Source: Psammoneis japonica (lineage: Eukaryota). From it: a stretch of DNA of 63,814 nucleotides. Position numbers and translations under genes: made by a program. Shown in pieces: positions 1 to 63,814 of the stretch; the first letter of the stretch is position 1; each line of letters begins with the position of its first letter. Where the stretch lies: NCBI GenBank assembly GCA_008632985.1, contig QPGO01000030.1, positions 1 through 63,814 on the forward strand. The letters run 5' to 3'. The notes beneath the pieces are model-generated. The model worked only from the letters and a program-made list of their open reading frames with translations. It ran no database searches and was not told the origin of the DNA.

Positions 1-702
1 TTGTGACGATGGCAACTACCAGAAATCTGGAGGGACTGCGCCATGCGTGGGGCCGAGCTCATTATCCGGCCTCAAGGATGTAAGTACCTCACTGCGATAT
101 ATTTGGGCGTTTTGATGATAGAGTTTGTGCCACGAGAATGAATTTTTATGTCTGGATCTAACCAGGTAAATCTCTGTTGCTATCGAACTATAAAAGATAT
201 GTACCCTGCTAAAGAGCAGCAAGTTTTGGTGAGCAAAACCATGGCGTGGTGCAACAATGTCTACGTAGCCGTGGCAAATGCAGCTGGTTGGGATGGTGTC
301 TACACGTACTTTGGTCACTCAGCCATTATTGGCTGCGATGGCCGCACCTTGGGTGAATGTGGAACCGAAGTCAATGGCGTGCAATATGCACAATTGTCTA
401 TTCCGGGGATTCGAGATGGACGTGCCAACGATCAGTCTCAAAACCAGCTCTTCAAACTCCTCCATCGGGGTTACACCGGCGTTTATGCCAATGGTGATGG
501 TGTCAAAGGAGAGGCCGAGTGTCCTTTCGAGTTCTACAACACTTGGGTTAAGAATCCTTTGGAAGCCCAGTTGATGGCCGAACGCGTCACTCGGTCCACC
601 ATTGGCATTGCGTGTTGCCCCGTTGCCGGCATCCCTGCCCCGGAGGAAGAAGAACAGGAAAAAGATTTGGCAGAGCTGACTCATGAGTTGAACCTGACGT
701 AG
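1..702 (+). CDS. amiE: Aliphatic amidase (nitrilase superfamily, AmiE type), 3' part; exons <1-79 and 197-702
   Basis: Translation CDDGNY(P)[28 protein letters not shown]...[30 protein letters not shown]...[15 protein letters not shown] matches the bacterial AmiE C-terminal half including the catalytic Cys motif. A GT-AG intron at 80-196 restores GYMYP. One base is missing near 20 (tac-ca-gaa). Confidence 0.9.
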
Positions 703-805
703 GATGGTGGACCTTATTCGAACTCCCCTCTATGTATTATTCTTTGGACTACGTTATGCTTTCGCTATTTGAAACCCGATCGTCACGCAGTACTTAAGAA
801 AAGAA

Positions 806-3800
806 CTAGTACATGTCTCCAAGTGACTGGGAAACGTACCCATTGTAGTCCAGGCGAATGCACAGATTCTGTCTGTGCGAATGGTACCCATCATCTGCAC
901 CAGACTGTAGCTCATTCATAAAAGCCGCAAGATGTTCTGTGAACACTTTGTCAAACTTGGAAACCATTCGCTCATACGACCCATTTGAGAGTTCTAGGTT
1001 GACCCTCGCTGTCTGCTTTCTAATCCGATTCTCCCTCTCCTCTTTTGTTGCAGCGAGCAACTGTCGCATTGCATTTCGCGATGCCTTCGGACGACTAGGG
1101 TCGTTGAGATTTCGTTGGAGCACATGACGCTTTGCTTTGGCAACATCATAGTTTTCATCAGACTGATACGTATAGAATGGGGACAACAATTGGATGAGTT
1201 GCAGTTCGAGAACACAAAGGAATATGCAACCGAAACAATTTACGGAGCACATTCATCGCTTGCGATGGAACTCACAATCTTTGTTTCCTCCAGAAACAGC
1301 TGAAGTTGCTCGGAAAAAGCCAAACACGTATTCATTAGCCGGGTCAACGTTCGTATAAGGTCTCGATTGGTAAGTAGGCACTCGTTCTGAGTCTTTTTCA
1401 GGAATTCGTTGTGGGCTTTGCGAATATCACCCACTGTTTGCTGGGCATTTTTCGAACTCGAGCCCCCCTCCTCGCTTTTGCCGTCGCTGTTTCGGTGGAT
1501 GGCAGTTCCCAGTTCTGTCCAGTTCGGCTCAATGACCTCAAACATGATGTAATAGATAAGGTTTTGCATAAAGTGAATCATGCGTTGCCTCAAACAATAG
1601 GTAGGCCCAAAGGCTTTGCGTAGGGATTGGAGTTCCTTCATCATTTGGTGATCCATCCATACACCCACTAACCGACGCTCAACGTGTTTGGCAAAGAATA
1701 AATGCCGGAACAAGAGTTGATAGCTTCCAAGAGCTTGTTTGGAAATGATCAAGTTGGTCGGGAATGGAACATCTCCAAAATCAAGCATGAACGCTTCCAT
1801 CCCAGTAATTCCGTCGTGGACAGCTCCGTAAGCATTTCGAGACGGAGTAATTGGCTCATGGCTTTGAATTCCGCCAAGTGTCGCATGTATATCGTTGAGG
1901 CGATCCTCGAGACTCTCTGGTGCAAACCTGCAGCGAAGATCATCACCCGTCAACGGGCATCCGAACAATGGCTTCTTCAAACTGATGTAGGTTCCCGGTG
2001 CGAGGGGCTTTCCCGATGTTTCTTCTCCCTGACCCTCGTTAAGCTGAACACACATGCTCAGCCAGTGCTGAACCTGACCCCTTGACACGTATTTCAGTTC
2101 CTTGAGAAGCTCCGTTTCTGCAAAATCAAGGAAATGGATAAAGAAGTCTCCCTGATCAAACAGAAAGAATCGTTTGATGGTTGACAAAGTTTGCGTTAAG
2201 CTAAAGTCTTGTAGAATCAGCTGAACGAGACATTTCGATGCGCACTGGTGCTTTCGATCGATGTGAGACGAAATCGAAACTTGGTCCATACCATAGTGCA
2301 AGATCGAAGCGCCACTTTCTTGGTCGGTCGCCGCAAACGACAGCGAAGAAGTGTCCTCCAGAATCAAAGCATCGTCCTCGTCGTCTTCACCAGCCCTATT
2401 AGTTCTTCGACAATAGCGAGCTGCATTCCAACATTTGCCCGTTTCTAGCAGTTTTTGTTTAATCAATGATGTTGAAAGCAGTCCCTCGAGAACGTTCTCG
2501 TCTCGAATCCGATAGAGATCATCCCAGTCGTCTCCGTCGTATTCACCCCCAGATGTATTCCTACTCCCTGTTTTCATGGAAGATTCGACCATAAACTCTC
2601 CATATGGGTCCTGCAAGAGACCCTTCTCAAGCCACCCAGACAAAATGTTCATGTATGGCACGGAGCTCCTCTCCAACAAGAATTCTAAGACACGACGACC
2701 CTTGTCGTCACCTGCAAAGTGACTTGTCATTAGTAGTCGGAGCTCGTTGAGTAATGCTCCTCCCTTGAGAGAACGAGTCGCAGCAACCACCTTCTCCAAT
2801 ATATGCATGGTTGCCATGCTCTCCTTGACGTTCGCGTACAAGCTACTCATGGAAAAATTGACTGCGCGTTCGGATCTCATGCATTGTCGATACGAGTGCT
2901 CCAGGCCCGACACGAACTCCAGGTATTCCTGCAACAAGCAATCGAGACCTTCGCACAAGGCCTGCATGACGGATCCATACTCGTAGCCGGGAAGGCGGGA
3001 AGAGACAAATGCCTGAACTCGGACATAGGATGATGACAGCGAAAGGATACGTTCCACCAAGTTACGAAGGCTCGTGTCGATAGCGACCAGCTCTTGGTCG
3101 CAAAGCCAGAATTCCATACCATCTGCTGTGATGCGTCCGTCGCGTTGCTGAATAGGTCTAACCTTTACATGATGGCCCTCCAAACCCAACATGGATCCAA
3201 TGGCCTCATCAAGGAGTAACATCTCCTGCTCTTGTACCGTGCGAGCATTCGCTGTTCCTTGTACTTCCGCATTTACAGTAGACGTCGAACCTTCAAAGAA
3301 TCCTGTCCTTTCTCGACCGCTGAACAGCCGATCTTCGACGTTTGCATTCGGTTCGTTTCGCTGGGGATAGAGCAAATACGATCCATCTAGATAGAATCGT
3401 CGACTGCTTCTAGACAATACCCATTGCGGACAAGATGGAACACTGGTATGCATGAATTGAAACATTTCACTCTGTCGAGGAATGATACGTGAGTGATGCT
3501 GTAGCCGATTCAAAAGACTCGTGTCGTCATTAGGGCTTGAACGCCGTGATCCAGAAGAGCTGTAAGAATGCGTCACGATAGTTAATTCGTCCTTCCGAGA
3601 CGAAAGCAGTCCTCCCGTTGCATTGTTTCGAAGCAAAATGCAATCCGCAGATCGAACAGCGGCTTTGAGTTCCATTGTTCTCTTGCTGTGCTTTCCAGAA
3701 AGAGCCTGACTCCCCACAACCACGGCTCTCTTGTCACTTGGCATGGATGGAGATCCACCCCAGAGGATCGTCCATTGTTCCGCTTGCCCCAATGTAGACC

Positions 3801-5178
3801 GATAGAAACCCACTTCATAGACGGTATCTTGCCGTGTGCTATTTGTTGTTTTCGCAAGGCCGAGAGCCCGATTGCCAGCCAGAGGAGAACACAGAGCAAC
3901 CGCATCACCGTAACGAATCGCCTGGTCACCAGTTGATCTAGACAGGGAACACTTTACGATACGAAACGACGCTTGCTCTTGCCCTTGTCCAGCGTTGACG
4001 GTGGTGGCACGTTGCGAAATGTCCAGTTCCTGTTGGGGCCCTCCAATGCAAGCCACCGCCATGACGGGATTGGAGTCGGAGCATGTCACCACAGATGCTA
4101 TGGAGCCATTCATGATACAGGTCGAGTCCAGCACTTCATTCGCCACTGCCAAGGGCAATTCCATGTCGTTCTTGGACAAGGCATCTTGCTGTGCACCCCT
4201 GGTATCTTCGGCGCAGACTCCTTTTCGGGGTACCGGTGACTTTGAGCGAGCCACTGATCTTTTTGAATCAATGCTACTCCTAATCATGGCGTCTCTGGTC
4301 CGAGGGGGTGATTTTGGATCGCGTGATGGAGACGCGTCTTTTGATTGATTTCTTGCCGGTGACAAGGGCTTGCTTCGGGATGCGGACGAAGGCCTTGTTT
4401 GTACGCTTGGGGCTGACCTAAAGGAACCAGGGAGATTTTCCTTGCTCGGATCTTGTACATCGTGTCCTCTCTTGAATTGTGACGGTGGTGATTTTAAATC
4501 CGCGCTATCGACCGTCTTGGTTGGGGTAGCATAGTCCGCTCTTTTTGCCTGGAACGGTGATAAGATCTCACTCGGTAAGCCGGCTCTTTGGTGGGCTGAA
4601 CCCTGGCCTGCGCGTGACACTGTAGAAGGAGGCGTTGCCTTCAAAGTAGTGGATAGCGGCACTGTAGACGTGCTAGTGTTCATTCTGTTTGTTGTCGCGG
4701 CTGGCTGCTTCTCGGCGTCGGTAGCATCAGAAATTGTATGTTGTGGCTTTGCCGTTCTTTGTTGCGTTTGTGTGACGGAACTTATCGACTGTAAGGAAGG
4801 CATGTAAGTAGAAGTCTGCCGAGTATCAGTCCTGTGATCTCGTTGAGAAGCAGGAATTGATTTCGATGCTGAAGACTCTGTTGCTAAGGGACGTGTGGCG
4901 CGCAGCGACTCCTTATTATTTGAATATTGCATCGTTTCAGCAGAAGCTTCTGCAGAACCAACTGGTTTTGTACCTGCTGAGGAGGAAGCCCTCGACGCAG
5001 TAGACGACACCAAATCCAATGGCTGAGTTCTTGATCGAGCAATACGTTCTTGAGCTTCTCCCCGAGCAGTGTTTGGATGTGTGCTTCGCGACGCACCGCT
5101 CGTCATTGTCCCCCGCAATTTCAGCCTCATCAAGGCGGCACGGGTAGCGCCATCCGTGCCTTTTGTAGAAGGATCCAT
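806..5178 (-). CDS. TUBGCP2: Gamma-tubulin complex component 2 (Spc97/Spc98 family) with long N-terminal extension; intron 1163-1275
   Basis: GRIP-type motifs: QEQEMLLLDEAIGSMLGLEG, SLRNLVERIL, YEYGSVMQAL, PYMNILSGWLEKGLLQDPYGEFMV, KRFFLFDQGDFFIHFLD, YQLLFRHLFFAKHVER, EVIEPNW, C-terminal LCIRLDYNGY. A phase-0 GT..AG intron joins the two ORFs. Confidence 0.88.
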
Positions 5179-5802
5179 AATTTGATTCGTAGTGTTGATT
5201 CAGCTGAAAAGATAAGGGGTGCATCGGTCAGAGAACACAAGAATCCGCTGCAAACAAGAACAACAACTTCGCAGCGGTAGCTTCGGATACTGTAAATGGA
5301 GCAAAGTTTGTCGGTTGTCAGAAGAGCACAAAACATGTGACGAGGGCTGCGCGTGATGAAATGGCGCGTTGTGGGGTCACGTAGAAACTGTACTGCAACG
5401 TGCGTAGCGATGATCATGAGTGGATCTTAGCTAAAATCCTTCTCGATCCAACACACTCGTCCGGTAGTAGCACATACCGTAGGTAACTCGAGCTCATTTT
5501 AGGTGGCGGCCTTCGCGATGAAGCCATCTCCCGATAGCTTATATGAACAAGCTACCGTGACACATACGACAGTCCTGATGAAGCACTTTATGGTAGATAG
5601 TAGAAGTACAGACATCCTGAGTTTTGGCAACTCGCGGCTGGGTTAACATGCTGCAGAGAAACCCCGCTATATGTAAACGCTCAGCCGAACTTGGGGAAAA
5701 AATACGGAGAATTGAACGCTACCGTAGTTTTACACTAGTCCAATATGCCAGAGGGTAAAATATTTTCTGTCTTCCTCCACCTCCATCACACCCACACAGT
5801 GT

Positions 5803-7806
5803 TTAGACCAATGTCTGTTTCTCAAATAAAGTCAACTGAACACTGGCAAGAAATGCTGGTAGACTGTTGAACTTTGTCATGTAGGCATACGAATCCGTCG
5901 TGGCAAGCTCTTTGGCTTGGTCTGTTGCCACTAAATCAAGACACGTGGGAGCGCCATCCTCGGTACTCTTGGGCCAAACAAACATCAAGTGGTCTGTTTC
6001 CCGTTCCGCGTACATGGACCGCACACGAAAGGTTGGACGATTGTCTGGACGCTGGATCATGTCAACCTTGTAACCCGTCATGAGATAAACCCCCTCTCGA
6101 AACAGTCCAATCTGTTCCTTAAAAGATTCCTTGAGTCGCTTGTGCAGCTTCTGTGGATCCACCTCTGGCGTTGTTGATTTTGTCGTCGACGGCTTGGTGG
6201 ATGACGAACCACCCCCTTCTTGCAACTGCTTCTTGAGAGCATTGATCTCTTGTTCGTACTTTTGTTTGATGGCATCCGTCAAGGGGTTCTGCTTCAAATG
6301 CAGCGCACGGCTGTTTTCTGGATTGAAGTGGCCTTGTCCCGTTAGCGCTTCTGCTTTGGATGCTCGTCCCTCTGCTTGCTCCGCCTTTTCCTTTTCCTTC
6401 ATTAAGGCTGCCTTGAGTTTCTTGAACTTTTCCGTGACGCGTTCTTTTTCCGATTTTTGTTCCTGCATCCGAGCTTGTAGTGACTTGATCTCTTCCGACA
6501 TACGCGTGCGCTCTTCGGACAAGAGGCGAATCTCATCGTGAGCAGTGGAAAGACTCACGTCTTTTTCTTGGCTTGCCGACAATGGTTTCTTGGGCGGAGT
6601 GATGGCTTCGGCATCGTAAGTCTTCATAAGGGATCTCAAGCTCTCTGACTCGCGCTTCCAAATTCCTTCTTGTGCACGCATTGTGGCAATTTCATGATGT
6701 GACTGCTTGAGACGATTTTCAAGGCTTTGGATTTGCTCCCTTGATTTATCCTGCTCGCTCTTGCTACGTGCGGCTTGTTGCTCCGTGGACGAGATGCGAT
6801 TCTTGTAGCCCTGAATCTCATTCTGTAACATACCCTTTTCCTGCTGTAATCCCTTGATTTCACTTCGTTGGTTCTCAAGAAGGCGAATGACGGTAGCGGT
6901 CTCGGGTGGTAGGCCAGCATGGTCCGCAGTAGACAAGCCCCCAATACTCACAGCCTTGCTCTTGTTCGTCACTCCAAGTGCATGGTTGAGGTTCTTCCCG
7001 AATTCATTCCAACTACGGTTTTCGGCATGCAACGCCTCCAACTCTTTTGTCTCATTTCTCAACTCCGTCTCTAGTTGAGTGATTCGCGTCGCCGAAGCTC
7101 TTGCTACTTCCTGTTGCTGCGCATAGCGAGTTGACTTTTCCTTCCAATCTTCCGACTTGCGCACCAGCTGTCTGTACTTGCGCTCTGATTCTGCCAAGGC
7201 AAGTCTCGTCTTGTTCAACTCCTTCATGACTGTAGTGGGAGCAAGCGATCCCATATGTGAGGGTTCTGCAAACAAATTCTCATTCGTAGAATCATTTTCC
7301 TCGTCTTCCTGCAGCTGCTCAAACTCCGACAGCTTCTGCGTCAGTGACTCGATTTCCTCCGTCATGGCTTCAATCTTTTCTTCGTACATTTGCTCTTTTT
7401 CTCTCGCCATATCCATCTCCAAATCAATTCCTTCGTTTTCCATGGAATCCATCATTTGCTCTTGAGTCTCCCGAAGCTGACGCAAGGCATCGTTGCGAGA
7501 CTCACGGAGTTGATCCATGTGAGCCTCGCTCCTGCGCTGTGTTTCTTCCAGAACAGCCTTGGTTTCCTTGGCGTCATCAGTGGCGACTTGTAAATGTTGC
7601 TCGAGACGACTTTTGGTTTGTTGAAAACGACGGGCCTCCAAGGCTCGCAACGAGCGCTCGTGTTCCAACTCGGCGCGAACGGCCTCGAGCTCCATGCGAG
7701 CCGCGTCGGCAAACGGCGAAGCACTTCGCAGTGCTGGAGGAGGTCGATGGGACGACGTTTCAGCTACGGCAAGCGTGTCACTTAAGGGGCGCTTTCTAGA
7801 AGACAT
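5803..7806 (-). CDS. MAD1: Mitotic spindle assembly checkpoint protein MAD1
   Basis: Long coiled coil followed by RALHLKQNP (Mad2-binding-like segment), KRLKESF, FREGVYLMTGYKVD, FRVRSMYAE and SLPAFLASVQLTLFEKQT, typical of the MAD1 C-terminus. Confidence 0.9.
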   Translation of the reverse strand: MSSRKRPLSDTLAVAETSSHRPPPALRSASPFADAARMELEAVRAELEHERSLRALEARRFQQTKSRLEQHLQVATDDAKETKAVLEETQRRSEAHMDQLRESRNDALRQLRETQEQMMDSMENEGIDLEMDMAREKEQMYEEKIEAMTEEIESLTQKLSEFEQLQEDEENDSTNENLFAEPSHMGSLAPTTVMKELNKTRLALAESERKYRQLVRKSEDWKEKSTRYAQQQEVARASATRITQLETELRNETKELEALHAENRSWNEFGKNLNHALGVTNKSKAVSIGGLSTADHAGLPPETATVIRLLENQRSEIKGLQQEKGMLQNEIQGYKNRISSTEQQAARSKSEQDKSREQIQSLENRLKQSHHEIATMRAQEGIWKRESESLRSLMKTYDAEAITPPKKPLSASQEKDVSLSTAHDEIRLLSEERTRMSEEIKSLQARMQEQKSEKERVTEKFKKLKAALMKEKEKAEQAEGRASKAEALTGQGHFNPENSRALHLKQNPLTDAIKQKYEQEINALKKQLQEGGGSSSTKPSTTKSTTPEVDPQKLHKRLKESFKEQIGLFREGVYLMTGYKVDMIQRPDNRPTFRVRSMYAERETDHLMFVWPKSTEDGAPTCLDLVATDQAKELATTDSYAYMTKFNSLPAFLASVQLTLFEKQTLV

Positions 7807-8073
7807 GGTCAGCGGAGGGTGGCTTGATGACGAAAAACGACGGCCGCCACTGCAACATCATGGCGATGCTGATGCCGTTCGATGGACTGAATGACGGACA
7901 GACGCTAAGTGCGTGCAAAGGATCGGATTAGGACGGACAGGAACGAAACCCTACCAATTCATACTTCTAAAACAAAAAGGCGCCTTTTTCTGGCCTTGTT
8001 GGTTCATCCAATATGATGTCAGCAGCCCTGCAAGCATTACTGTAACCAGTATTTGGCTTGAAAACAGTATCCA

Positions 8074-9528
8074 TTACATATTCTTCTCTTTTTCGTAGAC
8101 CAGAAACATGGGAAATGCTCGAAGACCTCCTTCTTTAATGACAGTGCCTCCACAAATGTTGGCCGCCTCGTGGAACTTGCCATTGCCCCGAGCTCCAGAC
8201 TCACCGTAGGCACTATCATATGTAATGAAAGACACTTCGCTTTCATGGAGCGCCATCCAATCTATTACGCTGGGTGCTAAGCTTTCTTGACCGAACTTTC
8301 GGTTCATCGCGGCGCCGCTGTGCGTGCCTTTGAAATTCTCCTTCACTTCTTCTTCTCCGAGTCCTTTCGTCTCCACATGAAGAGCATGGGAAAACACATT
8401 GTCAAATTCCTTCATCACGTGCTCGGCCGTTTCCATATCATCGGAAATCAACCACCACTTCTTAACGTCACGGTGGTTCTCCTTTTTGGATTTAAAGCAT
8501 TTCTTCAATCCTTCGACAATCTGTTCTTTGGTAACTCCCATTTTGTAAACATCTCTGTTCAAAATGTTCATTCGCAGGTGAATAGCCCCATAAGGCGGTA
8601 ACGCTTCATTCTTGACTGTATCCATATCCAAAATTTCTTTTTCGTGCAAAACAAGGGCGCGACGTTCTCGATACAATTCGTGGGCCAGACTGGTGGGAAC
8701 AAACATTAAATTCTGCAAATAAGAAATCATTCGCAAGGACGGGCAAGGGCTTTCTCGACCAATGAACAATTCCCATGATTTTGATAGTGTTAAGCATGAG
8801 TCTCCAAAGTTAGGCGACACGAGAGTCTTGTTTGTGTTGTTGCTCCCGTCCCACATATTCAGGTGTCGTTGCAGCGACTTAGCACTCGTTGATTCGTTAC
8901 CCCAAACCATGGGCAACACGTCTTCGTAATCTGGTAGATCTGCAACATCTTCCCATCCCTGACCTTGTTGTAAGCCCGATTTCATTTGATGCAAAGCATG
9001 GCTAATATTGGCGCCCGATTGAGCCAAAACAACCTGAGCACCCGTCTCCCAGTCATAAGGTCCAGCTTTGATAAAGGCGCGCAAATTAAGGTACCTGTCA
9101 CGAGCCAGGTCAATAACACAAGGTCGATGCAACACGGTCGCCATTAAACAATTCCTGACACCTTGGCTTATAATGCGACCGAACCCTTGACCAAACATGA
9201 AGGAATATTGAAACATGGGCGCAGCGACATGCGGACAAGAACTCCTTGGGTTTTCTCCTTGAAATCGACCTTCGCTTTGTTGTAGCCAACAGTCGAACGT
9301 CTCCATTATTTCTTGCAGTCTTTGTGTACACACGTGCTGTGTCTTGTTGTGCGTTTTGTTAACAGGGAGCACGGATGGATCTGATGACACGAGAAGCGGC
9401 GCGTCTTGAGTTGGACATGGATTCGTCTCGATTGCAGCTTGACGAAGCAACCAGAACACATTGAATGCAGCAAAACCACACACCAACAATCCGACACACG
9501 AGATAAGGAACAAAAGATCTTTCTTCAT
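8074..9528 (-). CDS. Type II membrane fucosyltransferase-like glycosyltransferase (paralog A)
   Basis: N-terminal TM helix, GQGFG, and motifs YGAIHLR / WWLISDD / IDWMALHES..ITYDSAYG resembling motifs I-III of the alpha1,2/alpha1,6/O-fucosyltransferase superfamily. Confidence 0.6.
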   Translation of the reverse strand: MKKDLLFLISCVGLLVCGFAAFNVFWLLRQAAIETNPCPTQDAPLLVSSDPSVLPVNKTHNKTQHVCTQRLQEIMETFDCWLQQSEGRFQGENPRSSCPHVAAPMFQYSFMFGQGFGRIISQGVRNCLMATVLHRPCVIDLARDRYLNLRAFIKAGPYDWETGAQVVLAQSGANISHALHQMKSGLQQGQGWEDVADLPDYEDVLPMVWGNESTSAKSLQRHLNMWDGSNNTNKTLVSPNFGDSCLTLSKSWELFIGRESPCPSLRMISYLQNLMFVPTSLAHELYRERRALVLHEKEILDMDTVKNEALPPYGAIHLRMNILNRDVYKMGVTKEQIVEGLKKCFKSKKENHRDVKKWWLISDDMETAEHVMKEFDNVFSHALHVETKGLGEEEVKENFKGTHSGAAMNRKFGQESLAPSVIDWMALHESEVSFITYDSAYGESGARGNGKFHEAANICGGTVIKEGGLRAFPMFLVYEKEKNM

Positions 9529-9684
9529 GGGGAATGAGACTTCTGTTTCGTGGGTAAGCTTCCAGTCATCGTCTCATCACAAAAAACACACACATCGCAT
9601 CATGGAATCAGTACGAGCAACGAGCAGGTTGCAGGGATCAAAACTCGCGCACGTTCAAGTCATAGCTCGTGCCCGATCTTTTTA

Positions 9685-9975
9685 GCTTAGACTCTTGTGC
9701 TGTGGTATCTACTCTAGTTTCTATCTATCTATCTACTTCTACTCTCTAGAGAGAGAGGGCCCTATTCTATCTGGCCTGCCTCCTCTACTGTAAGTATGGG
9801 TAGAGAGAGCATAACAGTAGTAGCTATCGCGTCTCTGTAGCAGAGGGCCCTCTACTACAGTAGAGTAGAGTAGCTAGAGTAGTATCTCTCTTAGAGAGAG
9901 CTCTCTAGCCAGAGAGTGTGCGGAGGTAGATAAGGCACTCGATAGTGAATATGGTGTGGCTAAGATAGACCTAGC
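9685..9975. repeat. TA/AG/CT-rich low-complexity island
   Basis: Built from ctag, tagag, ctct, agtag and gggccc words; intergenic, 5' of the 8074-9528 gene. Confidence 0.75.
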
Positions 9976-10097
9976 AAGCCGAGCAAAATCTCTCTTGCTT
10001 CTTCGAGGGATGATGCCCGTCACCAACCAACGGAGCACTCTCTCCAGCTCTCGAGAACGTGTCTGTGGAGGCTTCAACACAAGCAATGAGTTGCGGC

Positions 10098-11567
10098 CTA
10101 CCCATCCTTTAGGTAAATGTAAAACATGGGAAATGAATGACCGCCGTTTTCTTTCTGAACACGACCACCACATGTGTTTCCCTTCGTATGAATTTTGCCG
10201 TTTCCACGGGCTCCGGTTTCTCCATAGGCACTGTCGTGTGTAATTAGGGCCACTTGGCTTTCGTGAAGTGCCATCCAATCAATAATGCTTGGAGCCAAGC
10301 TTTCTTGTCCAAACTTTTTGTTCAAGGCATCGCCGCTGTGAGCGCCTTTGAATTCCTTCTTTACGACTTCCTCTGCGCGCCCTTTTGTTTTGACGGTGGA
10401 AGCAAAAGAGTGGACATTTTCCAGCTCATTTACCACGTACTTGGCTACTTCAATGTCATCGGAAATCAACCACCACTTCTTGGTGACACTAATATCCTTT
10501 AGGGACGCAAAACAATCCGCTAGTCCTTTGACAATCTGTTCCTTTGTCACTCCCATCTTGTAGACGTCCTTGTTCAAAATGTTCATGCGCAAGTGAATAG
10601 CCCCATAGGGTGGCAAGGCTTCCAACTCCCTTTTATCGTTCTTCCGCATAGTCTTTTCCTCTTGCAAGACAACAGCACGACGTTCTCGATACAACTCGTG
10701 GGCAAGTCTGGTAGGAACAAACATTAAATTCTGTAAATAGGTCAACATGTGACTTGCCGTACAGCCTCCACCAATGCGCTTGTCCCATTCCCTCGATACG
10801 GACACGTACTCTTTACCGTAGGCATACCACGCATCTCCAAAGTTGGGTGACAAGAGAGTTTTGTGCTTGTTGGACGTGCTCCGCCCATCCCAAAGATCTA
10901 AGTGCCGTTGCACCGACTTGGGATTCGGGGGGTCGGCTCCCCAAATCATGGGCAATACATCATTGTAAACTAGAGTGCCGTTGTGAGTATCCGCAAGAGT
11001 CTCCCATCCATGACTCTTTTCGAGACCATTTGGCATTTGGTAAAGAGCATCAAAGACACTCTCGCCCGATTGTGCGAGAACAACCTGGGCACCCAGCTCC
11101 CAGTCGTACGGCCCAGCCTTTATGAAAGAACGCAAATTGTGGTATTTATCACGTACCATGTCAATTGCACAAGGCCTGTGTAGCAGAGTAGCTAGTAGAC
11201 ACGTCTTGACCCCATGCCCTATAATTCGACCAAATCCTTGACCCCACATAAAGGAGTATTGATACACGGGTGAAGCCATTGCCTCCGGATCGCAGCTCGG
11301 CTCTTCACCGGGAAACCTCTTTCTTTGAAGCCAACAATCATGCTTCTCTAGCGCACTCTGCAGATGTTCTGCACAGACATGATCGTTGCTTTTTTGATTG
11401 TGTCGTTGCACCCTGAAATGTGACTTGGATTCAGGCAGAGAAAGCGGTGCCGGGCAAGGTGTGTTCTCTGTAGTTTGTTGCAACAAACGTATAACATTGA
11501 TGGCAGCGAAACTGAAGACCAAGAATCCGAGACATGATACTGAAGGATAATGGATCGTTCTTGTCAT
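10098..11567 (-). CDS. Type II membrane fucosyltransferase-like glycosyltransferase (paralog B, tandem duplicate)
   Basis: Colinear with 8074-9528 and shares YLQNLMFVPT.LAHELYRERRA, LPPYGAIHLRMNILN.DVYKMGVTKEQIV and KFGQESLAPS.IDWMALHES. Confidence 0.6.
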   Translation of the reverse strand: MTRTIHYPSVSCLGFLVFSFAAINVIRLLQQTTENTPCPAPLSLPESKSHFRVQRHNQKSNDHVCAEHLQSALEKHDCWLQRKRFPGEEPSCDPEAMASPVYQYSFMWGQGFGRIIGHGVKTCLLATLLHRPCAIDMVRDKYHNLRSFIKAGPYDWELGAQVVLAQSGESVFDALYQMPNGLEKSHGWETLADTHNGTLVYNDVLPMIWGADPPNPKSVQRHLDLWDGRSTSNKHKTLLSPNFGDAWYAYGKEYVSVSREWDKRIGGGCTASHMLTYLQNLMFVPTRLAHELYRERRAVVLQEEKTMRKNDKRELEALPPYGAIHLRMNILNKDVYKMGVTKEQIVKGLADCFASLKDISVTKKWWLISDDIEVAKYVVNELENVHSFASTVKTKGRAEEVVKKEFKGAHSGDALNKKFGQESLAPSIIDWMALHESQVALITHDSAYGETGARGNGKIHTKGNTCGGRVQKENGGHSFPMFYIYLKDG

Positions 11568-11914
11568 GAGGGTTTGCTATTATGGTTTTTTCGAATGTGA
11601 GTTGTGATGGCCATGGCGGTCCATGGTATTTCGAGTTCGCATCATGCATCATCCGTCGAGCGATGTCTGCGAAGTGCGTTTGTCGTTGACACGTCATCAT
11701 GGTTATGCATGTCTCGTCTGTCCATCCTTCTCGTCATCTGACTTCGGACTGACTCACAAAAAAAATTTGCCACCAGAGTTTGACCGATTGACCGAAGAAA
11801 GGCCAAAGGCCGCCACCATGGTTTGCAGAGAGGAAGTCGTTGCAGAGCAAAGCGAGAGTTCGTTTGTTTGTGACATCAATAAGATATAATCAGAAAAGAT
11901 ATTGCGGAAGTATC

Positions 11915-14908
11915 ATGTCAGGGAGATTTCTTCTGATTCGCGCAAGAAACGTGTCGCGTTCACCTACCACATCACGATGTATTTGTCAAACAGTACCCAT
12001 GAACCCGACATTGGCTCGAAGAACCAGGGATCTCTATCATATATCCTCCATTTACAAAAGCCATGGAATAGTGGTCGTCCAAGCAAGATTTCTTGCCAGC
12101 GAAGCGTCGGACGAATGGGCAAGAGCTACAGAGAATGCGCTAGACCCGAGAGCAGCGCCCTTGGGGACAATGTCGAGCGACCAAGTTGAAAATATAATCG
12201 ACACAATTCGACATTGGTTGCAGCTATCAGGACAAAATCATATCGAGAGTGATATTCAGAATGCAGATCTATTGATACAACGACTCGTAGCTGAGCATGC
12301 AACAAAAACTTTTGCTGTTAAACAATTTACGCACACATTGGCGGAAATTCAAGGCGAGGTAAGTCTACACTGTTAGGACGAGGTTATCTTGGAGCCTACG
12401 CGAAAACAGAATTAAAACTCATATTGAGGAAATCCATATCTCTTTAATCCTCTTTAGCTGCTGCGTTCATGGTTATCTTTTGGTGCAAATGTATCAACGC
12501 TCGAGAATGCTGACGCACTGTTGTTCCGACTAGTCGATTGGTATCGTCTAGACCGTATACAGGAAGAAACAGTACCCTCTCAAGATTTTATAACACTGTC
12601 CAACTTGTGGTTAGATACAAACACACCTGAAGCGACAATACACGTGATGGACCTTTTACTGTGGTGGACAGATGATCCAAACTCCAAATTTCTATCCCCG
12701 GAAGATGTGACCAGTCCCTTGTTTCAAAAGACCTTTGAGAGACTACAGAGTGAAAATCAAACCAGTTCAGATACTCTGGAAGCTTTGGTGAATCGAATGG
12801 AACTCTTGCATAAAGAATGGGGGTGGGAATCCATGATGCCACAGGTTTGCCCTGAGAGCATTGTCGAGTTTCCTGATGAAAAAGACGCGGGTCAGAGTGA
12901 ATTAGTGTCCACAAAAACAGAAGCAGATGAAAATAAGATTTCGTCATTTGAATTGGATAGCATGAAGAATCAATTCCTTGATTTTGCTGAAACTGCAACA
13001 AAAGAAGATTCGGTCAAGGTTGAGCAGTTTGCGAGAAAGTACAGAAAACAACACCTCAGTAATGACGAAGCCAAGAGCCCCAACGTCGGAGAAGTGTTCA
13101 TTGCTGTTTTGGATTACTTTATTCGAGTGAAGAATCCTGAAAAGGCTATGCAGTGGTTCCGCAAAGTCGAGAAAATCGCGAGCGAAGAAGGCAAAGATTT
13201 GCTGCCTCCTGAGAAATGGTACGATATTCTTCGTCTGTGGTCGGAGAGCGGGGATAAAGATGCCCCTTGGAGAGCACAAGAGATCATTCAACGGATGGAA
13301 CAGCTTGAAGGAGATTTAGTGTCACAGGTCGATAGCACGGCTTACAGTCTGCTTTGTGAGGCTTGGCTCCGTAGTGGTGACCTCGTCGCAGGTCAGAAGG
13401 TGCTGGAGATTGTTCCTCGTATTCTCGAGGACAAGCACCGAGCTCTGGACAACAATGTCTCTCAACTTGTTGTAAGAGCTTTCGAACAAAACGACAATCT
13501 AGACATTGAGAAGGTCTCGAAGATCGTTATGTCCATTGTGAAGCAGGGGTGGACCAATGAAAGCGAACGAGAGGAAATGGAATTCCTGGTGGAGCATGTT
13601 ATGCATTTTTTTGGACAGAAGCGGATGTCAGAACAAGCCAACTCCATGCTGCGAGAATGTGTGAAAACGAACCTAACAATAGGTTCTCTCATTTGTGAGA
13701 ATGTCATCAGAAGCAACGAAAACCATCCATTGACTGCGATCCAAGCAGTTGAATTTTTGGAACAGCAGGAACGCGCTGGAAAGAATGTTTCAATGTCCTT
13801 TGGGTGTTATACAGGTGCTACAGCTGTGCTCGTAAATAGTGGTATGAAAGGAACCTTCAAGACAGAGAATAGCTTAGTCTCCAGAGTGTTGGACCGGCTG
13901 GTGAAGGGAGAAATAGCTCTACCGCCCCAGTCGGAGATCGATCGCTTTCTCACCTGGGTACTTTACAAGACTAGAGTCCAGGGCCGTGCGTTTGACGCTG
14001 AATCGCTGTTACAAACAATGGAAGAAAGGCTCATGAAAGATGGGTTGGTTTCAGATATTACGATACCGGTAGACTGTTTCAACCAAGTCCTGCTCGTCCA
14101 GTCGAGAAACGGTGCACAGAACAAGGTTGAGGAAACTTTCAATCGAATGCTTGGCTACTATCGTTCCGGCGTTGATCACCTTATGCCAAATACTTCCTCA
14201 TTCGATATCTATCTCAAATGTCTTACTGGCAGTAAGAACCTTCGAGTGATCGAAAAGGCAGAAAAAGTGCTGGACGAGATGATTTCCCTGTACGAGACGT
14301 CTGGTCGAGAAGATTGCAAGCCTGACGACGAAATATTTAACACTGTGTTCCTTTCCTTGAAGGAATTACCATCGAACCAATCTGTCGATCGCTCCTTTGC
14401 GTTATTTGAGCGTATGGCGGCACTTGGCGTCAAGCCTCAGACCTTCACGTTCAACACTTTGATGGCGATTGTAACGAGAAATCGCCCTGAAGGTTCATAC
14501 GAAAAGGTTGTGCAGCTTATGGACCAGATGGTGGAATTGGGTTTGGAACCTAACTCCAACACCTACAATGTACTTTTGAATGGATGCGCTAACGCCACAA
14601 GCAACGAACGCGAGTCTGCACTCAGCAAAGCCGTTGAAGCCATGGGCCGGGTACGCAGCATTGGACTCGACAAAGCTACATACCCAACATTTGTTAAGGC
14701 GCTTGACAGGCTGTTGAAAGAAGACGACAAGAGACGAGACAAGTTGGCTGGTACTGCCTTTAGGCTGTGCTGCGAAGATGGGTATCTGACTCCTAACCTT
14801 GAGAAACAGTTTCTTAGGCTTCTGAGTAACAAAGCGTGGAAAAAATTGTACGAGGAAAAACTAGAGAAGGACGATGCTCTTCGAAAGAAGTGGGCAAAAA
14901 ATATTTAG
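11915..14908 (+). CDS. Pentatricopeptide-repeat protein, probably mitochondrial; exons 11915-12358 and 12458-14908
   Basis: PPR-like motifs (PNTSSFDIYLKC, PDDEIFNTVF, PQTFTFNTLM, PNSNTYNVLLNGCA), an R/S-rich N-terminus and a phase-0 GT-AG intron joining the two ORFs. Confidence 0.85.
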
Positions 14909-16159
14909 GAAAGCACCCCTAATATGTAACAAAAAATACAAGGTAGTGGCAGGCCCGGGAAAGATTGATGAAGCCCAAGTGCTGCTACTGTGATTCTTCC
15001 CAACAACACTCTACAATGTGGCTGCTCCACCTTAGTTTTTCCCGGCCGTGTGGTCCCATGCGGGTAGGTTGCTTAAGAGCCATCGTACATGCACCTCCGG
15101 CTGGCCAGCCGCGACCTTTAAACAACCGTTGAGATGGCGTTCCATTCACGGGTCCGTTGGCACACTGAATGCCTTGTCTGCATGAAGCTGGAAGATAGAA
15201 AATGGAAGTCTCACACCTGTTGGTGGCCACAGCAGTTCAGCCGTGGACACTTGAAAAAGCTCGATTCTCCAACTGCAGAAGCCAGAGGCTGAACCTTGGT
15301 CAGCCACAGATGATCAATTGTTTTGAAGTGTTTGCGCCAAGAATGACTCTGGTTCAGCAGAGAAGAGGGCAGCACCGTGCCATCTTTGCCACCACATTGC
15401 TGGCCTCAATGATGCCAGCTGCCATCAAGAAGATGCCCATTTCATAAAAGCATGCTTCAAATTCTTTTTGTCTCAATGGCCATCTCAACAAAAGAGAACT
15501 TGCTGCCTCACACTTCATTTCTCCTGCTGCCAGTGGCTTTGATCTTGCCAGCAACGGTGGCACAATGAGTGTGGCAGCACTTCATTTCAGGCCATTGACC
15601 TTCTTGAACAAAGCAGCCTGGCAGCATTTCAGTGCCATTGTTGCCTGCAGCAAATCATCCAAAAAAAGAGTCTGACAAAGATTTCACTGCTGCTCCAGCA
15701 GACCACCAAAACCCCCCAGGTTGTGCAAAAAGAAAAATCCAAGAGTGCAGCCACTTGTGGAGATTTGCTCTGCACTTCAGCCACAAAAGCCCAGCCACAA
15801 ACATGCTGTGCTGGTGCTGGAGTCAGCAGCAGTCACCCTCCTTGCTGTGCAAACACAGCAGGACTCACAAAAAAGTTGGCGATGCTGACTTTCTGGACAA
15901 ATTGGAAGTCAGGCTCCTCAGCAAAGTTTGTCTTTGCCCACCATTTGTCACCTGGCACTGCTGTCATTCCAGCAACACACTTCTGAACAGGCAGACAGAA
16001 GGGTTCTGTCAAACAACAGCCAGCCACTCAGCCAGATGAGAGCCAGGAGGCTCTGCACGCTGCAGGCTTCTTTCTTCCTGTGCAAGAAGGGTTTTTGTTG
16101 TTGAAGGTGCAGAGCATGCGCAATTTCTGAGGGAGACATTGAGCCATTTTCAAAAGTGT

Positions 16160-17205
16160 CACACCAGCTTCAGCTCCAGGTGAGGCGCGCATGGGCTCAA
16201 CTCCCACCACTGGCCAATTTTTGCATTTGGCGCAATGAACTTCTTCAAAATCATTTTTTCCTAAATCCAAGGGTGAGTGTGCAAAAACTTTTTTTTTTCA
16301 CACTCACCTTTCCATTTTTGAGACAATCAAATTTGAAGAAGTTCAATGTGCCAAACTGCACGCCAGAAAATTGGCGCCTCTTGTGTGATGGATTGCTCAT
16401 TGTCTGGGACTGGAACAGGCCATGAATGCCATCACATGGAAATGACAAAAGACTCATGATGGGGTTTTGTGCACATGAGGTGCCTGTTCTAGCTCCAGGC
16501 AATGCGCACAGGTTTGATTCCCATCATTTGCCCATTTTTGCATTTGGCACACTGCACTTTTTCAAAATCCGTTTTTTGCCAAATCGAAGGGTGAGTGTGC
16601 ACTTTGCACGTGTTTTTGGGTGCACTGAAGCATGCACGCAGACAAAAGGTCATTTTTGTCACGCCCTTTGTGACATTTAAAGGCTGCAACATGTCGCTGT
16701 GACACATTGACTCTTGTCAGTGGCTGTGTGTTGCACTCCTCCCCATGTGTCACGCGTCCACACGGCTCTTTGCTAACGTGCACTGACACTGCACGGTTTT
16801 GGCGGAACAGTGTGGGTGTGCATGAAGGAGCACACAGAACTGCACAGAGTTTTGCGCGTTCGACAGTGATCAACGTTGCTGCAGACAACTCCCACTCAGG
16901 GTTTCGAACCCCTGGCCTCCTGCCCAATGGTTGCGATGAACCACTCCGCTGTGAATTCACAGTGCAGCATGCATGCAGACAAAAGGTCATTTTTGTCACG
17001 CCCTTTGTGACATTTAAAGGCTGCAACACGTCGCCGTGATGCATCGACTCTTGTTGGCAGCTGTGCATTGCAGCACACTTGCCTTTCAATTTTTGAAACG
17101 ATCAAAATTGAAGAAGTTCAATGCACTGGGCTGTGCAGGAAATCAGCCTCTCTCCTCTCTCGTGATGGAATTCTCATCACCTGGAGCTGGAACAGGCCAT
17201 GAGAT
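16160..17205. repeat. Two diverged ~320-bp tandem, internally palindromic (foldback-like) units; the second is split by the TRIM
   Basis: 16213-16285 resembles 16531-16605. 16299-16360 resembles 17073-17135. gg(g/a)(a/g)ctggaacaggccatga occurs at ~16410 and ~17185. Hairpin ggtgagtgtg...cacactcacc. Confidence 0.6.
16626..17072 (-). mobile_element. TRIM-like non-autonomous LTR retroelement, copy 1, with internal tRNA-like sequence
   Basis: 110-bp direct repeats at 16626-16735 and 16963-17072, TSD GCAC on both sides, PPT complement ctcctcccc at 16736-16744. Confidence 0.9.
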
Positions 17206-17595
17206 GGGCACAGAGCGCAGCAGCTTTTGTCTCTTGCAAACACGAGGTGATTTGACTGTGCATGTGAGACCCCTCTCATCATCAGGAGTTGCTTCTTTGA
17301 AGTCCAAACACATTTGTTTGAGCCGACAATGGCATTGGGTTGCCTGGCAGGCACAGTGGGCCTCAAAGCAACAGGGAGTCACCTCAAATCTGTTGAAAGT
17401 TGAAGCTGTCCCGTCGCGCTCGTGCGCGCAAGCGCGGTGCATCTGATTCCCACTGACGACTCTGGCGAAATGGACATTTTTGCATGCTGCAACACACGTC
17501 CGTTGAAGACATTCATTTGCCCTTTCCTCACATTAAAATGTTCAGCATCACATGTTGCATCTTGAGTTTACGGTCACAACTCAACGGACAACCGA

Positions 17596-17740
17596 CTTTC
17601 AACAAAAAGTTGTTGAAAGTTAGATCTTTCAACAAAAAAGTTGTTGAAAGTCAGATCTTTCAACAAAAATCTGTTGAAAGTTAGATCTTTCAACAAAAAT
17701 CTGTTGAAAGTTGCATCTTTCAACAAAAATCTGTTGAAAG
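17596..17740. repeat. Palindromic minisatellite, 5 x ~30 bp (ctttcaacaaaaa(gt/tc)tgttgaaag + 6-bp linker)
   Basis: Read directly from the sequence. Confidence 0.95.
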
Positions 17741-18770
17741 CCGACATCGTTTTTAGGGTTGCGCTGCAGTCGGGCAACACAAAAGTCAAAGATCGTGACG
17801 AGAACAGCATGAGCGATGCATGCCTTGCCAAAGCCTGAAAGCATGGCGTGAAGTTGGCTCAGCAGCTCAGTGCTGGTTTGGTGGTTTTTAGCAGAAGCAG
17901 TTTGACAATTTATGGCGGCAGTTTCAAAGGTTGTGGCTGCAGCTTCAGAGTGTAAAGCACGGCAGTTTCAGAATTTTCGGCTGCAGCAGTTTCAGAATTG
18001 TCAATTTCTTGAAATCTGCCAGCAGTGGAGCACCTTCAATGGCTCCAAGTGAGCCGCCGTCCAATGTGCTTTGAACCAAGCAAAGCTCCCACCTGGCAGT
18101 GATCTGTCTCCGATCTCACCCAGTGCGTGGTCAGGCGCTGTCTACAGCTCCAAGCGAGAATCATCCCAGTGCCAAACCATTGGCTGCTCCATCCTCTGAG
18201 CCTGGCAATCCCATCTGCCGTTCCGAGTCTGGGTCCCAGCATGCTGCACATTGGGTGGTTTCATCCTCGGATGAAAGTGCCAAGTCATGAGCAACTCCGT
18301 CAGTCACACCGAGGTGTGGACACGGCTCAACACGTCACGTCTCATTGAAATCAACAGAGGACTTAGAAGTGAGAATGTTGGTGACAGCACCACTGAGAAT
18401 CGAGTGGCACTGGCCTGCATGCTTCGTGCGCACTGTCAAAAAAAATTGAAATTGCTTCAAGGTTTCAAACAAAACAGAAATCCACAATTCTCAATGACGC
18501 ACAATGGGACCAACCCAGAAGGATGCATTGTGCAATTGCTCCCAACAATGAAAAAAGAAATGGGGAAAATGGTGCAAGCATCATTGAGATGTCACGCCAT
18601 GAAGTGGACACCGTCTGCTCGCTTCATTGTGCTCGCTGCAGTTTGCTGAGTGTGGCAAAGTGCTGCAGCAAATGCTGCACTCAACGATGAACAAATGTCG
18701 GTCATGCAAACCTGTCTTTGATGACATCGCTTTTCCAATCAGATTTTCATGCCGACAAGTTTTCTGTTGA

Positions 18771-18933
18771 AGTTGTTGAAAGTTACGTCTTTCAACAAAA
18801 AGTTGTTGAAAGTTGCGTCTTTCAACGAAAAGTTGTTGAAAGTTGTGTCTTTCAACAAAAAGTTGTTGAAAGTCACAACTTTCAACAAAAAAGTGTTGAA
18901 AGTTAACGACTTTCAACAAAAAGTTGTTGAAAG
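18771..18933. repeat. Second array of the same palindromic minisatellite (5.5 units, same orientation)
   Basis: ctttcaacaaaaagttgttgaaag units with linkers ttacgt, ttgcgt, ttgtgt, tcacaa and ttaacga. Confidence 0.95.
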
Positions 18934-19634
18934 TTATTTGGCGATAAGCTGCAAAGCTGGAGAAATGAGCTCATTCCTTTGCAGAGTGCAATTGTTCATT
19001 GCACATGTGTGATGGGCAATGGGCTAAATTTTGTACAGTCCAATTCGCCAACAGTGTCGTAATGCGGACATTGCAAAATTTTATAAAGTTATTCAAGAAT
19101 GGATCATTTCAATCTGAGTCGTAGTTTCAACAACTCTGAGGCGACTCCCAGAGGGTGGTGGCAAAAATGAGCGCGTCGCCACCAATCAAGAACAAGCGCG
19201 CTCGACCATCCTTGCCGTATCGCGAAAATTTTGCAGGGGTGAACAAAGTATCAATTTGTCTTCATTTTTGATAGTAAATTTTGTATCGATTTTGAGATCA
19301 GAAAGTATTTTGAAACCTTTCGAAACATTAAGGGCACCAATATGTAAATATGCCAAATTCTCATAAATACCCTTTATCTCAACGGTCTTCTCGAGGTTTG
19401 GCGCGTATTTCAAGTCTATAAAGCAAGCTTCTGACATATTAATAAAGTCTATACAGTAATATTTGTCCTATCGCTGTTGAGCGTTACTTTTGAAAAATTT
19501 AGTCATAGCACTCGCAAATGCGCGGGATTCGCCACGCCGTCGTTGACACTGTATCTATGATACAGTACTCTACGACGACAAGCTACCCAGCCTCCCTCTC
19601 AAATAGAGAACATAGACCATGACCTCCTTTCGTC

Positions 19635-22600
19635 ATGACGAGAGCTAGCTTCAAACCATCTCTCGTCCCCGTCATGTCTGCGGATCGCAAGCGAGAAAAA
19701 CCAGTTTCATGTTCGCTGCAACGTCTTCCCGATGGCGGAAGACAGTACAGTGACCAAGGTGAAGAAGACCAAAGACACTTTCCGGGAGATGTCAATCGGC
19801 GAGACTCGTCAGATAGCGGTTCAGACAGGAAGCGCGTTGATGAGCCGATAGAAAGGGAGCAGAGCGTTGTTGAGAGGCTTTCGATAGAAATGACAGAGGA
19901 AAGTTTTTGTAGCGAGTCGTATGTAGACACAAGACCGCACCATAGGCTAATGGACGAGAGAGGACACTCTGCGGAAGATGTTGTTGAGCTAAGTTACCGA
20001 GAATCGAGAAGTTCTATCAACAAGCGCGTTGATGAGCCGATACAAACGGAGCACATTGATACTGACGGGTTTTCGATAGAGATGACACAAGAAATTTTTT
20101 TTGACGAGCCGTACGAAGTTAGTAGCGAAGTAGTGTCAATTCCAGACGACTGCCCCAGAGACGCCGATGAACTAAATCGTTTTTGGCAGAGGACCGCCAA
20201 GAGCATGGCCAGAAGACCTAAAACCTACTTTTGGTCTGCCTTTCTGGCAGCATTGACGATTGCCTTCGTAGGCCTCTACTTTGGGAATTTTTCAGTTGAG
20301 CCCGACAACAGGGGATGGAATTCACGCGGTACACTTATTGCGGATCGTAACACTCAAGCGTTTTTGGTGGATGTGAACAGGTTTGATCTCTTCACTCGAG
20401 ATGAGGTTGTATGGGATAACTTGATAAACATCGTCCAACCGGGTTGGGAAACGAACGATGATGAAGGATCTCGACGGCTTCTGATCGACAGCGTTAGTCC
20501 TTCTGTGGCGACGTCTTCATGGCTTCAAACGATTGCACCCATGCAGTCTCTCCTTCCAGAACAGCCCAAAGTCGAAGGGCTACCATTTCCCTTGGAAGTG
20601 ACAGACGCGTTGAATCGTCGGCTGCTAAACGCAAGCACGATCAGCCTCTTGGAAGGATGCGACCTTTCCAGGTAGGTAAGCGTGCCCTTTATGTGGGTAC
20701 ACAAGCTGCAGCTTTTCTTTGACCCACCAACAGTGTAACCTTTTATTTTCTCTTGATAGATATGATGCCACTGGCTTGACAAAAGAAGGACGACTGTGGT
20801 CAGTATGGAAGACCCAAAAGTCTTCAGACTCCGCTCTCGACCCCCATCTTCTTAGGGATCTCTGTCTAAGTGAAGAGAAGACGCAAGCACATCTAGAAAG
20901 AGAAAGACTTTGCATTACTTGCAAGGGAGGGGGGTGTCTGCCACCCTATGGACTTGTGTTGTTTGCCCGGCTCACTGTTGCAGACGGTTTCACCATGACC
21001 TGTGATCAGCTAGCAGAAGCATGGCCCGAGTATCAATCATCTACCGAATTGCAAATGGCGAAATGCATTCAGGATTTGAAGCTCTCTTTTGATCCGAACG
21101 CCCCCATTGAGAAATTGCCCGCGTCTTGTCCTTTTGGCTTTTACCCTACTTTGGTTGATAAGCTGTTCGACTCCACCATGCGAGTAGAATATTCCGCCTC
21201 TATTTTTTCAACTATACAAAACCCAGATGCGTTGTTTGAAAAGGTTTCTGGCTATGATAGAGGAACCGAACTTATCAAGGGGGCATATGATACCCGCTAT
21301 GGTAACTTCGCATTTCTACAAACAGAAGTTTCTTTGTACAACGATATGTTGCTTGCTGCTGGGTCGGCCTTGATCACTGCTCTCGCGATTCTGGTGCACA
21401 CGCGTTCACCATTCTTGACGTTGGTAGGACTTCTCCAAATCATTCTCAGCATCCCCACTGCTTATTTTTTCTATGTTTTTGTTGCACGATTGGAGTTCTT
21501 CCCGGTTCTGAACTATATTGGGATCTTTGTGGTTTTCGCCCTTGGAGCTGACGATGTCTTCGTCGCGGTAGACAAGTGGAAGAATGCTCGTCTGGCACAT
21601 TGGGACAAGTCGACGGAATATGTTGCGGCAAAGGCCCTTCCAGACGCGGCTGGGGCCATGTTTCTCACAACCCTTACTACTGCTGTGGTGAGTACCGCAC
21701 TGAAGCCGGTAATGTGTCTTTTTTCTGTTCTTTTTGCTCTAAGTTTCTCATTGTTGCGAACTCCTACCGGTACCTGCAGGCCTTCTTTGGAACAGCGGTC
21801 TGCCCCGTTGCTCCAGTTCTCTGTTTTGCGGTGTATTGTGGAATTTTGGTTATCATGGATTACGTGTTATGCCTTGTGCTGGTATTCCCAGCTCTATGTA
21901 TATGCGATGAGAAAAAAGATGTACGAAACATTTGTTTCAATTGCCACGTCTGCCGCCAGCTTGAAGCGAAAGGCCCGCATGGAGAAGAAGACGATGAGAG
22001 ACCAAGTTTGATTCGCCGCATTTTGCTTGTGTTTTACAAGTTCATTCATCGATTCCGTTGGATTTTGTTGGCAGGGTGCTTGGCCGGATTCGGAGTTTCC
22101 GCTTATTTCGCTTCGAAATTAGGGTTCCCTGAATCGTCTGATGTCCGATTGTTACGTCCGGAAACTTTTCAATACGAGCTTAACTACGAGTGGCGCTTCA
22201 ATCTGCTCTTCGACGTCTTTCTCAGACAAAGCGGCAGTCAAACCTACCTCCTCTTTGGCACAAAAGCTGCTGACACTGGGAATCACCTCGACCCCAGAAC
22301 CTTGTCGCAGCTTGTCTTGGATGAAACGTTTGATCCGTCTGGTGAAGAGGTGCAAATCTATCTGCGTGGATTTTGTGACGATTTGTTCGCACAGGACTTT
22401 GCCGAGAAGCCTAACCCGGATTATGTCTGTCCCATGAATGCCTTTGATGCTTGGTTACAGCAGCAGTCCCAACTGGACCTTCCGGACGATGATTACCTTG
22501 AATTTTGTGGTGGAGCGACGGGACTACCGGTCAGACAAAGCAACTTCAACGCTTGCATGATAGCTTGGAGTCAACAAAGCTGGTTTAAGCCCATACTTGC

Positions 22601-23544
22601 GCGCGGCGACGTAGTAGAGATTATGTATGTGGAATTCAACAGCAAGGTTCGCTATGACAGTCCATACGAAGATATCAAGAGAGAGTGGCTTTTGACCGAG
22701 AAGTGGATGAAAAATCAGGCAAAAAACGTGGCCCCAGAAGGAATAGGCGAATTCTATACGTCATCTTTTGCTTTTTGGTGGTATGACACCAATAACGAAA
22801 TGTTGAGCACCACCTACGTTGCAGCTGCGATTGCTCTGGTTACGGCGGGCGTTGTCATTTTGTTCTCTTCCCATTCAGTGACACTGACTTTGTTCGCTGT
22901 GTTTACCATTGGGTTTATTCTGGCTGCTACAACGGCGTGCCTTGTCGGCCTCGGGTGGTCGCTTGGATTGTAAGTTGTTTGTGTCTGTCTTCCATTGTTT
23001 GTATGATTCGACTGACTTTTCTGAATTTTTTGTCTGGAATAGCGTGGAATCCATTTGTTTTGCCATTTTGATTGGCATAAGTTGTGACTTTGTCATTCAC
23101 TTTGCCCATGCCTACGCCACTCTCCCGGGTATGCACTCCCGCGATGAACGTACCAAACACGCATTGATTCTCATGGGCCCATCCATTCTTGCAGCAGCAT
23201 TCACAACGATTGCAGCAGCAATCATCATGCTTTTCACCGTGATAACGTTCTTTGAAAAGTTTGCCTCCATATTGTTTTTAACTGTTTTGCTTGCTACCGT
23301 GGGATCCTTTGTTGTTTTCTTGACCTTGGCCGACAGCATTGGCCCGACCCATCCAACCTTTTTGGTAGACCTAATGATGAACAAGTTCAGTCGACGCTGT
23401 AAAGGTTGCAGAACGAAGTCGTCCTTCTCAGCTGCAACCACTGAAGACAGCTCCTCTTCACAAGAAGACGACGACGCAAGTCAGTGCACTATTGAGAATA
23501 GGGTGAATCCGCAAATTAGAATACAGAATGAGTTGTACCGGTAA
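19635..23544 (+). CDS. Patched/Dispatched-like sterol-sensing-domain (RND) membrane protein, paralog 1; introns 20672-20759, 21688-21779, 22970-23042
   Basis: GIFVVFALGADDVFVAVDKWK (GxxDD), AGAMFLTTLTTAVAFF and ILIGISCDFVIHFAHAY (GxxxD). Three GT-AG introns give a continuous frame. Confidence 0.88.
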
Positions 23545-23769
23545 TTCTCCTACTCCTAACCATCAGTTTCCATTGGACGCATCCGAAAGTTATCCATCTG
23601 CCATTTCTGTTGTCACACAGAACTCTCTCCAGTCACATGCATGATCACACCAAACGCAAGATTCTACCTACACCACGGTCTGACGACGATCGCAAAATGT
23701 ACTCCGCCATGGGTTCTTGTACGGTACTTTGCTATTGCTGGCTGCGAATAGTAAGGTACAAAACGAGCT

Positions 23770-25419
23770 TCACTTTTTCGCTATCTGAAGTAGACCGTCC
23801 GTTATGTGGCCACTTTTTGGCAAGGGAGTCTTGTTTGTCTTGGTTTGTGTAGAGTGATAAGGGCGTGGAGTCGCTGTTGAAGCATGAATACTCTGCATAG
23901 AACGCGACTTGGTCCTGGGCGTGTAAGATGAGCGAAGAGCCGAACCAAACGCACCTCGCGACCGCACACTAGAAGCGAAAATGGATTTCGACCCCGCCGT
24001 TTTTTCCAACAATGACCGAGCTGCAGGAGTCAGCGACTCTGTCGTTCGATCTAATGGTGTTCTACTGTTCGTCCGCTGTCGTTTCTTTGGTCTTGCGGCA
24101 GTTCTTTGCTGCTTCGCATGCTCCAGTTTGGCTTCTGCCTTTCGCGCCGCTTCTTGTCTATGGTCTTCTTCGGGCAATGTAAATGGCGTTGGTTCCACCA
24201 CCTTGCTTGCAGAATCCACGCCACTCAAAACAAGAGGTGTTGACGCCACGGAACCCCATGTGATAATGGGAGAGGAATCCCCTGCTTCGTCGCCTCTGCC
24301 TGGTACAACGAGTGGTGTCATGGCTACCAATGTTTCCTGGTCACGACGTTGGCGTCTTGCATGAGCCCTTCTCTCTTGAGATAGCGACAAGGAGGAAGTC
24401 TCGTCTAGATCGGTTGATGCGGACGTTCCATCTGTCGAATACCCCGCCGCCGAAGACTCGTCGCCTTCCAATCTGTGTGTCCGGATTGATAGGGAAAATT
24501 TTGAAGGGTTGGACGGAAACCTTGTTTGGGAGGGTTCAATTCTTTTCTCCAATGTGTGCTTTGGTGTATATTCTACCAGAAACTCTTTTGGGGCATCAGA
24601 AGATAAAGCTTTTTGCTGATCTGGTGAGTGAGCAATAATTGACAATGAGGAGGACGAAGCTGAGGGTACACCTTGTCGGACAGGTGCCGGCGGTGGCATC
24701 AGCGCGGCAACAGATTTGCTTGACTTGTTATCTTTTTCCCCGCTTGTGATCCTCATGAGAGACCCTGATGGGTTTCCTTCTATCGAAGAAGCTTCGCCTC
24801 GTTGAGGCGTGAAGAAGAAAGAGTCACGTTGTTTGCTGGTATCTTTCCATTGAGACGCTTCAATTCGATTCAACGGAGCATTGAACTTATCCGAAGCAAG
24901 CAGCGGTGTTTCCGGCTCAATTCTAGGTGAGCTGTCGGTTATTCTGAGCACAGGATTGCTCTGTTGGAATGCTTCTTGGCGTCGTTGCCGCTGTGCTTCA
25001 ATTTCCTCTTGCTGCGTTTTGTCAAACTCACGATTATCTTCGCTGGTCACTCGGGCATGAAATCCTGTAACAGTTTCCCTGTGCAACGGTCGAGCACTCC
25101 GTCGGATTCCAAGAGATCCTTTCCCATCAGGAGCATCAACGAGGTCATGCTCATCCTCTGCCTCCTTCTCCGCCAGCCCCTCTTCGTGATTTTGCAGCTG
25201 ACGAGCCGCTCTTCGTACCGCAACAGCTCCTGCAATATCGCCTACGGCTCGTTTTTCCAACACCGCTGCTTGCCTCTGTAACGCCGGTAAATCCGGAAAG
25301 TATTCACGCTGCACAATTTCCTCTAGTGTAGAAGTGTATTCCTCTTCGGATAGAACCACACGACGCTGACGAGGTTGACTACTCCTTTTTATCGACCCTG
25401 ACGGAACGATTTGACTCAT
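23770..25419 (-). CDS. ESS2: Splicing factor ESS2/DGCR14 homolog
   Basis: VLSEEEYTSTLEEIVQREYFPDL, TSEDNREF, MTP...SSPIITWGSVASTPL, LTPAARSLL and LRSSYTP. Confidence 0.88.
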   Translation of the reverse strand: MSQIVPSGSIKRSSQPRQRRVVLSEEEYTSTLEEIVQREYFPDLPALQRQAAVLEKRAVGDIAGAVAVRRAARQLQNHEEGLAEKEAEDEHDLVDAPDGKGSLGIRRSARPLHRETVTGFHARVTSEDNREFDKTQQEEIEAQRQRRQEAFQQSNPVLRITDSSPRIEPETPLLASDKFNAPLNRIEASQWKDTSKQRDSFFFTPQRGEASSIEGNPSGSLMRITSGEKDNKSSKSVAALMPPPAPVRQGVPSASSSSLSIIAHSPDQQKALSSDAPKEFLVEYTPKHTLEKRIEPSQTRFPSNPSKFSLSIRTHRLEGDESSAAGYSTDGTSASTDLDETSSLSLSQERRAHARRQRRDQETLVAMTPLVVPGRGDEAGDSSPIITWGSVASTPLVLSGVDSASKVVEPTPFTLPEEDHRQEAARKAEAKLEHAKQQRTAARPKKRQRTNSRTPLDRTTESLTPAARSLLEKTAGSKSIFASSVRSRGAFGSALRSSYTPRTKSRSMQSIHASTATPRPYHSTQTKTNKTPLPKSGHITDGLLQIAKK

Positions 25420-25639
25420 AACAAATCGGCAAAAAATTGTTGATGGTAGACTACGCCGTTTGTTTCGAGAGATTTTCAGTCAGATACTTGGTTTTCGCAG
25501 ACGAGGTAACGCCTGGTCTCCAGCTGTGCTACCCTTGTCTCCAGTTGTGGTACAGTGCGGTCGTAACAGGCAATCATTCACCGCTTCCAGCTTCCCATGG
25601 CCATTGCCTGTGCGTAGTAGTCCATAGTACGACGACTGG

Positions 25640-25860
25640 GCAACCCTGTAGAGTCTAGTATGTGTTCTACGTCAAAAGAAATCTCACGCACATCAAGAGC
25701 ATCAGACGGCGGACTACGCACGGACCATACGAAAATTCTGAGAGCGCTCGTAGAGATAGAGCGAGCGGAGCCCTGACCCTTTCATTTTGTGATTGCTTCT
25801 CGCGCTCTCTCTCCACTCTACTCTCTCTAGTAGAGTCATAAGTCCCTCTTTGGTTAGTCG
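25640..25860. repeat. Weak TA/AG/CT-rich island 5' of ESS2
   Basis: gtagagtctagta, tagagatagag, ctactctctctagtagag. Confidence 0.45.
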
Positions 25861-27099
25861 CACATGCTGTGTAGAAAGCACTCTTACATGTGTGAAACAA
25901 AAAAGAACACAACATGTGCTTCCACTCAAACCTGTGCAGAGACTCACGAAGACGAGCGCCGCTTCTGACATCATCTTGCGTTGAGTCGTGTTGTTGTGAT
26001 GATCCTCACAGCGACCCCGAGGCCTGCCCACAATGCACAGCATAGACTTGATCATGTGCAACTTGTGCCACCAACCCAGCTCAAACAAGACTTGAAATCA
26101 TGCCCCACACTGCTTTCCTCCACCAACTGTGCACTTGAGGCCAAGAACTCTCAACTGTGTTTGGCTTTCTTCGTCTCTAACATGTTTCCGTGCTCAACCA
26201 GAGCAATGATTGTCAATTGTTGAAAATTCCACACATCTGCCTGTTTTGTCCACCTGTCTTCTTGGTGAATGGATGCTCATGCTTGTCAGCAACAATTGTC
26301 AACTTTGAATTCACTCAATTGTTTTTTCTTGTTTTGAGCTGCCTGTTCTACATTGAGTCTGCATTGTTGTGAACTTGTTAAGTTTGCATGCAGTTCAACC
26401 ATTTTCTCTCCCATCGTCAGCTTGTTCTCTTCTGTCTTGCTTTGTTCATGCCACGTCTGTCCCTTTTTCCCCCTGCACACACCACAAGATGCATGCCGAC
26501 CTCAACTCCGACAAAGACAATGGTGCACCCTTGTCGCAATCCACTCTGTCCCGGTCAGATGTCTGACAACAACAATCAGTGTGCTCTCCAATGACATTTT
26601 CAGAGGTGTTCCCAGTGCTCTTCCTTCTTTTGTTTCCCCAGTGCTCTTCCTTCTTTTGTTGTGGCCTTGAGACGATGCATCTTCCTCCCCCCATTGCTCT
26701 CTGAGTGAGAACTCTGCCTTGTTCTCATTGGACGCATCTTTGCCTTCTGGCCAATCCCGCGATTCAAGCGCTGCAGGATTGCTGTTCCTGTCTCTTGATG
26801 ATTTTGATCCATCCTCTCTCTTTCCTGATTGCAGTGATCATGAGTGTCAACCCCCCACTCACGGTGACCCCTCCTCCATTGAATTGCTTTTGGAGTGTTC
26901 CTTTGAGGACACATCCACGATTTTCATGCTGCGCCGGAGCCTCCTGACAAACTCAGTGCTGGCAGTCCTGCCCAAGCTCTCAGCGGTGATCACATTTTTT
27001 ATGATGATGTTCTTCTCTTCAAGGAGGAGTTTGATGTGCTCTCAACACAACATTCCGTGTCATCCTCTGACATGGATGATGAGGCATTGCATCATTTTG

Positions 27100-27645
27100 A
27101 TGCACTTGAGTTGGAGGAGATGGAAGAAGCTCAACTGTTGCACCCTCCCTGCATTCAAGAAACCAATGCCACCAAGAAGCTTCATCCAGTGGAGGAAGAG
27201 TTGGTCATGATGATGAAGAAGCACCATCTTTCCCACGGTTTGTACAAGGCTTTCCTTTCCTGGGCTAAACGTGCCAAGGAGAGTGACTGTGAGTGCAAGT
27301 CTCTGTCCCATTCTACAGCCTTGCAATGCATGAAAGCCAAGCATTTTGATTTTGTTGGGCCAGAGCCCATTTGCTCCACAGTGAATTTGGGTCTTGATTT
27401 CACCCCAATGCATGTGTGCCATTTTTTCCTTTCTCCATCATGTGAGAAGGGTGTTTCATGATCCACAGGTTGTCCAGTCTTGTCAGTGGACAGACAACAA
27501 GAAGCACTGCTCCCAAATGAACGAATGCATTTGCAACTCTCTCAACACTGGCAACTGGTGGAAGCAAGCCGAGAATGATCTCAAATCTTCCCTTGCTGAA
27601 CTCAGCAACAACTGTCCATCTGGGTCACACCGTGTTTGCCCAGTC
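27100..27645 (+). pseudogene. Plavaka-like DNA transposase N-terminal relic
   Basis: Frameshifted translation ...GLYKAFLSWAKRA...HVCH/FSFLHHVRRVFHDPQV...ICNSLNTGNWWKQAE...RVCPV resembles the Plavaka 'l.tg.ww...piil' region and stops abruptly at ~27645. Confidence 0.55.
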
Positions 27646-29734
27646 AGGGAGGTCTCCAAGATTTGGCACCACAAGGAGAGGCAGCAGTGACAATGACAGT
27701 TGACATGTCTGGCTTGCTCACACAAGATGCATGGCTGCAATTTGCTGTGTTCCAGTGGGGCAGCAAGGGAGATGCATCAGACTCTGGCACATCCACCTGC
27801 ACCACCAAACATGTCGTCATTGTCAACCATAGAATGCTCTTGCCCCTCAGTCTCATCTTCCTCCTGTGCATCTGTGTCTGCTTGTTCTTCATGCTTGGAG
27901 GGTGGGAAAAGGATTTGTTTGGCTGGGGGAAGTGGGTTTCTGTGGCCAGTTCCAATGGTGCATTCCAAAAAATCAAGAGTGGGTCCAACGGGGACATCCA
28001 TTGCAAGAGAAACTGAACCTGCAGTTGCGGCAACAGCTGGCAGATTTGGTTCCTCTGAATCCAAATTGTTGTCAGAGGAAACAAAGGCAAGCCTGTGCCT
28101 GGAGTGGGGGTTGCTGGGATCATTCAGAGTCCCATCCAGTGCATGGTCAGAGGTTGCAACAATGTCGCAACACTTTGTGAAATGGGCAACATCCTGGGCA
28201 GCATGCTTCTGTTTCAATTTTGCCAATGGGACCTTGGCAAGGCAATGATTGCACAAATGGGAGTGTTCCTGAGAAACGTCCTCATTGGCTGCATCACTGC
28301 TTTTGGGCGCAACTGGCACATCCTCCATGTTGCACAAGCCATCAATCAGATCATCCTTGTGGTGCTGGAAGATGCATGTGAGGAGACACTTTACAGTGAT
28401 CAACTGTGTGAGTGCCTCCTGAACTGGACTGTCCATGCAGTGGGTCACAGTTGACCCATCCTTCTTGGTGTAAAAATCATTGACTTTTTGGTGGCTCTGT
28501 TTGCAGTCATTCATTGGCGTTCGCGCATGACAGAGACATGCAACGGCAGCTGGAGGCAAGAAAAACTCTGCCCACAGAGACAGCACCAGTCTCTCAAAGT
28601 GGCAGGTGATGCACAGATGGGTGGCTTTGCGTCAGTGTGTGCAACGGCTCTGTTTTCCTTGACAGCCAGTTCAACTCTGGTGGGACGGTCATTGAACAAG
28701 TTGACAGGAGTGCACTGACCTGTTGGAGATTCATGAACCACAGAGCCATCATGAGAGACAGAGAGAAAAGTCCAAAATGAGGGGAAGACAGTTTGCATCA
28801 CCTGGGTTGCCATGATTGGGTCCGCACACACTGCCACATTTCTCAAAAGTGCTGTCCAGGGCTGAGTGAAACAAGGCACTGCCGGCCTTGGGTGGCAGAA
28901 TGTGTTCAATTTGTGTGCGGATGTGGGAAGCAAAGGTGTTTTGTTCTTGATTCATGAAGTTGAGAGCCGACGGGCCAACCTTCTCCCAAAACTTTCAAAA
29001 CAAACTTCAGGTTTGTTCAACCATTTGTTGTCTGACCTCTCCTTGTCATTTTTTGGATTTTTTGGGAAGACATGTTCCCAAACCATCAGGGCAAAGGGAC
29101 ATTCAGAGTTGACACCAGCATCCAGGAGAGAGTGGCAATTCATGGTGTTGCCGATCTCTTGTTTGGATGGAAAACCCAGAGAGAAAAGAAGCGAACAACC
29201 AACTTTTGAGTTGCCAACCTTCTTCACAAGGTTGTTCTCCAAATTTGTCATTTCGCTGGCATGAAGGGGCTGTTTCTGGGCTTTCTGGAGTGAGGACATG
29301 GTCTTTTTTTTGCTGCGGCAATTTCTTGTGCCACAGTCCTTGTGCTTCTTCTGCAGTTTCTTGCACATCTTTTTGTTTTGGTTTTTGTGCAGGCCATGCA
29401 TCCGCCAGCAAAACAAAAGCCACACCCTGCAATCTTCACCGGACATTTCATGGGGTTGATGGCAAAAACGGCAAGATGCTCAGAGGCTTTGAGCAGATTC
29501 GGAGTCTTGCAAGAAGGGATTTTGTCACGCTCATTGAGAAATTCAACATCCTCTTTTTGATTGAGTGGGGAACAGTTCTCAGGCACATCATCAGAGGAGT
29601 CAACACTTCTTTGTTGGTGGAGGCAAGATTGGCGGCAGCAGCTGCAAGGTTGGCAGCAGGAGGAGCAGCCACGGATGGAGAGCCTTGTTGATGCTGAGGT
29701 CAGTCCCTGGTGCCTTGCCTGGGGGGTGGTCCAG

Positions 29735-30127
29735 CAGTGTTTCCCAAATGTGCATTTTTGGCTGGACCAAATTTGCATTTTTGTTGAACCAAAACACTTT
29801 TGTTGACCAAGTTGCCAGACCGACCAAATCAATTTGGTCGACCAAATTGACATTTGCGAAATCTCGACCAAATTCATTTCGTGCACATTTCCACACAAAT
29901 GATGCTGACACAGCTTCTACAAAATTTGCATGGCATGCAGACATGCATGTTTTCCAACTTTCCAGCCAACGGAAGATTCCTGCCAAAAGTGCGCCAAATT
30001 TCCCCGACCAAAATGACGTTTTCGGGAAACAAAATCATTTTGGTTGCGAGCTTCAAATTTGTCAACAAATTTGGTTTGACCAAAATGCCAATTTGGTCCA
30101 ACCAAAATGCACACTCGGGGAACACTG
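29735..30127. mobile_element. hAT-like MITE with ~55-bp imperfect TIRs
   Basis: Left cagtgtttcccaaatgtgcatttttggctggaccaaatttgc matches the reverse complement of right gccaatttggtccaaccaaaatgcacactcggggaacactg. Internal gaccaaa/tttggtc motif repeats. No clear TSD. Confidence 0.7.
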
Positions 30128-33100
30128 GTGGAAGGAGATTGGCCTGCTGTTCAAGCTGAACGAGCAGCAGCACCGCCACAACCTCCACAATGGCCACTGG
30201 TGCCACTGGTGCTGGGGGAAGTGTTGTGGCCAGCAGCTGGTGGGTTCATTTTCTTCCTTTTTCTTGGCGGCATGGTTGATGAGGAGCCAAATGGAAAGAA
30301 TGCAGGAGAATGAAGTCCCAGAGAAGGCAAAAATGTGAAATTGTCAATCTTGACAAGAGCAGTTTAATGTGACAATTTGACAAGTGTGGAGTGCACAATG
30401 GACACTGATGAACAGACAACTCATCAAGGTTCATTCAAAAATTTTCAAAACTTTGCATCACAAAAAAAAGATTGAATTTTAAAACAAAATGGGTGCAGAA
30501 AAAGAGACAGATGGGGAGTCAATGGAGATGGAGGTTCACCGTCAGGCTGAAAACACGAATTGTCCCTCCCTCACAAGACACAGAAAATGAAAAGTCAAAA
30601 TGATGAGCCTGGAGAGAGACAGTGACAGGCACGGCATGGCGGCTTGAACAGGATTAAATGCAAGACACACCAAAGGTGAGAACGACAAAACAAGTGGCGA
30701 GTGCATGGAGTCAGGACACGCAACCCAAACAACTGACACTTGCACGCACCTTTGCAAGCAGACGTCAAGACAAGTGCAATGGGAGCAGTGCCAAAGGACG
30801 AAGCAGCAATGGAAGATGGGCAGCAGGGACCAGTGATTAGGTGAGCTGAAGCAGCAAGTGAGCCAAGATTGCAGGACAAATGTGCAACAGCCAATCGTTG
30901 GCACAGCTCCATCTTCATTTGCAGGCAATGCTTTGAGCCAACAAAACAGGAGGGATGCAAAGATTGATTGTTGGAGGGGCTGTGTCATTGCCTGATGCAG
31001 ATGCACTTGGAGAGAGCAAGAGCGGTGTCAAGGGAGGAAACGGGGGACGAACTCATCACGCAGGTGGTGTCGGGACTGCAAAAGACAACAGGTGCTGGCA
31101 AATGCAGGAGATGGTCAAGAATGGGATGATGGGGACATTGTCAAGCATCTGGAACAGAAACAAATTGACAAGACATTTAGAAATTGTCATTGTTGCAAAT
31201 GAGCAATGCAAGGATGGTGTTGCAAAAATGTGGTTGTTGAGATCAAAACAGGAGCAAATGACAAGTTTCGCTGACCATCATTTCCCGCTTGGAAGGTCAG
31301 TTTAATTCTGGACAGATGCAAAATCAATGTTGAAATGTGCAGGAACACAGAATTGTCAAGAATGCATGCAGAAAAAGTGCAAAATCCATCAAGCATTAAA
31401 TCCCACTTGGAATGTTGAAAAAATGTTAAAATTGCTTCATGTGTGATTGACAAGCAGTTGTCAAGAACACAGGATTCTTAACAAGCAAATGTGAGTTCTG
31501 AACAAGAGCCACAATGTTTTCCAGATGTTCATGGTGAGCTCTCCTCTTGCTGGTGCTTGTGCCAGCCAACATCACAGCTGCTCTCGTCCTCTCCCACTCT
31601 GCCCCACACTCTTCTGCTTGTCAGGGATGTCCTCAGAGTGTGACTCAGTGTGCTTTTCAGCAGTGCTCCTCTGTTTTTTGTCTCCTTGCCACCACGCCCA
31701 TGTTCTCTTCCAGAGCATTTTGGCGCATTTCCTGCCACTCAAAAAGCCAGCTGGGCAGCCTTGTTGCCCCCATGTTTTCACCCCAATCATCTGGGGGCAA
31801 CCCCTCTCACCCTGCCCTCTGCTTTGCACAGTGACAGCTGCAGGTTCTTGATCTTGTTTCTTTTGATTTTTCTCAGGGCCAACACCTCCTCTCGCCACCA
31901 CTGCCTGCCCCAGGTTTGCCTGCTTCTTTGTCAAAACAAGAAGCCCCAGCATTGCTCCCAGTTGCTGGCATCAACTTTTTTTCAGCTGAACACAAACACT
32001 TTGTTTGGCAGCTGACAAAAAGGTTGTTGTGTGCCACAACAGCCCTGCTCCACTCATGCAGCAAAATGTGCTTAGCGCTCCCTCTGACAGCACAAACCAA
32101 AGAAGGGCTCCTTTGTCAAGAACCAGTGCAGTTCCCTTGCAGCGCTGTGCTTGCACTGGTGGGGCAAGATGTTGCTCCAAAATGAGCACACTCTAAAAGA
32201 CCAAAAGCCTTTTCTCACAACATGTTTGCATGAACCACCAGCACAGAGCCTGGCAAATCCAGGCAAGGCAACTTAAAGGAGTTGCCATGCATGTCAGACA
32301 TGACATGCTCACATCCTTTCTTTCCAATGTCCACAATGATGCCAACCCTTTTGTCATTCATGCAGATCCACTGGGCATGAGTCAGCGCATCTTTCCAGAT
32401 GCTCCTGCAGTGTCCAAGAGGTTCTTGGCTGGCAATGAAGTGTGGTCACATGGTTTCGAGCACACCCACTCACAAGAAACAACTGCAATCAGCTGTCAAT
32501 CCTGCCAGCCACATGAAACTTTAAACTTTGTTGTGCTGAGCACAAGGCAACAGTGGATTGCCAACTCTTCATCTTCTGCCAGCACATCTGCAAGAGAGAG
32601 CAACAATCTGCTTCTGTTGCCTGCTGGTCATCATGCCTGAGATCATCAGAGCATGAATTGCAGCAATTGAGGCTGCCTGTCTCACAGTGGTTTTTGACCT
32701 TTTCACAGGTGACAAAAAAGTGCTGCAACAGATGGATGGTTGTGCACATGGTGACAATGTGTGAACTGCAATGGACAAAGTTTTGTTGCCATGGTGTCTG
32801 ACCCTTCTCCTGTGAGAGCACTGTTTTGCTGTGAAACAGCCACCCAATTTCCCCATGAGAGTGCCCACCCTCTTTCCCTGCAGAACCTGACGATCAAAAG
32901 CATTTTCATTTCAACGTTGCACATTGACACTCATGTTTCATGTGAATGATGCGATGCATTGTGTTTGCAGTTTGTCAATGAATGCAAATTTGCTGCTTTG
33001 CCATGAGCTGTTCCACGTTTTCAACGGGCGCAGTTCCTTTGCCAGACTTCTGTGACTTCTTGTTCACTTTTGTCATCTTTGCTTGAACTGTCTCCTTCTT

Positions 33101-36100
33101 TGTTGTCTTCATTGTCTCTTCCTTTTCCTGTTCTCTCCTCCATGGCTGTTGTCCTTGTCATTGCCAGAAATCTCCACTGTGGCTTTTTTTGTCTCCTGCT
33201 GTGCCGGTGTTTTCTTGGTTTTAGCTTCCTTGCCCTTTTCATCACTTTTCTTCTTGTTGTTGGCACTGCACCCTGTGTTGAGCTGTGCACCTGGCTCACT
33301 TGCCCTGTTTTCCTTTGCTGCCTCATGCAGCTTGCTGAATTGCTGCACTCCTTCATCTTTCCACAAAATGCGCTGTCTCTTGACAGGTCAGTGTACAAGG
33401 GTGCTGGGGTTTCTTCCTTCTCCTTGTTGTTTCTGTCCTCATCTCCCTCTTGAATCTTCTTGTCCTTCATGGCCTTGCACTCCTGATTTTCTGGTGGTTT
33501 TCCAATGTCAACAGCCCCAGAGCCTTGTTCCTTGCTGCAGTTGGCTCTGTCACCTTGGCGTTTCTGGTCTTCACCATCTTTCTCTGCACAGGAGCTCTCA
33601 ATGAATTTTAGAACATTGTTGCAGAACCATGTGTGTGCTTCCTTGTTGGCCCATTTCTCACACACAATGGTGTTCACAGTCTTGTGCTCCAAGTTGGCAG
33701 GAATGGTTTTTCAGCATTGCTGCTCTTCTTTCTCTCCTTTTTTGCTTTCTTGTTGCTCTTTTCTTTTGCCCACAGATTTCCTTGGCTTCTTCTTCTTCTG
33801 TCAGCATGACTGGTGCTGGTGCAGATGAGTGCAATGTCAGCAGCATCATTTCCATTGCCTTGTTGGCAATGTGTCCCACAGCACTCACCACTCATTGCAC
33901 TCTTCATCATTGGCTGCATTGCAGTGCTCGTTTTCATGTTGATTGCATTGAGGCTGCACTTTTTTGCCTGGTCTTCCCACTTCCTTGCCCAGTCTTGCTT
34001 GCTGAAATTGCCACTGGCTGTGTTCTTGCATGTTGGCCATGAGACACCTTTCCATCACTCAGCATGTGTGCCTTGACAAGGAATCCTGCTTTCAAAGACA
34101 GCTCCATCCTGGCCACCTCTTTGATCTCTCTCCTGAGAGATTGGTTTGGTGGCTCATTGGCCAATGGTTGTTGCTTCCTTTTCTTCTTCCCAGTTGCCTT
34201 CACAGGTTGCAGTTTGTTGTGGACTTGTGTTGCAGCAAACGCATTGCATGTTGGGCTCTGATGAGGAAGCCCGGCATTGTTGATCCAAACCTTTTTTTCA
34301 TGCTGTGTTTGTGATGCTCTCACCAATGCTTTGCATGTCTTGACTGCCACCCAGCAAAATTAACAAATGAAGAGTTTTGATGTCAAGCAACAAATCTGCT
34401 GCTGTTTGCATGGTTTGTCAATGGCCAGCAATTGAACATTCAGCTCAAACTAATCATTTAAAACTGTCTGCAGACATTTTTGAATTTAATTTTTTGCCTC
34501 ATGTCCACATCATGTAAAATTGGCCAAAGTGCACACACAAAAATTTTTGTCTGCAAAAGTTTTTGTTTGTGGAATGAACAAATTGCACACAGCCTTCCTC
34601 ATTTTCACAGCCTGTTTTCAATGTGGTGCAACAAGTTTTTCCAGTCCACTGTCTTGCAAGCCTTGTCCAAAAGGACCATGCAAAAACCGCTTGCACCATC
34701 CATCGCAAGAACAACCAGTCATGTCATCAAGTGCATTTGTCACATCACAAACGCACTTCCACAAAATGCTTCACATGACTGTGACAGAGTCTGTCTTTCT
34801 TTTCTTTACATTCAAATTTGCAACGGCATCTTCTTGCTTGTTTTCACAGTCATGCTGGTGATCATGATGCAGCCTCTCTTTCCCAGATCATCTTCAATGT
34901 CCAACCATTGACCATCTTGGGAGCCAATGTGAAGAGCTCCATCCTGTTGCAGATCCAAATGTCTTTGGGCTTTGCATGAATTGATCCACAGTGGAAAATG
35001 ACGCCAGCTTCCTGGCATCAAAGTAATGCCTTTTTTGTCCATTGCAAGTCCACAAGCACCTCCAGAGCTGCCACCCATGAGGTGTCCACACTCTCCATTG
35101 TCATTCATTCCACAGGCAGGCAAGTGCCCATCCTTGAAATCTTGTTCATCTCATGAATCCCTTTTGTCCATGGCCAATCATGTGTCTTCCCCCTTGACCC
35201 AGCGGCACACTCATCTCTCAAGTGCTCATCATCTCCATGGTTTTCACAATGCAAACTGCACACTTCCCTTGCCTTTTCTGGCGGGTTTTGACAATGTTCC
35301 AAAACCCTGGTTTTGTGTGTGTTCCTTGCACATTCAACAATCACATTTTCCCAGTTTGAGTCATCATGGATGGAGAACACAGGTGTGGCAGCAGACATGT
35401 GCACCTGTTTTGTCTCCAAGACATGCCTTCATGGTGTCCTCCTTGGACCCAACTTCATCCAACTCAAAAACATGACAAGAAAGCTGTTGACAAATGTGCG
35501 CTGCTCTTTCTGGGTCATGACCTTCCAAAAAATTTTTGGGAACCAACAAATTGCATCATTTTTCTCATGTTTGATGTGATGCATGACTGTTTTGGTGACA
35601 AAGCATGTCCCATGAAGGTCATGTGCTTGGCTGTTGATCAGGGCAAGGAGACTGGTGCACTTCAAAAAATGCAAACAAGGCTTGCCTGTGAGTGGATCAT
35701 TGGGGTCCTTGCTGGCAAGACTTGGCCATTGCCTTGATGTTGTGGCAAAGGGTGTGACAATGATTCCTCTCCTTTCCTGTCTCTCCAGGTGTCAAGGAGA
35801 AGAACTTGTTGTCAAAGAACAAGTTCACCTTTTTTGCTGGATCTCTTCATTGCCCAACAAGAGTCATGATGCAAGACCACATGTCTGGACATCCAAGAAA
35901 TTTCCTTGCATTGTTGTTGGTGTGGACAGCTTCTGCAACACAGGGAACATGGCAAAGCTTTGGTTCATGGCAAAGGAAGGGAGGCACTGAGAATTCCAGA
36001 GAGGGCACCAAATTCATTCAATCCACACACTGCTTTTAGAGGCACACATTGCAGCTGTGCTTTTGAGCTTGGGTCCAAACAGCTTCACTCCAAAACCATC

Positions 36101-39100
36101 AGCAAAGTGTTCCATTTGATCAAAATTAGCATGTCATCATCAAAGTTGAATGAGGGATCAGGGTCACCTCATTGGCCAACAGGGCAAAGTTGTTGACTGC
36201 CATGGCTGGCTGAATGCACATGAATTGCAACAGCACATGCACTTGCCATTTGATTTTTGGGGAGAGGGTGTGCTGTTGTGAAGTGTGCACAAAATTGCGC
36301 TTGTAAAAAAGGTGCTAAAAACACAGTGGACAATTGGGCACAGAAATCTGGAATCAAGAAATGAGGGCAAGTGTGCACATGATGATGACTTGGGTGGGCA
36401 TGGACAAGATGCCAGTGTGCACAATGACACGTGCACAGGTGTGGAAAAAGTAAAAACCATGTTCAGCTGGAAAGCATCAAAAGAAAAGCCATCCATTTGT
36501 CACAAAAAACGCATGAAATGAAAAGCAAATTGAACATCAAATGCAACTCATTAAAGCTTTTGTCAGAAAAGGCAACAAAACTTCAGATGAAACACAAAAA
36601 TCAAAAGCATCACAAAAACCACTGCTGCTGACATTTTTTGCATTGAAGTGGTTGCAACTTTGTCAAAAAGTGCAAAAATTCACAAAGAAAAGCAGATGCC
36701 CCATGTTGCCCCTCTGATGATGGCTTGGCTTGTCTGCAGACTTTGTGCCTCCTGCACTTCATCTGACCAGGTTTTTGGCCTTTACTTCACTCAACCTTGT
36801 TGTGCTTCAGGTGTTTGCAAGTTTGCTCCAATTTGTCAACCTGCTTGGTGTGCAAAATGGACCACACCTTTTTCTTTCACACTGTGAGCTTTTTTGTGGC
36901 ACTCAGTCAGCTTGTGTTTTCTTCAGCCTTGATGTCATGAGGCTTGACCTGGGCATGTCTTTGTTGCAAATGCTGGCACCTCTTTCACAGTCATGCTCAT
37001 CAAGGGAGATGTCAACATCATGAGCATTGGCTCACAGCCATTTTCCTGCATCATCTTGCTTGACTTTTCTGTGTGAGATTGACTTGTTTTGTGTTGCTGT
37101 GCAAGCTGCAACTTTCTTGCTTCTCTCCTTTTTCTCTCAGCAGTTTGCACACAGATTGTGCAGAGCACTTGCTCTTTTTAAAAGTGAGCATTGCACCACT
37201 TGTGTGCCCTGCATGAGAAAATGCCACAAATGTTGCATTTTTGGGATGGTGGTGTGTGGTCCTTTCAGGCAGTCTTTCTTTGGCCAGTTGGCAAGTGCAC
37301 CCATTGACATTTTTTGTGCCTGACAGCTTTGAAAATCTGCACCTTGAAAGAAAACAAGTGGCTTTGTTTGTTTTTGTGCATCCCCAAATTTTGCACTTTG
37401 CTCTTCAAATAAACCCTGTTTGTTGTCACATTTGTGAAGAATGTGACCAACCACATCAATGGCCACTTAGAACAGCCACAAATGTGCTGTGGGCAGTGGG
37501 TTTCTTCACAACAGGTGGGAGCAATGTTGGGGAAAGACACTGCACAGAAAACAGGTCATTTCTGGTGTCTTCCAGAGCACGTCAAAAAGGTGTCTTTTGT
37601 TTCAAGGTGTTTGGGTTTTTCTCTTTTTGAGGGTCTTTCTTTTTGAGTTTTTTTTGTGAGGTGCAGCAGCTCTGGTGCTGAGCATGATTTGCACTGCCTG
37701 GCAAGACTGTGGCAGTCCATTAAATTTTCACAAGTGCTGCCATTGGCAAGTGCTGCATCTCATTCCTTGATGACTCTGCAGCTCTTGCAATGGGGAGAGC
37801 AGGCATGCATTTTGAGGCCAAATCAGGGGAGCAACAGGCATTGTTTGCAGGGACATGCAAAAATGGCTGCATCCAATGGGTGTCACACACAGCACCAGTT
37901 TGAAGATGACAGGAAGGAGATGGGCTGGTGTCCTTGGCAAATGTCATGTGGTCATGCAGCAAATCAAGTGGATTGCAAAAAAGATGCAAACATTCCTGAG
38001 TGACTGGGGTGCTGCAGACATTGTTGTCATTTGGACAAGCAGTGCCATGTGGCATGGGAAGCACCCCATGAGATGGACCAGGTGGATCCACTGAGAACTC
38101 AAAAGTCACCCTCACATCTTGTTAGAGCAGCCCTCCCTGACTGTAAATGGTGGAGGTTCAATGTGCCACTTGGCTGCTGTTTCTTTGTTCTTGTTTGCCA
38201 TTTGCTCATCACTTGTGACACATGCTTGTCTCTTGTCTGCTGTTTCACCTGACCAGACCAAGAGAGTCCTCAAGCCAGGACAAAGAGCTGTGAAGAACTT
38301 GCACACATGCTGCTTTTCTTGTGTGCACACTTGCTTGTTGTCTGCCACATCTCTTTCTTGCTTTGCTGCTCTCTCTTCTCCTCCCATGGACACACACCTT
38401 TCTCACCTCTCTTTCCCTCCCTTTGTTTTGGGAAATGTGGCATGCTTTTTTACCAGCAGCACATTTGTGCTCTTTTTTCCTCTGAGAGGGTGAAAGTTTC
38501 TTGTCACCCACCACCAGCGCTGTTGAAAGGTGCACAGCAGTGAGAGGCAAGTTCCAGCAAGTGCATTAAGGCAGCCAGCAGTGGTCAGCAAGGGACAGGG
38601 ACACACAACTGTCTCTCAAGCTCAGACATTTGTGCACATGACAACAACAAAATCAACAAGCATCAAAGGACATGCCTTTGCACAGGAGCCTCTTGTTTGG
38701 AGCTGCTGACAAAGCACTGCAGCAGGTTGCTTCTGAGACATTTGCTCTGCAAATGGCTGCAAGTGTGCCCCTTCCTGTCCGAAACAAAGAACTCTTGAAT
38801 GGCTGTTCATCGCAAAGAGAGTTTTTGGACATTCCTGCAAAGCAACAAATCAAGAGGTGCTCCTGGTGCCATTCATTTGTGTGGCACTTTAAAAAAATGG
38901 GGTGCACATCTGCAGTGCATCTGCTGATCTGATGCCTTTTGTTGTTTGCCTTTTTTTCAAGGCACTCTTGTGAGCAGCACAGAATTGCAGTGGCAGGTGG
39001 CAGGGCAGATCAGCAGCTTTTGTGAAAAGGAAGTGCCAATCAGTTTGCTTGGTGGCATGTGAGCCATTGGTCAAGAGTTGACAGAGTGCACTGGCTTTAA

Positions 39101-40714
39101 CATGATGCAACAAATGCAGTGTCATCTTGTCAGAGTGACACAGACCCCACTTCCCATCAGCTGTTGAGATCCAACGTGCCACCATTGGCCAAGATTCTGA
39201 ACAGTTTGTTGCTGTTGCAACTGTTGCAATCCCAAGACAAAATGAGCTTGTGCAGCGGGTTTATTTGGGTGGGTGCCAGCTCCAGGTGCTGCCCAGTCAG
39301 TGACTCTTTTTCGTTTTTGTGCTTAAAATGGTGGTCTGGAAATGCAGGAGCACCATCCTGGGCTTTGGACAGCCACAGGGTCAGAGAACTCACAGGAAGC
39401 AGTGCTGCACTGTGCTTTGGCTGCTGCACACCTGTCAAAGTGTCCAACACAAGGCCTTTGCCGCAAAGGGCCACTCCAGGAAGCCCTTGTGGAAAGTGCA
39501 ATGAGGCAGGAGGCCTTCAATGCAGGGGTGCTTGAGGTTCTTGTGACTTTGTCTTGAATTCCTTTGGAGTGCCTTGTCTGCAAATGTCAAAGAATGTTCC
39601 TTGAGCTGCGTCTTGGCAAAGCCCCCCTCAGCATTGTGCCTTGAGCAAGCCAAGGCATGGCCCTGGAAAGCCCTTGTCAATCTCTGCTGCACACTTTGTG
39701 CGAGCCCACATTTTGGCTTCATGAATCTGAAAGCAAGACATTCTCAATGCTGATTTCATCCATGTGAATTTCACCTCAAGGCCATGATGTTCTGTGGGAT
39801 GCTATGGGGCAGCTTCAAATGTCCATGGGTGGCTCTTTTGGTGCTCTGCCAGTGTGAACACAGAGAGCAATCTTTAGCTGGGCTACTTTTGACAGCTTCC
39901 AAACACAAGTGCTTGGGTTTTCTTCTTTGGCTGCAAATCTTGAAATTCCCACTCTGTGTGATGTCATGCAAGTCCTCAACAGCAGCAGGACAGCTCTCTT
40001 TTGGTCATCCCATCACAACAAATGACAGCACGGCTGAGCACTTTCTCCAAGATGATGCTGACAAACACCAGACTGCCAGCCTCAGCCAGTCTGGAACAAA
40101 TCATGTCATCATTCTTGGCCAGACAGGTGCCCAATGCAAGGGCATCATTGTTTGACTGGACACATGGACAAGTGTGCCATTGTTGTCAGTGGTGCAGACA
40201 AGCTCATTGGCAGAGTTCTTTTTGACTTGGAACATGAGGTTGGGCACACACAGGTTGCCATCCAGACACTCTGGATTTGTCCAAGTCACCCAAGCTGTTC
40301 ACTAAATTCTCAATGTGCATGACCACATTTAGCTGCCACATGGCCAGCCACCAGCCAACCTTCCAAGAAAGTGCTGACAACAGCCCCAACCATTTCTGGC
40401 AAAGCAGGTGCCAAGGATGCAATCACCGCAGCATTGTGCATCATCAGCACCGCCCTTGTGTCGTTGTTGGCAGCCGGCACTTGACTTGACTTCCTCACAT
40501 CTTTGAAGTGTTTTGGCTGGTTGTTGAGCTTGCTGTCTCACTCTCCAGGGGGCACTGGTGTGCAAAAGCGCCAGGTGCAAAAGCTGAGGAGCATGAAAAT
40601 GAAAAAGAGGATTGGATTTGCAGCCATTGTCCTTGCACAGTTTCCACCACAACAAGAAGATGAGCACCAACAAGCTTTGGTGCACAACGGGCATTGTCTT
40701 GTTCCCTGGCAATG

Positions 40715-41154
40715 TGCAACACACAGCCACTGACAAGAGCCAATGCATCACGGCGACGTGTTGCAGCCTTTAAATGTCACAAAGGGCGTGACAAAAATGA
40801 CCTTTTGTCTGCATGCATGCTGCACTGTGAATTCACAGCGGAGTGGTTCATCTCGCAACCATTGGGCAGGAGGCCAGGGGTTCGAAACCCTGAGTGGGAG
40901 TTGTCTGCAGCAACGTTGATCACTGTCGAACGCGTAAAACTCTGTGCAGTTCTGTGTGTTCCTTCGCACGCACCCACACTGTTCCGGCAAAACCGTGCAG
41001 TGTCAGCACACGTGAGCGTGGGTCGCGTGATGCATGGGGAGGAGTGCAACACACAGCTGCCAACAAGAGTCAATGCATCACGGCGACGTGTTGCAGCCTT
41101 TAAATGTCACAAAGGGCATGACAAAAATGACCTTTTGTCTGCACGCATGCTGCA
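40715..41154 (+). mobile_element. TRIM-like non-autonomous LTR retroelement, copy 2
   Basis: 110-bp LTRs at 40715-40824 and 41045-41154 (TG...CA), TSD AATG on both sides, PPT ggggaggag directly before the 3' LTR. Confidence 0.92.
40830..40900 (+). ncRNA. tRNA-like (Pol III type-2 promoter) sequence inside the TRIM; homolog at ~16890-16957 on the minus strand
   Basis: A-box-like agcggagtggtt and B-box ggttcgaaacc within a caggg/ccctg T-arm stem. The anticodon arm is not convincing. Confidence 0.6.
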
Positions 41155-42882
41155 AATGCCCTTTTCTTCGCTGTTGTTGCCTCTTTGATTGCCCCCAGCA
41201 ACAAGGAACAACAGCACACTGGTGCTGAGGGCAACCACACTGTGGCCAGGCCATGTGTGAGGAAAAAGGCCAGCTGCCCATGCTGCGTGTCCACTGCAGG
41301 ATTCCACAGAATCTCGTGAAAGCCACAGAAGCTGTTGCGCCCCCCCCCCACTTGTGTGTTGCTCTCTAACCCCCTTCAATGTGCCCTGTGTGCCAGAACA
41401 AAATCTGAGCTCCTTTCTCAGCAGGCAGTGGATTCTGCGTGCCTGTGTGTGGGATGCTGAGCAGCTTTCTTGAGAGCCATCAAAGGGTGCTAAGGATGGA
41501 GGGTGGTGGCTGTCAAACAAGAGCATGGAGTTGTCAGATGCCCTGGTGCATGCTTGTCAATGTGAGGAGCAGTGGCCTCATGGTTGCCGCCTCCCTGGGA
41601 TGACAACCAGCTTGCCTGTTGCATCTGCTGAGGTCATCTGCCAAGAGTGCTTCAATGTTGTGATGCACCCCACACAGCAAAACAGCGCTCATTTTGCAAG
41701 TCTTGTCAAAGGCATGGGATACATGGCAGAGTCCAGGAAAAGAGCTGTGAGATTGAGCCTCACCTTTCTGATGATCACCATCTCACTCTTGCCCACCCCC
41801 AAAAAACAGCAAGCTGTCTCCAACCAAAATTTGAGAAAAAGGCAGAGGGTCGTGCACAGAACAGCCTGTTGAACTTTCAGAACATGGCATTGTTGCAACA
41901 CTTGCAAAACCCAGTTGTGTCATCAGAAGCATGTCAAGCTCAACATGATTGAGTGTGTCAACAACCTGCGCACTGCCTGTTTTTTGCCGCACAGACAGCT
42001 GCTCTCTGCGCTGGTGTGTGCGCTCGGTCTCATCCAAAGAAAGTGTGTGCTTCACTTGTTCTCCACAAGCACAATGCATCTTGGAATGTGGCCAGTGTGA
42101 GATTGCATCCAGCCCCAAAAATCTTTGCTCTTGTTGCTCTGTGCACAGCTCTGCTGCTCCTGGCACACCTGGCTGGCACAAAAAGGGCAGATGTGCAGCA
42201 CTGCTGCAGCCTGGCTCCTGCCGCTGGCAGAGCAAGCTCAGCTGCAAGCAACACTTTGTGCTTGATGTGCACAGACAGCAACGTGCTTGGTCTGCACAGC
42301 AGCGATGCACTTGGTCTCCAACTGCAATGGTTGACAACCACCAAAGTCAAGGCCATTGGAGGGACCAACATTTTGGAGTGCTTGTGTGCAGGAACGTGCT
42401 CGCACACGAGAGTTTTGTGCTAAGCTGTCGGGATGTCATTATATATTCTTATATATATATTTTATTCTAACATCGGTTGGCGCCACATTGAGTACACAAA
42501 GAAGGATACTGAATAGTGACATATTGTGAAAAGATACCAAATCTCGATTTATAACCTAAAGATACTCATAGAGCATTAGCAAGCACAACCGTTACGGTAC
42601 ATACACATACGGTATATTTTTTGGAAATTTGCTCTTGCGCCACGAAAGAGAGGATCGTGAAAATGCATATACACATATAAAAATATGTATAGAGTCAAAT
42701 AACCCACGATTGGCGACGCATTGCGAAGAATCATCATCATACCGGTAGAAGGAGGACCTCCTAACATCAACAGGACACGCCACACCTCATCGTCCTACCG
42801 GTACCTATCGTTATCGTTGCTGTTTAGTTTTGTGTGATCGTAGGTATTGTAACAGGGAACATAACGGGGAGTATAAGGCACC

Positions 42883-45800
42883 ATGACGACAAAGAAATCA
42901 AAGTCATCAATCGTCGCTGATAGTGAGTCTTTTGATCGTGTTTTCGAAAAACCAGTTTCTTCATTGCTACAATGCTTTCCAAGCGCCGGATTACAGTACA
43001 TACGCTAAAGGAATTTGGGGAACGAAAGCAAAGGCTGGAATCATCAAAGAACGACAGCAGCTGCAAGAGCATGGCTTTGCCAATAGAACGGGAACAGAGC
43101 ATTGTAGAGGGGTTTGATGTAGAAATGACGGAAGAGAGCTTTTTCAACGAGCGGTTTGAGGCTAGTAGAAGAAGCGGAATGCAGATTGAAGAAGACCGGA
43201 GCTGGGACGACGAGTTTGCAATAGAAATGAGAGACGAAAGTGTGTGTGACGAAGCTAGTATGAGAGATGAACCAGTGCCTGAAATACTGTTGCAACGAAA
43301 GGTATGAAGGCCGAGGACGAGGATGAACTGCATGGCTTCTGGCAGAGGCAGGCCAAGGCAATGGCAAGGAGACCCAGAACCTACTTTTGGTCGGCGCTTC
43401 TTGGCGCCGTGACCATTGGGGTTGTGGGCATGGTCTTTGGGGAATTTTCAGTTGAGCCCGACAATGCTGGATGGACATCACGTGGAACAACTATTGCGGA
43501 TCGTACCTCTCAAGTGTTTTTAGTTCGTGGAAATCGAGGGAAGCTATTTTCTCGAGACGAGGATGCATGGGACGACTTGATAAACAACGTCCAACCAGGT
43601 TGGGAGACATCAGGATTCGACGACTCATCACCTGACGATGACCGCAGATTTCTGATGGATAGTAGCATTGATTCGCCTCTATTATCGCCGCGTTTCGGGG
43701 ATGAAGGGTTTGGGCCAGAGTCAACACTGCTCACCAATACATTCAGAGAAAAACAGCTGGTGCTTCCGTTCGAAATGACAGACGAGATGAAGCGTCGGTT
43801 GCAAGATGCGAGTTTTTCCAATTTGCTGGAAGGATGCGACCTAAATTGGTGAGATGGGCTCTACTGATGAGTAATGTACTGGCAAGCTCTCCCTCCTACG
43901 GTTGACCCTCTCACTGACATGTTGATTTTTTTGACAGGTATGACGCCTCCAACGCGACACAAGAGAATTATTTATGGTCAATGTGGAAGACCCAAAAGTC
44001 TTCAGATACTGCTCTGGACCCCATGCTTCTCAGGGATATCTGTTTTACCGAAGAGAAGACACAGGCTCATTTAGTGAAAGAGGGTCTCTGCATCACTTGC
44101 GACGGGGGTGGTTGTTTGCCTCCTTATGGACTGGTATTTTTCGCCAGGCTTTCTGTACCAAATGGTTTTAGCATGAGCTGCAGTGAGCTTTCCGAAGCAT
44201 GGGCCGAGTATCAATCACCTATTGAAACGCAATTAGCGACATGCGTTGAGGATGTAAAACACGCGTTCGATCCCGACGCGGCCCCGGAGAGTTTGCCTGC
44301 GTCTTGTCCTTTTGGCTTTTACCCTTCCTTGGTAGATGAGTTGTATGACTCCACCGTGCGAGTTGCATATTCTGCTTCTGTCTTTGCAACTGTAGATGAC
44401 CCAGTTGCTTTGTTTGAAAAGGTTTCTGGCTATGACCGGGGTACCGAACTTATCAAAGGTGCATATGATACCAACTTCGAAGATTTCGTGAACCAGCAAA
44501 TCGAGCTTTCTCTCTACAGTGACATGTTACTGGCGATTGGATCTGGAGTGGTGACCTCCCTTGCGATTTTGGTACACACCCGTTCACCCTACTTGACGTT
44601 GATTGGACTTCTCCAAATCCTCTTAAGCGTCCCCATCGCCTACTTTGTCTACGTGTTTATTGCACAGCTGGATTTCTTCCCTGTTCTCAACTTCATTGGT
44701 GTCTTTGTGGTTTTCGCCCTTGGAGCTGACGATGTCTTTGTCGCGGTAGACAAGTGGAAGAATGCTCGTCTCGAACACTGGGACAAGTCGACGGAATATA
44801 TTGCGGCGAAGGCCCTTCCAGACGCTGCTGGGGCCATGTTTCTCACAACCCTTACTACTGCTGTGGTAAGTACCGCACTGGAGCCGGTACTGTGTCTTTT
44901 CCTGTTCGGTTTGTATCTTGTCTTTTTGCTCGAAGTTTCTCATCGTTGCGAACTACTACCTGTGCGTAGGCCTTCTTTGGAACAGCCGTCTGTCCCGTTG
45001 CTCCAGTTCTCTGTTTTGCGGTGTATTGTGGACTTTTGATTATCTTTGACTACCTCTTATGTATTTTGCTGGTGTTTCCGGCTCTATGTATATACGATGA
45101 GAAAAAAGATGTACGAAACATTTGTTTCAATTGCCACGTCTGCCGCCAGCTTGAAGCGAAAGGCCCGCATGGAGAAGAAGACGATGAGAAACCAAGTTTG
45201 ATTCGACGCATTCTGCTTGTGCTTTACAATTTCATTCATCGTTTCCGCTGGGTCATGATGGTGATTATCTTGGCCGGATTCGGAGTTTCTACTTACTATG
45301 CTACCAAACTTGGCTTGCCCGAAACGTCTGATGTCCGGTTGTTGAGCGCGGACGACTTTCAGTACGAACTTCACTATGAGTGGCGCTTCAACTTGCTCTA
45401 CGAAGTTTTGGCCAGACAGGCGGGTAGTTCGACGTCTGTTGTTTTTGGATCTAAACCGGCTGACACGGGGGATCATCTTAACCCCTACACCTTTTCACAA
45501 CTCGTCCTGGACGAGACGTTTGATCCGTCGAATGAAGACGTTCAAGTCTATCTGCAAGGATTTTGCGACGATTTGTTCGCTCAAGACTTTGCCGAGAAGA
45601 CTGACCCTGACTATGTCTGTGCCATGAACCAGTTTGATGCTTGGTTGCAGGAACAATCCCAACTGGACCTTCCGGACGAGGCTTACACTGAATTTTGTGG
45701 TGAAGCGACGGGTTTACCTGTTCGACAAAGCAACTTTGATGCTTGTATCATTGGCTGGAGCGAACAATTCAGGTTCAAGCCCATTCTTGCACGTGGCGAC

Positions 45801-46721
45801 GTCGTGAAGATCATATATGTGCAATTCAATAGCAGGATTCGCTTTGACAGTCCACACGACATTATTGATAAAGAATGGAATTTAATAGAAAATTGGATGA
45901 AGAATCAGGCGGACAACGTGGCCCCAAAAGAAGTTGGCGATTTCTACTTTTCATCCGTTGATTTCTGGTGGTATGACACCAATGGACAGATGCTAAGCAC
46001 AACCTACGTTGCAGCTGCAATTGCTCTGGTTACGGCGGGCATTGTTATTCTGTTCTCATCCCATTCGGTGACGCTGACGTTGTTCGCAGTGTTTACCATT
46101 GGGTTTATTCTGGTTGCTACAACGGCGTGCCTTGTCGGCCTCGGGTGGTCACTTGGATTGTAAGTTGTTTCCCAGTAGTCGTTTGTTTTCTTTTTTGAGT
46201 TAATGCTGTAACGCGTTGTGACTGACTTTTTCGCTCTTGTCTATTCTTTAAGTTTGGAGGCGATTTGTTTTGCCATTTTGATTGGCATAAGTTGTGACTT
46301 TGTCATTCACTTTGCTCATGCCTACGCCGCTCTCCCGGGAATGCACTCCCGCGACGAACGTACCAAACACGCATTGATTCTCATGGGCCCGTCCATTCTT
46401 GCTGCAGCATTCACAACGATTGCTGCGGCAATCATTATGCTTTTCACCGTGATTACGTTCTTTGAAAAGTTTGCCTATATACTCTTTTTCACGGTTGTGC
46501 TCTCAACCGTGGGAGCCTTTATTGTTTTCATAACCTTGACCGACTGCATTGGCCCGACCCATCCAACCTTTTTGGTAGACTTGATGGTCAGCAAGTGCAG
46601 AAAATGCCGTAAGAATTGCAAAAAGAAGAAAGAAACAGCTGCTGCCTTTAAGGAAATGTCAGAAGACGAGTCAACGTCGGAGGACGAAAAAGAAGAAGAG
46701 GGAAGTCTTGCTGAGATATAG
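42883..46721 (+). CDS. Patched/Dispatched-like SSD protein, paralog 2 (two frameshifts in exon 1 at ~43000 and ~43300)
   Basis: Colinear with 19635-23544, same three intron positions, same GADD and GISCD motifs. MTTKKSK...EKPVSSLLQ aligns to MTRASFK...EKPVSCSLQ. Confidence 0.85.
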
Positions 46722-47119
46722 TTGTGAATTTATGGCAATTCTCAATCCGATTACATCATATAATAGCACATGTGCTGCTCTATCCTGTGTTTCATTCGAG
46801 AAGTTATCCCTCTAGAGGGAACGTCATTTTTTCGATGTGCGACAAACAACTGTACAAAATGCGAGCTTCAACTGTACTCACAAATTCCTATAAAGATGCG
46901 TGACATTGGGCCAACTACATCGCAAATCTGAAAACAGCCATTGTGAATCAGTCATTATCTTCTCCATCCTCTACTGGTGATAGGATCGCGAGGATTATAT
47001 CTCTTAGCTATTTGCGCAACGCATTTTTTGCATTGCAACGGCATGTAAACCTCCATTCCTATTTCCGCAAGTGACGAATCATCCCGCATTTGCATTATTT
47101 ACAGTAATCTCAAATCTCT

Positions 47120-47570
47120 CTAACGAGAGAACAGCTTACCCCTCCCTGTCTACTTCTCTCTAGCTTCTCTACTACGACTACGGTAGGTACTTCTAGCTAC
47201 TACTAGTGAGAGGAGAGGAGAGGGAGACACCTACTGTAGGGCCCTACTCTAGCTAGAGTAGGGCCATGCCGGTGCCATACACGGTATCATAGGATTACCC
47301 TACGTCATGAATACCGGCACTCTAGACTCTAGGGCCCTACTCTAGAGTAGAGCTAGAGAGAACAGCTTACCCCTCGCTATCTACTTCTCTCTTAAGGCCA
47401 TACTCTAGTAGTAGCTAGCTAGATAGCAGAGCTCTCTAGCTTCTACTCTCTCTAGAGTAGTAGCTACTGCTCTCTCTACTTCGAGAGGTAATCTCTCTCT
47501 ACAGTACTTCTCTACAGTACATACTCTAGGTACCGGTGCCGATAGAGGGTAGAGACCTTAGGCGGGTACA
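47120..47570. repeat. TA/AG/CT-rich island with an internal ~35-bp direct repeat
   Basis: gagaacagcttacccctc.ct.tctacttctctc at ~47126 and ~47357. ctag, gggccc and taccggt words. Lies 5' of the TPR gene. Confidence 0.8.
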
Positions 47571-48221
47571 TACGTACAGACAGTACGACAAGTGATGACT
47601 GAAATAACCGTTAATTTGTTTTGGGTTTAGTCGTAGACTTGTCACAATAATGGAAATCTTATTTAACGACGGCACGTCATATGTATTTTAAAATTTTTTT
47701 ATATATAGAGAAGTACATATCTTAGTTTACTAAGTGTCCAGTTGAAGCCCTGATTGGATTGTTCCTCGGTCCCAGAAAAAAGTTTCTCCGACATGTAGTT
47801 CTAACCTTACGCGTCACTCCCTACAAAATTGTGTAGAAAGTCCGGCTGCGGCAAATCGGAACCTACGTTGACTGAAGTACGAATTCTACACAATTTTGAT
47901 CGTGTTCGGATTGCCGCCAACAGAGCAATTTCACGCGTGACAGAAGCAAGGAATGTGCGCGCAGTTGGTACGACCAGGCGCATCCCATCAAAAAAATGGA
48001 CCGCCATCATAGAATTTGTACCAACATCCACGTAGGTGGCGGACTGCGTAGAATTTGAACGAAGAACTTGTTCTTTGCGAATCCCGCTGTCAGCTCTTGT
48101 CGCTCCTCTCCTCCGCCGCGCTTCCCGGCAGCAGCATGCAGAACACACCAACGAACATGCCATTCTCATTCCAACAACAGTCATAACATACACTTCTCAC
48201 ATCAAGCACAACAGCATCATC

Positions 48222-50321
48222 ATGGGTGTCTTTAATCAACAACAAAACACAAACGCTACAAGCTCTAAATTCCGTCGCCGTTCCAACTGGGCAGCACAAC
48301 GAGCCCCGCCAAACGAGCATTCACTTCAACGTCAACATCAACTCCCTCTGCGTCGATTGTCGAACTGAACAACCGCGCTGTCTCACTGTATAACAAGGGG
48401 ACTTTTCTAATGCCTCGACCCTGTTTCAAGAAGCCGCCAAGATTGTTCCCGCACGCTGGTCAACATGGTAAGCAGCACTACTTCTGCTGTTGCTCATGGC
48501 AATCCCCTCGTGAACCCCCCTCCTTCAAGTTATATTTATCAACGCCTCGACTTTGACGAGGGCATGCATCTCTACACGGAACCACAAGAAGTCAACTTTA
48601 GCGACACACCCCAAGCCATTGCGGCCGTCCTACTCTTTAATGCCGGACAAGCCCGTCGACAAATGCAAGACTACGAGGGAGCCTTTGCGTGTTATGAACG
48701 TTCGCTCGCCATGCTTGCAACGACTCCCCGTCATGTGGTGATGATTCCCATTTTACACAATCTCGGACAGCTCCGCTATCGTCTAGGCAATCTTCAAGAA
48801 GCCATAGCCGCATACACGGCAGCCTTGGAGCATTGCAAGGCGTTTTACGGAGAATCGCATATTTCTGTGGCTGTCACGTTGAATTGTTTGGGAGTCTTGT
48901 ACTATCACTTGTCGGGAGAAGAGTCGGTCCGATCTATGAAGCACTTTCGTGCGGCACTTGATATTCAGTTGCAACTCTTGGGATCGGACCACGAGGCGGT
49001 GGCTACGACGCTCAACAATATGGGCCGAGTCCATGTGCAGCGGGATGAATTTGATGATGCGCTTGTCTACTACGAGGAAGCGCTTCGCGTCCGCCGCGAC
49101 CGGCTGGGACCCGACAGCATTGATTACGCCGCCACGGCCTTTAATGCCGGACAGAGCTTGCATCAAAAGGGTAACTACGACCGTGCCATTGAGCTGTACC
49201 GAGAGTTTCTCGTGTGGCGCGCATCAAGTTCTCCAAGAACCACCGGGACATTGCCGTGGTGTTGAGTGGGATTGCGCAGATTCATCAAGAGCGCAAAGAG
49301 TTTGCCGAGGCATTGACGCTCTACGAAGAGTCACTTCAAGTGGGAAAGGCGGCGCTCGGAGAGTATCATTCCGAAGTGGCCATGTTGTTGAATCGCATCG
49401 GCAACTTTCACTTTGAACGTGAAAACCTGATGCGGCGCTTCAGGCCTACCAGGACGGACTTCGCATCGAACAAAAGGTGTTGGAGCCAACGCATCCCAAC
49501 ATCATTGTGACCTTGTCGAATATTGGTGAGATTTATCGACAACGCAGTGAGTTTGATCCCGCCATTCGTCTCTACACGGAAGCGTTGGAGTTGCAGAAAC
49601 GCCGCTGTGGCCCGACCCACGCCGACGTCGCAAGCACGCTCAATGCCATTGGTCTCATTCACGACCAGAAAGGCAATGCCAATGTCGCGGTCAAGTATTT
49701 GCAAGAAGCCTTGCTCATGAGACGGACCGTCCTAGGCGATGAACACTTGGATGTGTCTGCGACCCTCACGTATTTGGGTACCATTTTGTATCGGAAAAAC
49801 ATGGTGTCCACGGCCATGCAGCTCTTTACCGAGTCGTTGCGGATCCGCCAAGACAAGCTCGGACGAGACCATCGCGATGTGGCCTTTACGCTTTACAATT
49901 GTGGTCTCTGCCATCAATTGCAAGGCAGCTACGAAGAGGCGATTGAATGCTACAGAGAAACGCTGCGCGTGGAAAAGCTGGTTTTGGGTAGTGATCACCG
50001 CGATGTCAGCATGACTCTGTACAAACTAGGTGAAGCATACAAGGCACACGGCGATCTACAAGAGGCCTTGACGAGTTTCCAAGAAGCCCTACGCATTGAG
50101 CGCAACACTCTTGGAAGGGAGGATCCCGCAACCGTTGCGCGGACGCTCAATGAGATTGGAAACATCCACCTTGCTCGGGGAGATGTCATTCCCATGATGG
50201 ATGCTTCAATGAAGCGGCTAGAATATTCCGCAGCGCGGGGCTGAGTCCCAACAGCCTTGCCGTTTCGGGACAGCTGTACGCTTTTGATATCTCTTGTCCT
50301 TCTGCAGCGCCTGCCGCATGA
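48222..50321 (+). CDS. Tetratricopeptide-repeat protein (kinesin-light-chain/nephrocystin-3-like TPRs), several frameshifts
   Basis: Repeated ~42-aa units (HISVAVTLNCLG, HEAVATTLNNMG, HPNIIVTLSNIG, HADVASTLNAIG, HRDVAFTLYNCG) continue across frames and end ...CPSAAPAA*. Start position is uncertain. Confidence 0.8.
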
Positions 50322-50469
50322 CAGGTTTTGCTTTTTTATAACTCTAGCACTGCATTACTCAGAACAGTTAGTTTGTAGTTGTTGTTCGTTCGCATTACAA
50401 TGTTGCTAGTAGAATTACAACTTGGTGCTTCACTGGACGGAGGGAGGGTCGTACCATAAATTCGAATAC

Positions 50470-50990
50470 ACTCTGAGAGAAGAGCTCTACTACTAGACAG
50501 TAGGCAGTAGACAGTGGCAGTCTTTCAGGTGTCGCGATTTGTTGATTCGTCCTTGGTGTCAATAGGTCTCTCTGAAACCATGAAAGTGGCTCTTCTCTAT
50601 TTATCCTCTCTTCTCTACCGGTAGCAGGCAGAGGTACCTGACGGTTCCGTAGCCAGAGTGGAGTGAAAGTAGCATCTCTAGAGCTCTAGCTAGAGTAAGT
50701 AGGCCTACGGTAGAGCTGCTAGAGTAGAGAAGAGACGACCATTCAACATACTTCTAAAAGGTATCTGTAGTTGTTGCTCTACTCTCTACTCTAGCTAGCT
50801 ACTCTAGAGAGTAGAGCTACTACTACCGGTACCGTACTCTAGAGAGTACGAATAGCTAGCTACTCTAGCTAGCTACTAGAGAGAGAGCTACTCTCTAGAG
50901 TAGAGCTACCGTACTCTAGCTAGAGCTACTAGCTCTAGAGAGTAGGGGTAAACCTTACCGGTAGTAGAGAGAGTAGGTAGGTAGAGTTGC
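50470..50990. repeat. Strong TA/AG/CT-rich island 5' of NDUFC2
   Basis: ctctagctagctactctagagagtagagctactactaccggtacc...; TG/CA, AA/TT and AT are rare in the core at 50770-50985. Confidence 0.85.
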
Positions 50991-51131
50991 GACATCCGTC
51001 TACAGACAAATGACGGGCAGACTAACGGTACGGTACGTACGTGCGTGCGTGTGTGTGTCGCTCGCTCGCCATCATGACACAACAAGAATCATCTCATCGT
51101 CGCTGACGAACGGGACGCCGTCGCTGCAACC

Positions 51132-51515
51132 ATGGGTCTTATGGCCGCTCTAATTGGAGGTATCTCCGGAACCTCCATGCACATGATGGCAAATGCTACA
51201 CGAAAGATCCCTCTTTCAAGACGTGAGTTTCTTGGCAGCTTTTGTCGAACAATTAGACATGGCGCGTTCTTGCTGTAGAAGTGCGTAGAATCTGTACTGA
51301 ACAAGCGTCGTGCTCACACTACTTGTTGGTATGTTTGTGTGCTTGCAGAGCCGTGGTTTCATGTGGGTGGCTTCATCATTGGAGCTTGGGCGGGAAATGC
51401 TTATCTGCGGTTAGAAGAGTCCTTGTTACGAGACATTAACGAAATTCGAGCCGACAGGGGCATGGCACCGATGGTTGGATCCAACGCTTGGATCAGATAC
51501 CAGAAGCCAGAGTAA
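51132..51515 (+). CDS. NDUFC2: Mitochondrial complex I subunit B14.5b/NDUFC2-like (85 aa); exons 51132-51222 and 51349-51515; absent from the ORF track
   Basis: Spliced product MGLMAALIGGISGTSMHMMANATRKIPLSRQPWFHVGGFIIGAWAGNAYLRLEESLLRDINEIR... resembles plant/algal B14.5b (N.lRKlP..r.PW.HV....G). Confidence 0.75.
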
Positions 51516-52389
51516 GAAACGAGGTCCCGTGTCAACAGACTTGGAGTTAGTCTAGTTGGATATCTTTCTAAGGTTGTGGGTAGACAATTGTGGACGGCAC
51601 AGTATTGTAAAGCACTTTTGTATATCACTTTCTTATTTTCCGGAGTGTCGGCGAAGGCCGTAGCGTCGGCATCAGACCTAAGTTGGAATCGACCTAGCAG
51701 AGAAGTTGTGGGCGAAGTAATGCCTTGGTCGAAAACAACGCCATTGCAAACATTAGGTGGTGCCGCAAAGAAATAGAACTCCGTGTCGTAAACCTTCGGT
51801 GGTGTCGCTATGATATAGAGAACCACACACCGCATGTCAATTAAACAGGCAAAACCGATACCACGCGGCAAAATGCTGAGGCTGACGACAATCTTGCTCT
51901 TCAATTGACGGCAGTGAGCTGAGGCAAGGCTTGAAACCATAGCTATTCGTTGCGCAATTTGCGAAAAAAGAGCTATTTTGAAGTAATTGTTCCGCAACAC
52001 GAGCAACTCCTTCCGCCATCCTGTTCTATGCTAGGCACCACATCAACAGCCAACATCCAGCACTATGGCAAAATGCCAATTGGAACTCTAAAGAACGCGA
52101 TAAGGTGGAGGACTGGATCTTCGCGACGATTTGACTGCTGGCTTCCGCTGGACACGATTTTGTTTAAAGCGACCTCTTTTGTAGTCGAGTCGATAGAATC
52201 AACGCTTCCGCCGGGCACTAGTTCTAGGGCCCTATGCTTTGAAACAAACGGGTTTGACTTTTACTTCATAATTATGCCGTTTCTGTTCTATTTTGGTTGC
52301 TGTGACGGCAAATTCGGCAGTAATTTCACTCACTGTTTTCTCTACATGACAAAGACGAGATTAGACATGGAAATAAGCTGCCTCAGTGT

Positions 52390-52510
52390 TTTAGGTCTAG
52401 TAGGAGGGAGAAATAGAAGCTAGCTACTCTACGACTATGATAGAGAGAGTAGAGTACAGCTAGATCCCTCTCTCTAGAGCAGTAGACCTGCCGGGTAGAG
52501 AGAACCAGGA
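52390..52510. repeat. TA/AG/CT-rich island
   Basis: gctagctactctacg, tagagagagtagagtacagctaga, ctctctagag. Confidence 0.65.
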
Positions 52511-53085
52511 CGATAATCTTGGATACCATAGTCTAATCATCGGCCTCTCATTTTCGGCGCCACAACTTCGTGCAAAAATCGTGCGATGTCGGCCATGTGT
52601 AATCCGCAGTATCTTCTCTACATACGAGAATATCAGTACATTTCGTACTGCCACCGTGGCCACGCTACATAAAAACATACGGTAAAACCCAAGACGACGT
52701 CTCATCTCAGAACATCGCTTTGCAGACGAAAGGTGCGTTTGTGGCCAACGAATCGTATGCGATTGTGTTTAGAGCCATATCAGAGATCACTGAGATAATG
52801 AGGATTATTCAGAAGTTATGATTATGGTTAGAAATGTTGTGTCAAATTTGAAATTAGCGCAGTGAGCAGCGATCGAGGGAGGGAGTACTACAATGTTGCT
52901 TCAGCGTCTGTCCTTCGTTTCCAGCTGCTTTTAATGAGGGTCGGCGGCGATGATGATTCGGTTTCCTTTCACCAGGTTAAAAAAAATTGTTTGAGGGCTT
53001 ATTCACACCGGAAAGGTGGAATTGTTTGATTTGGCACACTCATTCTTTCGCGTCGTTGCTTGAACAACAGAAGAAAAGAGAAAAA

Positions 53086-53295
53086 ATGCCGGTGCCGAGA
53101 AGACGCAAATCAAAGGGTTCCAGAAGCTTAGCGAATCTGCCCGGGCTGGCGTTACGTTTGTTCGATATTGATTTCGTGTTTAGGAAAACGCGGCTGTTTC
53201 TTTTCTATGGATTTGCACCGCTCGTTGTGACCATTGGAATGATGACGGAGCCAAAACCAAGCAGTTGGTTGGAACTCATCAATATACTAGATTGA
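53086..53295 (+). CDS. TOM7: Mitochondrial import receptor subunit TOM7-like (69 aa)
   Basis: KTRLFLFYGFAPLVVTIGMMTEPKPSSWLELI matches the Tom7 pattern (YG.IP.ii.iGM..EPKPS). Confidence 0.75.
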   Translation: MPVPRRRKSKGSRSLANLPGLALRLFDIDFVFRKTRLFLFYGFAPLVVTIGMMTEPKPSSWLELINILD

Positions 53296-53929
53296 GAGGG
53301 AAACTATGTGGGTCAAACGTGCACTTGGGCGAAGCGTGGGAACTGTGGTTGATGCACGGAAAGAATCAATGTGCGTGTTGAATGTCAAATGAGCCTTATA
53401 GAACGTTTCAGCTTAAGATAGACATACTAATTGATATTTCTTATCCGTCCTAAACTAAAACTCGGACTTGATTTCTGTTTAGTTGATTGACGTTGCGCCA
53501 GAGTGATTTCGCAGTGGTTGCCTGTGACTCGAGCATTGACAACGACCTTTTGCTAAACAGACAGAATGTTCTCTTCCTCTGTAACTAGATGCAATCTCTA
53601 GCTAACAGTGTCGCGGTCGCTGATTCATTCGACGAGAGGCATGCTCTCTCCACTTGCACGCAACGCCTTCGTCATATCTTATTTCGCCCTTAAACTCATG
53701 CTCATGCTCCTCGATGGCAATTCTTAGCTTCCAAACACGAGTTGAAAGCAAATCTGTCATCCCAGCGAGACAGAAAACGCCGTGGCTGAGCGTACGACCC
53801 GATTCATTTTTACAAAATCTCAGAATGGAACTGACCCCATCAGACAAAAACTGACCACCAGCTACAGTAAATTAAATCTTAGAGTGTATTTATTTCTTTC
53901 ACAGATCACGTCGTTTTGATCCCTTGATC

Positions 53930-54100
53930 GTGTACTGTAGCCTCTAATAGGTCTAAATTCCCTCTACTCTAGAGTAGACTCTACTAACTGGTAGCTAGTA
54001 GCTCTAGCCCTCTAGGGCCCTACTCTATAACTAGTACTCCTACTCTAGCTAGGGCCCTAGCTAGAGTAGAGAGAGTAGTAGGGTAGATAGAGAGAGGGAG
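53930..54100. repeat. TA/AG/CT-rich island 5' of the AP2-like gene
   Basis: ctactctagagtagactctactaa, ctctagggccctactc, ctagctagggccctagctagagtagagagagtagtag. Confidence 0.8.
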
Positions 54101-54663
54101 AGTCGTCGTCGTCCTGTTTCCTGTTCCATGCAGCGACTCACTCTGTCCATCCATCCGTCACCCCCCGCCCCGCACGAGATTTTGAATGACTATTCTTTAT
54201 TTAGGTATTCATTTTTTAAGATTTTGATTCGAAATGTCTTAGTACGTTTCTAGGGCCCGTGATCTATACGTACGTATGTACCCCTGTACGAACGAGAAAA
54301 CTGTCAATCTTTTCGATGGAAAAAGCTTTGAATCGAGAATACTGGTTCCTACGTGGATCCTACGAGAGAAATAACACAGGGATTTCACGGCGAGGCGATG
54401 CGATGGCCAAACGGCATGTTCGAGCAATCACAACAAACATTCGCATGCTGAAGGCATCATCCCTCTTCAGCGCTTTGTGTTGAAATACGTTGCAGACGTA
54501 ACCTTACCAACCGATAGAATCCACTTCCCGAGCAGAGTCTGGATAATCAGGGTGCTTCTCACTCTTTCAAGAATCTACTGGATCGACGCGGTGATATAAC
54601 GCCATTGTGAAATTCGATCGAGTGCCGTTCTCTGCGCAACCCATACAGCAAGAATAATCCGCA

Positions 54664-56564
54664 ATGAGCGCTCAAGGTGCTGGATTCTCAAACGGCGGCG
54701 GCGCCAAAAAGGCCGTCCATGTCAAGGTGAGTCGAACCAAATTGTGAAGCAAGTGACATATGACCCGGTCTTCAGTCTTCTGACATGGGGAGCTTCGGTC
54801 ACTCTCGAAAGGGTGTTCAAAGCAAGCAGAGACCGAAATACACTTGTTTTTCGGCGATCTACACATTTTCCAGTACATTTTGTACGGGAGAGGCTTTGTG
54901 CCAATGTTTTCATCCGTGACTTTTTTGCCGCAATGATGTGCCTTCCACTACTCGTATGCGTTGAAAAGTCAATTCGTCATATCATTATATTCGTCTTCGT
55001 AGCTTTTCATTTTCATTTATTTAGCATTGAACAAAAGGAAATGACTTTGTATACTTATTCATCAATGACTATGTGATATATATTCGCAGATATTTCGTCT
55101 GAATTTGAGCTCACAATTTTTCCTCGTTCAAACTTCCGTGCACGTGCAAAACAGTGGGCTGGAAAAACCATTGCCCTTGGAACATTTCCGGCCGCCGAAG
55201 CCGATGAAAAATGTGCTCGAGCCAAGGCTTTGACACGAGCGTGGCGCTCCACAATGCGCCCCAAACCAAGCCGCGAGTGGGTCATGTTGGAGCTTGAGAG
55301 ATTAAACGTGCGAGTTGTGAGTGGCAGGCTTGGTCGTAAGGGAGGCGACGACGAAGATGAGGAAGGTGAATCGTCTGCCAAGAAAAAAATGAACCAAGAC
55401 CCGCGACTTGCGGCGGCTGAAGCCGCAGTGCGTCGCGACTCCCTCCTGTCAGGTCGTCGGGATTCCCTTACTGGACTACGCCGTGACTCCATCACGGCTT
55501 CGTTGCTATCAGCAGCTGATATCGCCCGAGGAACTGGTGCTGACCGGAATAGTATTGGCTGGAATCAGGCGGATATCGATAGTATGATGCAGCGCCGGAA
55601 CTCTTCTCTTGGGCTCTCTTTTCTGGGAGATGGGCTGGATGACGCGAAGCGTCGTAGTTCGCTCGGCGCGTCAGGTCTAGACGCATCGATGCCTCCTCAT
55701 CGTCCTCTAGTTGGTGGTGGGGCTGCTGCAGCTTATGAGGCGGCACGCGCTGACCATTACGCAAGCATGTCACAGAAAGGAGGAGGTGAAGGACAGGCTC
55801 GCCGTGCCTCAGGTCTCGGATTGGGTAGCCTCGGCGGTGGCAGCAGCATGCCGCAGATGGGACTTTCTGTCAATCCGAATCAGCATTACGAAATGCTCAA
55901 GCTTCATCACATGAACCTTCTTAACGAGATTCAGGAGACGACGCTCATGATGAACCTCTACCAGCAGCAGCAGTTGCAACAGCAGCAACAGCAGCTGCAA
56001 AACGCTGGCGGGGAAGGTACGGGATCTGGAGGACTCGGAAGTGGATCCAGTAGCGATCCGCAGATGGCGCTCCTGCTTCAGCAACAGCAGCAGCAGTCTA
56101 GTGGAGGAGGAGGACTTGATGTTGGCAGTGGCGGTGGCTTGGGCGGAATGGGTCTCGGTGGCGCGGCCTCCGGAGCTTCCAACCAAATGCAGGCGCTTCT
56201 GCGTCAGCAGCAAATGCTTCAATCCGGTGGCGGCTTGGACAGTAGCATGCAGCCGCGCAGGCTGAGTAGCATGCAGCAACAGCAGCAACAACAGCTAATG
56301 GCAGGCGTCAAAGAACAGGAGGAACTCCAAGAACGTCTCGCAAAGCTGAAGGAAGATATCGCGAAGAGACAGAAAGAAGCTGAAGAGCTTGAAGCCGCTG
56401 GAGCAAAAGGGTCAGAATCTGGATCAAAGAGGAAGGCCAAACAGGATGAAGACGATAGCCCGAAAAAGAGGGCAAGACTGATGAAGACGAGAATGACGAC
56501 AAGAGCGATAGCGAGGGAGCCGAAAGCGAGAACGAAGAGACAGCCGTCTAAAGCATTTGGCTGA
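54664..56564 (+). CDS. Putative transcription factor: AP2-like N-terminal motif, RRxS repeats, poly-Q/G, coiled coil; exon 1 54664-54726, exon 2 from 55155
   Basis: Predicted splice gives KAVHVK|WAGKTIALGTFPAAEADEKCARAKAL (AP2-like 'K.I.LGTF'). Contains RRDS x3, RRNS, RRSS, RRAS and RRLS. A frameshift near 56470 would give an acidic tail ending at 56551. Confidence 0.6.
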
Positions 56565-56685
56565 ATTCTACCGGGGGTGATTCCCCATAGTAGCATTGAT
56601 TAAGGTAGTGTAGTACGAGACACGTTCTCTATTCATTACGCTCTCCTGATTACGGCATTGCAGCGCGGGTTACGGTCGAGCTCAT

Positions 56686-57578
56686 TTACACGGCAAGGAC
56701 AGATGCTAGATACCATCCATGAGCTACAGCTCCGCAAAGAGCAACAAGATTCGTCAAGGATGAAATACCATGAAATTTTCCAAAGTCGGCAGCCAACTTC
56801 TTGTATTCATCCGTGTCTTTTCCGCCGGGTTCGTTTTCTCTATCATATCGATCAAACATAATCTTGGTTGATTTTGGTTCCAAGTAAAAGAGATTCAACA
56901 ATGTCATGGCCAAGGCAACCCCCAACGCAACGGATGCCCGCTTGCCAAGATCAGGCAGATTCCGTAGGGTTAAGAACTAGAGAGGTAGGCAACAAGTTAG
57001 TCATAATTTACCCAAAAAACAAAAGCAAGTTGTGAAGCCCGAGTAGAGCCAGCGTAATTTTTACCGAACATACCTGAAGCACGATGGAAAAGGCGCACAA
57101 ATTGAAGTACTTTGGGAACAGCTTGGACTGAAGCTTCCCAAAGGTTTGGCGAGGAAGATTCTTGAATGCCGTAATCCCAACACAAAGGTTGTGTATCCCA
57201 TTGTGCCAAACCACATGGCAAAGGAAAAGAGGTGAATAGCTGCACCAACGTTAGACGAGAGTTTGGTCATGGGTGAGTACTTGACAGTCCTGCAAGGCCA
57301 AGCGCGGAAAGAATGGCGGCTGAGCGAAACAGAGGCGTGTTCCAAAGCCTCTTTGGAGTCCAGTTCGTTGGATCCCATCCTGGCAAGCTTGATACTAGTT
57401 TATCATCGCTACCTCCAGCTTGAGAAGCCTCGTAAAGTGGCTGTTGTTGAGGGCTGAAGAGCGGAGACCTAGTGGCGATCCCAACCGACGGGCTTTTCGT
57501 TTGCGGGATAGATTTTATGGGCTGGAAGGCAAAAGCCGTACCAAGGAGGTAGACAAACGATATTATGAAAAGTTTCAT
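56686..57578 (-). CDS. TMEM205/DUF4149-like membrane protein with bipartite plastid-type presequence; intron 56977-57073; frameshifts at ~57190 and ~57270
   Basis: MKLFIISFVYLLGTAFA-FQP (signal peptide plus ASAFAP-like motif), GITAFKNLPRQTFGKLQSKLFPKYF, NLFYLEPKSTKIM and FGKFHGISSLTNL. Confidence 0.75.
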
Positions 57579-57802
57579 TGTTTTGAATTGCAGGAGAGTA
57601 ACTGATTAGTAGAGGCTCTCGTCAGATGCGGCGGTTATTGTGCTACTGTATGGTCGAACTTGAAACTTGCTCATCCACAAAAAAAAAAGATCGCAGAAAG
57701 ATCGCGTCAAAGATCGCCCGACCCAGAACCTGATCCGAGCTTGTCAAATTCAGCACACAACGAAGAAAATGGCGGCGGGTGATTGTAGAGTAACCCCCTG
57801 AT

Positions 57803-59043
57803 ATGAAGAGCGCTGCAACGACAAGAACCCTTTTCCATTCATTCATGGCCACGAGCGTATTATTATTGAACAGTCCACGAGTAGTTGGCAGTATGAGTAC
57901 ATTAGCAAGCTCGTCGTATTCCGGTGCCGTTCGATCAACTTTTGAAAGACTTCGGACTAGCAGGGACGAGCTGTTGTTGCTGGATGGTGGGCTGGCGAAG
58001 AATTGTAAGCGCATTTTCATTTTGTTGAGTGGGAAATGTTTATTCGTTTGTCTCATAGGTACAATAACCTTTTGCTTCCCTAAAACAAGGTTTCGTCGAG
58101 GTGTCCCAGATGATCGAAAGATTTGGAGTGCAACGGCTTGCGTTCACCCACAGTATCACGCAATCTTGAAAAACGTACACCAGTCCTTTGTGGAAGCAGG
58201 ATCTAGAGCTATTACTACAAACTCATATGGCATTGTACCTGGTGTGGGGTTTTCGCCGGAAGAAGTTTCCAAATACGTGGCCACAGCAGGTCGCATTGCT
58301 CGAGAGAGTATCGAGGGAACGAACGACGTGCTTGTGCTTGGATCCCTGGGTCCTTGGTAGAAAGCTACCGTCCCGACAAGATCTTGTCACACCTTGAGGG
58401 TGTGAATGGCTATAAAATTATGATCGAAGCGTTGGCGCCCTATGTTGACTGTTTTCTTGCCGAAACAATGTCTTGTTACAAAGAGTCAGTTCAAGCCGTC
58501 CAAGCAGTTGCAGAGCACGATGCACCTTTTCCGATGCTGGTATCATATACGCTTGCGAGTCAGGGCAAGCTACGTGACGGAGAGAATCCCGTTGAGTGTA
58601 TAAAGAAACTACTGGACTTTACAGCTGAACGGAAAGTTGAACGTAAGTGACCATGCATAGCATCCCAATACCGACGAAATGCGCAACTCATTTTGATACG
58701 TAATTGTTGGACAGTATTGGGTGTGCTTTTCAATTGCGCTGAACCAGAGGCCATCACTCTAGCCCTACAAGAACTGAAGTCAGATATAGCATTAGGCACA
58801 GAGTTGAAGGAACGAGGAATTCTATTGGGTGCGTATGCTAACCGTCTCACTCCTGTAGCCTCCGACTGGTCCATGGAGGAGTCTGAAGCACCACAGCCCA
58901 TGAGAAAAGACTTGGAACCAAAACGATATTACGAGGAGTTTGTTTCAACGTGGATCGACAAATACAATGTTCAAATGATTGGTGGTTGTTGCGGAATCAC
59001 GCCACAATTCATTTCATACCTTCGCACACATTTGTTTGAATAA
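57803..59043 (+). CDS. Homocysteine S-methyltransferase family protein; introns ~58004-58089 and ~58643-58714; frameshifts at ~57990 and ~58353
   Basis: LLLDGG(T)GEEL, IWSA, VHQSFVEAGSRAITTNSY, GSLGP, FLAETMS, FNCAEPE, GAYAN and IGGCCGITP (Zn-binding motif). Confidence 0.88.
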
Positions 59044-61071
59044 GCAACAGATGTTCATCTTTCGAACGAGAGAGGTAGGGCTCGATCGAGCACTTGTTGT
59101 ACTGTCTATCATCAATAATTCAGCAGCGAGCTGCTCGTAGGTGATGGGTGTGCGAGGTCGGGGGCTCTAGTGTCAACGTTTGAGGCCGGGACGGTAAAGC
59201 AGTACGCACACCGAGGGAGTGTCAGACAATTTACCTAGTTAGCGAAGAAAGTTGACGAGTCCTCAATAGCGTGGTGGTGTTTATTTCGGATTCCATCTGG
59301 CCTTTACTCTACTATCTTCCGCGAACCTCAAGTTTAATTCACGTAATTTCGAAGAACCTGAACTGTCGATGTTCGACTGTGTGATCAATACTTCGATGAG
59401 ACACGGCAAACGTCAGCAAGTTTCTACGACTTATACTGCAACCTGGCATCCATGATTGAATATTTCTGTGCCGATTGTATGTCCAGGAGCAAGCACTCTC
59501 CAGAGTAGTGCACAGCTCAGAAGACTCTATCATTTATGGTACGACCAGTGTTTTCGAAGAAATGAGGACTACAGTATCACGAACTGTGCTGACTCACCGT
59601 TGATCGTCAAGGAATCATCCCATCGCAAATCCCGCAAAAGTGATCGCCACAACACGTAATTTCGCTCGCTGTAAGCTGTAACGATCTAATGCTTCAACGA
59701 GTGGCAAAGTCGAGCGTTGGGATTGGAAGTAGAATGAACAGGGTGGTTCAGAGCCAAAATGGGAACGTGTCTGCTCCTTTTGGAATAAAGAGGATGAGAA
59801 ACCGAGCGAGTGCAGCAGAGTTCGAATTTCCATGTTTGAGTGCCGCCGGAATTGGCCCATGGGATGGGTCATCGATCGCCGTGTTCTCGTGTATTAGAGG
59901 CTCGGGATATATCAGTTAACAAATGCGGGAATGCTGTGCATAGACAAGAGTACCTTCCCGCTACAAGGGCTCTCGAAGCAAACAAAGACTTCCGCCAGAT
60001 CGCGAGAACAAAGGCGAGAACTTCACACCCCCGAGAATGATGTCGTTTGCTTCCACTCAACGAGCAGGCCCTGATCTCCAGCTATCTTAACATCGTTTTG
60101 ACAGGAATGCTCTTACTCGTGAAACAGATCCTCTCGAACTGCCCGCCTCCTTCCCCAAGATTGAAGGTGACACAAAAGAAGTCATCGAACCAAACGAGAT
60201 AGTTAGTAGTGGGTTTTCTTCTGAGAGAACAAGCATGCAGCCGGTTGAAGATGACATGTCGAAACGAAAGCGATATCGCTACTCTCGACTGACGCGCAGT
60301 CGAACATGCAAGGCGAATCTTTGCTCTCCCGGAGGAGGCTCGTCGACATCTGATGATTACAGTACGTCCCCTCTACATTTGTCTCGCTTGTAGTTGTAAA
60401 GCGTCAGGGCTAATCCAGCAGAATGTTTTGTACCGTGGCCTATGACATGTCGGCCTCATTGGAATATCTAAAACCATTAGATACCTTTTCAAGCTACAAA
60501 TCAACTAGGAGTGCACGCCGAAGATTCAAGGTGTTACCATTGACCAATGTGGGTGATTCCAGATGAAAAGGCAAGAAAGGAAGATGACGGAAAATGGATA
60601 TTTCGAACACGAGTTGGAAAAACATTCCCTGTACACACTACGACGTCAGCTTACTGTAGAGGAGCCTTAGTAAAAGAAAAAATGGTAGTTTTGATTGTGA
60701 GTAGGATTGCTCTATATATTCCTTTTTTCTGTTTTAAAATTGTTGAATAGAGTGGAATTCTTGCTTTGATTTCTTCCCAACAACGATACAAATCGCATAT
60801 TGAACTCTATGATCCGGTGAGTTGGTCACGAACGACTGATTCCTTTCAGTTGCTTCACCAAATGGATCACGGCATCAGAGATACCTCTCCTTAAGAAGTA
60901 GAATTCTTCCGCGGGTTCGTCGCGTTGCTACGAATCGGTAAACCAGAAACTCCATTCAATCCCACCATACGTTGCAATCCGTCTCTCGAGATCCCCTCTT
61001 GAAAATGTAATGATGCCATAACACAAATAGACTCTGCCGCAGGATGAATATTGACTGACCCCTGTTTGTCC

Positions 61072-61677
61072 TTAGGCGGCTTTTCGACGATTAGCCCAGA
61101 CCCTTTCCTTGCGCTTGGCGGCTTGCACTTCTTGACGCATACGAATTAGAAGCGGAACATCTTCGGCGGGTCGACGTCGGCGGAGCTTCTTCTGAGTAGC
61201 GGGCTTTTCGCCTTTTTCGCTTGTGCCAAAGCGACGTTCGTTGATGATTTTTTGACGTGCCAACGCTTGTATCTTTCGACGGTCAAAGGGTGATTCACGT
61301 TCCTTGTCCTTCGAACGTTTTTTAGTCTTGCGGACTTTTCGGATGGTGCGTTTGTAAGTGGTCATGGCGGTTTTGGGCACTTTCGTTTCACGTGAAGAGT
61401 CGTCAAGATCGTCAGCATAGCTGGTGGTGCTCGATCGCTTTCTCTTTTTATTGTTCGACTGCTCGGCGGGAATCTGGATCGGAATTATCTTGGATGGCTT
61501 GGTCTGATGGACTCGGAAAGTCGCGACGCACGTCTTGTCGACGTTCGAAAGTTGAACGGCTTGCTGCAACGCGATGAGGACGGCAAAGGCAAAGAGCGCA
61601 TGTTCGATGGGAAATGGAACAGCACCACCAAGGATGGTAGAGAGCGTCATGGTGAAGAGAAGAAGAGAGGTCTGCAT
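61072..61677 (-). CDS. Hypothetical protein with hydrophobic N-terminus and K/R-rich C-terminus
   Basis: 201-aa ATG-initiated ORF in normal-composition DNA. No recognised family. Confidence 0.5.
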   Translation of the reverse strand: MQTSLLLFTMTLSTILGGAVPFPIEHALFAFAVLIALQQAVQLSNVDKTCVATFRVHQTKPSKIIPIQIPAEQSNNKKRKRSSTTSYADDLDDSSRETKVPKTAMTTYKRTIRKVRKTKKRSKDKERESPFDRRKIQALARQKIINERRFGTSEKGEKPATQKKLRRRRPAEDVPLLIRMRQEVQAAKRKERVWANRRKAA

Positions 61678-62089
61678 GATGATTGATAGTAGTAAGACGA
61701 AGACGATGCTTGATCAAGTGGTCAACTTTCGAATTGTGAGTGGTTCAGCGTGATTGACGTTTCGACGGCTTTCTCGGATGGGATTGCTTCGACATACTAT
61801 CTCTACGTAGCCTCTACGAACAAACGATGTATCGTCAAAACCATCCTCAATCACGAAAGAAGAGCGGGCGGGCAGGTTTGTACACAATATCTATAGTAAA
61901 ATGTTCATACCATGTCCTACGCTGCTTTTTGCGCAAACTTCATAAACACGCATTTTAGTTAAATTCATATTATCGTTGATAAGAAATAAATTTCAAGTTC
62001 ATGGGAACTAGGCGGAAAAACTAAACTTTTTCTCTCATCTCGCTCAACGGACGGACGGAAGTGTCCATCCGTCGGTCGGTCAGTTTAGT

Positions 62090-63814
62090 GTCACCATCAG
62101 TTCCCATGTGTTCTTTCTTGCAGGACTGCAACTGTCCTTAACAAAACCGTTGTATGACCTCAAAACTTTTGGCTTTCACCACACCTCACTCATGCATCTT
62201 GCTCTTTGCTGTGAGGGCATTGAACACAGTGCAGCAGGCAGCCAGGCTGGCACCACCAAGAAAGCGCTGGCCAAAACAATGGAGCGAGCCTTTTGTGGCA
62301 CACCACATGCACTGTGCTCGGAGAAGGAGTGCAGACAAAAGTGGAGCAAATCACAAAAAGCAAAAAGTGGAAAATCATGAGATGAGATTTGCTTTGGGAT
62401 TTTGGGTTTCTCCAAATGAGCTCTCAATGCCCCAAGGCATTCTTTGCACTGCTTCCACAGACCAAAGGCCTTTCGGAGAATCCGGCAGTGATGCAGATTG
62501 TCTGGATGCAATCAATTGACACCTTGCGTGTCAACATGGTCTGTTGATCAATTTGCACTTTTTGACATCCAACCAAGTCTGTGTGATTGACCTGCCCTTT
62601 GTGCGCACACTTTCGGCTGTGGTGTGGTGTGCCGTTGACATGTGCGAGACAATGCACAGCTGCGAACGGGCATGTTTCTTTCCACTTGGCAGCACATGCT
62701 GCACATGTTCTTGTGTGCAAAGCTTGAGAGTCGAAAGGCAAGTCTGGCATTTTGCATGGAAAGATGGTCCTGAGCCCCCTGTTCCTCGTGCGTTCATCAT
62801 CACCATCACAAAGGATGGTTTTTGTGCTTTTCCAGCGAGGGATGACTTTGGTTTTTTTTTGAACAAACGTGGCACCAGGTGCAAAAACCAGCACATGCTC
62901 TCCCAGCATGCTGACAAACCACTTCCCTTCTGTCCCAGGGAGTGCTGCAGATCATTTCTTGTCATTCTGTGCAGCTTGGAGCATCACCATCATGCAGCGG
63001 CCATTCATGGAAAGGTCTTTGATGGTTTGTTTTGAGTCAAGTGAGCATGCTGCACACAGCCCTCTTTCCCCTTTGTGAGCTCAGATGGACAAGCAACAAC
63101 TTCCAAGAAAGCAGTGCTCGCTTCATGCCAGATGCAACTTTTGTGCGCTTTTGAGGTTCAACATGGAAGAGTCTGATGAGACAGTTGGTGTGAAGCAGAC
63201 ACCCCAACCAGATGGCCAGGTGTCAGAGTCTGTCTCTCAAGCCAAAAGAGTGGCGCAGGTGAGTCACACAACAAAGACAACACCCAAGTCAGCCAAGAGG
63301 GTCAAGAAGCTCTTGCAGCAGAGCAAGGTGCAGAAGGTTTGGATGACAGCTCCTGTGATGTGCAAGGTGGAGACATGCTTGCCCAGTTGCTGCAGAAGCA
63401 AAGTGGGGAATTTCTTGTTGAGAAAAGCCATCAGCAGCTGGGAGAAGATGGACTGGATGCCAAGGTGATGCGCGAGTGGGGCATCTTGGACTCTGACAAG
63501 CTGCTTTTTGAATCTTCTGACCATCACAAGAACATGATGCTCTTCATCTGGAGAAAGAGATGAGGCCAATGTGGCTCTGAGATGCCTTGGGAAGAAACAA
63601 TGAACAGGTCGTGCACATCAGCAACAGCTCATTGTTCTTGCAGCTCTCCTTGCAATGGCAAAAAACATGGTCTTTGATGAAGGAACCCAGGCACAGGCAC
63701 CCTCTAAAAGCGCGCTGACCACAACAAACTTGACTTTCTGCAGGCCATCCAGAGGGGACACTGGGATGGGCTTTTTCTGTGTGGCTTGAGTGCGGCAGTC
63801 ACAACAGCAGTGGC
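62090..63814. mobile_element. Block C: TpA-depleted degenerate repeat region running off the window end
   Basis: Same TA/CG-poor, TG/CA-rich signature and Cys/His-rich ORF noise as blocks A and B. Confidence 0.75.

Follow-up and report, generated by a model that had tools for sequence, protein, structure and literature searches.

Loss of TpA to TpG and CpA on either strand in transposon-rich domains of a diatom genome

Fungal RIP makes TA from CA and TG by dinucleotide-specific transitions that fall on both strands of repeats, arise after insertion and spill over at the edges. A second process has been described in the rhizarian Bigelowiella natans, where integrated viral DNA undergoes TpA hypermutation and A>G/T>C changes yield TpG or CpA according to strand (Mettrop et al., bioRxiv 10.64898/2026.01.13.699255). 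The preprint portrays this process as regional, sparing host DNA and able to affect single-copy DNA, with Pfam families related to transposable elements enriched among TpA-poor genes and a TpA observed/expected ratio of 0.45 in a giant-virus region; the signature was measured de novo in clonal lines, at a rate raised about 1000-fold and active in only some lines, and ADAT2 was proposed, unproven, as the enzyme (10.64898/2026.01.13.699255). As presented there, three questions were left open: whether the process is a quirk of one alga, whether transposons are reached and which enzyme acts. In our literature search, which covered subscription journals thinly, only this preprint matched the signature and no diatom report was found; the preprint text available to us makes no mention of diatoms.

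The diatom Psammoneis japonica, a stramenopile, is a second lineage with this TpA hypermutation, which accordingly has a 2026 precedent in print. Three features are common to both: the changes are almost only A:T>G:C transitions at TpA (here 424 of 1,767 TA against 38 of 8,762 other adenines), both strands are hit (TG/CA 41/37 in a Copia triplet and 472/368 in TRIM copies), and domains of selfish DNA, with Copia, TRIM and TIR copies, are affected while genes are spared. In contrast to B. natans, LTR, TRIM and TIR elements here stand at about 90-95% saturation, the same domains also lose CpG, the rate comes from comparing copies rather than from measurement in lines, and a 3′ context and same-strand bystander changes are seen that the preprint's main text does not report. 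New here are a freshly inserted TRIM, an age series, the 3′ preference and the micro-patches, all described below. The process shares with RIP the traits given above, but its chemistry is opposite: TA is removed, CA>TA occurs at only 2 of 2,900 sites, and there is no net gain of TA. Nor did we see any sign of pairing dependence, of a sexual-stage window or of long same-strand runs. Diatom DNMT4 is related to RID/DMTA according to the source consulted (PMC9998398), and the genome holds genes identified as C5-methyltransferases (L165, L166 and L172).

We analysed a stretch of 63,814 nucleotides (contig QPGO01000030.1, forward strand), called the window throughout, whose dinucleotide profile delimits three domains:
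15200..19020, no strand, TA- and CG-depleted domain holding the arrays
26000..42420, no strand, second TA- and CG-depleted domain, TA observed/expected 0.02-0.08, with a sharp edge at 42421-42440
62000..63814, no strand, third TA-depleted domain, continuing past the window end

Within these domains TA falls to 0.02-0.09 of expectation, CG is lowered, and TG and CA are raised to 1.7-1.9; genic window DNA keeps TA at 0.3-1.0. The TA ratio between depleted (21.8 kb) and genic (39.1 kb) DNA is 0.10, a partly circular figure since the blocks were drawn from the TA profile itself, and GC content is equal in the two. The stretch at about 15050-16180 is TA-depleted yet has no second copy that we could find in the genome, a search that can miss diverged copies, and no Pfam family was detected in six frames of 14951-16152. 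No RNA record was listed for 15000-21000. A short-read contig from run X1, which may be the window's own sample, matches 15000-16548 with 0 differences, so misassembly does not account for the composition there. For the gamma-tubulin-complex protein encoded in the window, the closest named relatives come from diatoms.

Several other features of the window were recorded. Paralogous Patched/sterol-sensing-domain genes, 70-91% alike, lie at 19623-23544 and about 42900-46721, each beginning just beyond the edge of a TA-depleted domain, and a tandem pair of paralogous genes, 70-80% alike in DNA, occupies 8074-9573 and 10098-11576 on the minus strand. Intergenic TA-rich tracts at about 9500-10000, 47000-48000 and 50500-51000, with up to 62 TA per 500 bp and low-complexity TAG/TAC/CTC words, are spared.

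The direction of change is read most clearly from a short element present twice in the window:
16626..17072, plus strand, TRIM-like element copy 1, with two 109-bp LTRs
40715..41154, minus strand, TRIM-like element copy 2

A TRIM is a terminal-repeat retrotransposon in miniature, with short LTRs ending in TG...CA, a short non-coding interior and a target duplication; this element has 109-bp LTRs, a total length of about 445 bp and CAAG on both sides of a young copy. The differences that the earlier note had reported between TRIM copies (ttttacgcg against ttttgcgcg, tgcaaTGcac against tgcaaCAcac) are present between these two. We then compared 30 copies, those most like the window copy among 40 scored out of 322 candidates (31 were aligned and one of them removed as a twin), and 544 of 616 departures from the column majority proved to be transitions in pyrimidine-purine columns, which make up 260 of the 447 columns. 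The young copy, L185, carries 35 TA in 445 bp between flanking kilobases with only 3 and 1 TA, and its LTRs agree at 108 of 109 bases, the sole difference being TA versus CA; it is a new insertion into an old mutated domain. Measured against it, and leaving out four columns private to it, 958 TA sites in the 30 older copies read TG at 472, CA at 368, TA at 107, CG at 6 and otherwise at 5. The forward change TA>TG/CA thus stands at 840 of 958 and the reverse at 0 of 2,009, a zero that is partly built in because the reference was selected as all-TA. A degenerate LTR pattern gave 459 matches; among the first 100 listed, 3 have TA at all five sites, two of them being the LTRs of one element, the young copy L185. 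Sister LTRs disagree as TG versus CA at 93 of 253 site pairs. Since LTRs are identical at insertion, these sites must have mutated afterwards, and since CG is so rare at them the inserted state was TA.

Other aspects of the TRIM copies merit mention. In one (L186, G000:C12) TA is retained over about 180 bp spanning most of the first LTR while the remainder is converted, reflecting either local protection or recent conversion from a young copy. The interior (about 16885-16920 and 40860-40895) holds a tRNA-like hairpin, highly conserved among copies, which we take to resemble the polymerase III B box motif. Pieces of another repeat lie on either side of the first window copy, at about 16190-16600 and 17074-17210, into which the TRIM apparently inserted.

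Copia elements give the same polarity. At 96 TA common to two members of a Copia triplet the third reads TG at 41, CA at 37, TA at 14, CG at 2 and otherwise at 2, against 1 change to TA at 348 TG/CA sites, and the three members carry YTDD, CTDD and HTDD at the catalytic YxDD motif. On the branch leading to L074, 25 CA/TG positions read TA; these apparent reversals are probably parallel hits in the other two copies, L076 being itself partly mutated. About 105 bases beside the reverse-transcriptase match of L074 (G000:C160) come from a different short repeat, one of high copy number with 152 candidates. A second Copia family, sampled in 28 copies, shows TA loss rising from 0% to 98% with TG and CA about equal, and reverse changes number 0-7 per copy among 253-504 sites. 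One copy (L122) has turned 56 of its 152 TA into TG and 58 into CA, about 76% lost, at 3.8% divergence and with 0 transversions. Outside proteins agree: a young copy retains all nine tyrosine columns that are at least 80% conserved in 120 outside homologues (a tenth was set aside, being Phe in this family), old copies mostly have Cys or His (or R) there, and conserved Cys and His columns do not turn into Tyr. The four Copia homologues that bear a species name are from diatoms. Searches beyond this genome, which favour intact copies, returned 0 of 80 related metagenome Copia loci with TA observed/expected below 0.3 and 0 of 120 outside proteins in which Cys/His replaces the conserved tyrosine in more than one column.

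These results bear out the earlier note's proposal that an ancestral TA was resolved independently on either strand. Polarity, taken from young copies, LTR pairs and outgroup proteins, places TA at the root, not TG or CA with TA derived, and the all-TA TRIM, the discordant sister LTRs, the Copia triplet, the age series and the outgroup proteins all point the same way. The CG>TG/CA path that it also named is real and slower, at 19 of 108 sites in the Copia triplet, 85 of 688 in the TRIM copies and 39 of 2,099 (CG>TG) in young Copia copies; it most likely represents ordinary 5-methylcytosine deamination in the same domains.

In six young, heavily mutated Copia copies TA>TG was found at 424 of 1,767 sites (24.0%), compared with AA>AG at 21 of 2,862 (0.73%), CA at 11 of 2,889 and GA at 6 of 3,011; transversions at the A of TA number 3 of 427, and the TA mutation rate is 0.250 at synonymous and 0.256 at non-synonymous sites. 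The base after A matters: in nine copies loss is 37% before C, 29% before T, 20% before G and 9% before A, and the order C/T>G>A recurs in a separate count. This explains why TTAA and TTAG/CTAA persist in the window domains, where tetranucleotide survival is 0.83 for TTAA, 0.36 for TTAG/CTAA and 0.00-0.13 for other TA contexts. Some TRIM sites break the 4-mer rule seen in Copia (a TTAT site reads CA in 22 copies and TG in 7; one TTAA site is kept in 28 of 30 copies and another mutated in 30 of 30), which means that sequence farther out or DNA shape matters too. Hits within Copia copies are regional, with gradients and shared boundaries. In five independent copies (L119, L120, L121, L123 and L125) TA loss ceases near one place, about 2400-3300 of L104 within the 3′ portion of the frame, where 1/14, 0/10 and 0/12 sites are hit, which suggests a protected zone fixed by sequence in this family.

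Individual events are 1-3 bases wide, an adenine 1 or 2 bases away sometimes being changed with the target on the same strand. Of 20 consecutive pairs at TATA, 17 became TGTG or CACA, a count that older copies bring to 21 of 30, and a hand count of TATA outcomes in the first 100 of the 459 LTR matches gave TGTG 56, CACA 23, CATG 8, TGCA 7 and other 6, with an odds ratio of 23 and same-strand outcomes in 79 of 94. In the six young Copia copies bystander A>G at −2 accompanied 8 of 155 TA>TG changes, compared with 0 of 126 TA>CA changes and 0 of 208 retained TA, and at +1 the values were 3/32, 0/77 and 0/268; these counts are small, the offsets carry no multiple-test correction and the copies may share history. 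The TRIM copies show an effect at +1 as well (26 of 170 versus 9 of 269), in a set where several other offsets rise too. From 3 to 400 bases no strand coordination was seen: across five distance bins the same-strand fraction stays at 0.44-0.51, and the observed value was also attained in 45 of 300 shuffles. A processive enzyme or lesion segregation, with the long-range coordination that it implies, was rejected for this distance range.

The linkers that first drew attention to the process belong to two minisatellite arrays inside a DNA transposon:
17375..19148, plus strand, non-autonomous TIR DNA transposon of 1,774 bp, recognized by its TIR ends and flanks, a unit found at 14 loci and holding both arrays
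17372..17374, plus strand, candidate target-site duplication CAG, left, from flank comparison between copies
17375..17398, plus strand, left terminal inverted repeat, 20 of 24 bases matching the right end, its inner half resembling the array unit
17596..17740, plus strand, left subterminal array, 4.8 x 30 bp, near-palindromic unit, linkers ttagat/tcagat/ttagat/ttgcat
18770..18936, plus strand, right subterminal array, 5.5 x 30 bp, linkers ttacgt/ttgcgt/ttgtgt/tcacaa/ttaacga
19025..19122, no strand, TA-retaining tip of the element, at the edge of the mutated domain and adjoining a gene
19125..19148, minus strand, right terminal inverted repeat, a 24-bp end that pairs with the left one
19149..19151, plus strand, candidate target-site duplication CAG, right, from flank comparison between copies

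Array bounds and the 30-bp period were taken from TRF. The exact 30-bp unit occurs at 46 places on 14 contigs in a genome search, mostly as paired arrays 1-2 kb apart. Because the array pairs sit inside an element with 24-bp inverted ends, they represent subterminal repeats of a DNA transposon, a non-autonomous one; this membership adds to the earlier note, and the units may serve as protein-binding sites. The eight linkers listed in that note read as it had given them, with TA, TG and CA alternating at one site: TTACGT (18783), TTGCGT (18813), TTGTGT (18843) and TCACAA (18873) on the right, and TTAGAT (17620), TCAGAT (17651), TTAGAT (17681) and TTGCAT (17711) on the left; the right array has a further linker, TTAACGA (18903). 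Its description of them as homologous holds for the TA site alone; the left (ttagat/ttacat) and right (ttacgt/ttacga) linkers are distinct unit types, and comparison with other loci derives ttgcat from ttacat and tcacaa from a ttacga-type unit. Across 10 non-redundant loci (4 of the 14 were left out as twins, and the script's counts include two or three non-linker matches) the site reads TA 27, CA 1 and TG 1 in ttaga-type linkers and TA 22, TG 26, CA 18 and CG 1 in the remaining types. The ttaga context is slow, most ttagat linkers resisting mutation with TA kept in 27 of 29, and some arrays have expanded recently, which biases the linkers as a record; arrays of at least 18 near-identical units also indicate that tandem units can be homogenised. 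As evidence of direction, then, the linkers pointed the right way, although eight of them taken alone would equally permit a CG root or a RIP-like TG/CA>TA change. They amount to five to eight samples of the TA>TG/CA process from within a TIR element, and the record they give is genuine though minor. Four contigs (L063, L064, L069 and L070) carry one region at 99% identity in which left-array units vary from 9 to 20, the array length being either unstable or misassembled among them.

Among six non-redundant copies of the TIR element with both ends, four have CWG on both flanks and two are mismatched, and no empty insertion site was seen. No transposase was found inside the window copy, a six-frame Pfam search of 17750-18762 gave no domain above the cut-off, and none of the 14 loci holds an unmutated copy. 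In the last 175 bp of the element the window copy has 7 TA against 0-5 in eight other aligned copies, and it alone among those compared has a TA-rich right flank. NuwaI DNA transposons of the PHIS superfamily are described, mainly from animals, with short TIRs and 3-bp CWG target duplications (PMC4482050). The element here shares the short TIRs and, in 4 of 6 copies, the CWG duplication, but its window copy is without a transposase and its host is a diatom.

We hold it as nearly certain that in transposon-rich domains A:T>G:C change falls almost only at TpA, on either strand and after insertion, that it outpaces CpG decay by a wide margin, and that it goes on until about 90-95% of TA has been lost. 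As to cause, chromatin-targeted TpA mutation by a DNA adenine deaminase is the explanation that we favour, with modest confidence, as a whole; for its enzyme to be a member of the TadA/ADAT family, or an undetected relative, recruited to silenced chromatin, we see about an even chance. Such a deaminase would be recruited to silenced chromatin, open a few bases at a T-A step and convert adenine to hypoxanthine, which replication would fix as G, with targeting by chromatin domain instead of repeat pairing. What speaks for an ADAT/TadA-type enzyme is that A>G is its sole product and that U is required at −1, in keeping with TpA here; the literature consulted reports this requirement for ADAT editing, and at +1 a preference for A or G in the mRNA editing of fungal Tad2/Tad3 (PMC11156358). 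The parallel with ADAT2/ADAT3 (Tad2/Tad3) and TadA is incomplete, in that their natural substrates are RNA loops and the +1 preference here is for C/T. The genome has ADAT2-like (L181) and TadA-like genes, and ADAT2 and TadA are housekeeping genes. The second exon of L181 has Asn in the motif region linked to DNA editing, which is non-discriminating as human ADAT2 carries Asn at that position too. Genome searches returned only ordinary deaminase genes (9 and 5 matches) and no expanded or unusual family.

The chief rival, which we consider unlikely but far from negligible, is error-prone short-patch synthesis, in which an iota-like (or eta-like) polymerase fills 1-3-base gaps in silenced chromatin and places G opposite template T, mostly right after template A. 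The genome encodes an iota-like gene (L273, best PDB matches to polymerase iota at E 2e-26 versus 2e-14 for kappa), an eta-like gene (L276) and another, L274, that we take from its motifs to be eta-like. Same-strand bystanders within 1-2 bases suit a short patch equally well, and among classes other than TA, AA>AG ranks first (0.73%, the others 0.20-0.38%). The spectrum argues otherwise: TA exceeds AA about 33:1, with only 3 of 427 transversions at the A of TA, and polymerase eta in antibody hypermutation shows about 2:1 TA:AA (its WA motif) with many transversions, so eta-type WA-motif hypermutation was rejected. Opposite T, human iota incorporates G in preference to A, and its processivity is low, but the account available gives no context rule confining it to sites after T (PMC3031609). 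A patch begun by repair of 5-methylcytosine should follow CG sites, and TA loss does not rise beside them (59 of 99 within 3 bases, 64 of 74 at 9-16 and 49 of 79 beyond 16, with no monotonic trend).

It is improbable that the modified base is thymine, oxidised at TpA to 5-hydroxymethyl- or 5-formyluracil and mispairing with G to give T>C. By sequence A>G on one strand is T>C on the other, and the context reads equally well as purine-T-A. Formyluracil also yields transversions, however, and these are nearly absent here; the Tet_JBP profile found no match in the genome, although its control was silent too.

GC-biased gene conversion, or selection against TA, would account for the net AT>GC change, yet it is very hard to reconcile with an effect on one dinucleotide only, with equal synonymous and non-synonymous rates and with the same GC content in depleted and genic DNA. 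Editing of an RNA or cDNA intermediate during retrotransposition, ADAR-like or by reverse-transcriptase error, retains hardly any credence: A>G after U is what RNA adenosine deaminases are reported to prefer (10.64898/2026.01.13.699255; PMC11156358), but strand symmetry and LTR discordance refute it, TG and CA arising about equally and sister LTRs disagreeing, and in addition the TIR element and a stretch without a second copy are affected while a fresh insertion is unedited. A reversed direction at TA-type sites (RIP-like CA/TG>TA, or CG>TG/CA with TA second), which the eight linkers, the 25 apparent reversals on one Copia branch and the several C5-methyltransferase genes might have favoured, is just as remote, refuted by the Copia triplet, the age series, the fresh TRIM and the outgroup proteins: the TA-richest copies are the youngest, outside homologues have Tyr where old copies have Cys/His, CG stands at 6 of 958 TA-type sites, and the repeats are TA-poor, not TA-rich.

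If DNA adenine deamination is the cause, the process would be a mirror image of fungal RIP carried out by a different enzyme, and a natural DNA adenine editor would interest both the genome-defence and the base-editing fields. The loss of conserved tyrosines may point to a role in defence. More tentatively, SAR protists as distant as diatoms and chlorarachniophytes might share a chromatin-guided defence mutator, a natural DNA adenine base editor (or a polymerase-iota patch system), that erases about 95% of TA in every transposon class by hits 1-3 bases wide and destroys conserved tyrosines and the TA-rich target sites of further elements. To the questions left by the preprint this genome brings a second lineage near saturation, three transposon classes and copies of every age, and the direction, context profile and event size are constraints that candidate enzymes must match. 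In practice, ages from LTR divergence and protein searches are both seriously distorted for these repeats, three quarters of TA being lost within 4% divergence.

Two further observations concern enzymes encoded in the genome. One gene (L180, G000:C79) fuses a zinc deaminase domain to a 2-oxoglutarate/Fe(II) oxygenase; it probably acts in purine metabolism and stays among the deaminase candidates. Several copies of a C5 DNA-methyltransferase gene (L169, L170, L171 and L175; G000:C301 and C297) lie within TA-depleted DNA, are themselves converted and are possibly transposon-borne.

Follow-up and report, generated by a model that had tools for sequence, protein, structure and literature searches.

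To our knowledge, no genome-wide hypermutation defence against repeats had been described outside animals before 2026, with the exception of RIP (repeat-induced point mutation) in fungi. RIP acts mainly on CpA, where it turns C into T, and thereby makes TpA and lowers G+C (PMC2621366). For the chlorarachniophyte (Rhizaria) Bigelowiella natans, Mettrop et al. (bioRxiv 10.64898/2026.01.13.699255, version 2026-04-14) have since reported an A:T>G:C hypermutation of integrated viral DNA that acts at TpA only. In mutation-accumulation lines TpA changed de novo to TpG or CpA, and in two regions of integrated viral DNA A>G or T>C, always at TpA, accounted for 230 of the 231 mutations (10.64898/2026.01.13.699255). 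The rate at TpA was about 1000-fold above background, in some lines only, 124 clusters of windows poor in TpA and rich in CpA+TpG occurred in the genome, and the authors put forward an ADAT2 homologue as candidate enzyme (10.64898/2026.01.13.699255). The statement of an earlier, sequence-only reading of the DNA analyzed here, that no described system was known to have its signature, is outdated by that report.

We analyzed a window of 63,814 nt, i.e., the whole stretch of DNA at hand, by pooled dinucleotide counts and in 1-kb windows. It contains three blocks depleted of TA and CG (Table 1), comprising altogether 22,227 nt, with 41,587 nt of flanks. The pooled observed/expected ratio (o/e) of TA was 0.06 in the blocks (94 TA) and 0.63 in the flanks, that of CG was 0.25 (320 CG) and 0.97, respectively, and TG and CA both reached 1.76 as compared to 1.12 in the flanks. 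The G+C content was unchanged (0.478 in the blocks and 0.477 in the flanks). At the 1-kb scale the two sets did not overlap, as the TA o/e was 0.00-0.13 in all 20 block windows and 0.33-1.26 in all 39 flank windows. The mean TG/CA o/e of the 20 block windows was 1.56-1.96, a per-window ratio that resembles the Rho of Mettrop et al. in spirit only and may differ from their code. The sequence-only reading, which described near-absent TpA, rare CG and high TG/CA in three blocks amid ordinary flanks, was thus confirmed, and within the window the TpA ratios of blocks and flanks were clearly dissimilar. The limits of block 2, the region flagged by that reading, are sharp, with the final flank TA at 25885 and dense TA resuming at 42421, and block 3 has a single TA (63705) after 62153. 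The neighbouring host genes are unaffected and show normal TA.

Table 1. Features of the 63,814-nt window (positions from the first nucleotide of the window).
Feature	Position	Strand	Remarks
TA-/CG-depleted block 1	15200..19020	.	TA o/e 0.02-0.13, CG o/e 0.16-0.62 (1-kb windows); edges from TA positions
TA-/CG-depleted block 2, flagged region	25890..42420	.	TA o/e 0.00-0.11, CG 0.02-0.41, TG/CA 1.6-1.96
TA-/CG-depleted block 3, continuing past window end	62155..63814	.	TA o/e 0.00-0.08, CG 0.33-0.45
Plavaka-type DNA transposase relic, N-terminal region, first frame	27039..27446	+	phmmer, own HMM
Plavaka relic continued, other frame (frameshift near 27421)	27421..27645	+	own HMM iE 1.1e-14, HMM positions 172-246; tblastn agrees
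Conserved Tyr (13/16 homologues), now Cys (TGT)	27288..27290	+	
Conserved Tyr (16/16 homologues), now His (CAT)	27309..27311	+	
Conserved Tyr (15/16 homologues), now His (CAT)	27342..27344	+	
Conserved Tyr (12/14 homologues), now Cys (TGC)	27417..27419	+	
Conserved Tyr (7/9 homologues), now Cys (TGC)	27532..27534	+	
~330-bp repeat, 1.3 periods (111-nt unit, core, 111-nt unit)	40714..41154	+	block 2
~330-bp repeat, second copy, inverted	16623..17072	-	block 1

The lost and the gained dinucleotides balance. In terms of frequency, the blocks have lost 0.0390 of TA and 0.0410 of CG, together 0.0800, and have gained 0.0802 of TG+CA. In-silico conversion of 90% of the TA and 74% of the CG in the flanks reproduced the k-mers of the blocks (r = 0.98 for k = 2, 0.969 for k = 3, and 0.955 for k = 4), as compared to 0.85-0.87 when only TA or only CG was converted and to 0.67-0.75 for the unconverted flanks. 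The change is strand-symmetric: the imbalance between TG and CA per 500 nt had a mean z of 0.01 (sd 1.18, 43 windows), and both products are interleaved within 250 nt of the transposase relic described below. By sequence, A>G on one strand is indistinguishable from T>C on the other. The editing of retroelements in animals, by APOBEC on cDNA and by ADAR on dsRNA, is similar in that mobile elements are hypermutated by deamination with neighbour preferences, and ADAR favours U before the edited A (Mettrop et al., 10.64898/2026.01.13.699255). However, APOBEC and ADAR act via an RNA or cDNA intermediate and leave strand-asymmetric marks, whereas the marks here are symmetric and the classifiable element is a DNA transposon. 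RNA-level editing by ADAR fits poorly, given the lack of strand asymmetry, the interleaved TG and CA products and a relic that encodes a DNA transposase.

This relic, of a Plavaka-type transposase, is the sole classifiable part of the blocks. A phmmer search with the read-through of positions 26907-28106 gave 12 matches at E ≤ 1e-3, the best of them at 8.3e-14. PF18759 was present at E ≤ 0.01 in four of the 12 (three exceeding the Pfam cut-off and one weak), and five further homologues carried a precomputed PF18759, one of which is named Plavaka transposase by its source. An HMM of our own, based on 7 homologues of Plavaka type (638-1156 aa), matched the first-frame part of the relic with an iE of 4.3e-24 (HMM positions 45-180). 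Searched against the six-frame translation of the window, this HMM gave no match beyond HMM positions 45-246, the remaining transposase being absent, and neither the ends nor the target-site duplications of a Plavaka transposon were identified in the window. Pfam found nothing in the six read-through frames of 25870-29470, PF18759 itself included. The Plavaka sequence is a truncated relic and not an element, and it carries both a frameshift and an in-frame stop. The sequence-only reading had taken the blocks to contain only TE-type material; their TE nature is suggested by this one relic and by many diverged copies in one public sequencing run (see below), which support the claim in part, while the rest of the block sequence is unclassified.

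The polarity of the change was assessed on 95 columns conserved among up to 16 homologues, which cover one relic of ~600 nt and include six Tyr columns. One of the six conserved Tyr is kept (TAC), the other five have become TGT, CAT, CAT, TGC, and TGC, and no residue other than Tyr, Cys or His occurs at these columns of the relic. Two conserved Arg show one kept CGT codon and one, at 27526, that is now TGC (CG>TG). As read from these fixed differences, the direction of the change is from TA to TG or CA, and the conserved Tyr codons, the mass balance and the conversion model all agree on it. They support the earlier proposal that TpA is converted to TpG and CpA by a second, domain-limited process beside CpG decay. 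Alternatively, the elements might have arrived already free of TA and CG from a foreign or viral source, with nothing having happened in the host genome. Three uniformly TA-poor blocks with sharp edges and no intermediate state in the window would fit such an inherited composition. On the other hand, every Tyr codon contains TA, so that neither a working protein nor a working element is possible without TA, while the relic, with its frameshift and stop, shows Cys or His at five of its six conserved Tyr. The k-mer spectrum of the blocks also equals that of the host flanks after conversion, the repeat copies described below differ from each other by TG<->CA double changes, and other copies in the sequencing run hold TA or CG at positions that are TG or CA in the window. 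We therefore regard an inherited composition as extremely unlikely.

The conversion has marked effects on the coding capacity of the blocks. Over six frames, the share of Tyr codons was 0.08% in the blocks and 2.35% in the flanks, and Cys and His codons made up 6.3% and 5.0% in the blocks against 3.5% and 3.1% in the flanks, respectively. TAA and TAG together occurred 3.1 times per kb of strand in the blocks and 19.7 times in the flanks. Among the 338 stop-to-stop ORFs of at least 75 aa, 166 lie inside the blocks, and a stop density set by TGA only predicts 154 block ORFs of at least 75 codons. Likewise, 5.0 ORFs of at least 200 codons are expected over the three blocks, and block 2 by itself has 4. 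The many long ORFs noted earlier are thus explained by the loss of TAA and TAG, but, as their number matches the TGA-only expectation, they are no evidence of genes. Pfam detected no TE domain in 165 block ORFs.

Repeats within the blocks show that their copies changed separately. The two copies of a ~330-bp repeat (Table 1) differ nearly exclusively by transitions, with 9 TG<->CA double differences. Five non-overlapping repeat pairs, a sum that leaves out two further unit-against-unit pairs overlapping the first pair, had 123 differences (86 transitions and 37 transversions), of which 38 fell into 19 TG<->CA double differences. Only 10 out of 819 differing positions did so in two gene duplicates used as controls (Fisher p = 2e-27). 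A TG<->CA double difference needs an independent change in each copy; therefore, the copies have diverged after their separation. They also differ at CG<->TG/CA sites. The gene duplicates at 20797-23418 and 43975-46628 (80% identity, transitions/transversions 263/230) and at 8104-9225 and 10122-11276 (69% identity, 169/157) both have normal TA and a normal substitution spectrum, and calling the loss of TpA repeat-restricted, as was done before, is too strong. The TpA process is independent of simple gene duplication. Like fungal RIP, it affects invading or repeated DNA by a transition hypermutation that is targeted, prefers a certain dinucleotide, stops at sharp limits and wrecks coding sequence. 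Unlike with RIP, TpA is destroyed with G+C unaltered, and RIP is triggered by duplication, whereas here two gene duplications are untouched. RIP was rejected on these three grounds.

The contigs of one public sample gave further copies, as 2275 of them match positions 24500-44400 at a likeness of at least 80%, with 1286 transitions and 572 transversions relative to the window. The summed contig depth is by far the highest of this stretch at the block 2 copy of the ~330-bp repeat. Among the 40 contigs listed, the differences are mostly at TG/CA, and other copies carry CG at 6 such sites and TA at 5. Contigs built from the reads match the block sequence exactly over 713, 556, and 820 nt, a support that is not independent if this run, the only one found, is the sample of the window's own assembly. 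This bears on a possible artefact of sequencing or assembly, in which modified bases in heterochromatin would be misread or the DNA would have undergone a strand-specific chemical conversion. The blocks do lie in DNA for which heavy modification is likely. The exact matches speak against misreading, however, and TG and CA products are intermixed on a scale of tens of bases, which excludes a strand-coherent conversion. In addition, the change of Tyr to Cys or His, the context rule described below and the TG<->CA differences between copies of a single assembly are unlike miscalls. The probability of an artefact appears almost negligible.

The decay of CpG, presumably driven by 5mC, explains the CG half of the pattern, with its CG o/e of 0.02-0.62, its gain of TG/CA and its context-dependent survival of CG (GCGC is 2.8-fold over-represented among the surviving CG). 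It leaves TpA alone, whereas here the loss of TA is more complete than that of CG. The TA depletion is saturated in every block window irrespective of the degree of CpG decay, and the two are uncorrelated (Spearman 0.09, p = 0.7): between 16.2 and 18.2 kb the CG o/e is 0.53-0.62, indicating mild CpG decay, yet the TA o/e is 0.07-0.13. Two repair-based explanations have to be considered in this context. The first involves no mutator, and the repair of T:G mismatches at deaminated 5mC would also "correct" T:G replication errors at TpA to C:G, slowly turning TA into CA or TG in methylated DNA, on the model of very-short-patch repair in E. coli (see below). The losses of TA and CG indeed occupy exactly the same blocks and yield the same pair of dinucleotides. 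However, a by-product should run slower than the repair of the lesion itself, which is contradicted by saturated TA loss where CpG decay is mild. Furthermore, a rate about 1000-fold over background in only some B. natans lines, as reported by Mettrop et al., points to an active, switchable process. Such a repair bias is very unlikely. The second explanation is Pol-eta-type error-prone patch repair (A>G at WA) begun at the mismatches of 5mC deamination, named as a candidate by the sequence-only reading. It would couple mutation of A:T pairs to methylated CpG, in line with both being lost in the same blocks. WA includes AA, but AA/TT is undepleted (o/e 1.28 in the blocks and 1.13 in the flanks; AT 0.77 and 0.90), the change is limited to TA with a 3'-neighbour rule, and the loss of TA does not scale with that of CpG. 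The candidate fits poorly, and we give it hardly any credence.

The surviving TA are not a random sample. In the blocks 74 out of 86 are of the TAA/TTA type, as compared to 625 out of 1805 in the flanks (Fisher p = 8e-22). Presuming ancestral TA contexts like those of the flanks, the surviving fraction is 0.76 for TTAA, 0.34 for CTAA, 0.13 for GTAA, 0.065 for ATAA and 0-0.03 for the others. Thus, TA followed by A is spared, and the other contexts are converted to 87-100%. Context hazards fitted on the survivors alone improved the prediction of TA-free k-mers, with r increasing from 0.953 to 0.973 for k = 3 and from 0.938 to 0.957 for k = 4. The observed frequency of TGA, 0.0243, was likewise closer to the context model (0.0249) than to a 50:50 model (0.0281). 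On the other hand, a single CTAG survived where a two-strand model expects about 9, i.e., fewer than predicted. In E. coli, very-short-patch repair presumably depletes CTAG. That depletion is similar in that a TA step within a set context has its T:A changed to C:G, and in its tie to the repair of methylated cytosine. It is, however, bacterial, genome-wide and slow and concerns one tetranucleotide, while the loss described here is regional and near-total and affects all TA except before A. As a point against the adenine deamination favoured below, the order of 3' neighbours in the blocks, T > C > G >> A, does not appear to match the preferences of ADAT2/3 (A34 with a 3' G, C or A), of bacterial TadA (UACG) or of ADAR (a 3' G).

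The same context rule could be written for thymine. A TET/JBP-type dioxygenase that oxidises T in 5'-VTA-3' to 5-hydroxymethyl- or 5-formyl-uracil could bring about T>C through mispairing with G or through error-prone repair, and T>C in VTA is by sequence inseparable from A>G in TAB on the opposite strand. 5-Formyluracil is mutagenic and causes T>C, and transposons of the Plavaka group, to which the sole classifiable relic belongs, reportedly travel with TET/JBP genes in basidiomycete fungi, as described by Iyer et al. in 2014. Against this, Pfam revealed no TET/JBP gene in the window (16 flank ORFs and 165 block ORFs), a conversion of 98% of the susceptible sites would require very efficient mispairing, and we know of no report of such thymine oxidation driving saturating mutation. 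The authors of the B. natans study also prefer adenine deamination. A thymine-based conversion is in our opinion unlikely.

We consider it likely that the blocks consist of DNA of transposon type or foreign origin that has been silenced in a diatom-like genome, and that its TpA has been rewritten by a host process, most plausibly by DNA adenine deamination. Such a process would act on DNA, on both strands, and convert the A:T pair of 5'-TA-3' to G:C, so that a hit on the A of the top strand would give TG and a hit on that of the bottom strand CA. The likelihood of a hit would be set by the base 3' of the A, which would spare TAA, and TTAA, being TAA on both strands, would be almost immune. A separate and slower process, the decay of presumably methylated CpG to TpG and CpA, would operate in the same DNA. 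Together, the two would eliminate TA and CG, the pyrimidine-purine steps that are self-complementary, without altering G+C, and in coding sequence would turn Tyr codons into Cys or His codons and CGA into TGA. We infer that the TpA process is enzymatic and targeted to this DNA. Its likeliest chemistry would be an enzymatic deamination that turns adenine in DNA into inosine. A TadA/ADAT-like enzyme or another deaminase of nucleic acids would carry it out, being recruited to DNA that is foreign or silenced. A DNA adenine deaminase, already suggested by the sequence-only reading, is thus still the leading candidate, and the same chemistry has been proposed for B. natans.

The resemblance to B. 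natans is close. As reported there, TpA alone is hit and becomes TpG or CpA depending on the strand, in foreign or integrated DNA with regional limits. The blocks show the A>G/T>C direction, the restriction to TpA, TpA-poor windows rich in TG and CA, and a foreign or mobile target. The TpA frequency is 0.004 in the blocks, and Mettrop et al. report 0.0018 for TpA-poor coding sequences of B. natans. In B. natans the live targets are two inserts, one from a giant virus and present in single copy, the other from a virophage, and according to the report these inserts still have 3.3% and 9.2% TpA, respectively; the targets here, a DNA-transposon relic and unclassified repeats, are unlike these viral inserts and are saturated. 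B. natans has about 8 introns per gene, while the window is intron-poor; its GCP protein is closest to diatom proteins. Co-occurring CpG decay and a 3'-neighbour rule are seen here, whereas de novo rates are reported for B. natans only, and the words CpG, trinucleotide and TTAA do not occur in the main text of Mettrop et al. by word search. It is conceivable, although we are rather doubtful, that one dedicated DNA-editing defence, acting on A in 5'-TAB-3' with TTAA immune, is common to diatoms (Stramenopiles) and chlorarachniophytes (Rhizaria), either ancient in SAR or horizontally mobile. It would represent a general eukaryotic "editing immunity" opposite to fungal RIP and, with CpG methylation, erase both the TA and the CG step from invading DNA at constant base composition. 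A bolder form would have a single dual-specificity deaminase behind both the TA and the CG changes.

For genome annotation, the blocks lose Tyr codons and gain long spurious ORFs, and homology searches are weakened within them, as seen from the 165 block ORFs without a Pfam TE domain. As a consequence, TE annotation and gene prediction in such genomes will be biased unless the conversion is accounted for. As the flank genes are closest to diatom genes, the blocks probably represent, judging from sequence, the end state of a B. natans-like signature in a second, distantly related lineage, the diatoms, which include species with established genetic tools. What the locus shows beyond B. natans is the saturation, the CpG decay in the same DNA and the 3'-neighbour rule. 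Transposon DNA is also a target of TpA hypermutation, the TpA process outruns CpG decay, and gene duplication alone is no trigger. The three-base specificity, TA without a following A, provides a testable rule for a candidate deaminase or thymine-modifying enzyme in vitro.

Three blocks of the window were almost free of TA and poor in CG, and the remaining sequence was taken as the flanks. In 1-kb windows, the observed/expected (o/e) ratio of TA was 0.00-0.13 across the three blocks versus 0.33-1.26 in all 39 flank windows, which bears out the near-absence of TA next to ordinary TA that had been noted by the sequence-only reading. Pooled, the TA o/e was 0.06 in the blocks (94 TA in 22,227 nt) and 0.63 in the flanks (41,587 nt), the CG o/e 0.25 versus 0.97, and the o/e of TG and of CA 1.76 versus 1.12, with a G+C content of 0.478 in the blocks and 0.477 in the flanks. 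The block borders were sharp and could be resolved to about 100-150 nt. The opposite bias was seen in intergenic DNA at 47001-48000 and 50001-51000 (TA o/e 1.29, TG/CA 0.7-0.9), indicating a TA-rich state of the genome's unprotected non-coding DNA and making the contrast with the blocks sharper. Runs of TATATA (42440-42470) abut the right edge of block 2. The coordinates of the features are collected in the table.

Coordinates of the blocks, the transposase relic, duplicated genes and the short repeat
Feature	Position	Strand	Basis or identity
Block 1	~15200-19020		TA positions
Block 2	between TA at 25885 and TA-rich tract starting 42421		TA positions
Block 3	62155 to beyond the window end		TA positions
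Relic, first frame	27039-27446	+	own-profile match
Relic, second frame after frameshift	27421-27645	+	own-profile match
Patched / sterol-sensing-domain gene, segmental duplication	19830-23418 and 43054-46628		74-80% identity
Tandem gene pair, ~495 aa each	8104-9225 and 10122-11276		69% DNA identity
Core of ~330-bp repeat	40831-41049; inverted copy 16736-16959		

In six-frame translation, Tyr made up 0.08% of codons in the blocks versus 2.35% in the flanks, Cys 6.3% versus 3.5%, and His 5.0% versus 3.1%. Open reading frames are abundant in the blocks because TGA is nearly the sole remaining stop codon. A geometric model predicted 154 ORFs of at least 75 codons, and 166 were observed; for ORFs of at least 200 codons it predicted 5.0, and 4 were counted in block 2 alone. 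The swarm of ORFs had been attributed to stop loss from the sequence alone, and these counts agree.

The loss of TA (0.0390) and of CG (0.0410) adds up to 0.0800, and the gain of TG plus CA is 0.0802. We modeled the conversion in silico by turning 90% of the flank TA and 74% of the flank CG into TG or CA, and compared the resulting k-mers with those of the blocks. With both conversions, the correlation reached r = 0.98 (k = 2), 0.969 (k = 3), and 0.955 (k = 4), as opposed to 0.85-0.87 over k = 2-4 for the models with CG or TA conversion only and 0.67-0.75 for unconverted flanks. The composition of the blocks is thus that of ordinary DNA after two conversions.

To identify the contents of the blocks, several searches were carried out. 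Among 165 ORFs of the blocks, taken from stop to stop and no shorter than 75 aa, Pfam detected no TE domain and gave five sub-threshold chance matches; it gave no match in the six read-through frames of 25870-29470. A codon-periodicity scan singled out 26883-27371(+). A word-indexed protein search with 26907-27461 as the query gave no match; phmmer afterwards found homologues. When it was run on 1.84 billion representative proteins with the read-through of 26907-28106 as the query, 12 matches had E <= 1e-3 (lowest 8.3e-14) and identities of 33-43%. The Plavaka transposase domain PF18759 was present above the Pfam cut-off in 3 of the 12 and weakly in a fourth, and also in five full-length relatives of one match, one of which is named a Plavaka transposase by its source. 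Our own profile, for which seven Plavaka-type homologues (638-1156 aa) were used, matched two frames of block 2 and nothing elsewhere in the window. Judged by this homology, the relic is a truncated N-terminal remnant of a DNA transposase. Other coding-like peaks, at 33021-33710(-) and 63180-63560(+), gave low-complexity charged translations, and neither Rfam, applied at the gathering threshold to the whole window, nor ARAGORN reported an RNA. A purine/pyrimidine self-comparison revealed no hidden homology between blocks and flank genes, so the blocks are not mutated versions of the neighboring genes. In block 1, a 30-nt tandem repeat forms two arrays (17575-17770 and 18737-18932) about 1.1 kb apart.

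Conservation in the relic was assessed over 95 conserved columns with up to 16 homologues. Among its six conserved Tyr columns, one codon is kept (TAC) and five read TGT, CAT, CAT, TGC, and TGC, so that the changed codons became Cys or His exclusively; a TGC stood at one of the two conserved Arg codons. As every Tyr codon contains TA, the functional element cannot have been TA-free. The direction of change, from TA to TG or CA, is shown by these conserved Tyr codons. The TG and CA outcomes are interleaved within 250 nt in the relic, and the TG-minus-CA imbalance per 500 nt did not exceed what sampling gives (mean z 0.01, SD 1.18, n = 43), indicating that both DNA strands were hit. This excludes RNA editing of one strand, and likewise a strand-coherent chemical artefact.

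Repeats within the blocks were compared with each other. Five non-overlapping pairs differed at 123 positions (86 transitions and 37 transversions), of which 38 belonged to 19 TG<->CA double differences; two further unit-against-unit pairs were left out of the sum as they overlap the first pair. In two ordinary gene duplications, with a transition/transversion ratio of about 1.1, such doubles accounted for 10 of 819 differing positions (Fisher p = 2e-27). A double of this kind results if a single ancestral TA or CG is resolved on one strand in the first copy and on the other strand in the second. The copies in the blocks have changed independently.

Contigs of public sequencing runs were also compared with the window. 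In one public sample, 2275 contigs matched 24500-44400 at a likeness of at least 80%, and only 533 of them at 99% or more; therefore, the block sequences belong, in that sample, to multi-copy families that have diverged. Exact agreement with the block was seen in three contigs, across 713, 556, and 820 nt, the sample possibly being the assembly's own. Between run X1 and the window, 1286 transitions and 572 transversions were found among the 1,858 changes listed. Among the 40 rows of window-versus-copy differences listed, with 1,833 further rows beyond them, seven adjacent pairs were of the TG<->CA kind; other copies kept CG at six single sites, and kept TA at five single sites where the window has CA. 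Word depth in the block-exact contigs (27659-28371, 30860-31416, and 31832-32652) was 32-35, roughly half the ~60 of flank contigs. The block or its exact sequence could accordingly be present on one haplotype only, contig depth being weak evidence. At position 25421, the sole X1 contig reads G (depth 60 of 60) and the window A, so X1 and the assembly disagree at at least one flank site. Contigs of a second run, X2, matched the flanks and not most of block 2, an absence that we do not count as evidence of silence. One X2 contig skipped an 89-nt GT..AG interval (43848-43936) within the second Patched-like gene; the interval is a short spliceosomal intron, and X2 accordingly looks like an RNA library.

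The loss of TA was saturated in 20 of 20 block windows, in which the CG o/e ranged from 0.02 to 0.62, and the two ratios were uncorrelated (Spearman 0.09, p = 0.7). We infer that TA loss and CG loss are two separate processes, the former being faster or more efficient. Duplication alone is not the trigger, since both the Patched-like duplicates (20797-23418 and 43975-46628, 80% identity) and the tandem gene pair have normal TA. In this respect the window differs from RIP, which is triggered by duplication. The sequence-only reading had offered Pol-eta-type mutagenesis at WA as one candidate; AA/TT are not depleted in the blocks, which speaks against it.

The TA that survive in the blocks are not a random sample, as 74 of 86 have an A next to the TA on one of the strands (TAA/TTA type), compared with 625 of 1805 flank TA (p = 8e-22). 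Relative to flank density, survival was 0.76 for TTAA (26 of 34 expected), 0.34 for CTAA/TTAG, 0.13 for GTAA/TTAC, 0.065 for ATAA/TTAT, and 0-0.03 for the remaining six contexts (ATAT 0 of 68). The alternative that the survivors are fresh transitions at TG/CA sites of the blocks was rejected (chi-square 132, p = 4e-24). A model with one target per strand, the A of 5'-TAN-3', gave fitted hazards of 2.59 for N = T, 1.90 for C, 0.94 for G, and 0.14 for A, on the presumption that the ancestral TA contexts were like those of the flanks; CTAG survival was below its prediction. The rule was fitted on surviving TA alone and tested on k-mers without TA, for which it raised the correlation from 0.953 to 0.973 (k = 3) and from 0.938 to 0.957 (k = 4). 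The frequency of TGA was 0.0243, compared with 0.0281 predicted with a 50:50 split and 0.0249 with the rule, and that of CAA/TTG was 0.0348, compared with 0.0338 and 0.0354, respectively.

As for the other features of the window, a GCP protein of 1319 aa carries both domains within one ORF. It has about 100 relatives at 35-51% identity, and all of those with an organism named by the source are from diatoms (Cylindrotheca, Fistulifera, Fragilaria, and Seminavis); the tier below does not exceed 31% identity (e.g., Hydra, 30%). The window is therefore taken to be DNA of a diatom or of a near relative. In the Protein Atlas, one flank ORF pointed weakly to Bacillariophyta, and a MAD1 query carried no lineage information. 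Both Patched-like copies sit just downstream of a TA-free block, and the blocks adjoining them have just an inverted ~450-nt repeat in common. No Pfam family was found for the tandem ~495-aa pair, which lies near fucosyltransferase-like clusters in the Protein Atlas. The core of the ~330-bp repeat is CG-rich and carries a tRNA-like GGTTCGAAACC box, and a 226-nt contig from X2, the RNA-like run, covers it. It had by far the top summed contig depth (~60,000 in its bin versus 50-60 in the flanks). Depths summed across the block do not give copy numbers and serve solely to show that diverged copies are many. The core was recognised neither by ARAGORN nor by Rfam (at E <= 1 on 40500-41400), its fold was no better than that of shuffles (z = 0.18), and metagenome scans gave 0 matches to the repeat. 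Possibly, this is a family of SINE-like or satellite type.

The claim that no genome-defence system with this signature had been described no longer holds, as a TpA-specific hypermutation was reported in 2026 in Bigelowiella natans (Mettrop et al., bioRxiv 10.64898/2026.01.13.699255). According to the text of that preprint, 231 of 302 new single-nucleotide mutations in mutation-accumulation lines fell within two integrated viral regions, and 230 of these 231 were transitions at TpA (A>G or T>C), at a rate of ~6e-7 and in some lines only. It further describes a set of 324 coding sequences that have a TpA frequency of 0.0018 and are enriched for transposon domains, together with 124 clusters of windows poor in TpA and rich in CpA+TpG. 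Its authors propose DNA adenine deamination, and their candidate is an ADAT2 homologue. Its main text nowhere uses the words CpG, diatom, trinucleotide, or TTAA, and no other published report of TpA loss in repeats was found in the literature. The window is unlike B. natans, whose genes average 8 introns of 182 bp (table in PMC13746701), whereas six ORFs of 1.5-4 kb, that of the GCP protein included, run without interruption here.

The core of the sequence-only reading was right: on the strength of the Tyr codons, the mass balance, and the conversion model, a targeted process turned TpA into TpG or CpA in DNA of transposon type, alongside CpG decay. The window represents a second major lineage with a type of process first reported in 2026. 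New here are a saturated end state reached by transposon DNA, the independence of TA loss from both CpG decay and gene duplication, and the 5'-TAB-3' rule under which TTAA is immune.

Follow-up and report, generated by a model that had tools for sequence, protein, structure and literature searches.

The closest described system, as far as the text of a 2026 preprint goes, is the hypermutation of TpA in integrated NCLDV and virophage DNA of Bigelowiella natans (Mettrop et al., bioRxiv 10.64898/2026.01.13.699255), where the rate is raised about 1000-fold per generation and the process is switched on in some lines only. According to the main text of that preprint, the changes are A>G/T>C at TpA only, affect both strands of foreign or mobile DNA, leave clusters poor in TpA and rich in CpA and TpG, and have ADAT2 as a proposed candidate agent; the words "trinucleotide", "context", "flanking", "CpG" and "diatom" do not occur in it, nor does a flank rule. 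The diatom DNA described here shows this spectrum, strand distribution, confinement and type of cluster too, an ADAT2-type enzyme being a candidate here as well. Unlike that system, the host is a stramenopile, the targets are retrotransposons and other repeats, the erasure is nearly complete and follows a flank hierarchy, its domain is anchored at the 5' end and has a front, and CpG decay is coupled to it. A search of open-access PMC and bioRxiv found no report on TpA hypermutation in diatoms. Fungal RIP, too, is a post-insertion hypermutation of repeats by dinucleotide-specific transitions, with flank preferences and short leakage. Its chemistry—C-to-T according to the abstracts, mostly at CpA—is, however, opposite, RIP creating TpA, whereas here TpA falls and CpA and TpG rise. 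Editing of A to G in DNA has been engineered from TadA; to our knowledge, the evidence for natural counterparts is thin.

The window, i.e. the whole analysed stretch of 63,814 nucleotides of Psammoneis japonica (contig QPGO01000030.1), contains several TA-poor segments (Table 1). The stretch 30360–40340 is the most extreme part of the larger block around it, which holds 65 TA and 173 CG in 16.4 kb and in which no long ORF has a Pfam match. With 47 TpA in 9,981 bases, its density is 4.7/kb, compared with 37–49/kb in long unaffected segments. The first-pass annotation had stated that the residual TAs mostly follow a T or precede an A, that sites of the type (A/C/G)TA(C/G/T), i.e. VTAB, are very rare and that A/T runs are otherwise plentiful, and all three observations hold, the six motifs it quoted (tttaat, cattaaa, acttaaag, ttttagc, tgtaaa and gctaaaa) being present. 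When the sites are divided into TTAA, one-sided (TTA or TAA) and VTAB (neither), 19, 25 and 3 are observed against 5.5, 21.2 and 20.3 expected from a first-order Markov model of the stretch's own dinucleotides. The NTAN classes are thus depleted unequally after correction for composition (p=2e-8 for the VTAB deficit, p=5e-7 for the TTAA excess), and a null built from the flanks of TG, CA and TA gives chi2 94 (p=4e-21). Genic ORFs (observed/expected 0.35 for TTAA, 1.30 for VTAB) and an intergenic sample (0.54 and 1.28) deviate in the opposite direction. Pooling of the related loci (11 of 11) shows this bias again, with 48/95/39 among 182 TpA, and the remaining TA-poor DNA of the window has 7/23/10 against expected 4.3/17.6/18.0. 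The enrichment for TTAA and the depletion for VTAB are therefore confirmed; no flank bias of this kind was found at the residual CpG.

Table 1 Features of the window
Feature	Position	Strand	Basis or remark
TpA-/CpG-depleted block containing the studied stretch	26023..42391	.	two-state segmentation; sharp edges
Studied stretch	30360..40340	.	47 TpA left: 19 TTAA, 25 one-sided, 3 neither
Short element, 85-bp inverted ends (80% alike), left neighbour of the studied stretch	29730..30132	.	
Stretch shared with locus L008, 70% identity	33226..34145	.	sequence comparison
Degraded coding remnant, dispersed repeat family	35406..36488	-	repeat matches elsewhere; protein relatives, no Pfam family
High-copy repeat, second copy 16626-17072	40714..41154	.	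TTTAAA kept in all compared copies
Second TA-poor block, containing 30-bp tandem arrays	15158..19025	.	two-state segmentation
Third TA-poor block, interrupted by the window end	62162..63814	.	two-state segmentation
Control: Patched/sterol-sensing gene	20797..23418	+	duplicate at 43975-46628

Since neither a young nor an allelic copy of the block was found that would give its ancestral sequence, the mutation rates were taken from other families, mainly from a young copia family, of which 26 copies lying elsewhere in the genome were used. After insertion, TpA became TpG or CpA on both strands, with 56–158 A>G changes per 1000 site-copies after T versus 0.4–5.8 after A, C or G, a shape repeated in two other families. 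As in B. natans, the change is almost exclusively A>G/T>C at TpA: in 15 copies, the A of TpA has undergone 2188 changes, of which 2156 (98.5%) are A>G, and the rate per 1000 is 394 for TA as compared with 15 for AA, 9 for CA (background) and 8 for GA, a 26–52-fold difference. Both strands are altered in each mutated copy (strand ratio 0.9–1.2) with only 0–2 double changes, and a search of the copies for same-strand runs or clusters found none; a change on one strand abolishes the TpA, so that the process stops at this site. Outside CpG, C>T is as frequent within the erased domain as beyond it. A weak A>G excess at non-T A before C or T inside the domains, confounded with the 5' non-coding region, was not repeated in four fully mutated copies. 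At the level of sequence, an attack on the A and one on the paired T have the same TG/CA outcome.

The spectrum bears on error-prone patch repair by Pol eta at WA hotspots, as in somatic hypermutation. The latter lies downstream of a promoter, a situation of which the 5'-anchored domain is reminiscent. TA is moreover a double WA hotspot according to the excerpted text of PMC7884765, and AA>AG slightly exceeds the values for CA and GA. Nevertheless, AA, which should be a hotspot besides TA, is 26-fold below it, and A>G prevails in place of mixed substitution types, with no strand clustering, so that this reading is largely refuted and very improbable. It has even less to recommend it that the mutator has no flank preference at all, the pattern coming from a composition rich in A/T runs, TAs of recent origin, GC-biased conversion or an artefact of sequencing. 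Runs of at least four A or T do occur at 17.7/kb in the stretch against 10.4/kb, and about a third of the TAs in five heavily mutated copies are new (48/156, the other 108 being ancestral). The new TAs are, however, few and mostly derived from CA/TG, the bias persists after both the Markov and the product-flank correction, and a context-free simulation yields just 4–5% TTAA. Three stretches of public-run contigs (556, 820 and 713 bases) agree with the block letter for letter, although the run is possibly the window's own source. Generic GC-biased gene conversion was rightly dismissed by the first-pass annotation, because only the A of TpA is accelerated, the GC content of the block is not raised (0.464 vs 0.477) and CpG is lost. 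The absence of any preference is thus refuted, its probability being next to nil.

Concerning the flanks, the base following the target A orders the rates as TAC>=TAT (1) > TAG (0.41) > TAA (0.26), and A-runs lower them further. The exposure-corrected rates (266 sites x 26 copies) are 0.26 (0.17–0.31) for A, 0.41 (0.29–0.49) for G and 1.05 for T at +1, the intervals being bootstrapped over sites, not copies. At the outer positions they are 0.48 for A at +2, 1.93 for A at -3 and 0.63 for T at -3, i.e. a purine at -3 raises the rate and an A at +2 halves it. It should be noted that the fit includes copies with a partly shared history (C334/C27 and C118/C444/C244), as well as C92, which has no changes and hence no weight. 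In terms of the T, the order is RTA > CTA > TTA. In an exposure-free test on sites whose two strands differ, the changed strand was TAY in 108 of 121 decided cases (p=8e-20), and where TAC and TAG face each other in one duplex, the TAC strand was changed at 38/40, 24/28 and 35/38 decided sites in the three families. Families 2 and 3 retain the same strand-pair order for most pairs, TAA and TAT being tied in event counts. Since the rate depends on the +1, +2 and -3 bases of each strand, the flank effect is a graded, per-strand preference; the tetranucleotide preference proposed earlier is thus upheld as a flank preference, without there being a recognised tetramer.

Sites slow on both strands, i.e. 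TTAA and those at A/T runs, therefore outlast the others. Among the 10 duplex tetramers, those with higher fitted rates are retained less in old blocks (rho -0.92), and in the studied stretch TA persists at 25 of 234 sites of the slowest decile versus 2 of 590 of the fastest quartile, host DNA being flat. The fitted rates thus rank the old-block survivors, yet they fall short of the extremeness of 30360–40340, predicting 5–9 TTAA and 16–18 VTAB where 19 and 3 are observed, and 14–22% TTAA in simulation against 40%. Another possibility is that only the TpA requirement is enzymatic, the flank effect being mostly DNA shape, with rigid A-tracts stiffening TpA and resisting base flipping or access. 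In agreement with it, an additive base model under-predicts TTAA, protection increases with run length on either side (VTAAA kept at 91/2001 vs VTAAB at 47/4104; TTTAAA at 19/91), and 34 of the 47 survivors contact a run, having TT before or AA after the TpA. The preference for the TAC over the TAG strand, by contrast, involves no A-run and is a strand-specific readout of +1, which makes shape a quite unlikely main cause, albeit one compatible with a deaminase as a second layer. The enzymatic specificity suggested by the first-pass annotation is a putative one, as the shape of A-tract DNA or its accessibility may account for part of the pattern.

In the young copia copies the erasure occupies one contiguous domain that starts at most 750 bp from the 5' end and extends to a front at variable distance; across 20 LTR pairs, 92 TA were lost from the 5' and 21 from the 3' LTRs. 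Within unique host flank, 4 of 9 TA were altered in the first 500 bp but none of the 60 TA in the 2 kb beyond, so TpA erasure forms a single domain with its anchor close to the 5' LTR, hardly spreads into host DNA and, as in B. natans, is confined to foreign or mobile regions. An apparent 1-kb leak was cut to 500 bp by comparison with a homologous stretch lacking the element on that side. Copy C92, 5'-truncated and unmutated, was discarded as a natural experiment, its missing part being an N gap and its 3' flank differing. No 5' gradient was found at the remaining sites of families 2 and 3. CpG transitions amount to 50 per 1000 inside the domain and 6.5 outside, other C being unchanged; this decay is about 15-fold weaker than the TpA erasure and lags behind it. 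Unlike in RIP, homology between copies is not by itself the trigger, because identical LTRs are treated unequally and the Patched/sterol-sensing duplicates (80% over 2.6 kb, 90% in parts) keep a normal TA density in both copies.

The domain data also decide on ADAR-like editing of RNA, or of cDNA during retrotransposition, subsequently fixed by reverse transcription. As far as the text of PMC5389660 goes, ADARs prefer U/T as the 5' neighbour and are able to edit the DNA of hybrids; T is the best 5' neighbour here as well, and an ADAR-fold gene is diatom-wide. Against this, both strands of each copy are altered about equally, the two LTRs of one copy differ, unique host flank is altered too, and TAG, the best ADAR site in that text, is slow here, while AAG, nearly as good there, is at background. 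Editing at the RNA stage is refuted and scarcely credible; it is possible, though, that an enzyme of the ADAR fold attacks hybrids on the chromosome from either strand, a case included in the deaminase explanation below.

Based on the above results, it is very probable that TpA-only A:T->G:C change on both strands after insertion, the flank rate rule, self-stopping and the 5'-anchored domain with its weaker CpG decay hold jointly. The whole explanation—survivors as the slowest substrates of a repeat-domain hypermutator restricted to TpA and working via a candidate adenine deaminase—is given a probability of roughly 60%. The domain would be silenced, CG-methylated chromatin nucleated near the element promoter, where an adenine deaminase that depends on zinc, either one of the TadA/ADAT2 type or the diatom ADAR-fold paralogue, would turn dA into dI in transiently opened DNA, dI being read as G at the next replication. 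For such a deaminase as the agent the odds appear even. The genome has one ADAT2 and two ADAR/ADAT1-fold genes, all of them ordinary or common to many diatoms and none linked to the TpA process, and no deaminase–methyltransferase fusion was seen among 8 of the 27 DNA-methylase matches. In the available text of the respective papers, TadA naturally targets U-A-C-G (PMC10586758) and a TadA-derived editor prefers YAY over YAR (PMC12528748). The TadA-type spectrum thus fits in part, with T/U at -1 and a pyrimidine favoured over a purine at +1, while differing in that T at -1 is nearly absolute, CA is unedited although engineered editors accept it, a +2 G preference is absent and the target is DNA, the natural TadA and ADAT2-ADAT3 enzymes acting on tRNA. 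From a deaminase of single-stranded DNA, same-strand clusters might have been expected, but the copies show none.

Alternatively, TpA in silenced DNA could carry a flank-biased and mutagenic base mark, either a modified T such as 5-hydroxymethyl/formyl-uracil or N6-methyl-A. Strand symmetry, independent changes and the spreading domain are compatible with an epigenetic mark, and the TG/CA product does not separate A from T as the target. The genome search yielded no TET/JBP match, which weighs little as the control also matched nowhere; the known eukaryotic symmetric 6mA lies, in the text available from PMC7145601, at ApT, not TpA, and ApT is not depleted. A mark of this kind seems unlikely. 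Returning to the deaminase, we would only tentatively propose a natural, chromatin-guided DNA adenine editor of diatoms with (R)NTAY preference that nucleates near the transposon promoter, spreads through the silenced domain and alters both strands until only A-run-shielded TpA remain.

In silenced repeat DNA where nearly all T-A steps have become T-G or C-A, the flank pattern is a measurable fingerprint of a putative DNA-editing process. The rate table (-3 to +2), with its strict T at -1 and TAC>=TAT>TAG>TAA, must be matched by any candidate enzyme or base mark, and it allows a direct comparison with the list of B. natans mutations, to see whether two distant algal lineages share one machine. 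The front of the 5'-anchored domain and the lag of the CpG decay direct attention to putatively silenced chromatin at the promoter end of the element, and TpA loss and CpG decay provide two clocks for dating insertions. TpA erasure explains why diatom repeats were missed in annotation here and why old active families are tyrosine-poor. Were an editor common to the diatom and the chlorarachniophyte, it would represent a SAR-wide genome defence mirroring RIP and, if true, the first natural enzyme editing adenine of genomic DNA at this scale.

As for the remaining features, the Pfam search with 39 ORFs of the block, 34 of related loci and 6 read-through frames of 35000–36600 gave no real family, two Atlas searches gave no usable match, and no RNA dataset was listed as containing the block. 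The protein of the degraded remnant has unnamed relatives elsewhere; its repeat family occurs, among the matches listed, in 39 other places (66–72% identity), the 11 fetched being all TA-poor. The stretch shared with L008, a locus of this family, is therefore probably the same element. In the high-copy repeat, TTTAAA occurs at 40771, 41101, 16678 and 17015; present in every compared copy, it is an inherited survivor.

The long segments of host DNA in the window carry 37–49 TpA per kb and alternate with sharply edged blocks holding about 4 TpA per kb, in which CpG is low and CpA/TpG is high. In the core of the middle block (30360–40340), 47 TpA sites survive, 19 lying within TTAA, 25 within TTA or TAA only (one-sided) and 3 having neither a T before nor an A after (VTAB), against 5.5, 21.2 and 20.3, respectively, expected from a Markov model, and 3.3, 19.4 and 24.3 from a null of product flanks (p = 4e-21). 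The preference for TTA/TAA noticed in the first-pass annotation is thus confirmed, and in the Markov-normalised comparison of NTAN tetramers the bias is reversed in the genic and intergenic DNA of the window. It should be noted that this core is the most extreme portion of the window's TA-poor DNA; the remainder of the latter gives 7, 23 and 10 (4.3, 17.6 and 18.0 expected), and 11 related loci, when pooled, follow the same pattern (48, 95 and 39 of 182 TpA).

TA-poor blocks and other features of the window
Positions	Feature	Remark
15158–19025	TA-poor block	
17575–18935	two tandem arrays in the 15158–19025 block	30-bp units, partly palindromic
26023–42391	TA-poor block, middle	30360–40340 as its core
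35406–36488	coding remnant of a dispersed family	39 other places at 66–72%; protein relatives unnamed, without Pfam family
16626–17072, 40714–41154	very high-copy repeat	summed depth >60,000 in X1
47001–48000, 50001–51000	intergenic patches	AG/CT-rich simple repeats, TpA enriched (o/e 1.29)
62162–end of window	TA-poor block	

The middle block, in which no recognisable ORF was found, is flanked by eukaryotic housekeeping genes; for the gamma-tubulin complex protein, the relatives with a name come from diatoms, mostly pennate (36–44% identity). Parts of it match exactly the contigs of one public sequencing run (X1), which may be the window's own source. The first TpA within its left edge (26043–26044) is TG in an X1 contig, i.e. 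a polymorphic boundary target, and since the contigs matching 27659–32652 exactly have a depth of 33–35 vs 60 in the flanks, the block may be present on a single haplotype or differ between alleles. The very high-copy repeat is TA-free and keeps many CpG, and is therefore younger than the block around it.

A search for a younger copy of the middle block found none, and the process was therefore measured in young elements. A copia reverse transcriptase search yielded three families (60 of 150 matches fetched); for the youngest, all long matches were then added, giving 27 copies of a 6.6-kb element. A>G changes amounted to 56–158 per 1000 site-copies after T vs 0.4–5.8 after other bases. Across 15 copies with moderate to heavy damage, the A of TpA had changed 2188 times, in 2156 cases to G, the rate per 1000 being 394 for TA vs 15, 9 and 8 for AA, CA and GA. 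Two copia families (L047 and L070) are TA-poor, yet have open frames of ~1950 codons, with 1.0–1.5% tyrosine vs 3.2% in the young TA-rich family (L023), which may be a recent arrival; one copy has HVDD at the RT motif.

Concerning the flanks, a likelihood fit over 266 sites in 26 copies, with exposure left free for each copy and each 400-bp bin (site bootstrap; copy C444 excluded, its flanks being shared with C118) gave rates relative to C, counted from the target A, of 0.26 for A, 0.41 for G and 1.05 for T at +1; 0.48 for A and 0.71 for G at +2; 1.61 for A at −2; and 1.93 for A, 1.43 for G and 0.63 for T at −3. An exposure-free test considered which strand was changed where the duplex offers different +1 bases: in the youngest family 121 sites were decided, 108 of them in favour of the TAY strand, and TAC prevailed over TAA (28:0), TAG (38:2) and TAT (28:9). 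Families 2 and 3 were concordant, except for near-even TAA vs TAT and, in family 3, TAA vs TAG.

TpA being palindromic, a site survives only if both strands are slow. In TTAA both strands read TAA, and in TTTA/TAAA the +1 and +2 bases slow one strand and −3 the other. Compared with host DNA, the old blocks retain the ten duplex tetramers to a degree that falls from 0.58 for TTAA to 0.006 for ATAC and ATAT and correlates with the independently fitted rates (rho −0.92); in the core, TA persists at 25 of the 234 slowest sites vs 2 of the 590 fastest, host DNA being flat. A-runs also matter (VTAAA 4.5%, VTAAB 1.1%, TTTAAA 21% retained). Simulation with the fitted rates shifts TTAA, one-sided and VTAB from 5/30/65% to 22/44/34%, resembling the five most heavily hit copies (23, 50 and 35 of 108 ancestral survivors). 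For the core, however, the model predicts 5–9 TTAA vs 19 seen and 16–18 VTAB vs 3, probably because A-tracts act non-additively, because the prior taken from coding DNA was poor, or because the stretch chosen is the most extreme one.

Both strands were changed in every copy, double changes were rare and no same-strand runs of changes were seen. The two LTRs of one element are identical at insertion; in 20 pairs, 92 TpA were lost in the 5′ LTR vs 21 in the 3′ LTR. Among copies with an overall loss of 0.05–0.75, the best-fitting domain started ≤750 bp from the 5′ end in 17 of 17 and ended at 0.4 to 6.5 kb, TpA loss being typically 75–93% within vs a few per cent beyond. None of the 17 had a 3′-only domain; the searches were biased to intact 3′ parts, but copies with only 83% identity there were still returned, so 3′-only copies should have appeared. 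One copy (C119) is changed throughout except at its 5′ end. At one locus the changes extend into unique flanking sequence, affecting 4 of the 9 TpA within the nearest 500 bp and 0 of the 60 in the following 2 kb. CpG transitions reached 50 per 1000 inside the domain vs 6.5 outside, other cytosines being equal, and CpG loss of 50–70% is confined to the oldest copies. A gene duplicate in the window, 80–90% identical, has its TpA intact, which means that sequence homology by itself does not set off the process. The domain would likely correspond to silenced chromatin, since in Phaeodactylum young copia elements are reported as repressed by DNMT5 CG methylation (PMC9998398). Near-identical C5 DNA-methyltransferase genes (L147, L148 and L149, on contigs C301 and C297 of G000) lie in TA-erased, CG-retaining DNA; akin to the intact gene L143 (27 family matches overall), they are possibly transposon-borne or duplicated methyltransferases themselves undergoing mutation.

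TpA-only A>G hypermutation has been measured in integrated viruses of Bigelowiella natans, with ADAT2 proposed as the agent (Mettrop et al., bioRxiv 10.64898/2026.01.13.699255); the main text of that preprint does not cover flanks, CpG or diatoms, although its supplementary mutation list may bear on the flank claim. No diatom report was found in the open-access PMC and bioRxiv literature. The process here is thus a variant, in a new lineage, of one described once, to which the many-copy rate table, the strand-choice test, the 5′-anchored front and the quantitative link from rates to survivors, shortfall included, are added.

As to the agent, generic GC-biased gene conversion is excluded, as had been proposed, since a single context is affected, GC is not raised and CpG is lost. 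Pol eta, with WA described as its hotspot (PMC7884765), does not fit either, as WA needs AA, which is 26-fold lower here. ADAR on DNA reportedly edits TAG at 94% and AAG at 81% (PMC5389660), a spectrum mismatched here, where TAG is slow and AAG at background. TadA is described as reading U-A-C-G (PMC10586758) and a TadA-derived editor as preferring YAY over YAR (PMC12528748). Such a preference agrees at +1 but disagrees with the exclusion of CA, so the comparison with TadA holds in part. Known eukaryotic ADAT2/3 targets all follow U33. By motif reading, the genome carries an ADAT2-like, a TadA-like and two ADAR/ADAT1-fold genes, the first of the latter on contig C40 and the second, conserved in centric and pennate diatoms, at L125:3172–4888 (G000:C79), its two scanned exons showing no RNA-binding domain. 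Identical TG/CA products would arise from a modified T or A at TpA, which may instead be the agent; the interpretation in the first-pass annotation, an enzymatic specificity, is partly supported, a deaminase being most likely and the genes listed above candidates for it. At L102:313–1785, an open frame fuses half of a deaminase domain to a 2OG-Fe(II) oxygenase.

Follow-up and report, generated by a model that had tools for sequence, protein, structure and literature searches.

The window, by which the whole analysed stretch of 63,814 nucleotides of Psammoneis japonica DNA is meant, encodes gamma-tubulin complex, MAD1, Es2, PPR, Patched-SSD and TPR proteins, a set that marks it as nuclear DNA of a eukaryote. 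Look-ups in a protein atlas agreed with a eukaryote and offered no more than a weak lead to diatoms: 14 of 30 hits fell in clusters of unnamed proteins, with no Pfam family in common, the best of which is commonest in Bacillariophyta. The window also carries a 440-bp element (copy A) in which two 110-bp LTRs flank a 220-bp non-coding internal domain (Table 1). Direct reading of 40400-41500, together with a repeat finder, located all features of this copy at the coordinates claimed beforehand in the first-pass annotation, and the LTRs, the TSD AATG, the polypurine tract (PPT), the palindrome, and the box A–like and box B motifs were each present as described there. The repeat finder delimited the LTR pair as a 111-nt repeat with 94% identity. 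The same annotation had stated that a TGG-type primer-binding site (PBS) is missing, and direct reading of the sequence after the 5' LTR indeed revealed no TGG.

Table 1. Positions of the features of the two element copies, counted from the first letter of the window
Feature	Position	Strand	Basis or remark
Left TSD AATG, copy A	40711-40714	+	same 4 nt again at 41155-41158
5' LTR, copy A, 110 bp, TG..CA	40715-40824	+	direct repeat, 94% identical to 41044-41154
TTTAAAT, TATA-like, possible Pol II promoter element	40769-40775	+	invariant in all 4 window LTRs
TTTT run, 5' LTR (counterpart 41133-41136 in 3' LTR)	40803-40806	+	sequence reading
Perfect 14-nt palindrome CTGTGAATTCACAG, at the expected PBS position	40825-40838	+	repeat finder, sequence reading
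Box A-like AGCGGAGTGG	40837-40846	+	within D-arm-like stem-loop 40837-40856; motif scan
Box B GGTTCGAAACC	40879-40889	+	inside T-arm-like hairpin 40875-40892
Remaining non-coding internal domain	40893-41035	+	hypervariable at about 41013-41032 (copy A/B alignment; contig variants and indels)
Polypurine tract GGGGAGGAG, adjoining the 3' LTR	41036-41044	+	sequence; identical in copy B
3' LTR, copy A	41045-41154	+	repeat finder, sequence
Right TSD AATG, copy A	41155-41158	+	sequence
Copy B	16626-17072	-	90% identity over 449 nt to copy A (BLAST of parts against the window; alignment)
5' LTR, copy B	16963-17072	-	alignment
Internal domain, copy B	16736-16962	-	alignment
3' LTR, copy B	16626-16735	-	alignment
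Palindrome, copy B	16949-16962	-	alignment
Box A, copy B	16941-16950	-	alignment
Box B, copy B	16900-16910	-	alignment
TSD GCAC, copy B	16622-16625 and 17073-17076		given for the + strand; GTGC in element orientation

Several details of copy A bear on how the element could be transcribed and copied. The box A–like motif AGCGGAGTGG shares two bases with the palindrome, and box B, GGTTCGAAACC, begins 33 nt beyond AGCGGAGTGG. In the D-arm-like stem GCGG (40838-40841) pairs with TCGC (40853-40856), and the T-arm-like hairpin comprises 5 bp (40875-40879 with 40888-40892). On the sense strand of the element, runs of four T residues occur only within the LTRs, at LTR position 89-92, and the first such run downstream of box B is that of the 3' LTR. 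The opposite orientation of the element was considered and dropped, as the other strand holds neither a fitting purine tract nor a PBS-like site. A stop-free frame spans the element; it differs between copies A and B owing to a 2-nt indel, and it was rejected as a gene because of this shift. Stop-free frames are frequent in this TA-poor genome.

The second copy in the window (copy B) lies 24 kb from copy A in the opposite orientation and is 447 bp long, with an internal domain of 227 nt and LTRs that are likewise of the TG..CA type. The TSDs of the two copies differ (AATG for copy A, GTGC for copy B), so that each of the two has a 4-bp TSD of its own, and both have the complete LTR-internal-LTR structure and a PPT. 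Copy B is inserted in another repeat. A paralogous unit of this host repeat (16172-16428) runs uninterrupted across the insertion point and thus serves as the empty site. No reverse transcriptase or integrase domain, and no autonomous Gypsy-like partner, was found among the 26 ORFs scanned for domains in the 63.8-kb window.

Repetition was gauged by setting the contigs of one public sample against 40600-41270 (671 nt) at 80% likeness; the window may itself have been assembled from this sample, in which case the contig depth is not independent support. In run X1, 1200 contig pieces matched the 671-nt stretch. The summed word depth, which is not a copy number but shows very high repetition, was 1.2e4-2.9e5 inside the element compared to 31-36 in its flanks. 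The LTR core (40761-40806) was approximately 2-3 times deeper in contigs than the internal domain, and the loose contig ends at both inner LTR borders were heterogeneous (agreement 0.46-0.52), which fits solo LTRs better than a single abundant partner with the same LTR. Within the internal domain, depth was 4.0e4-7.7e4 over the palindrome and tRNA-like part and about 1e5-1.3e5 over the part that follows, a difference that hints at many relatives differing in exactly the former part. One contig joins 40647 to 41183 with undefined content between them, and was not read as an empty allele. Scans of metagenomes with patterns from the box B region and the LTR core gave no match, nor did scans of viral contigs for the element. 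A protein-based scan of prokaryote genomes brought up no relative.

Collectively, these observations bore out the assignment of the first-pass annotation, which had called the locus a TRIM-type retroelement and had named copy number and TSDs among the means to check it: the LTRs, the PPT and the individual 4-bp TSDs recur in the second window copy, and the contigs attest to a highly repeated family. The element is a genuine TRIM-type non-autonomous LTR retrotransposon.

The copies are also old. The 5' and 3' LTRs of copy A differ at 7 positions, all of them transitions in CG/TG/CA context, and among the four LTRs of the window 49 of the 52 pairwise differences are transitions and every variable column lies in such a context. 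Variants among the family contigs occur as TG/CA pairs. By these patterns the copies have decayed mainly through CpG deamination; the dinucleotide ratios of the window are 0.43 for TA, 0.72 for CG and 1.33-1.35 for CA/TG. A 7-nt block that appears swapped between LTRs of copies A and B was rejected as a trace of recombination, since two CpGs that decayed alternatively to TG or to CA explain it.

The first-pass annotation had further placed a tRNA-like Pol III promoter in the internal domain, rather than in the LTRs. Boxes A and B do lie there and at a tRNA-like spacing: with the register set by box A, 40836 corresponds to tRNA position 8 and 40879 to position 52, a distance of 43 nt compared to the canonical 44. 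Both boxes are identical in the two copies, and no variant within them reaches at least 10% of the family contig depth. The consensus of box B has two matches in the 63.8-kb window, one in each copy of this TRIM family, with 0.32 matches expected. Relaxed box A has 8 matches with 4.26 expected and is therefore weak on its own. On combining both figures, the authors' own estimate puts a same-strand box A–like motif lying 25-55 nt upstream of a box B at about 3e-4 expected occurrences per window.

Dedicated searches did not recover a tRNA. ARAGORN called none at the element with default settings or at thresholds of 95, 90 and 80%, and no tRNA gene anywhere in the window; its calls at 70% and 60% were regarded as noise, being overlapping, mutually inconsistent and different between the copies. 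Rfam (E <= 10, on 1301, 151 and 75 nt) returned no tRNA, ribozyme or other credible family, a null result that also rules out a retrozyme-like hammerhead. For a test with a single model, 59 bacterial tRNAs and a cloverleaf supplied by hand were turned into a covariance model. Run over the whole window with filters off, the model placed copy B fourth of 22 hits at 10.2 bits (E = 1.2). Three unrelated stretches scored higher (14.9, 11.7 and 11.1 bits), and the score of copy B is not significant across the whole window. When the search was limited to the 227-nt internal domain of copy B, the same 10.2 bits corresponded to E = 0.004.

The alignment of copy B with this model covers positions 9-65 and includes a 4-bp D stem, a D loop with GG, an AGG-C variable region and the T arm, with 13 nt in place of the 17-nt anticodon arm. 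In copy A the model scored the T loop only (7.5 bits sense, 2.7 bits antisense); this copy contains an extra TC at 40851-40852, which is missing from copy B and from about one third of the family contig depth. The model score rests largely on the motifs that had prompted the search and is not independent evidence. The tRNA-like stretch folds with ordinary energy (z = -0.43 and -0.49), and the fold of a 337-nt putative RNA carries no energy signal.

Thus the segment resembles a tRNA only in part: D arm, variable region and T arm are present and spaced as in a tRNA, and an acceptor stem, an anticodon stem and a cloverleaf were not found. The approximately 55 nt that follow the palindrome look like these three parts of a tRNA and no longer fold or score as one. 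Statistical support for tRNA descent is modest and partly circular; judged from the sequence, the segment probably descends, as a relic, from a tRNA or from the head of a tRNA-derived SINE. Its variable and T-arm part resembles eukaryotic glycine tRNAs, a likeness that we presume and take as a lead only. Identity as a tRNA gene was rejected, given that ARAGORN and Rfam found no cloverleaf and that our own model aligns the D arm, variable region and T arm only. Read-through of the primer tRNA, which would leave an antisense tRNA beside the LTR, was rejected as well: the D-arm-like part is in sense orientation, and some 50 nt separate the T arm from the LTR, not 11.

A plainer account of the same segment would be that the element is an ordinary TRIM, in which boxes A and B and the hairpin arose by chance or belong to an unrecognised structured leader. 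The palindrome would then be the PBS for a fragment of a host tRNA, internal or truncated, as in the half-tRNA priming of the Copia type. The negative tRNA finders and the window-wide model score, which lies within the noise, agree with this account. So do the commonness of relaxed box A and that of perfect 14-nt palindromes, of which the window contains 15 compared to 4.05 expected under a first-order Markov model. Against it, the 4-bp TSD suits Gypsy-like and not Copia-like partners by the pattern described in PMC10886601. A box B accompanied by a box A–like motif some 43 nt upstream in the same orientation is expected only about 3e-4 times per window, and the pairing of the D stem and the match in the variable region add to the evidence of the boxes. 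We consider this account unlikely.

In a type-2 Pol III promoter, transcription starts about 10-20 nt upstream of box A. Such a start would fall where the 5' LTR ends (40824) or beyond it, and the only T4 run of that LTR lies upstream of it, so that a Pol III RNA would contain neither R nor U5. Without R-U5, canonical strand transfer would be unable to rebuild two LTRs. An RNA of about 310 nt is conceivable, as no sense T4 run intervenes between box B and the 3' LTR, and it would hold neither U5 nor a terminal repeat. On this geometry, Pol III-driven replication is unlikely. The proposal of the first-pass annotation that the element is transcribed by Pol III and mobilised in that form is thus mechanistically improbable, since an RNA from the internal promoter would not regenerate the LTRs. 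A transcript that runs from LTR to LTR under an LTR promoter would be a simpler source of the replicative RNA.

These considerations bear directly on the possibility that the element is a hybrid of SINE and TRIM, in which an internal tRNA-derived type-2 promoter recruits Pol III and the Pol III RNA becomes the template for the reverse transcriptase of an autonomous partner. Such an element would be a relative of the TRIMp3 group with its promoter shifted from the LTR to the internal domain. The boxes match their consensus at tRNA spacing and are conserved between the copies, and at 440 bp the element is no longer or shorter than TRIMp3 elements are stated to be (PMC10886601). However, in Cassandra as described there, the Pol III promoter is in the LTR, and its RNA extends from the 5' LTR into the 3' LTR and acquires an 18-bp terminal duplication (PMC10886601). 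The present arrangement would yield no terminal duplication of this kind, and yet the LTRs are complete in both copies, and no cloverleaf was found. Taken together, the hybrid appears quite improbable as the source of these copies.

The primer of reverse transcription must anneal directly after U5. By this rule the palindrome, perhaps minus a 2-nt spacer, would be the initiation site. The palindrome itself is not rare; what is distinctive is that in both copies it directly adjoins the LTR. Its hairpin has an energy of -8.3 kcal/mol (z = -2.7). The canonical 3' end of a tRNA was rejected as the primer, given that in most of the family the palindrome opens with T-T-G rather than T-G-G. In 75% of the family contig depth position 40825 is T instead of C, with a U-G pair to the palindrome's last base still possible. 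In a minor variant, read from the loose-end consensus of 2 contigs at 40853, positions 3 and 12 of the palindrome change together with pairing kept. The change 40827 G>A is present at 12% of the depth, and its partner change at 40836 is not among the variants at the 10% threshold. The paired change of the third and twelfth positions is suggestive, yet CpG decay mirrored within a single master copy would account for it as well.

In a canonical PBS, TGG and one further base precede a stretch complementary to the 3' acceptor strand. Counted in the box A register, tRNA position 1 is 40829, exactly 4 nt past the LTR, where the sequence identical to the 5' acceptor strand would begin in a canonical PBS. 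This single coincidence suggests that a tRNA body joined an old PBS through acceptor-stem homology, as such a junction would be expected to produce this register.

The palindrome and the tRNA-like body may also be read together as a priming module, in which two element RNAs, or an element RNA and a partner RNA, would pair through the palindrome and a cut in one strand would create the 3'-OH primer. This would be a trans version of self-priming of the Tf1 type, with the tRNA-like elbow recruiting a reverse transcriptase that binds primer tRNAs. The position of the palindrome at U5, where a primer has to anneal, the pairing kept in the commonest variant and in the 2-contig variant, and the register of tRNA position 1 at the start of the acceptor-complement part of a canonical PBS are all consistent with this idea. 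The palindromic PBS substitute of GalEa provides a precedent (PMC5445492), and the palindrome and hairpin sites described at the PBS position in PMC5445492 and PMC6934838 render self-priming somewhat more plausible. Self-priming, which the first-pass annotation had offered as an option, or dimer-priming is possible. Several points weaken the module as a whole: the covariation comes from 2 contigs and has the alternative of CpG decay noted above, the partner change at 40836 is absent at the 10% threshold, and the mechanism itself is unprecedented. Self-priming in cis of the Tf1 type was rejected, as it needs an LTR sequence complementary to the site, and inspection of the LTR revealed no complementary stretch of more than 6 nt. 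Such a module is at best a long shot.

An account of origin may be attached to it. Here the family would have abandoned tRNA priming altogether: homology in the acceptor stem would have let the old PBS recombine with a tRNA of the same kind as the primer, or with an RNA derived from such a tRNA, possibly between co-packaged RNAs during minus-strand synthesis. The outcome would be a self-complementary initiation site joined to a tRNA body, in register and flush with U5. Dimer pairing of the palindrome and a cut would then prime reverse transcription, and the tRNA-like elbow would be a handle for the reverse transcriptase of the partner. We regard this sequence of events as highly speculative. 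If it is true, the family would be the second independent palindromic PBS substitute after that of fungal GalEa, and the first hint of how such substitutes arise and work.

The reading that we prefer, with a probability of about 55%, is that the locus is one copy of an old and highly repeated TRIM family that is mobilised in trans, with an RNA that runs from LTR to LTR, a non-canonical palindromic site and a relic of a tRNA or SINE. First, an autonomous LTR element would supply reverse transcriptase and integrase in trans; the 4-bp TSD points to a Gypsy-like partner, by analogy with the pattern reported in PMC10886601. Second, the RNA that is reverse transcribed would run from LTR to LTR, and the internal boxes are probably not its source; a promoter for Pol II within the LTR, where the TATA-like TTTAAAT lies, probably is. 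Third, the palindrome may be a non-canonical site of initiation or dimerisation, comparable to the conserved hairpin site of fungal GalEa. Fourth, the tRNA-like segment would be a captured tRNA or the relic of a SINE head, which may still bind Pol III factors and would not be the maker of the replicative RNA. In this reading the promoter used by Pol II, the limits of R, the primer and the partner are all inferred.

Compared to known TRIMs, as defined in PMC10886601 and PMC6934838, this family has in common a length of <1 kb, LTRs of about 100-250 bp and the lack of coding capacity for reverse transcriptase and integrase. The PPT before the 3' LTR, the short TSD, the high copy number and the presumed mobilisation in trans are shared with the TRIMs described there as well. 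The difference is at the PBS, where a 14-nt palindrome and a sense tRNA-like segment appear to replace the site complementary to a tRNA 3' end of those descriptions. The closest comparison is with Helenus, Ajax and Cassandra, the TRIMp3 elements of Kojima 2024 (PMC10886601), which are likewise non-autonomous LTR elements of similar size with a piece that goes back to the gene of a small RNA. By the account given there, conserved boxes A and B without a functional tRNA fold are common to TRIMp3 and the present family, and animal Helenus shares the 4-bp TSD (PMC10886601). In TRIMp3 as described, however, the RNA-gene piece lies inside the LTRs and the Pol III RNA is terminally redundant (PMC10886601), whereas here the piece is in the internal domain after the 5' LTR. 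The first-pass annotation had placed the RNA-gene part of published tRNA-like TRIMs inside the LTRs, and the description of Helenus in PMC10886601 agrees. The defining trait of TRIMp3 is the RNA-gene piece in the LTR, and box B occurs in none of the 4 LTRs of the window. The PBSs of Helenus are described as recognisable (PMC10886601), and none is recognisable here.

The palindrome at the PBS position resembles, by analogy, sites in two other groups of elements. The GalEa elements of fungi are Copia elements that have no PBS; a palindrome of 9-10 nt lies directly against their 5' LTR, the two commonest variants of this palindrome differ at paired positions, and its describers were unable to propose a mechanism (PMC5445492). 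With the conserved hairpin site of GalEa, as described in PMC5445492, the present family has in common a palindrome that adjoins the 5' LTR where a PBS is expected, present in both copies, and variants in which paired positions change together (here in 2 contigs). On the other hand, GalEa is an autonomous Copia element with a 5-bp TSD, compared to 4 bp here, and its palindrome is 9-10 nt long and includes the last A of the LTR, compared to 14 nt here (PMC5445492). GalEa is also described as having a second 9-mer, complementary and located 12-41 bp downstream, in which an A/A mismatch is fixed (PMC5445492); it has no clear equivalent in this family. A weak complement to the palindrome, a bulged 9-bp pairing 6 nt downstream, appears in the fold of copy A only (z = -0.43).

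The second group comprises TRIMs of bivalves, which are described as having no canonical PBS and as carrying palindromes or inverted repeats and short segments similar to tRNAs in the inner domain (PMC6934838). Compared by description, they share with the present family an inner domain without a PBS in which palindromes and tRNA similarity occur together (PMC6934838). The passages on these elements make no mention of boxes A and B at tRNA spacing (PMC6934838), which are present here, and a relationship in sequence between the two is not expected. For diatoms, none of the papers listed by literature searches on TRIMs describes such an element in its title or abstract, and a term search of a paper on Phaeodactylum retrotransposons yielded no mention of TRIMs, tRNAs or a primer-binding site, its single 'PBS' being a wash buffer.

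This family shares with tRNA-derived SINEs (SINE2) the build of a short, non-coding mobile element whose 5' side holds a tRNA-related head with boxes A and B. SINE2 elements lack LTRs, end in a LINE-type 3' tail and have TSDs of variable length, which come from target-primed reverse transcription. The LTRs, the PPT and the fixed 4-bp TSD set it apart from them, as does the lack of a LINE-type tail or A-rich end. LTRs, PPT and fixed TSD together indicate insertion by an integrase, and identity as a SINE2 was rejected on these three features.

To our knowledge, TRIMs with pieces of Pol III promoters have been named only recently, and all those described carry the piece in the LTR. Compared to these, the family is an unusual TRIM, with a tRNA-related box A/B segment in the internal domain and no canonical PBS, and it is neither a TRIMp3 element, a tRNA gene nor a SINE. 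Copies of this kind can confuse the annotation of tRNAs and SINEs. A piece in the internal domain that is fused to a palindrome at the PBS position widens the picture of TRIMs with Pol III pieces, and the family would be a further case, this time in a microbial eukaryote, among the few LTR elements without a tRNA-complementary PBS, alongside fungal GalEa and the bivalve TRIMs.

The home-made tRNA model, a covariance model built from 59 bacterial tRNAs with the cloverleaf given by hand, gave its three best window scores at sites that all fall within stop-free frames, two of the three with Pfam domains. These matches were taken as noise, and their scores define the background level of the model. 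Because stop codons are rare in the window, 154 stop-free frames of 110 amino acids or more are present, many of them within non-coding DNA.

Perfect 14-nt palindromes, the kind that lies flush with the 5′ LTR of the TRIM (a 440-bp miniature LTR retrotransposon), number 15 in the window versus 4.05 expected under a first-order Markov model, which is nearly four times as many. One of them, CTACTCTAGAGTAG, is found twice; these two sites and a related palindrome may belong to a different repeat family, as its ends or its hairpins.

The TRIM copy at 40715-41154(+) lies between two paralogous Patched/sterol-sensing-domain genes that are 23 kb apart; the stretch that they flank and that contains this copy, at about 26 to 43 kb in the window, is poor in genes and rich in repeats. 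The other TRIM copy, at 16626-17072(-), is inserted in the second unit of a further repeat family, which consists of tandem units of about 320 bp each. In addition, a repeat of about 30 nt forms two arrays separated by about 1.1 kb, with weaker matches in inverted orientation as well as direct ones, and the stop-free frames of these arrays yield reiterated peptide-like strings.

Features of the window, with positions and scores or likeness
Feature	Position	Detail
tRNA-model match	20596-20686(-)	14.9 bits
tRNA-model match	49378-49451(+)	11.7 bits
tRNA-model match	55355-55445(-)	11.1 bits
Perfect 14-nt palindromes	47246, 47337, 53964, and 11 other sites	repeated palindrome at 47337 and 53964; related one at 47246
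Patched/sterol-sensing-domain paralogues	20160-23418 vs 43316-46628	DNA identity 74-80%
Fucosyltransferase-like genes, tandem pair	8104-9225 vs 10122-11276	69% identical
About 320-bp tandem family	16172-16601 and 17074-17202	
Parts of its units	16172-16283 vs 16491-16601	80% identity
Parts of its units	16299-16425 vs 17074-17202	73% identity
Arrays of the repeat of about 30 nt	17593-17743 vs 18770-18936	direct, 85-90%; inverted, about 73-75%

Dinucleotide bias is strong over the whole window (TA 0.43, CG 0.72, CA 1.35, and TG 1.33). The differences among its repeats are almost exclusively CpG-type transitions, which suggests cytosine methylation of these repeats.
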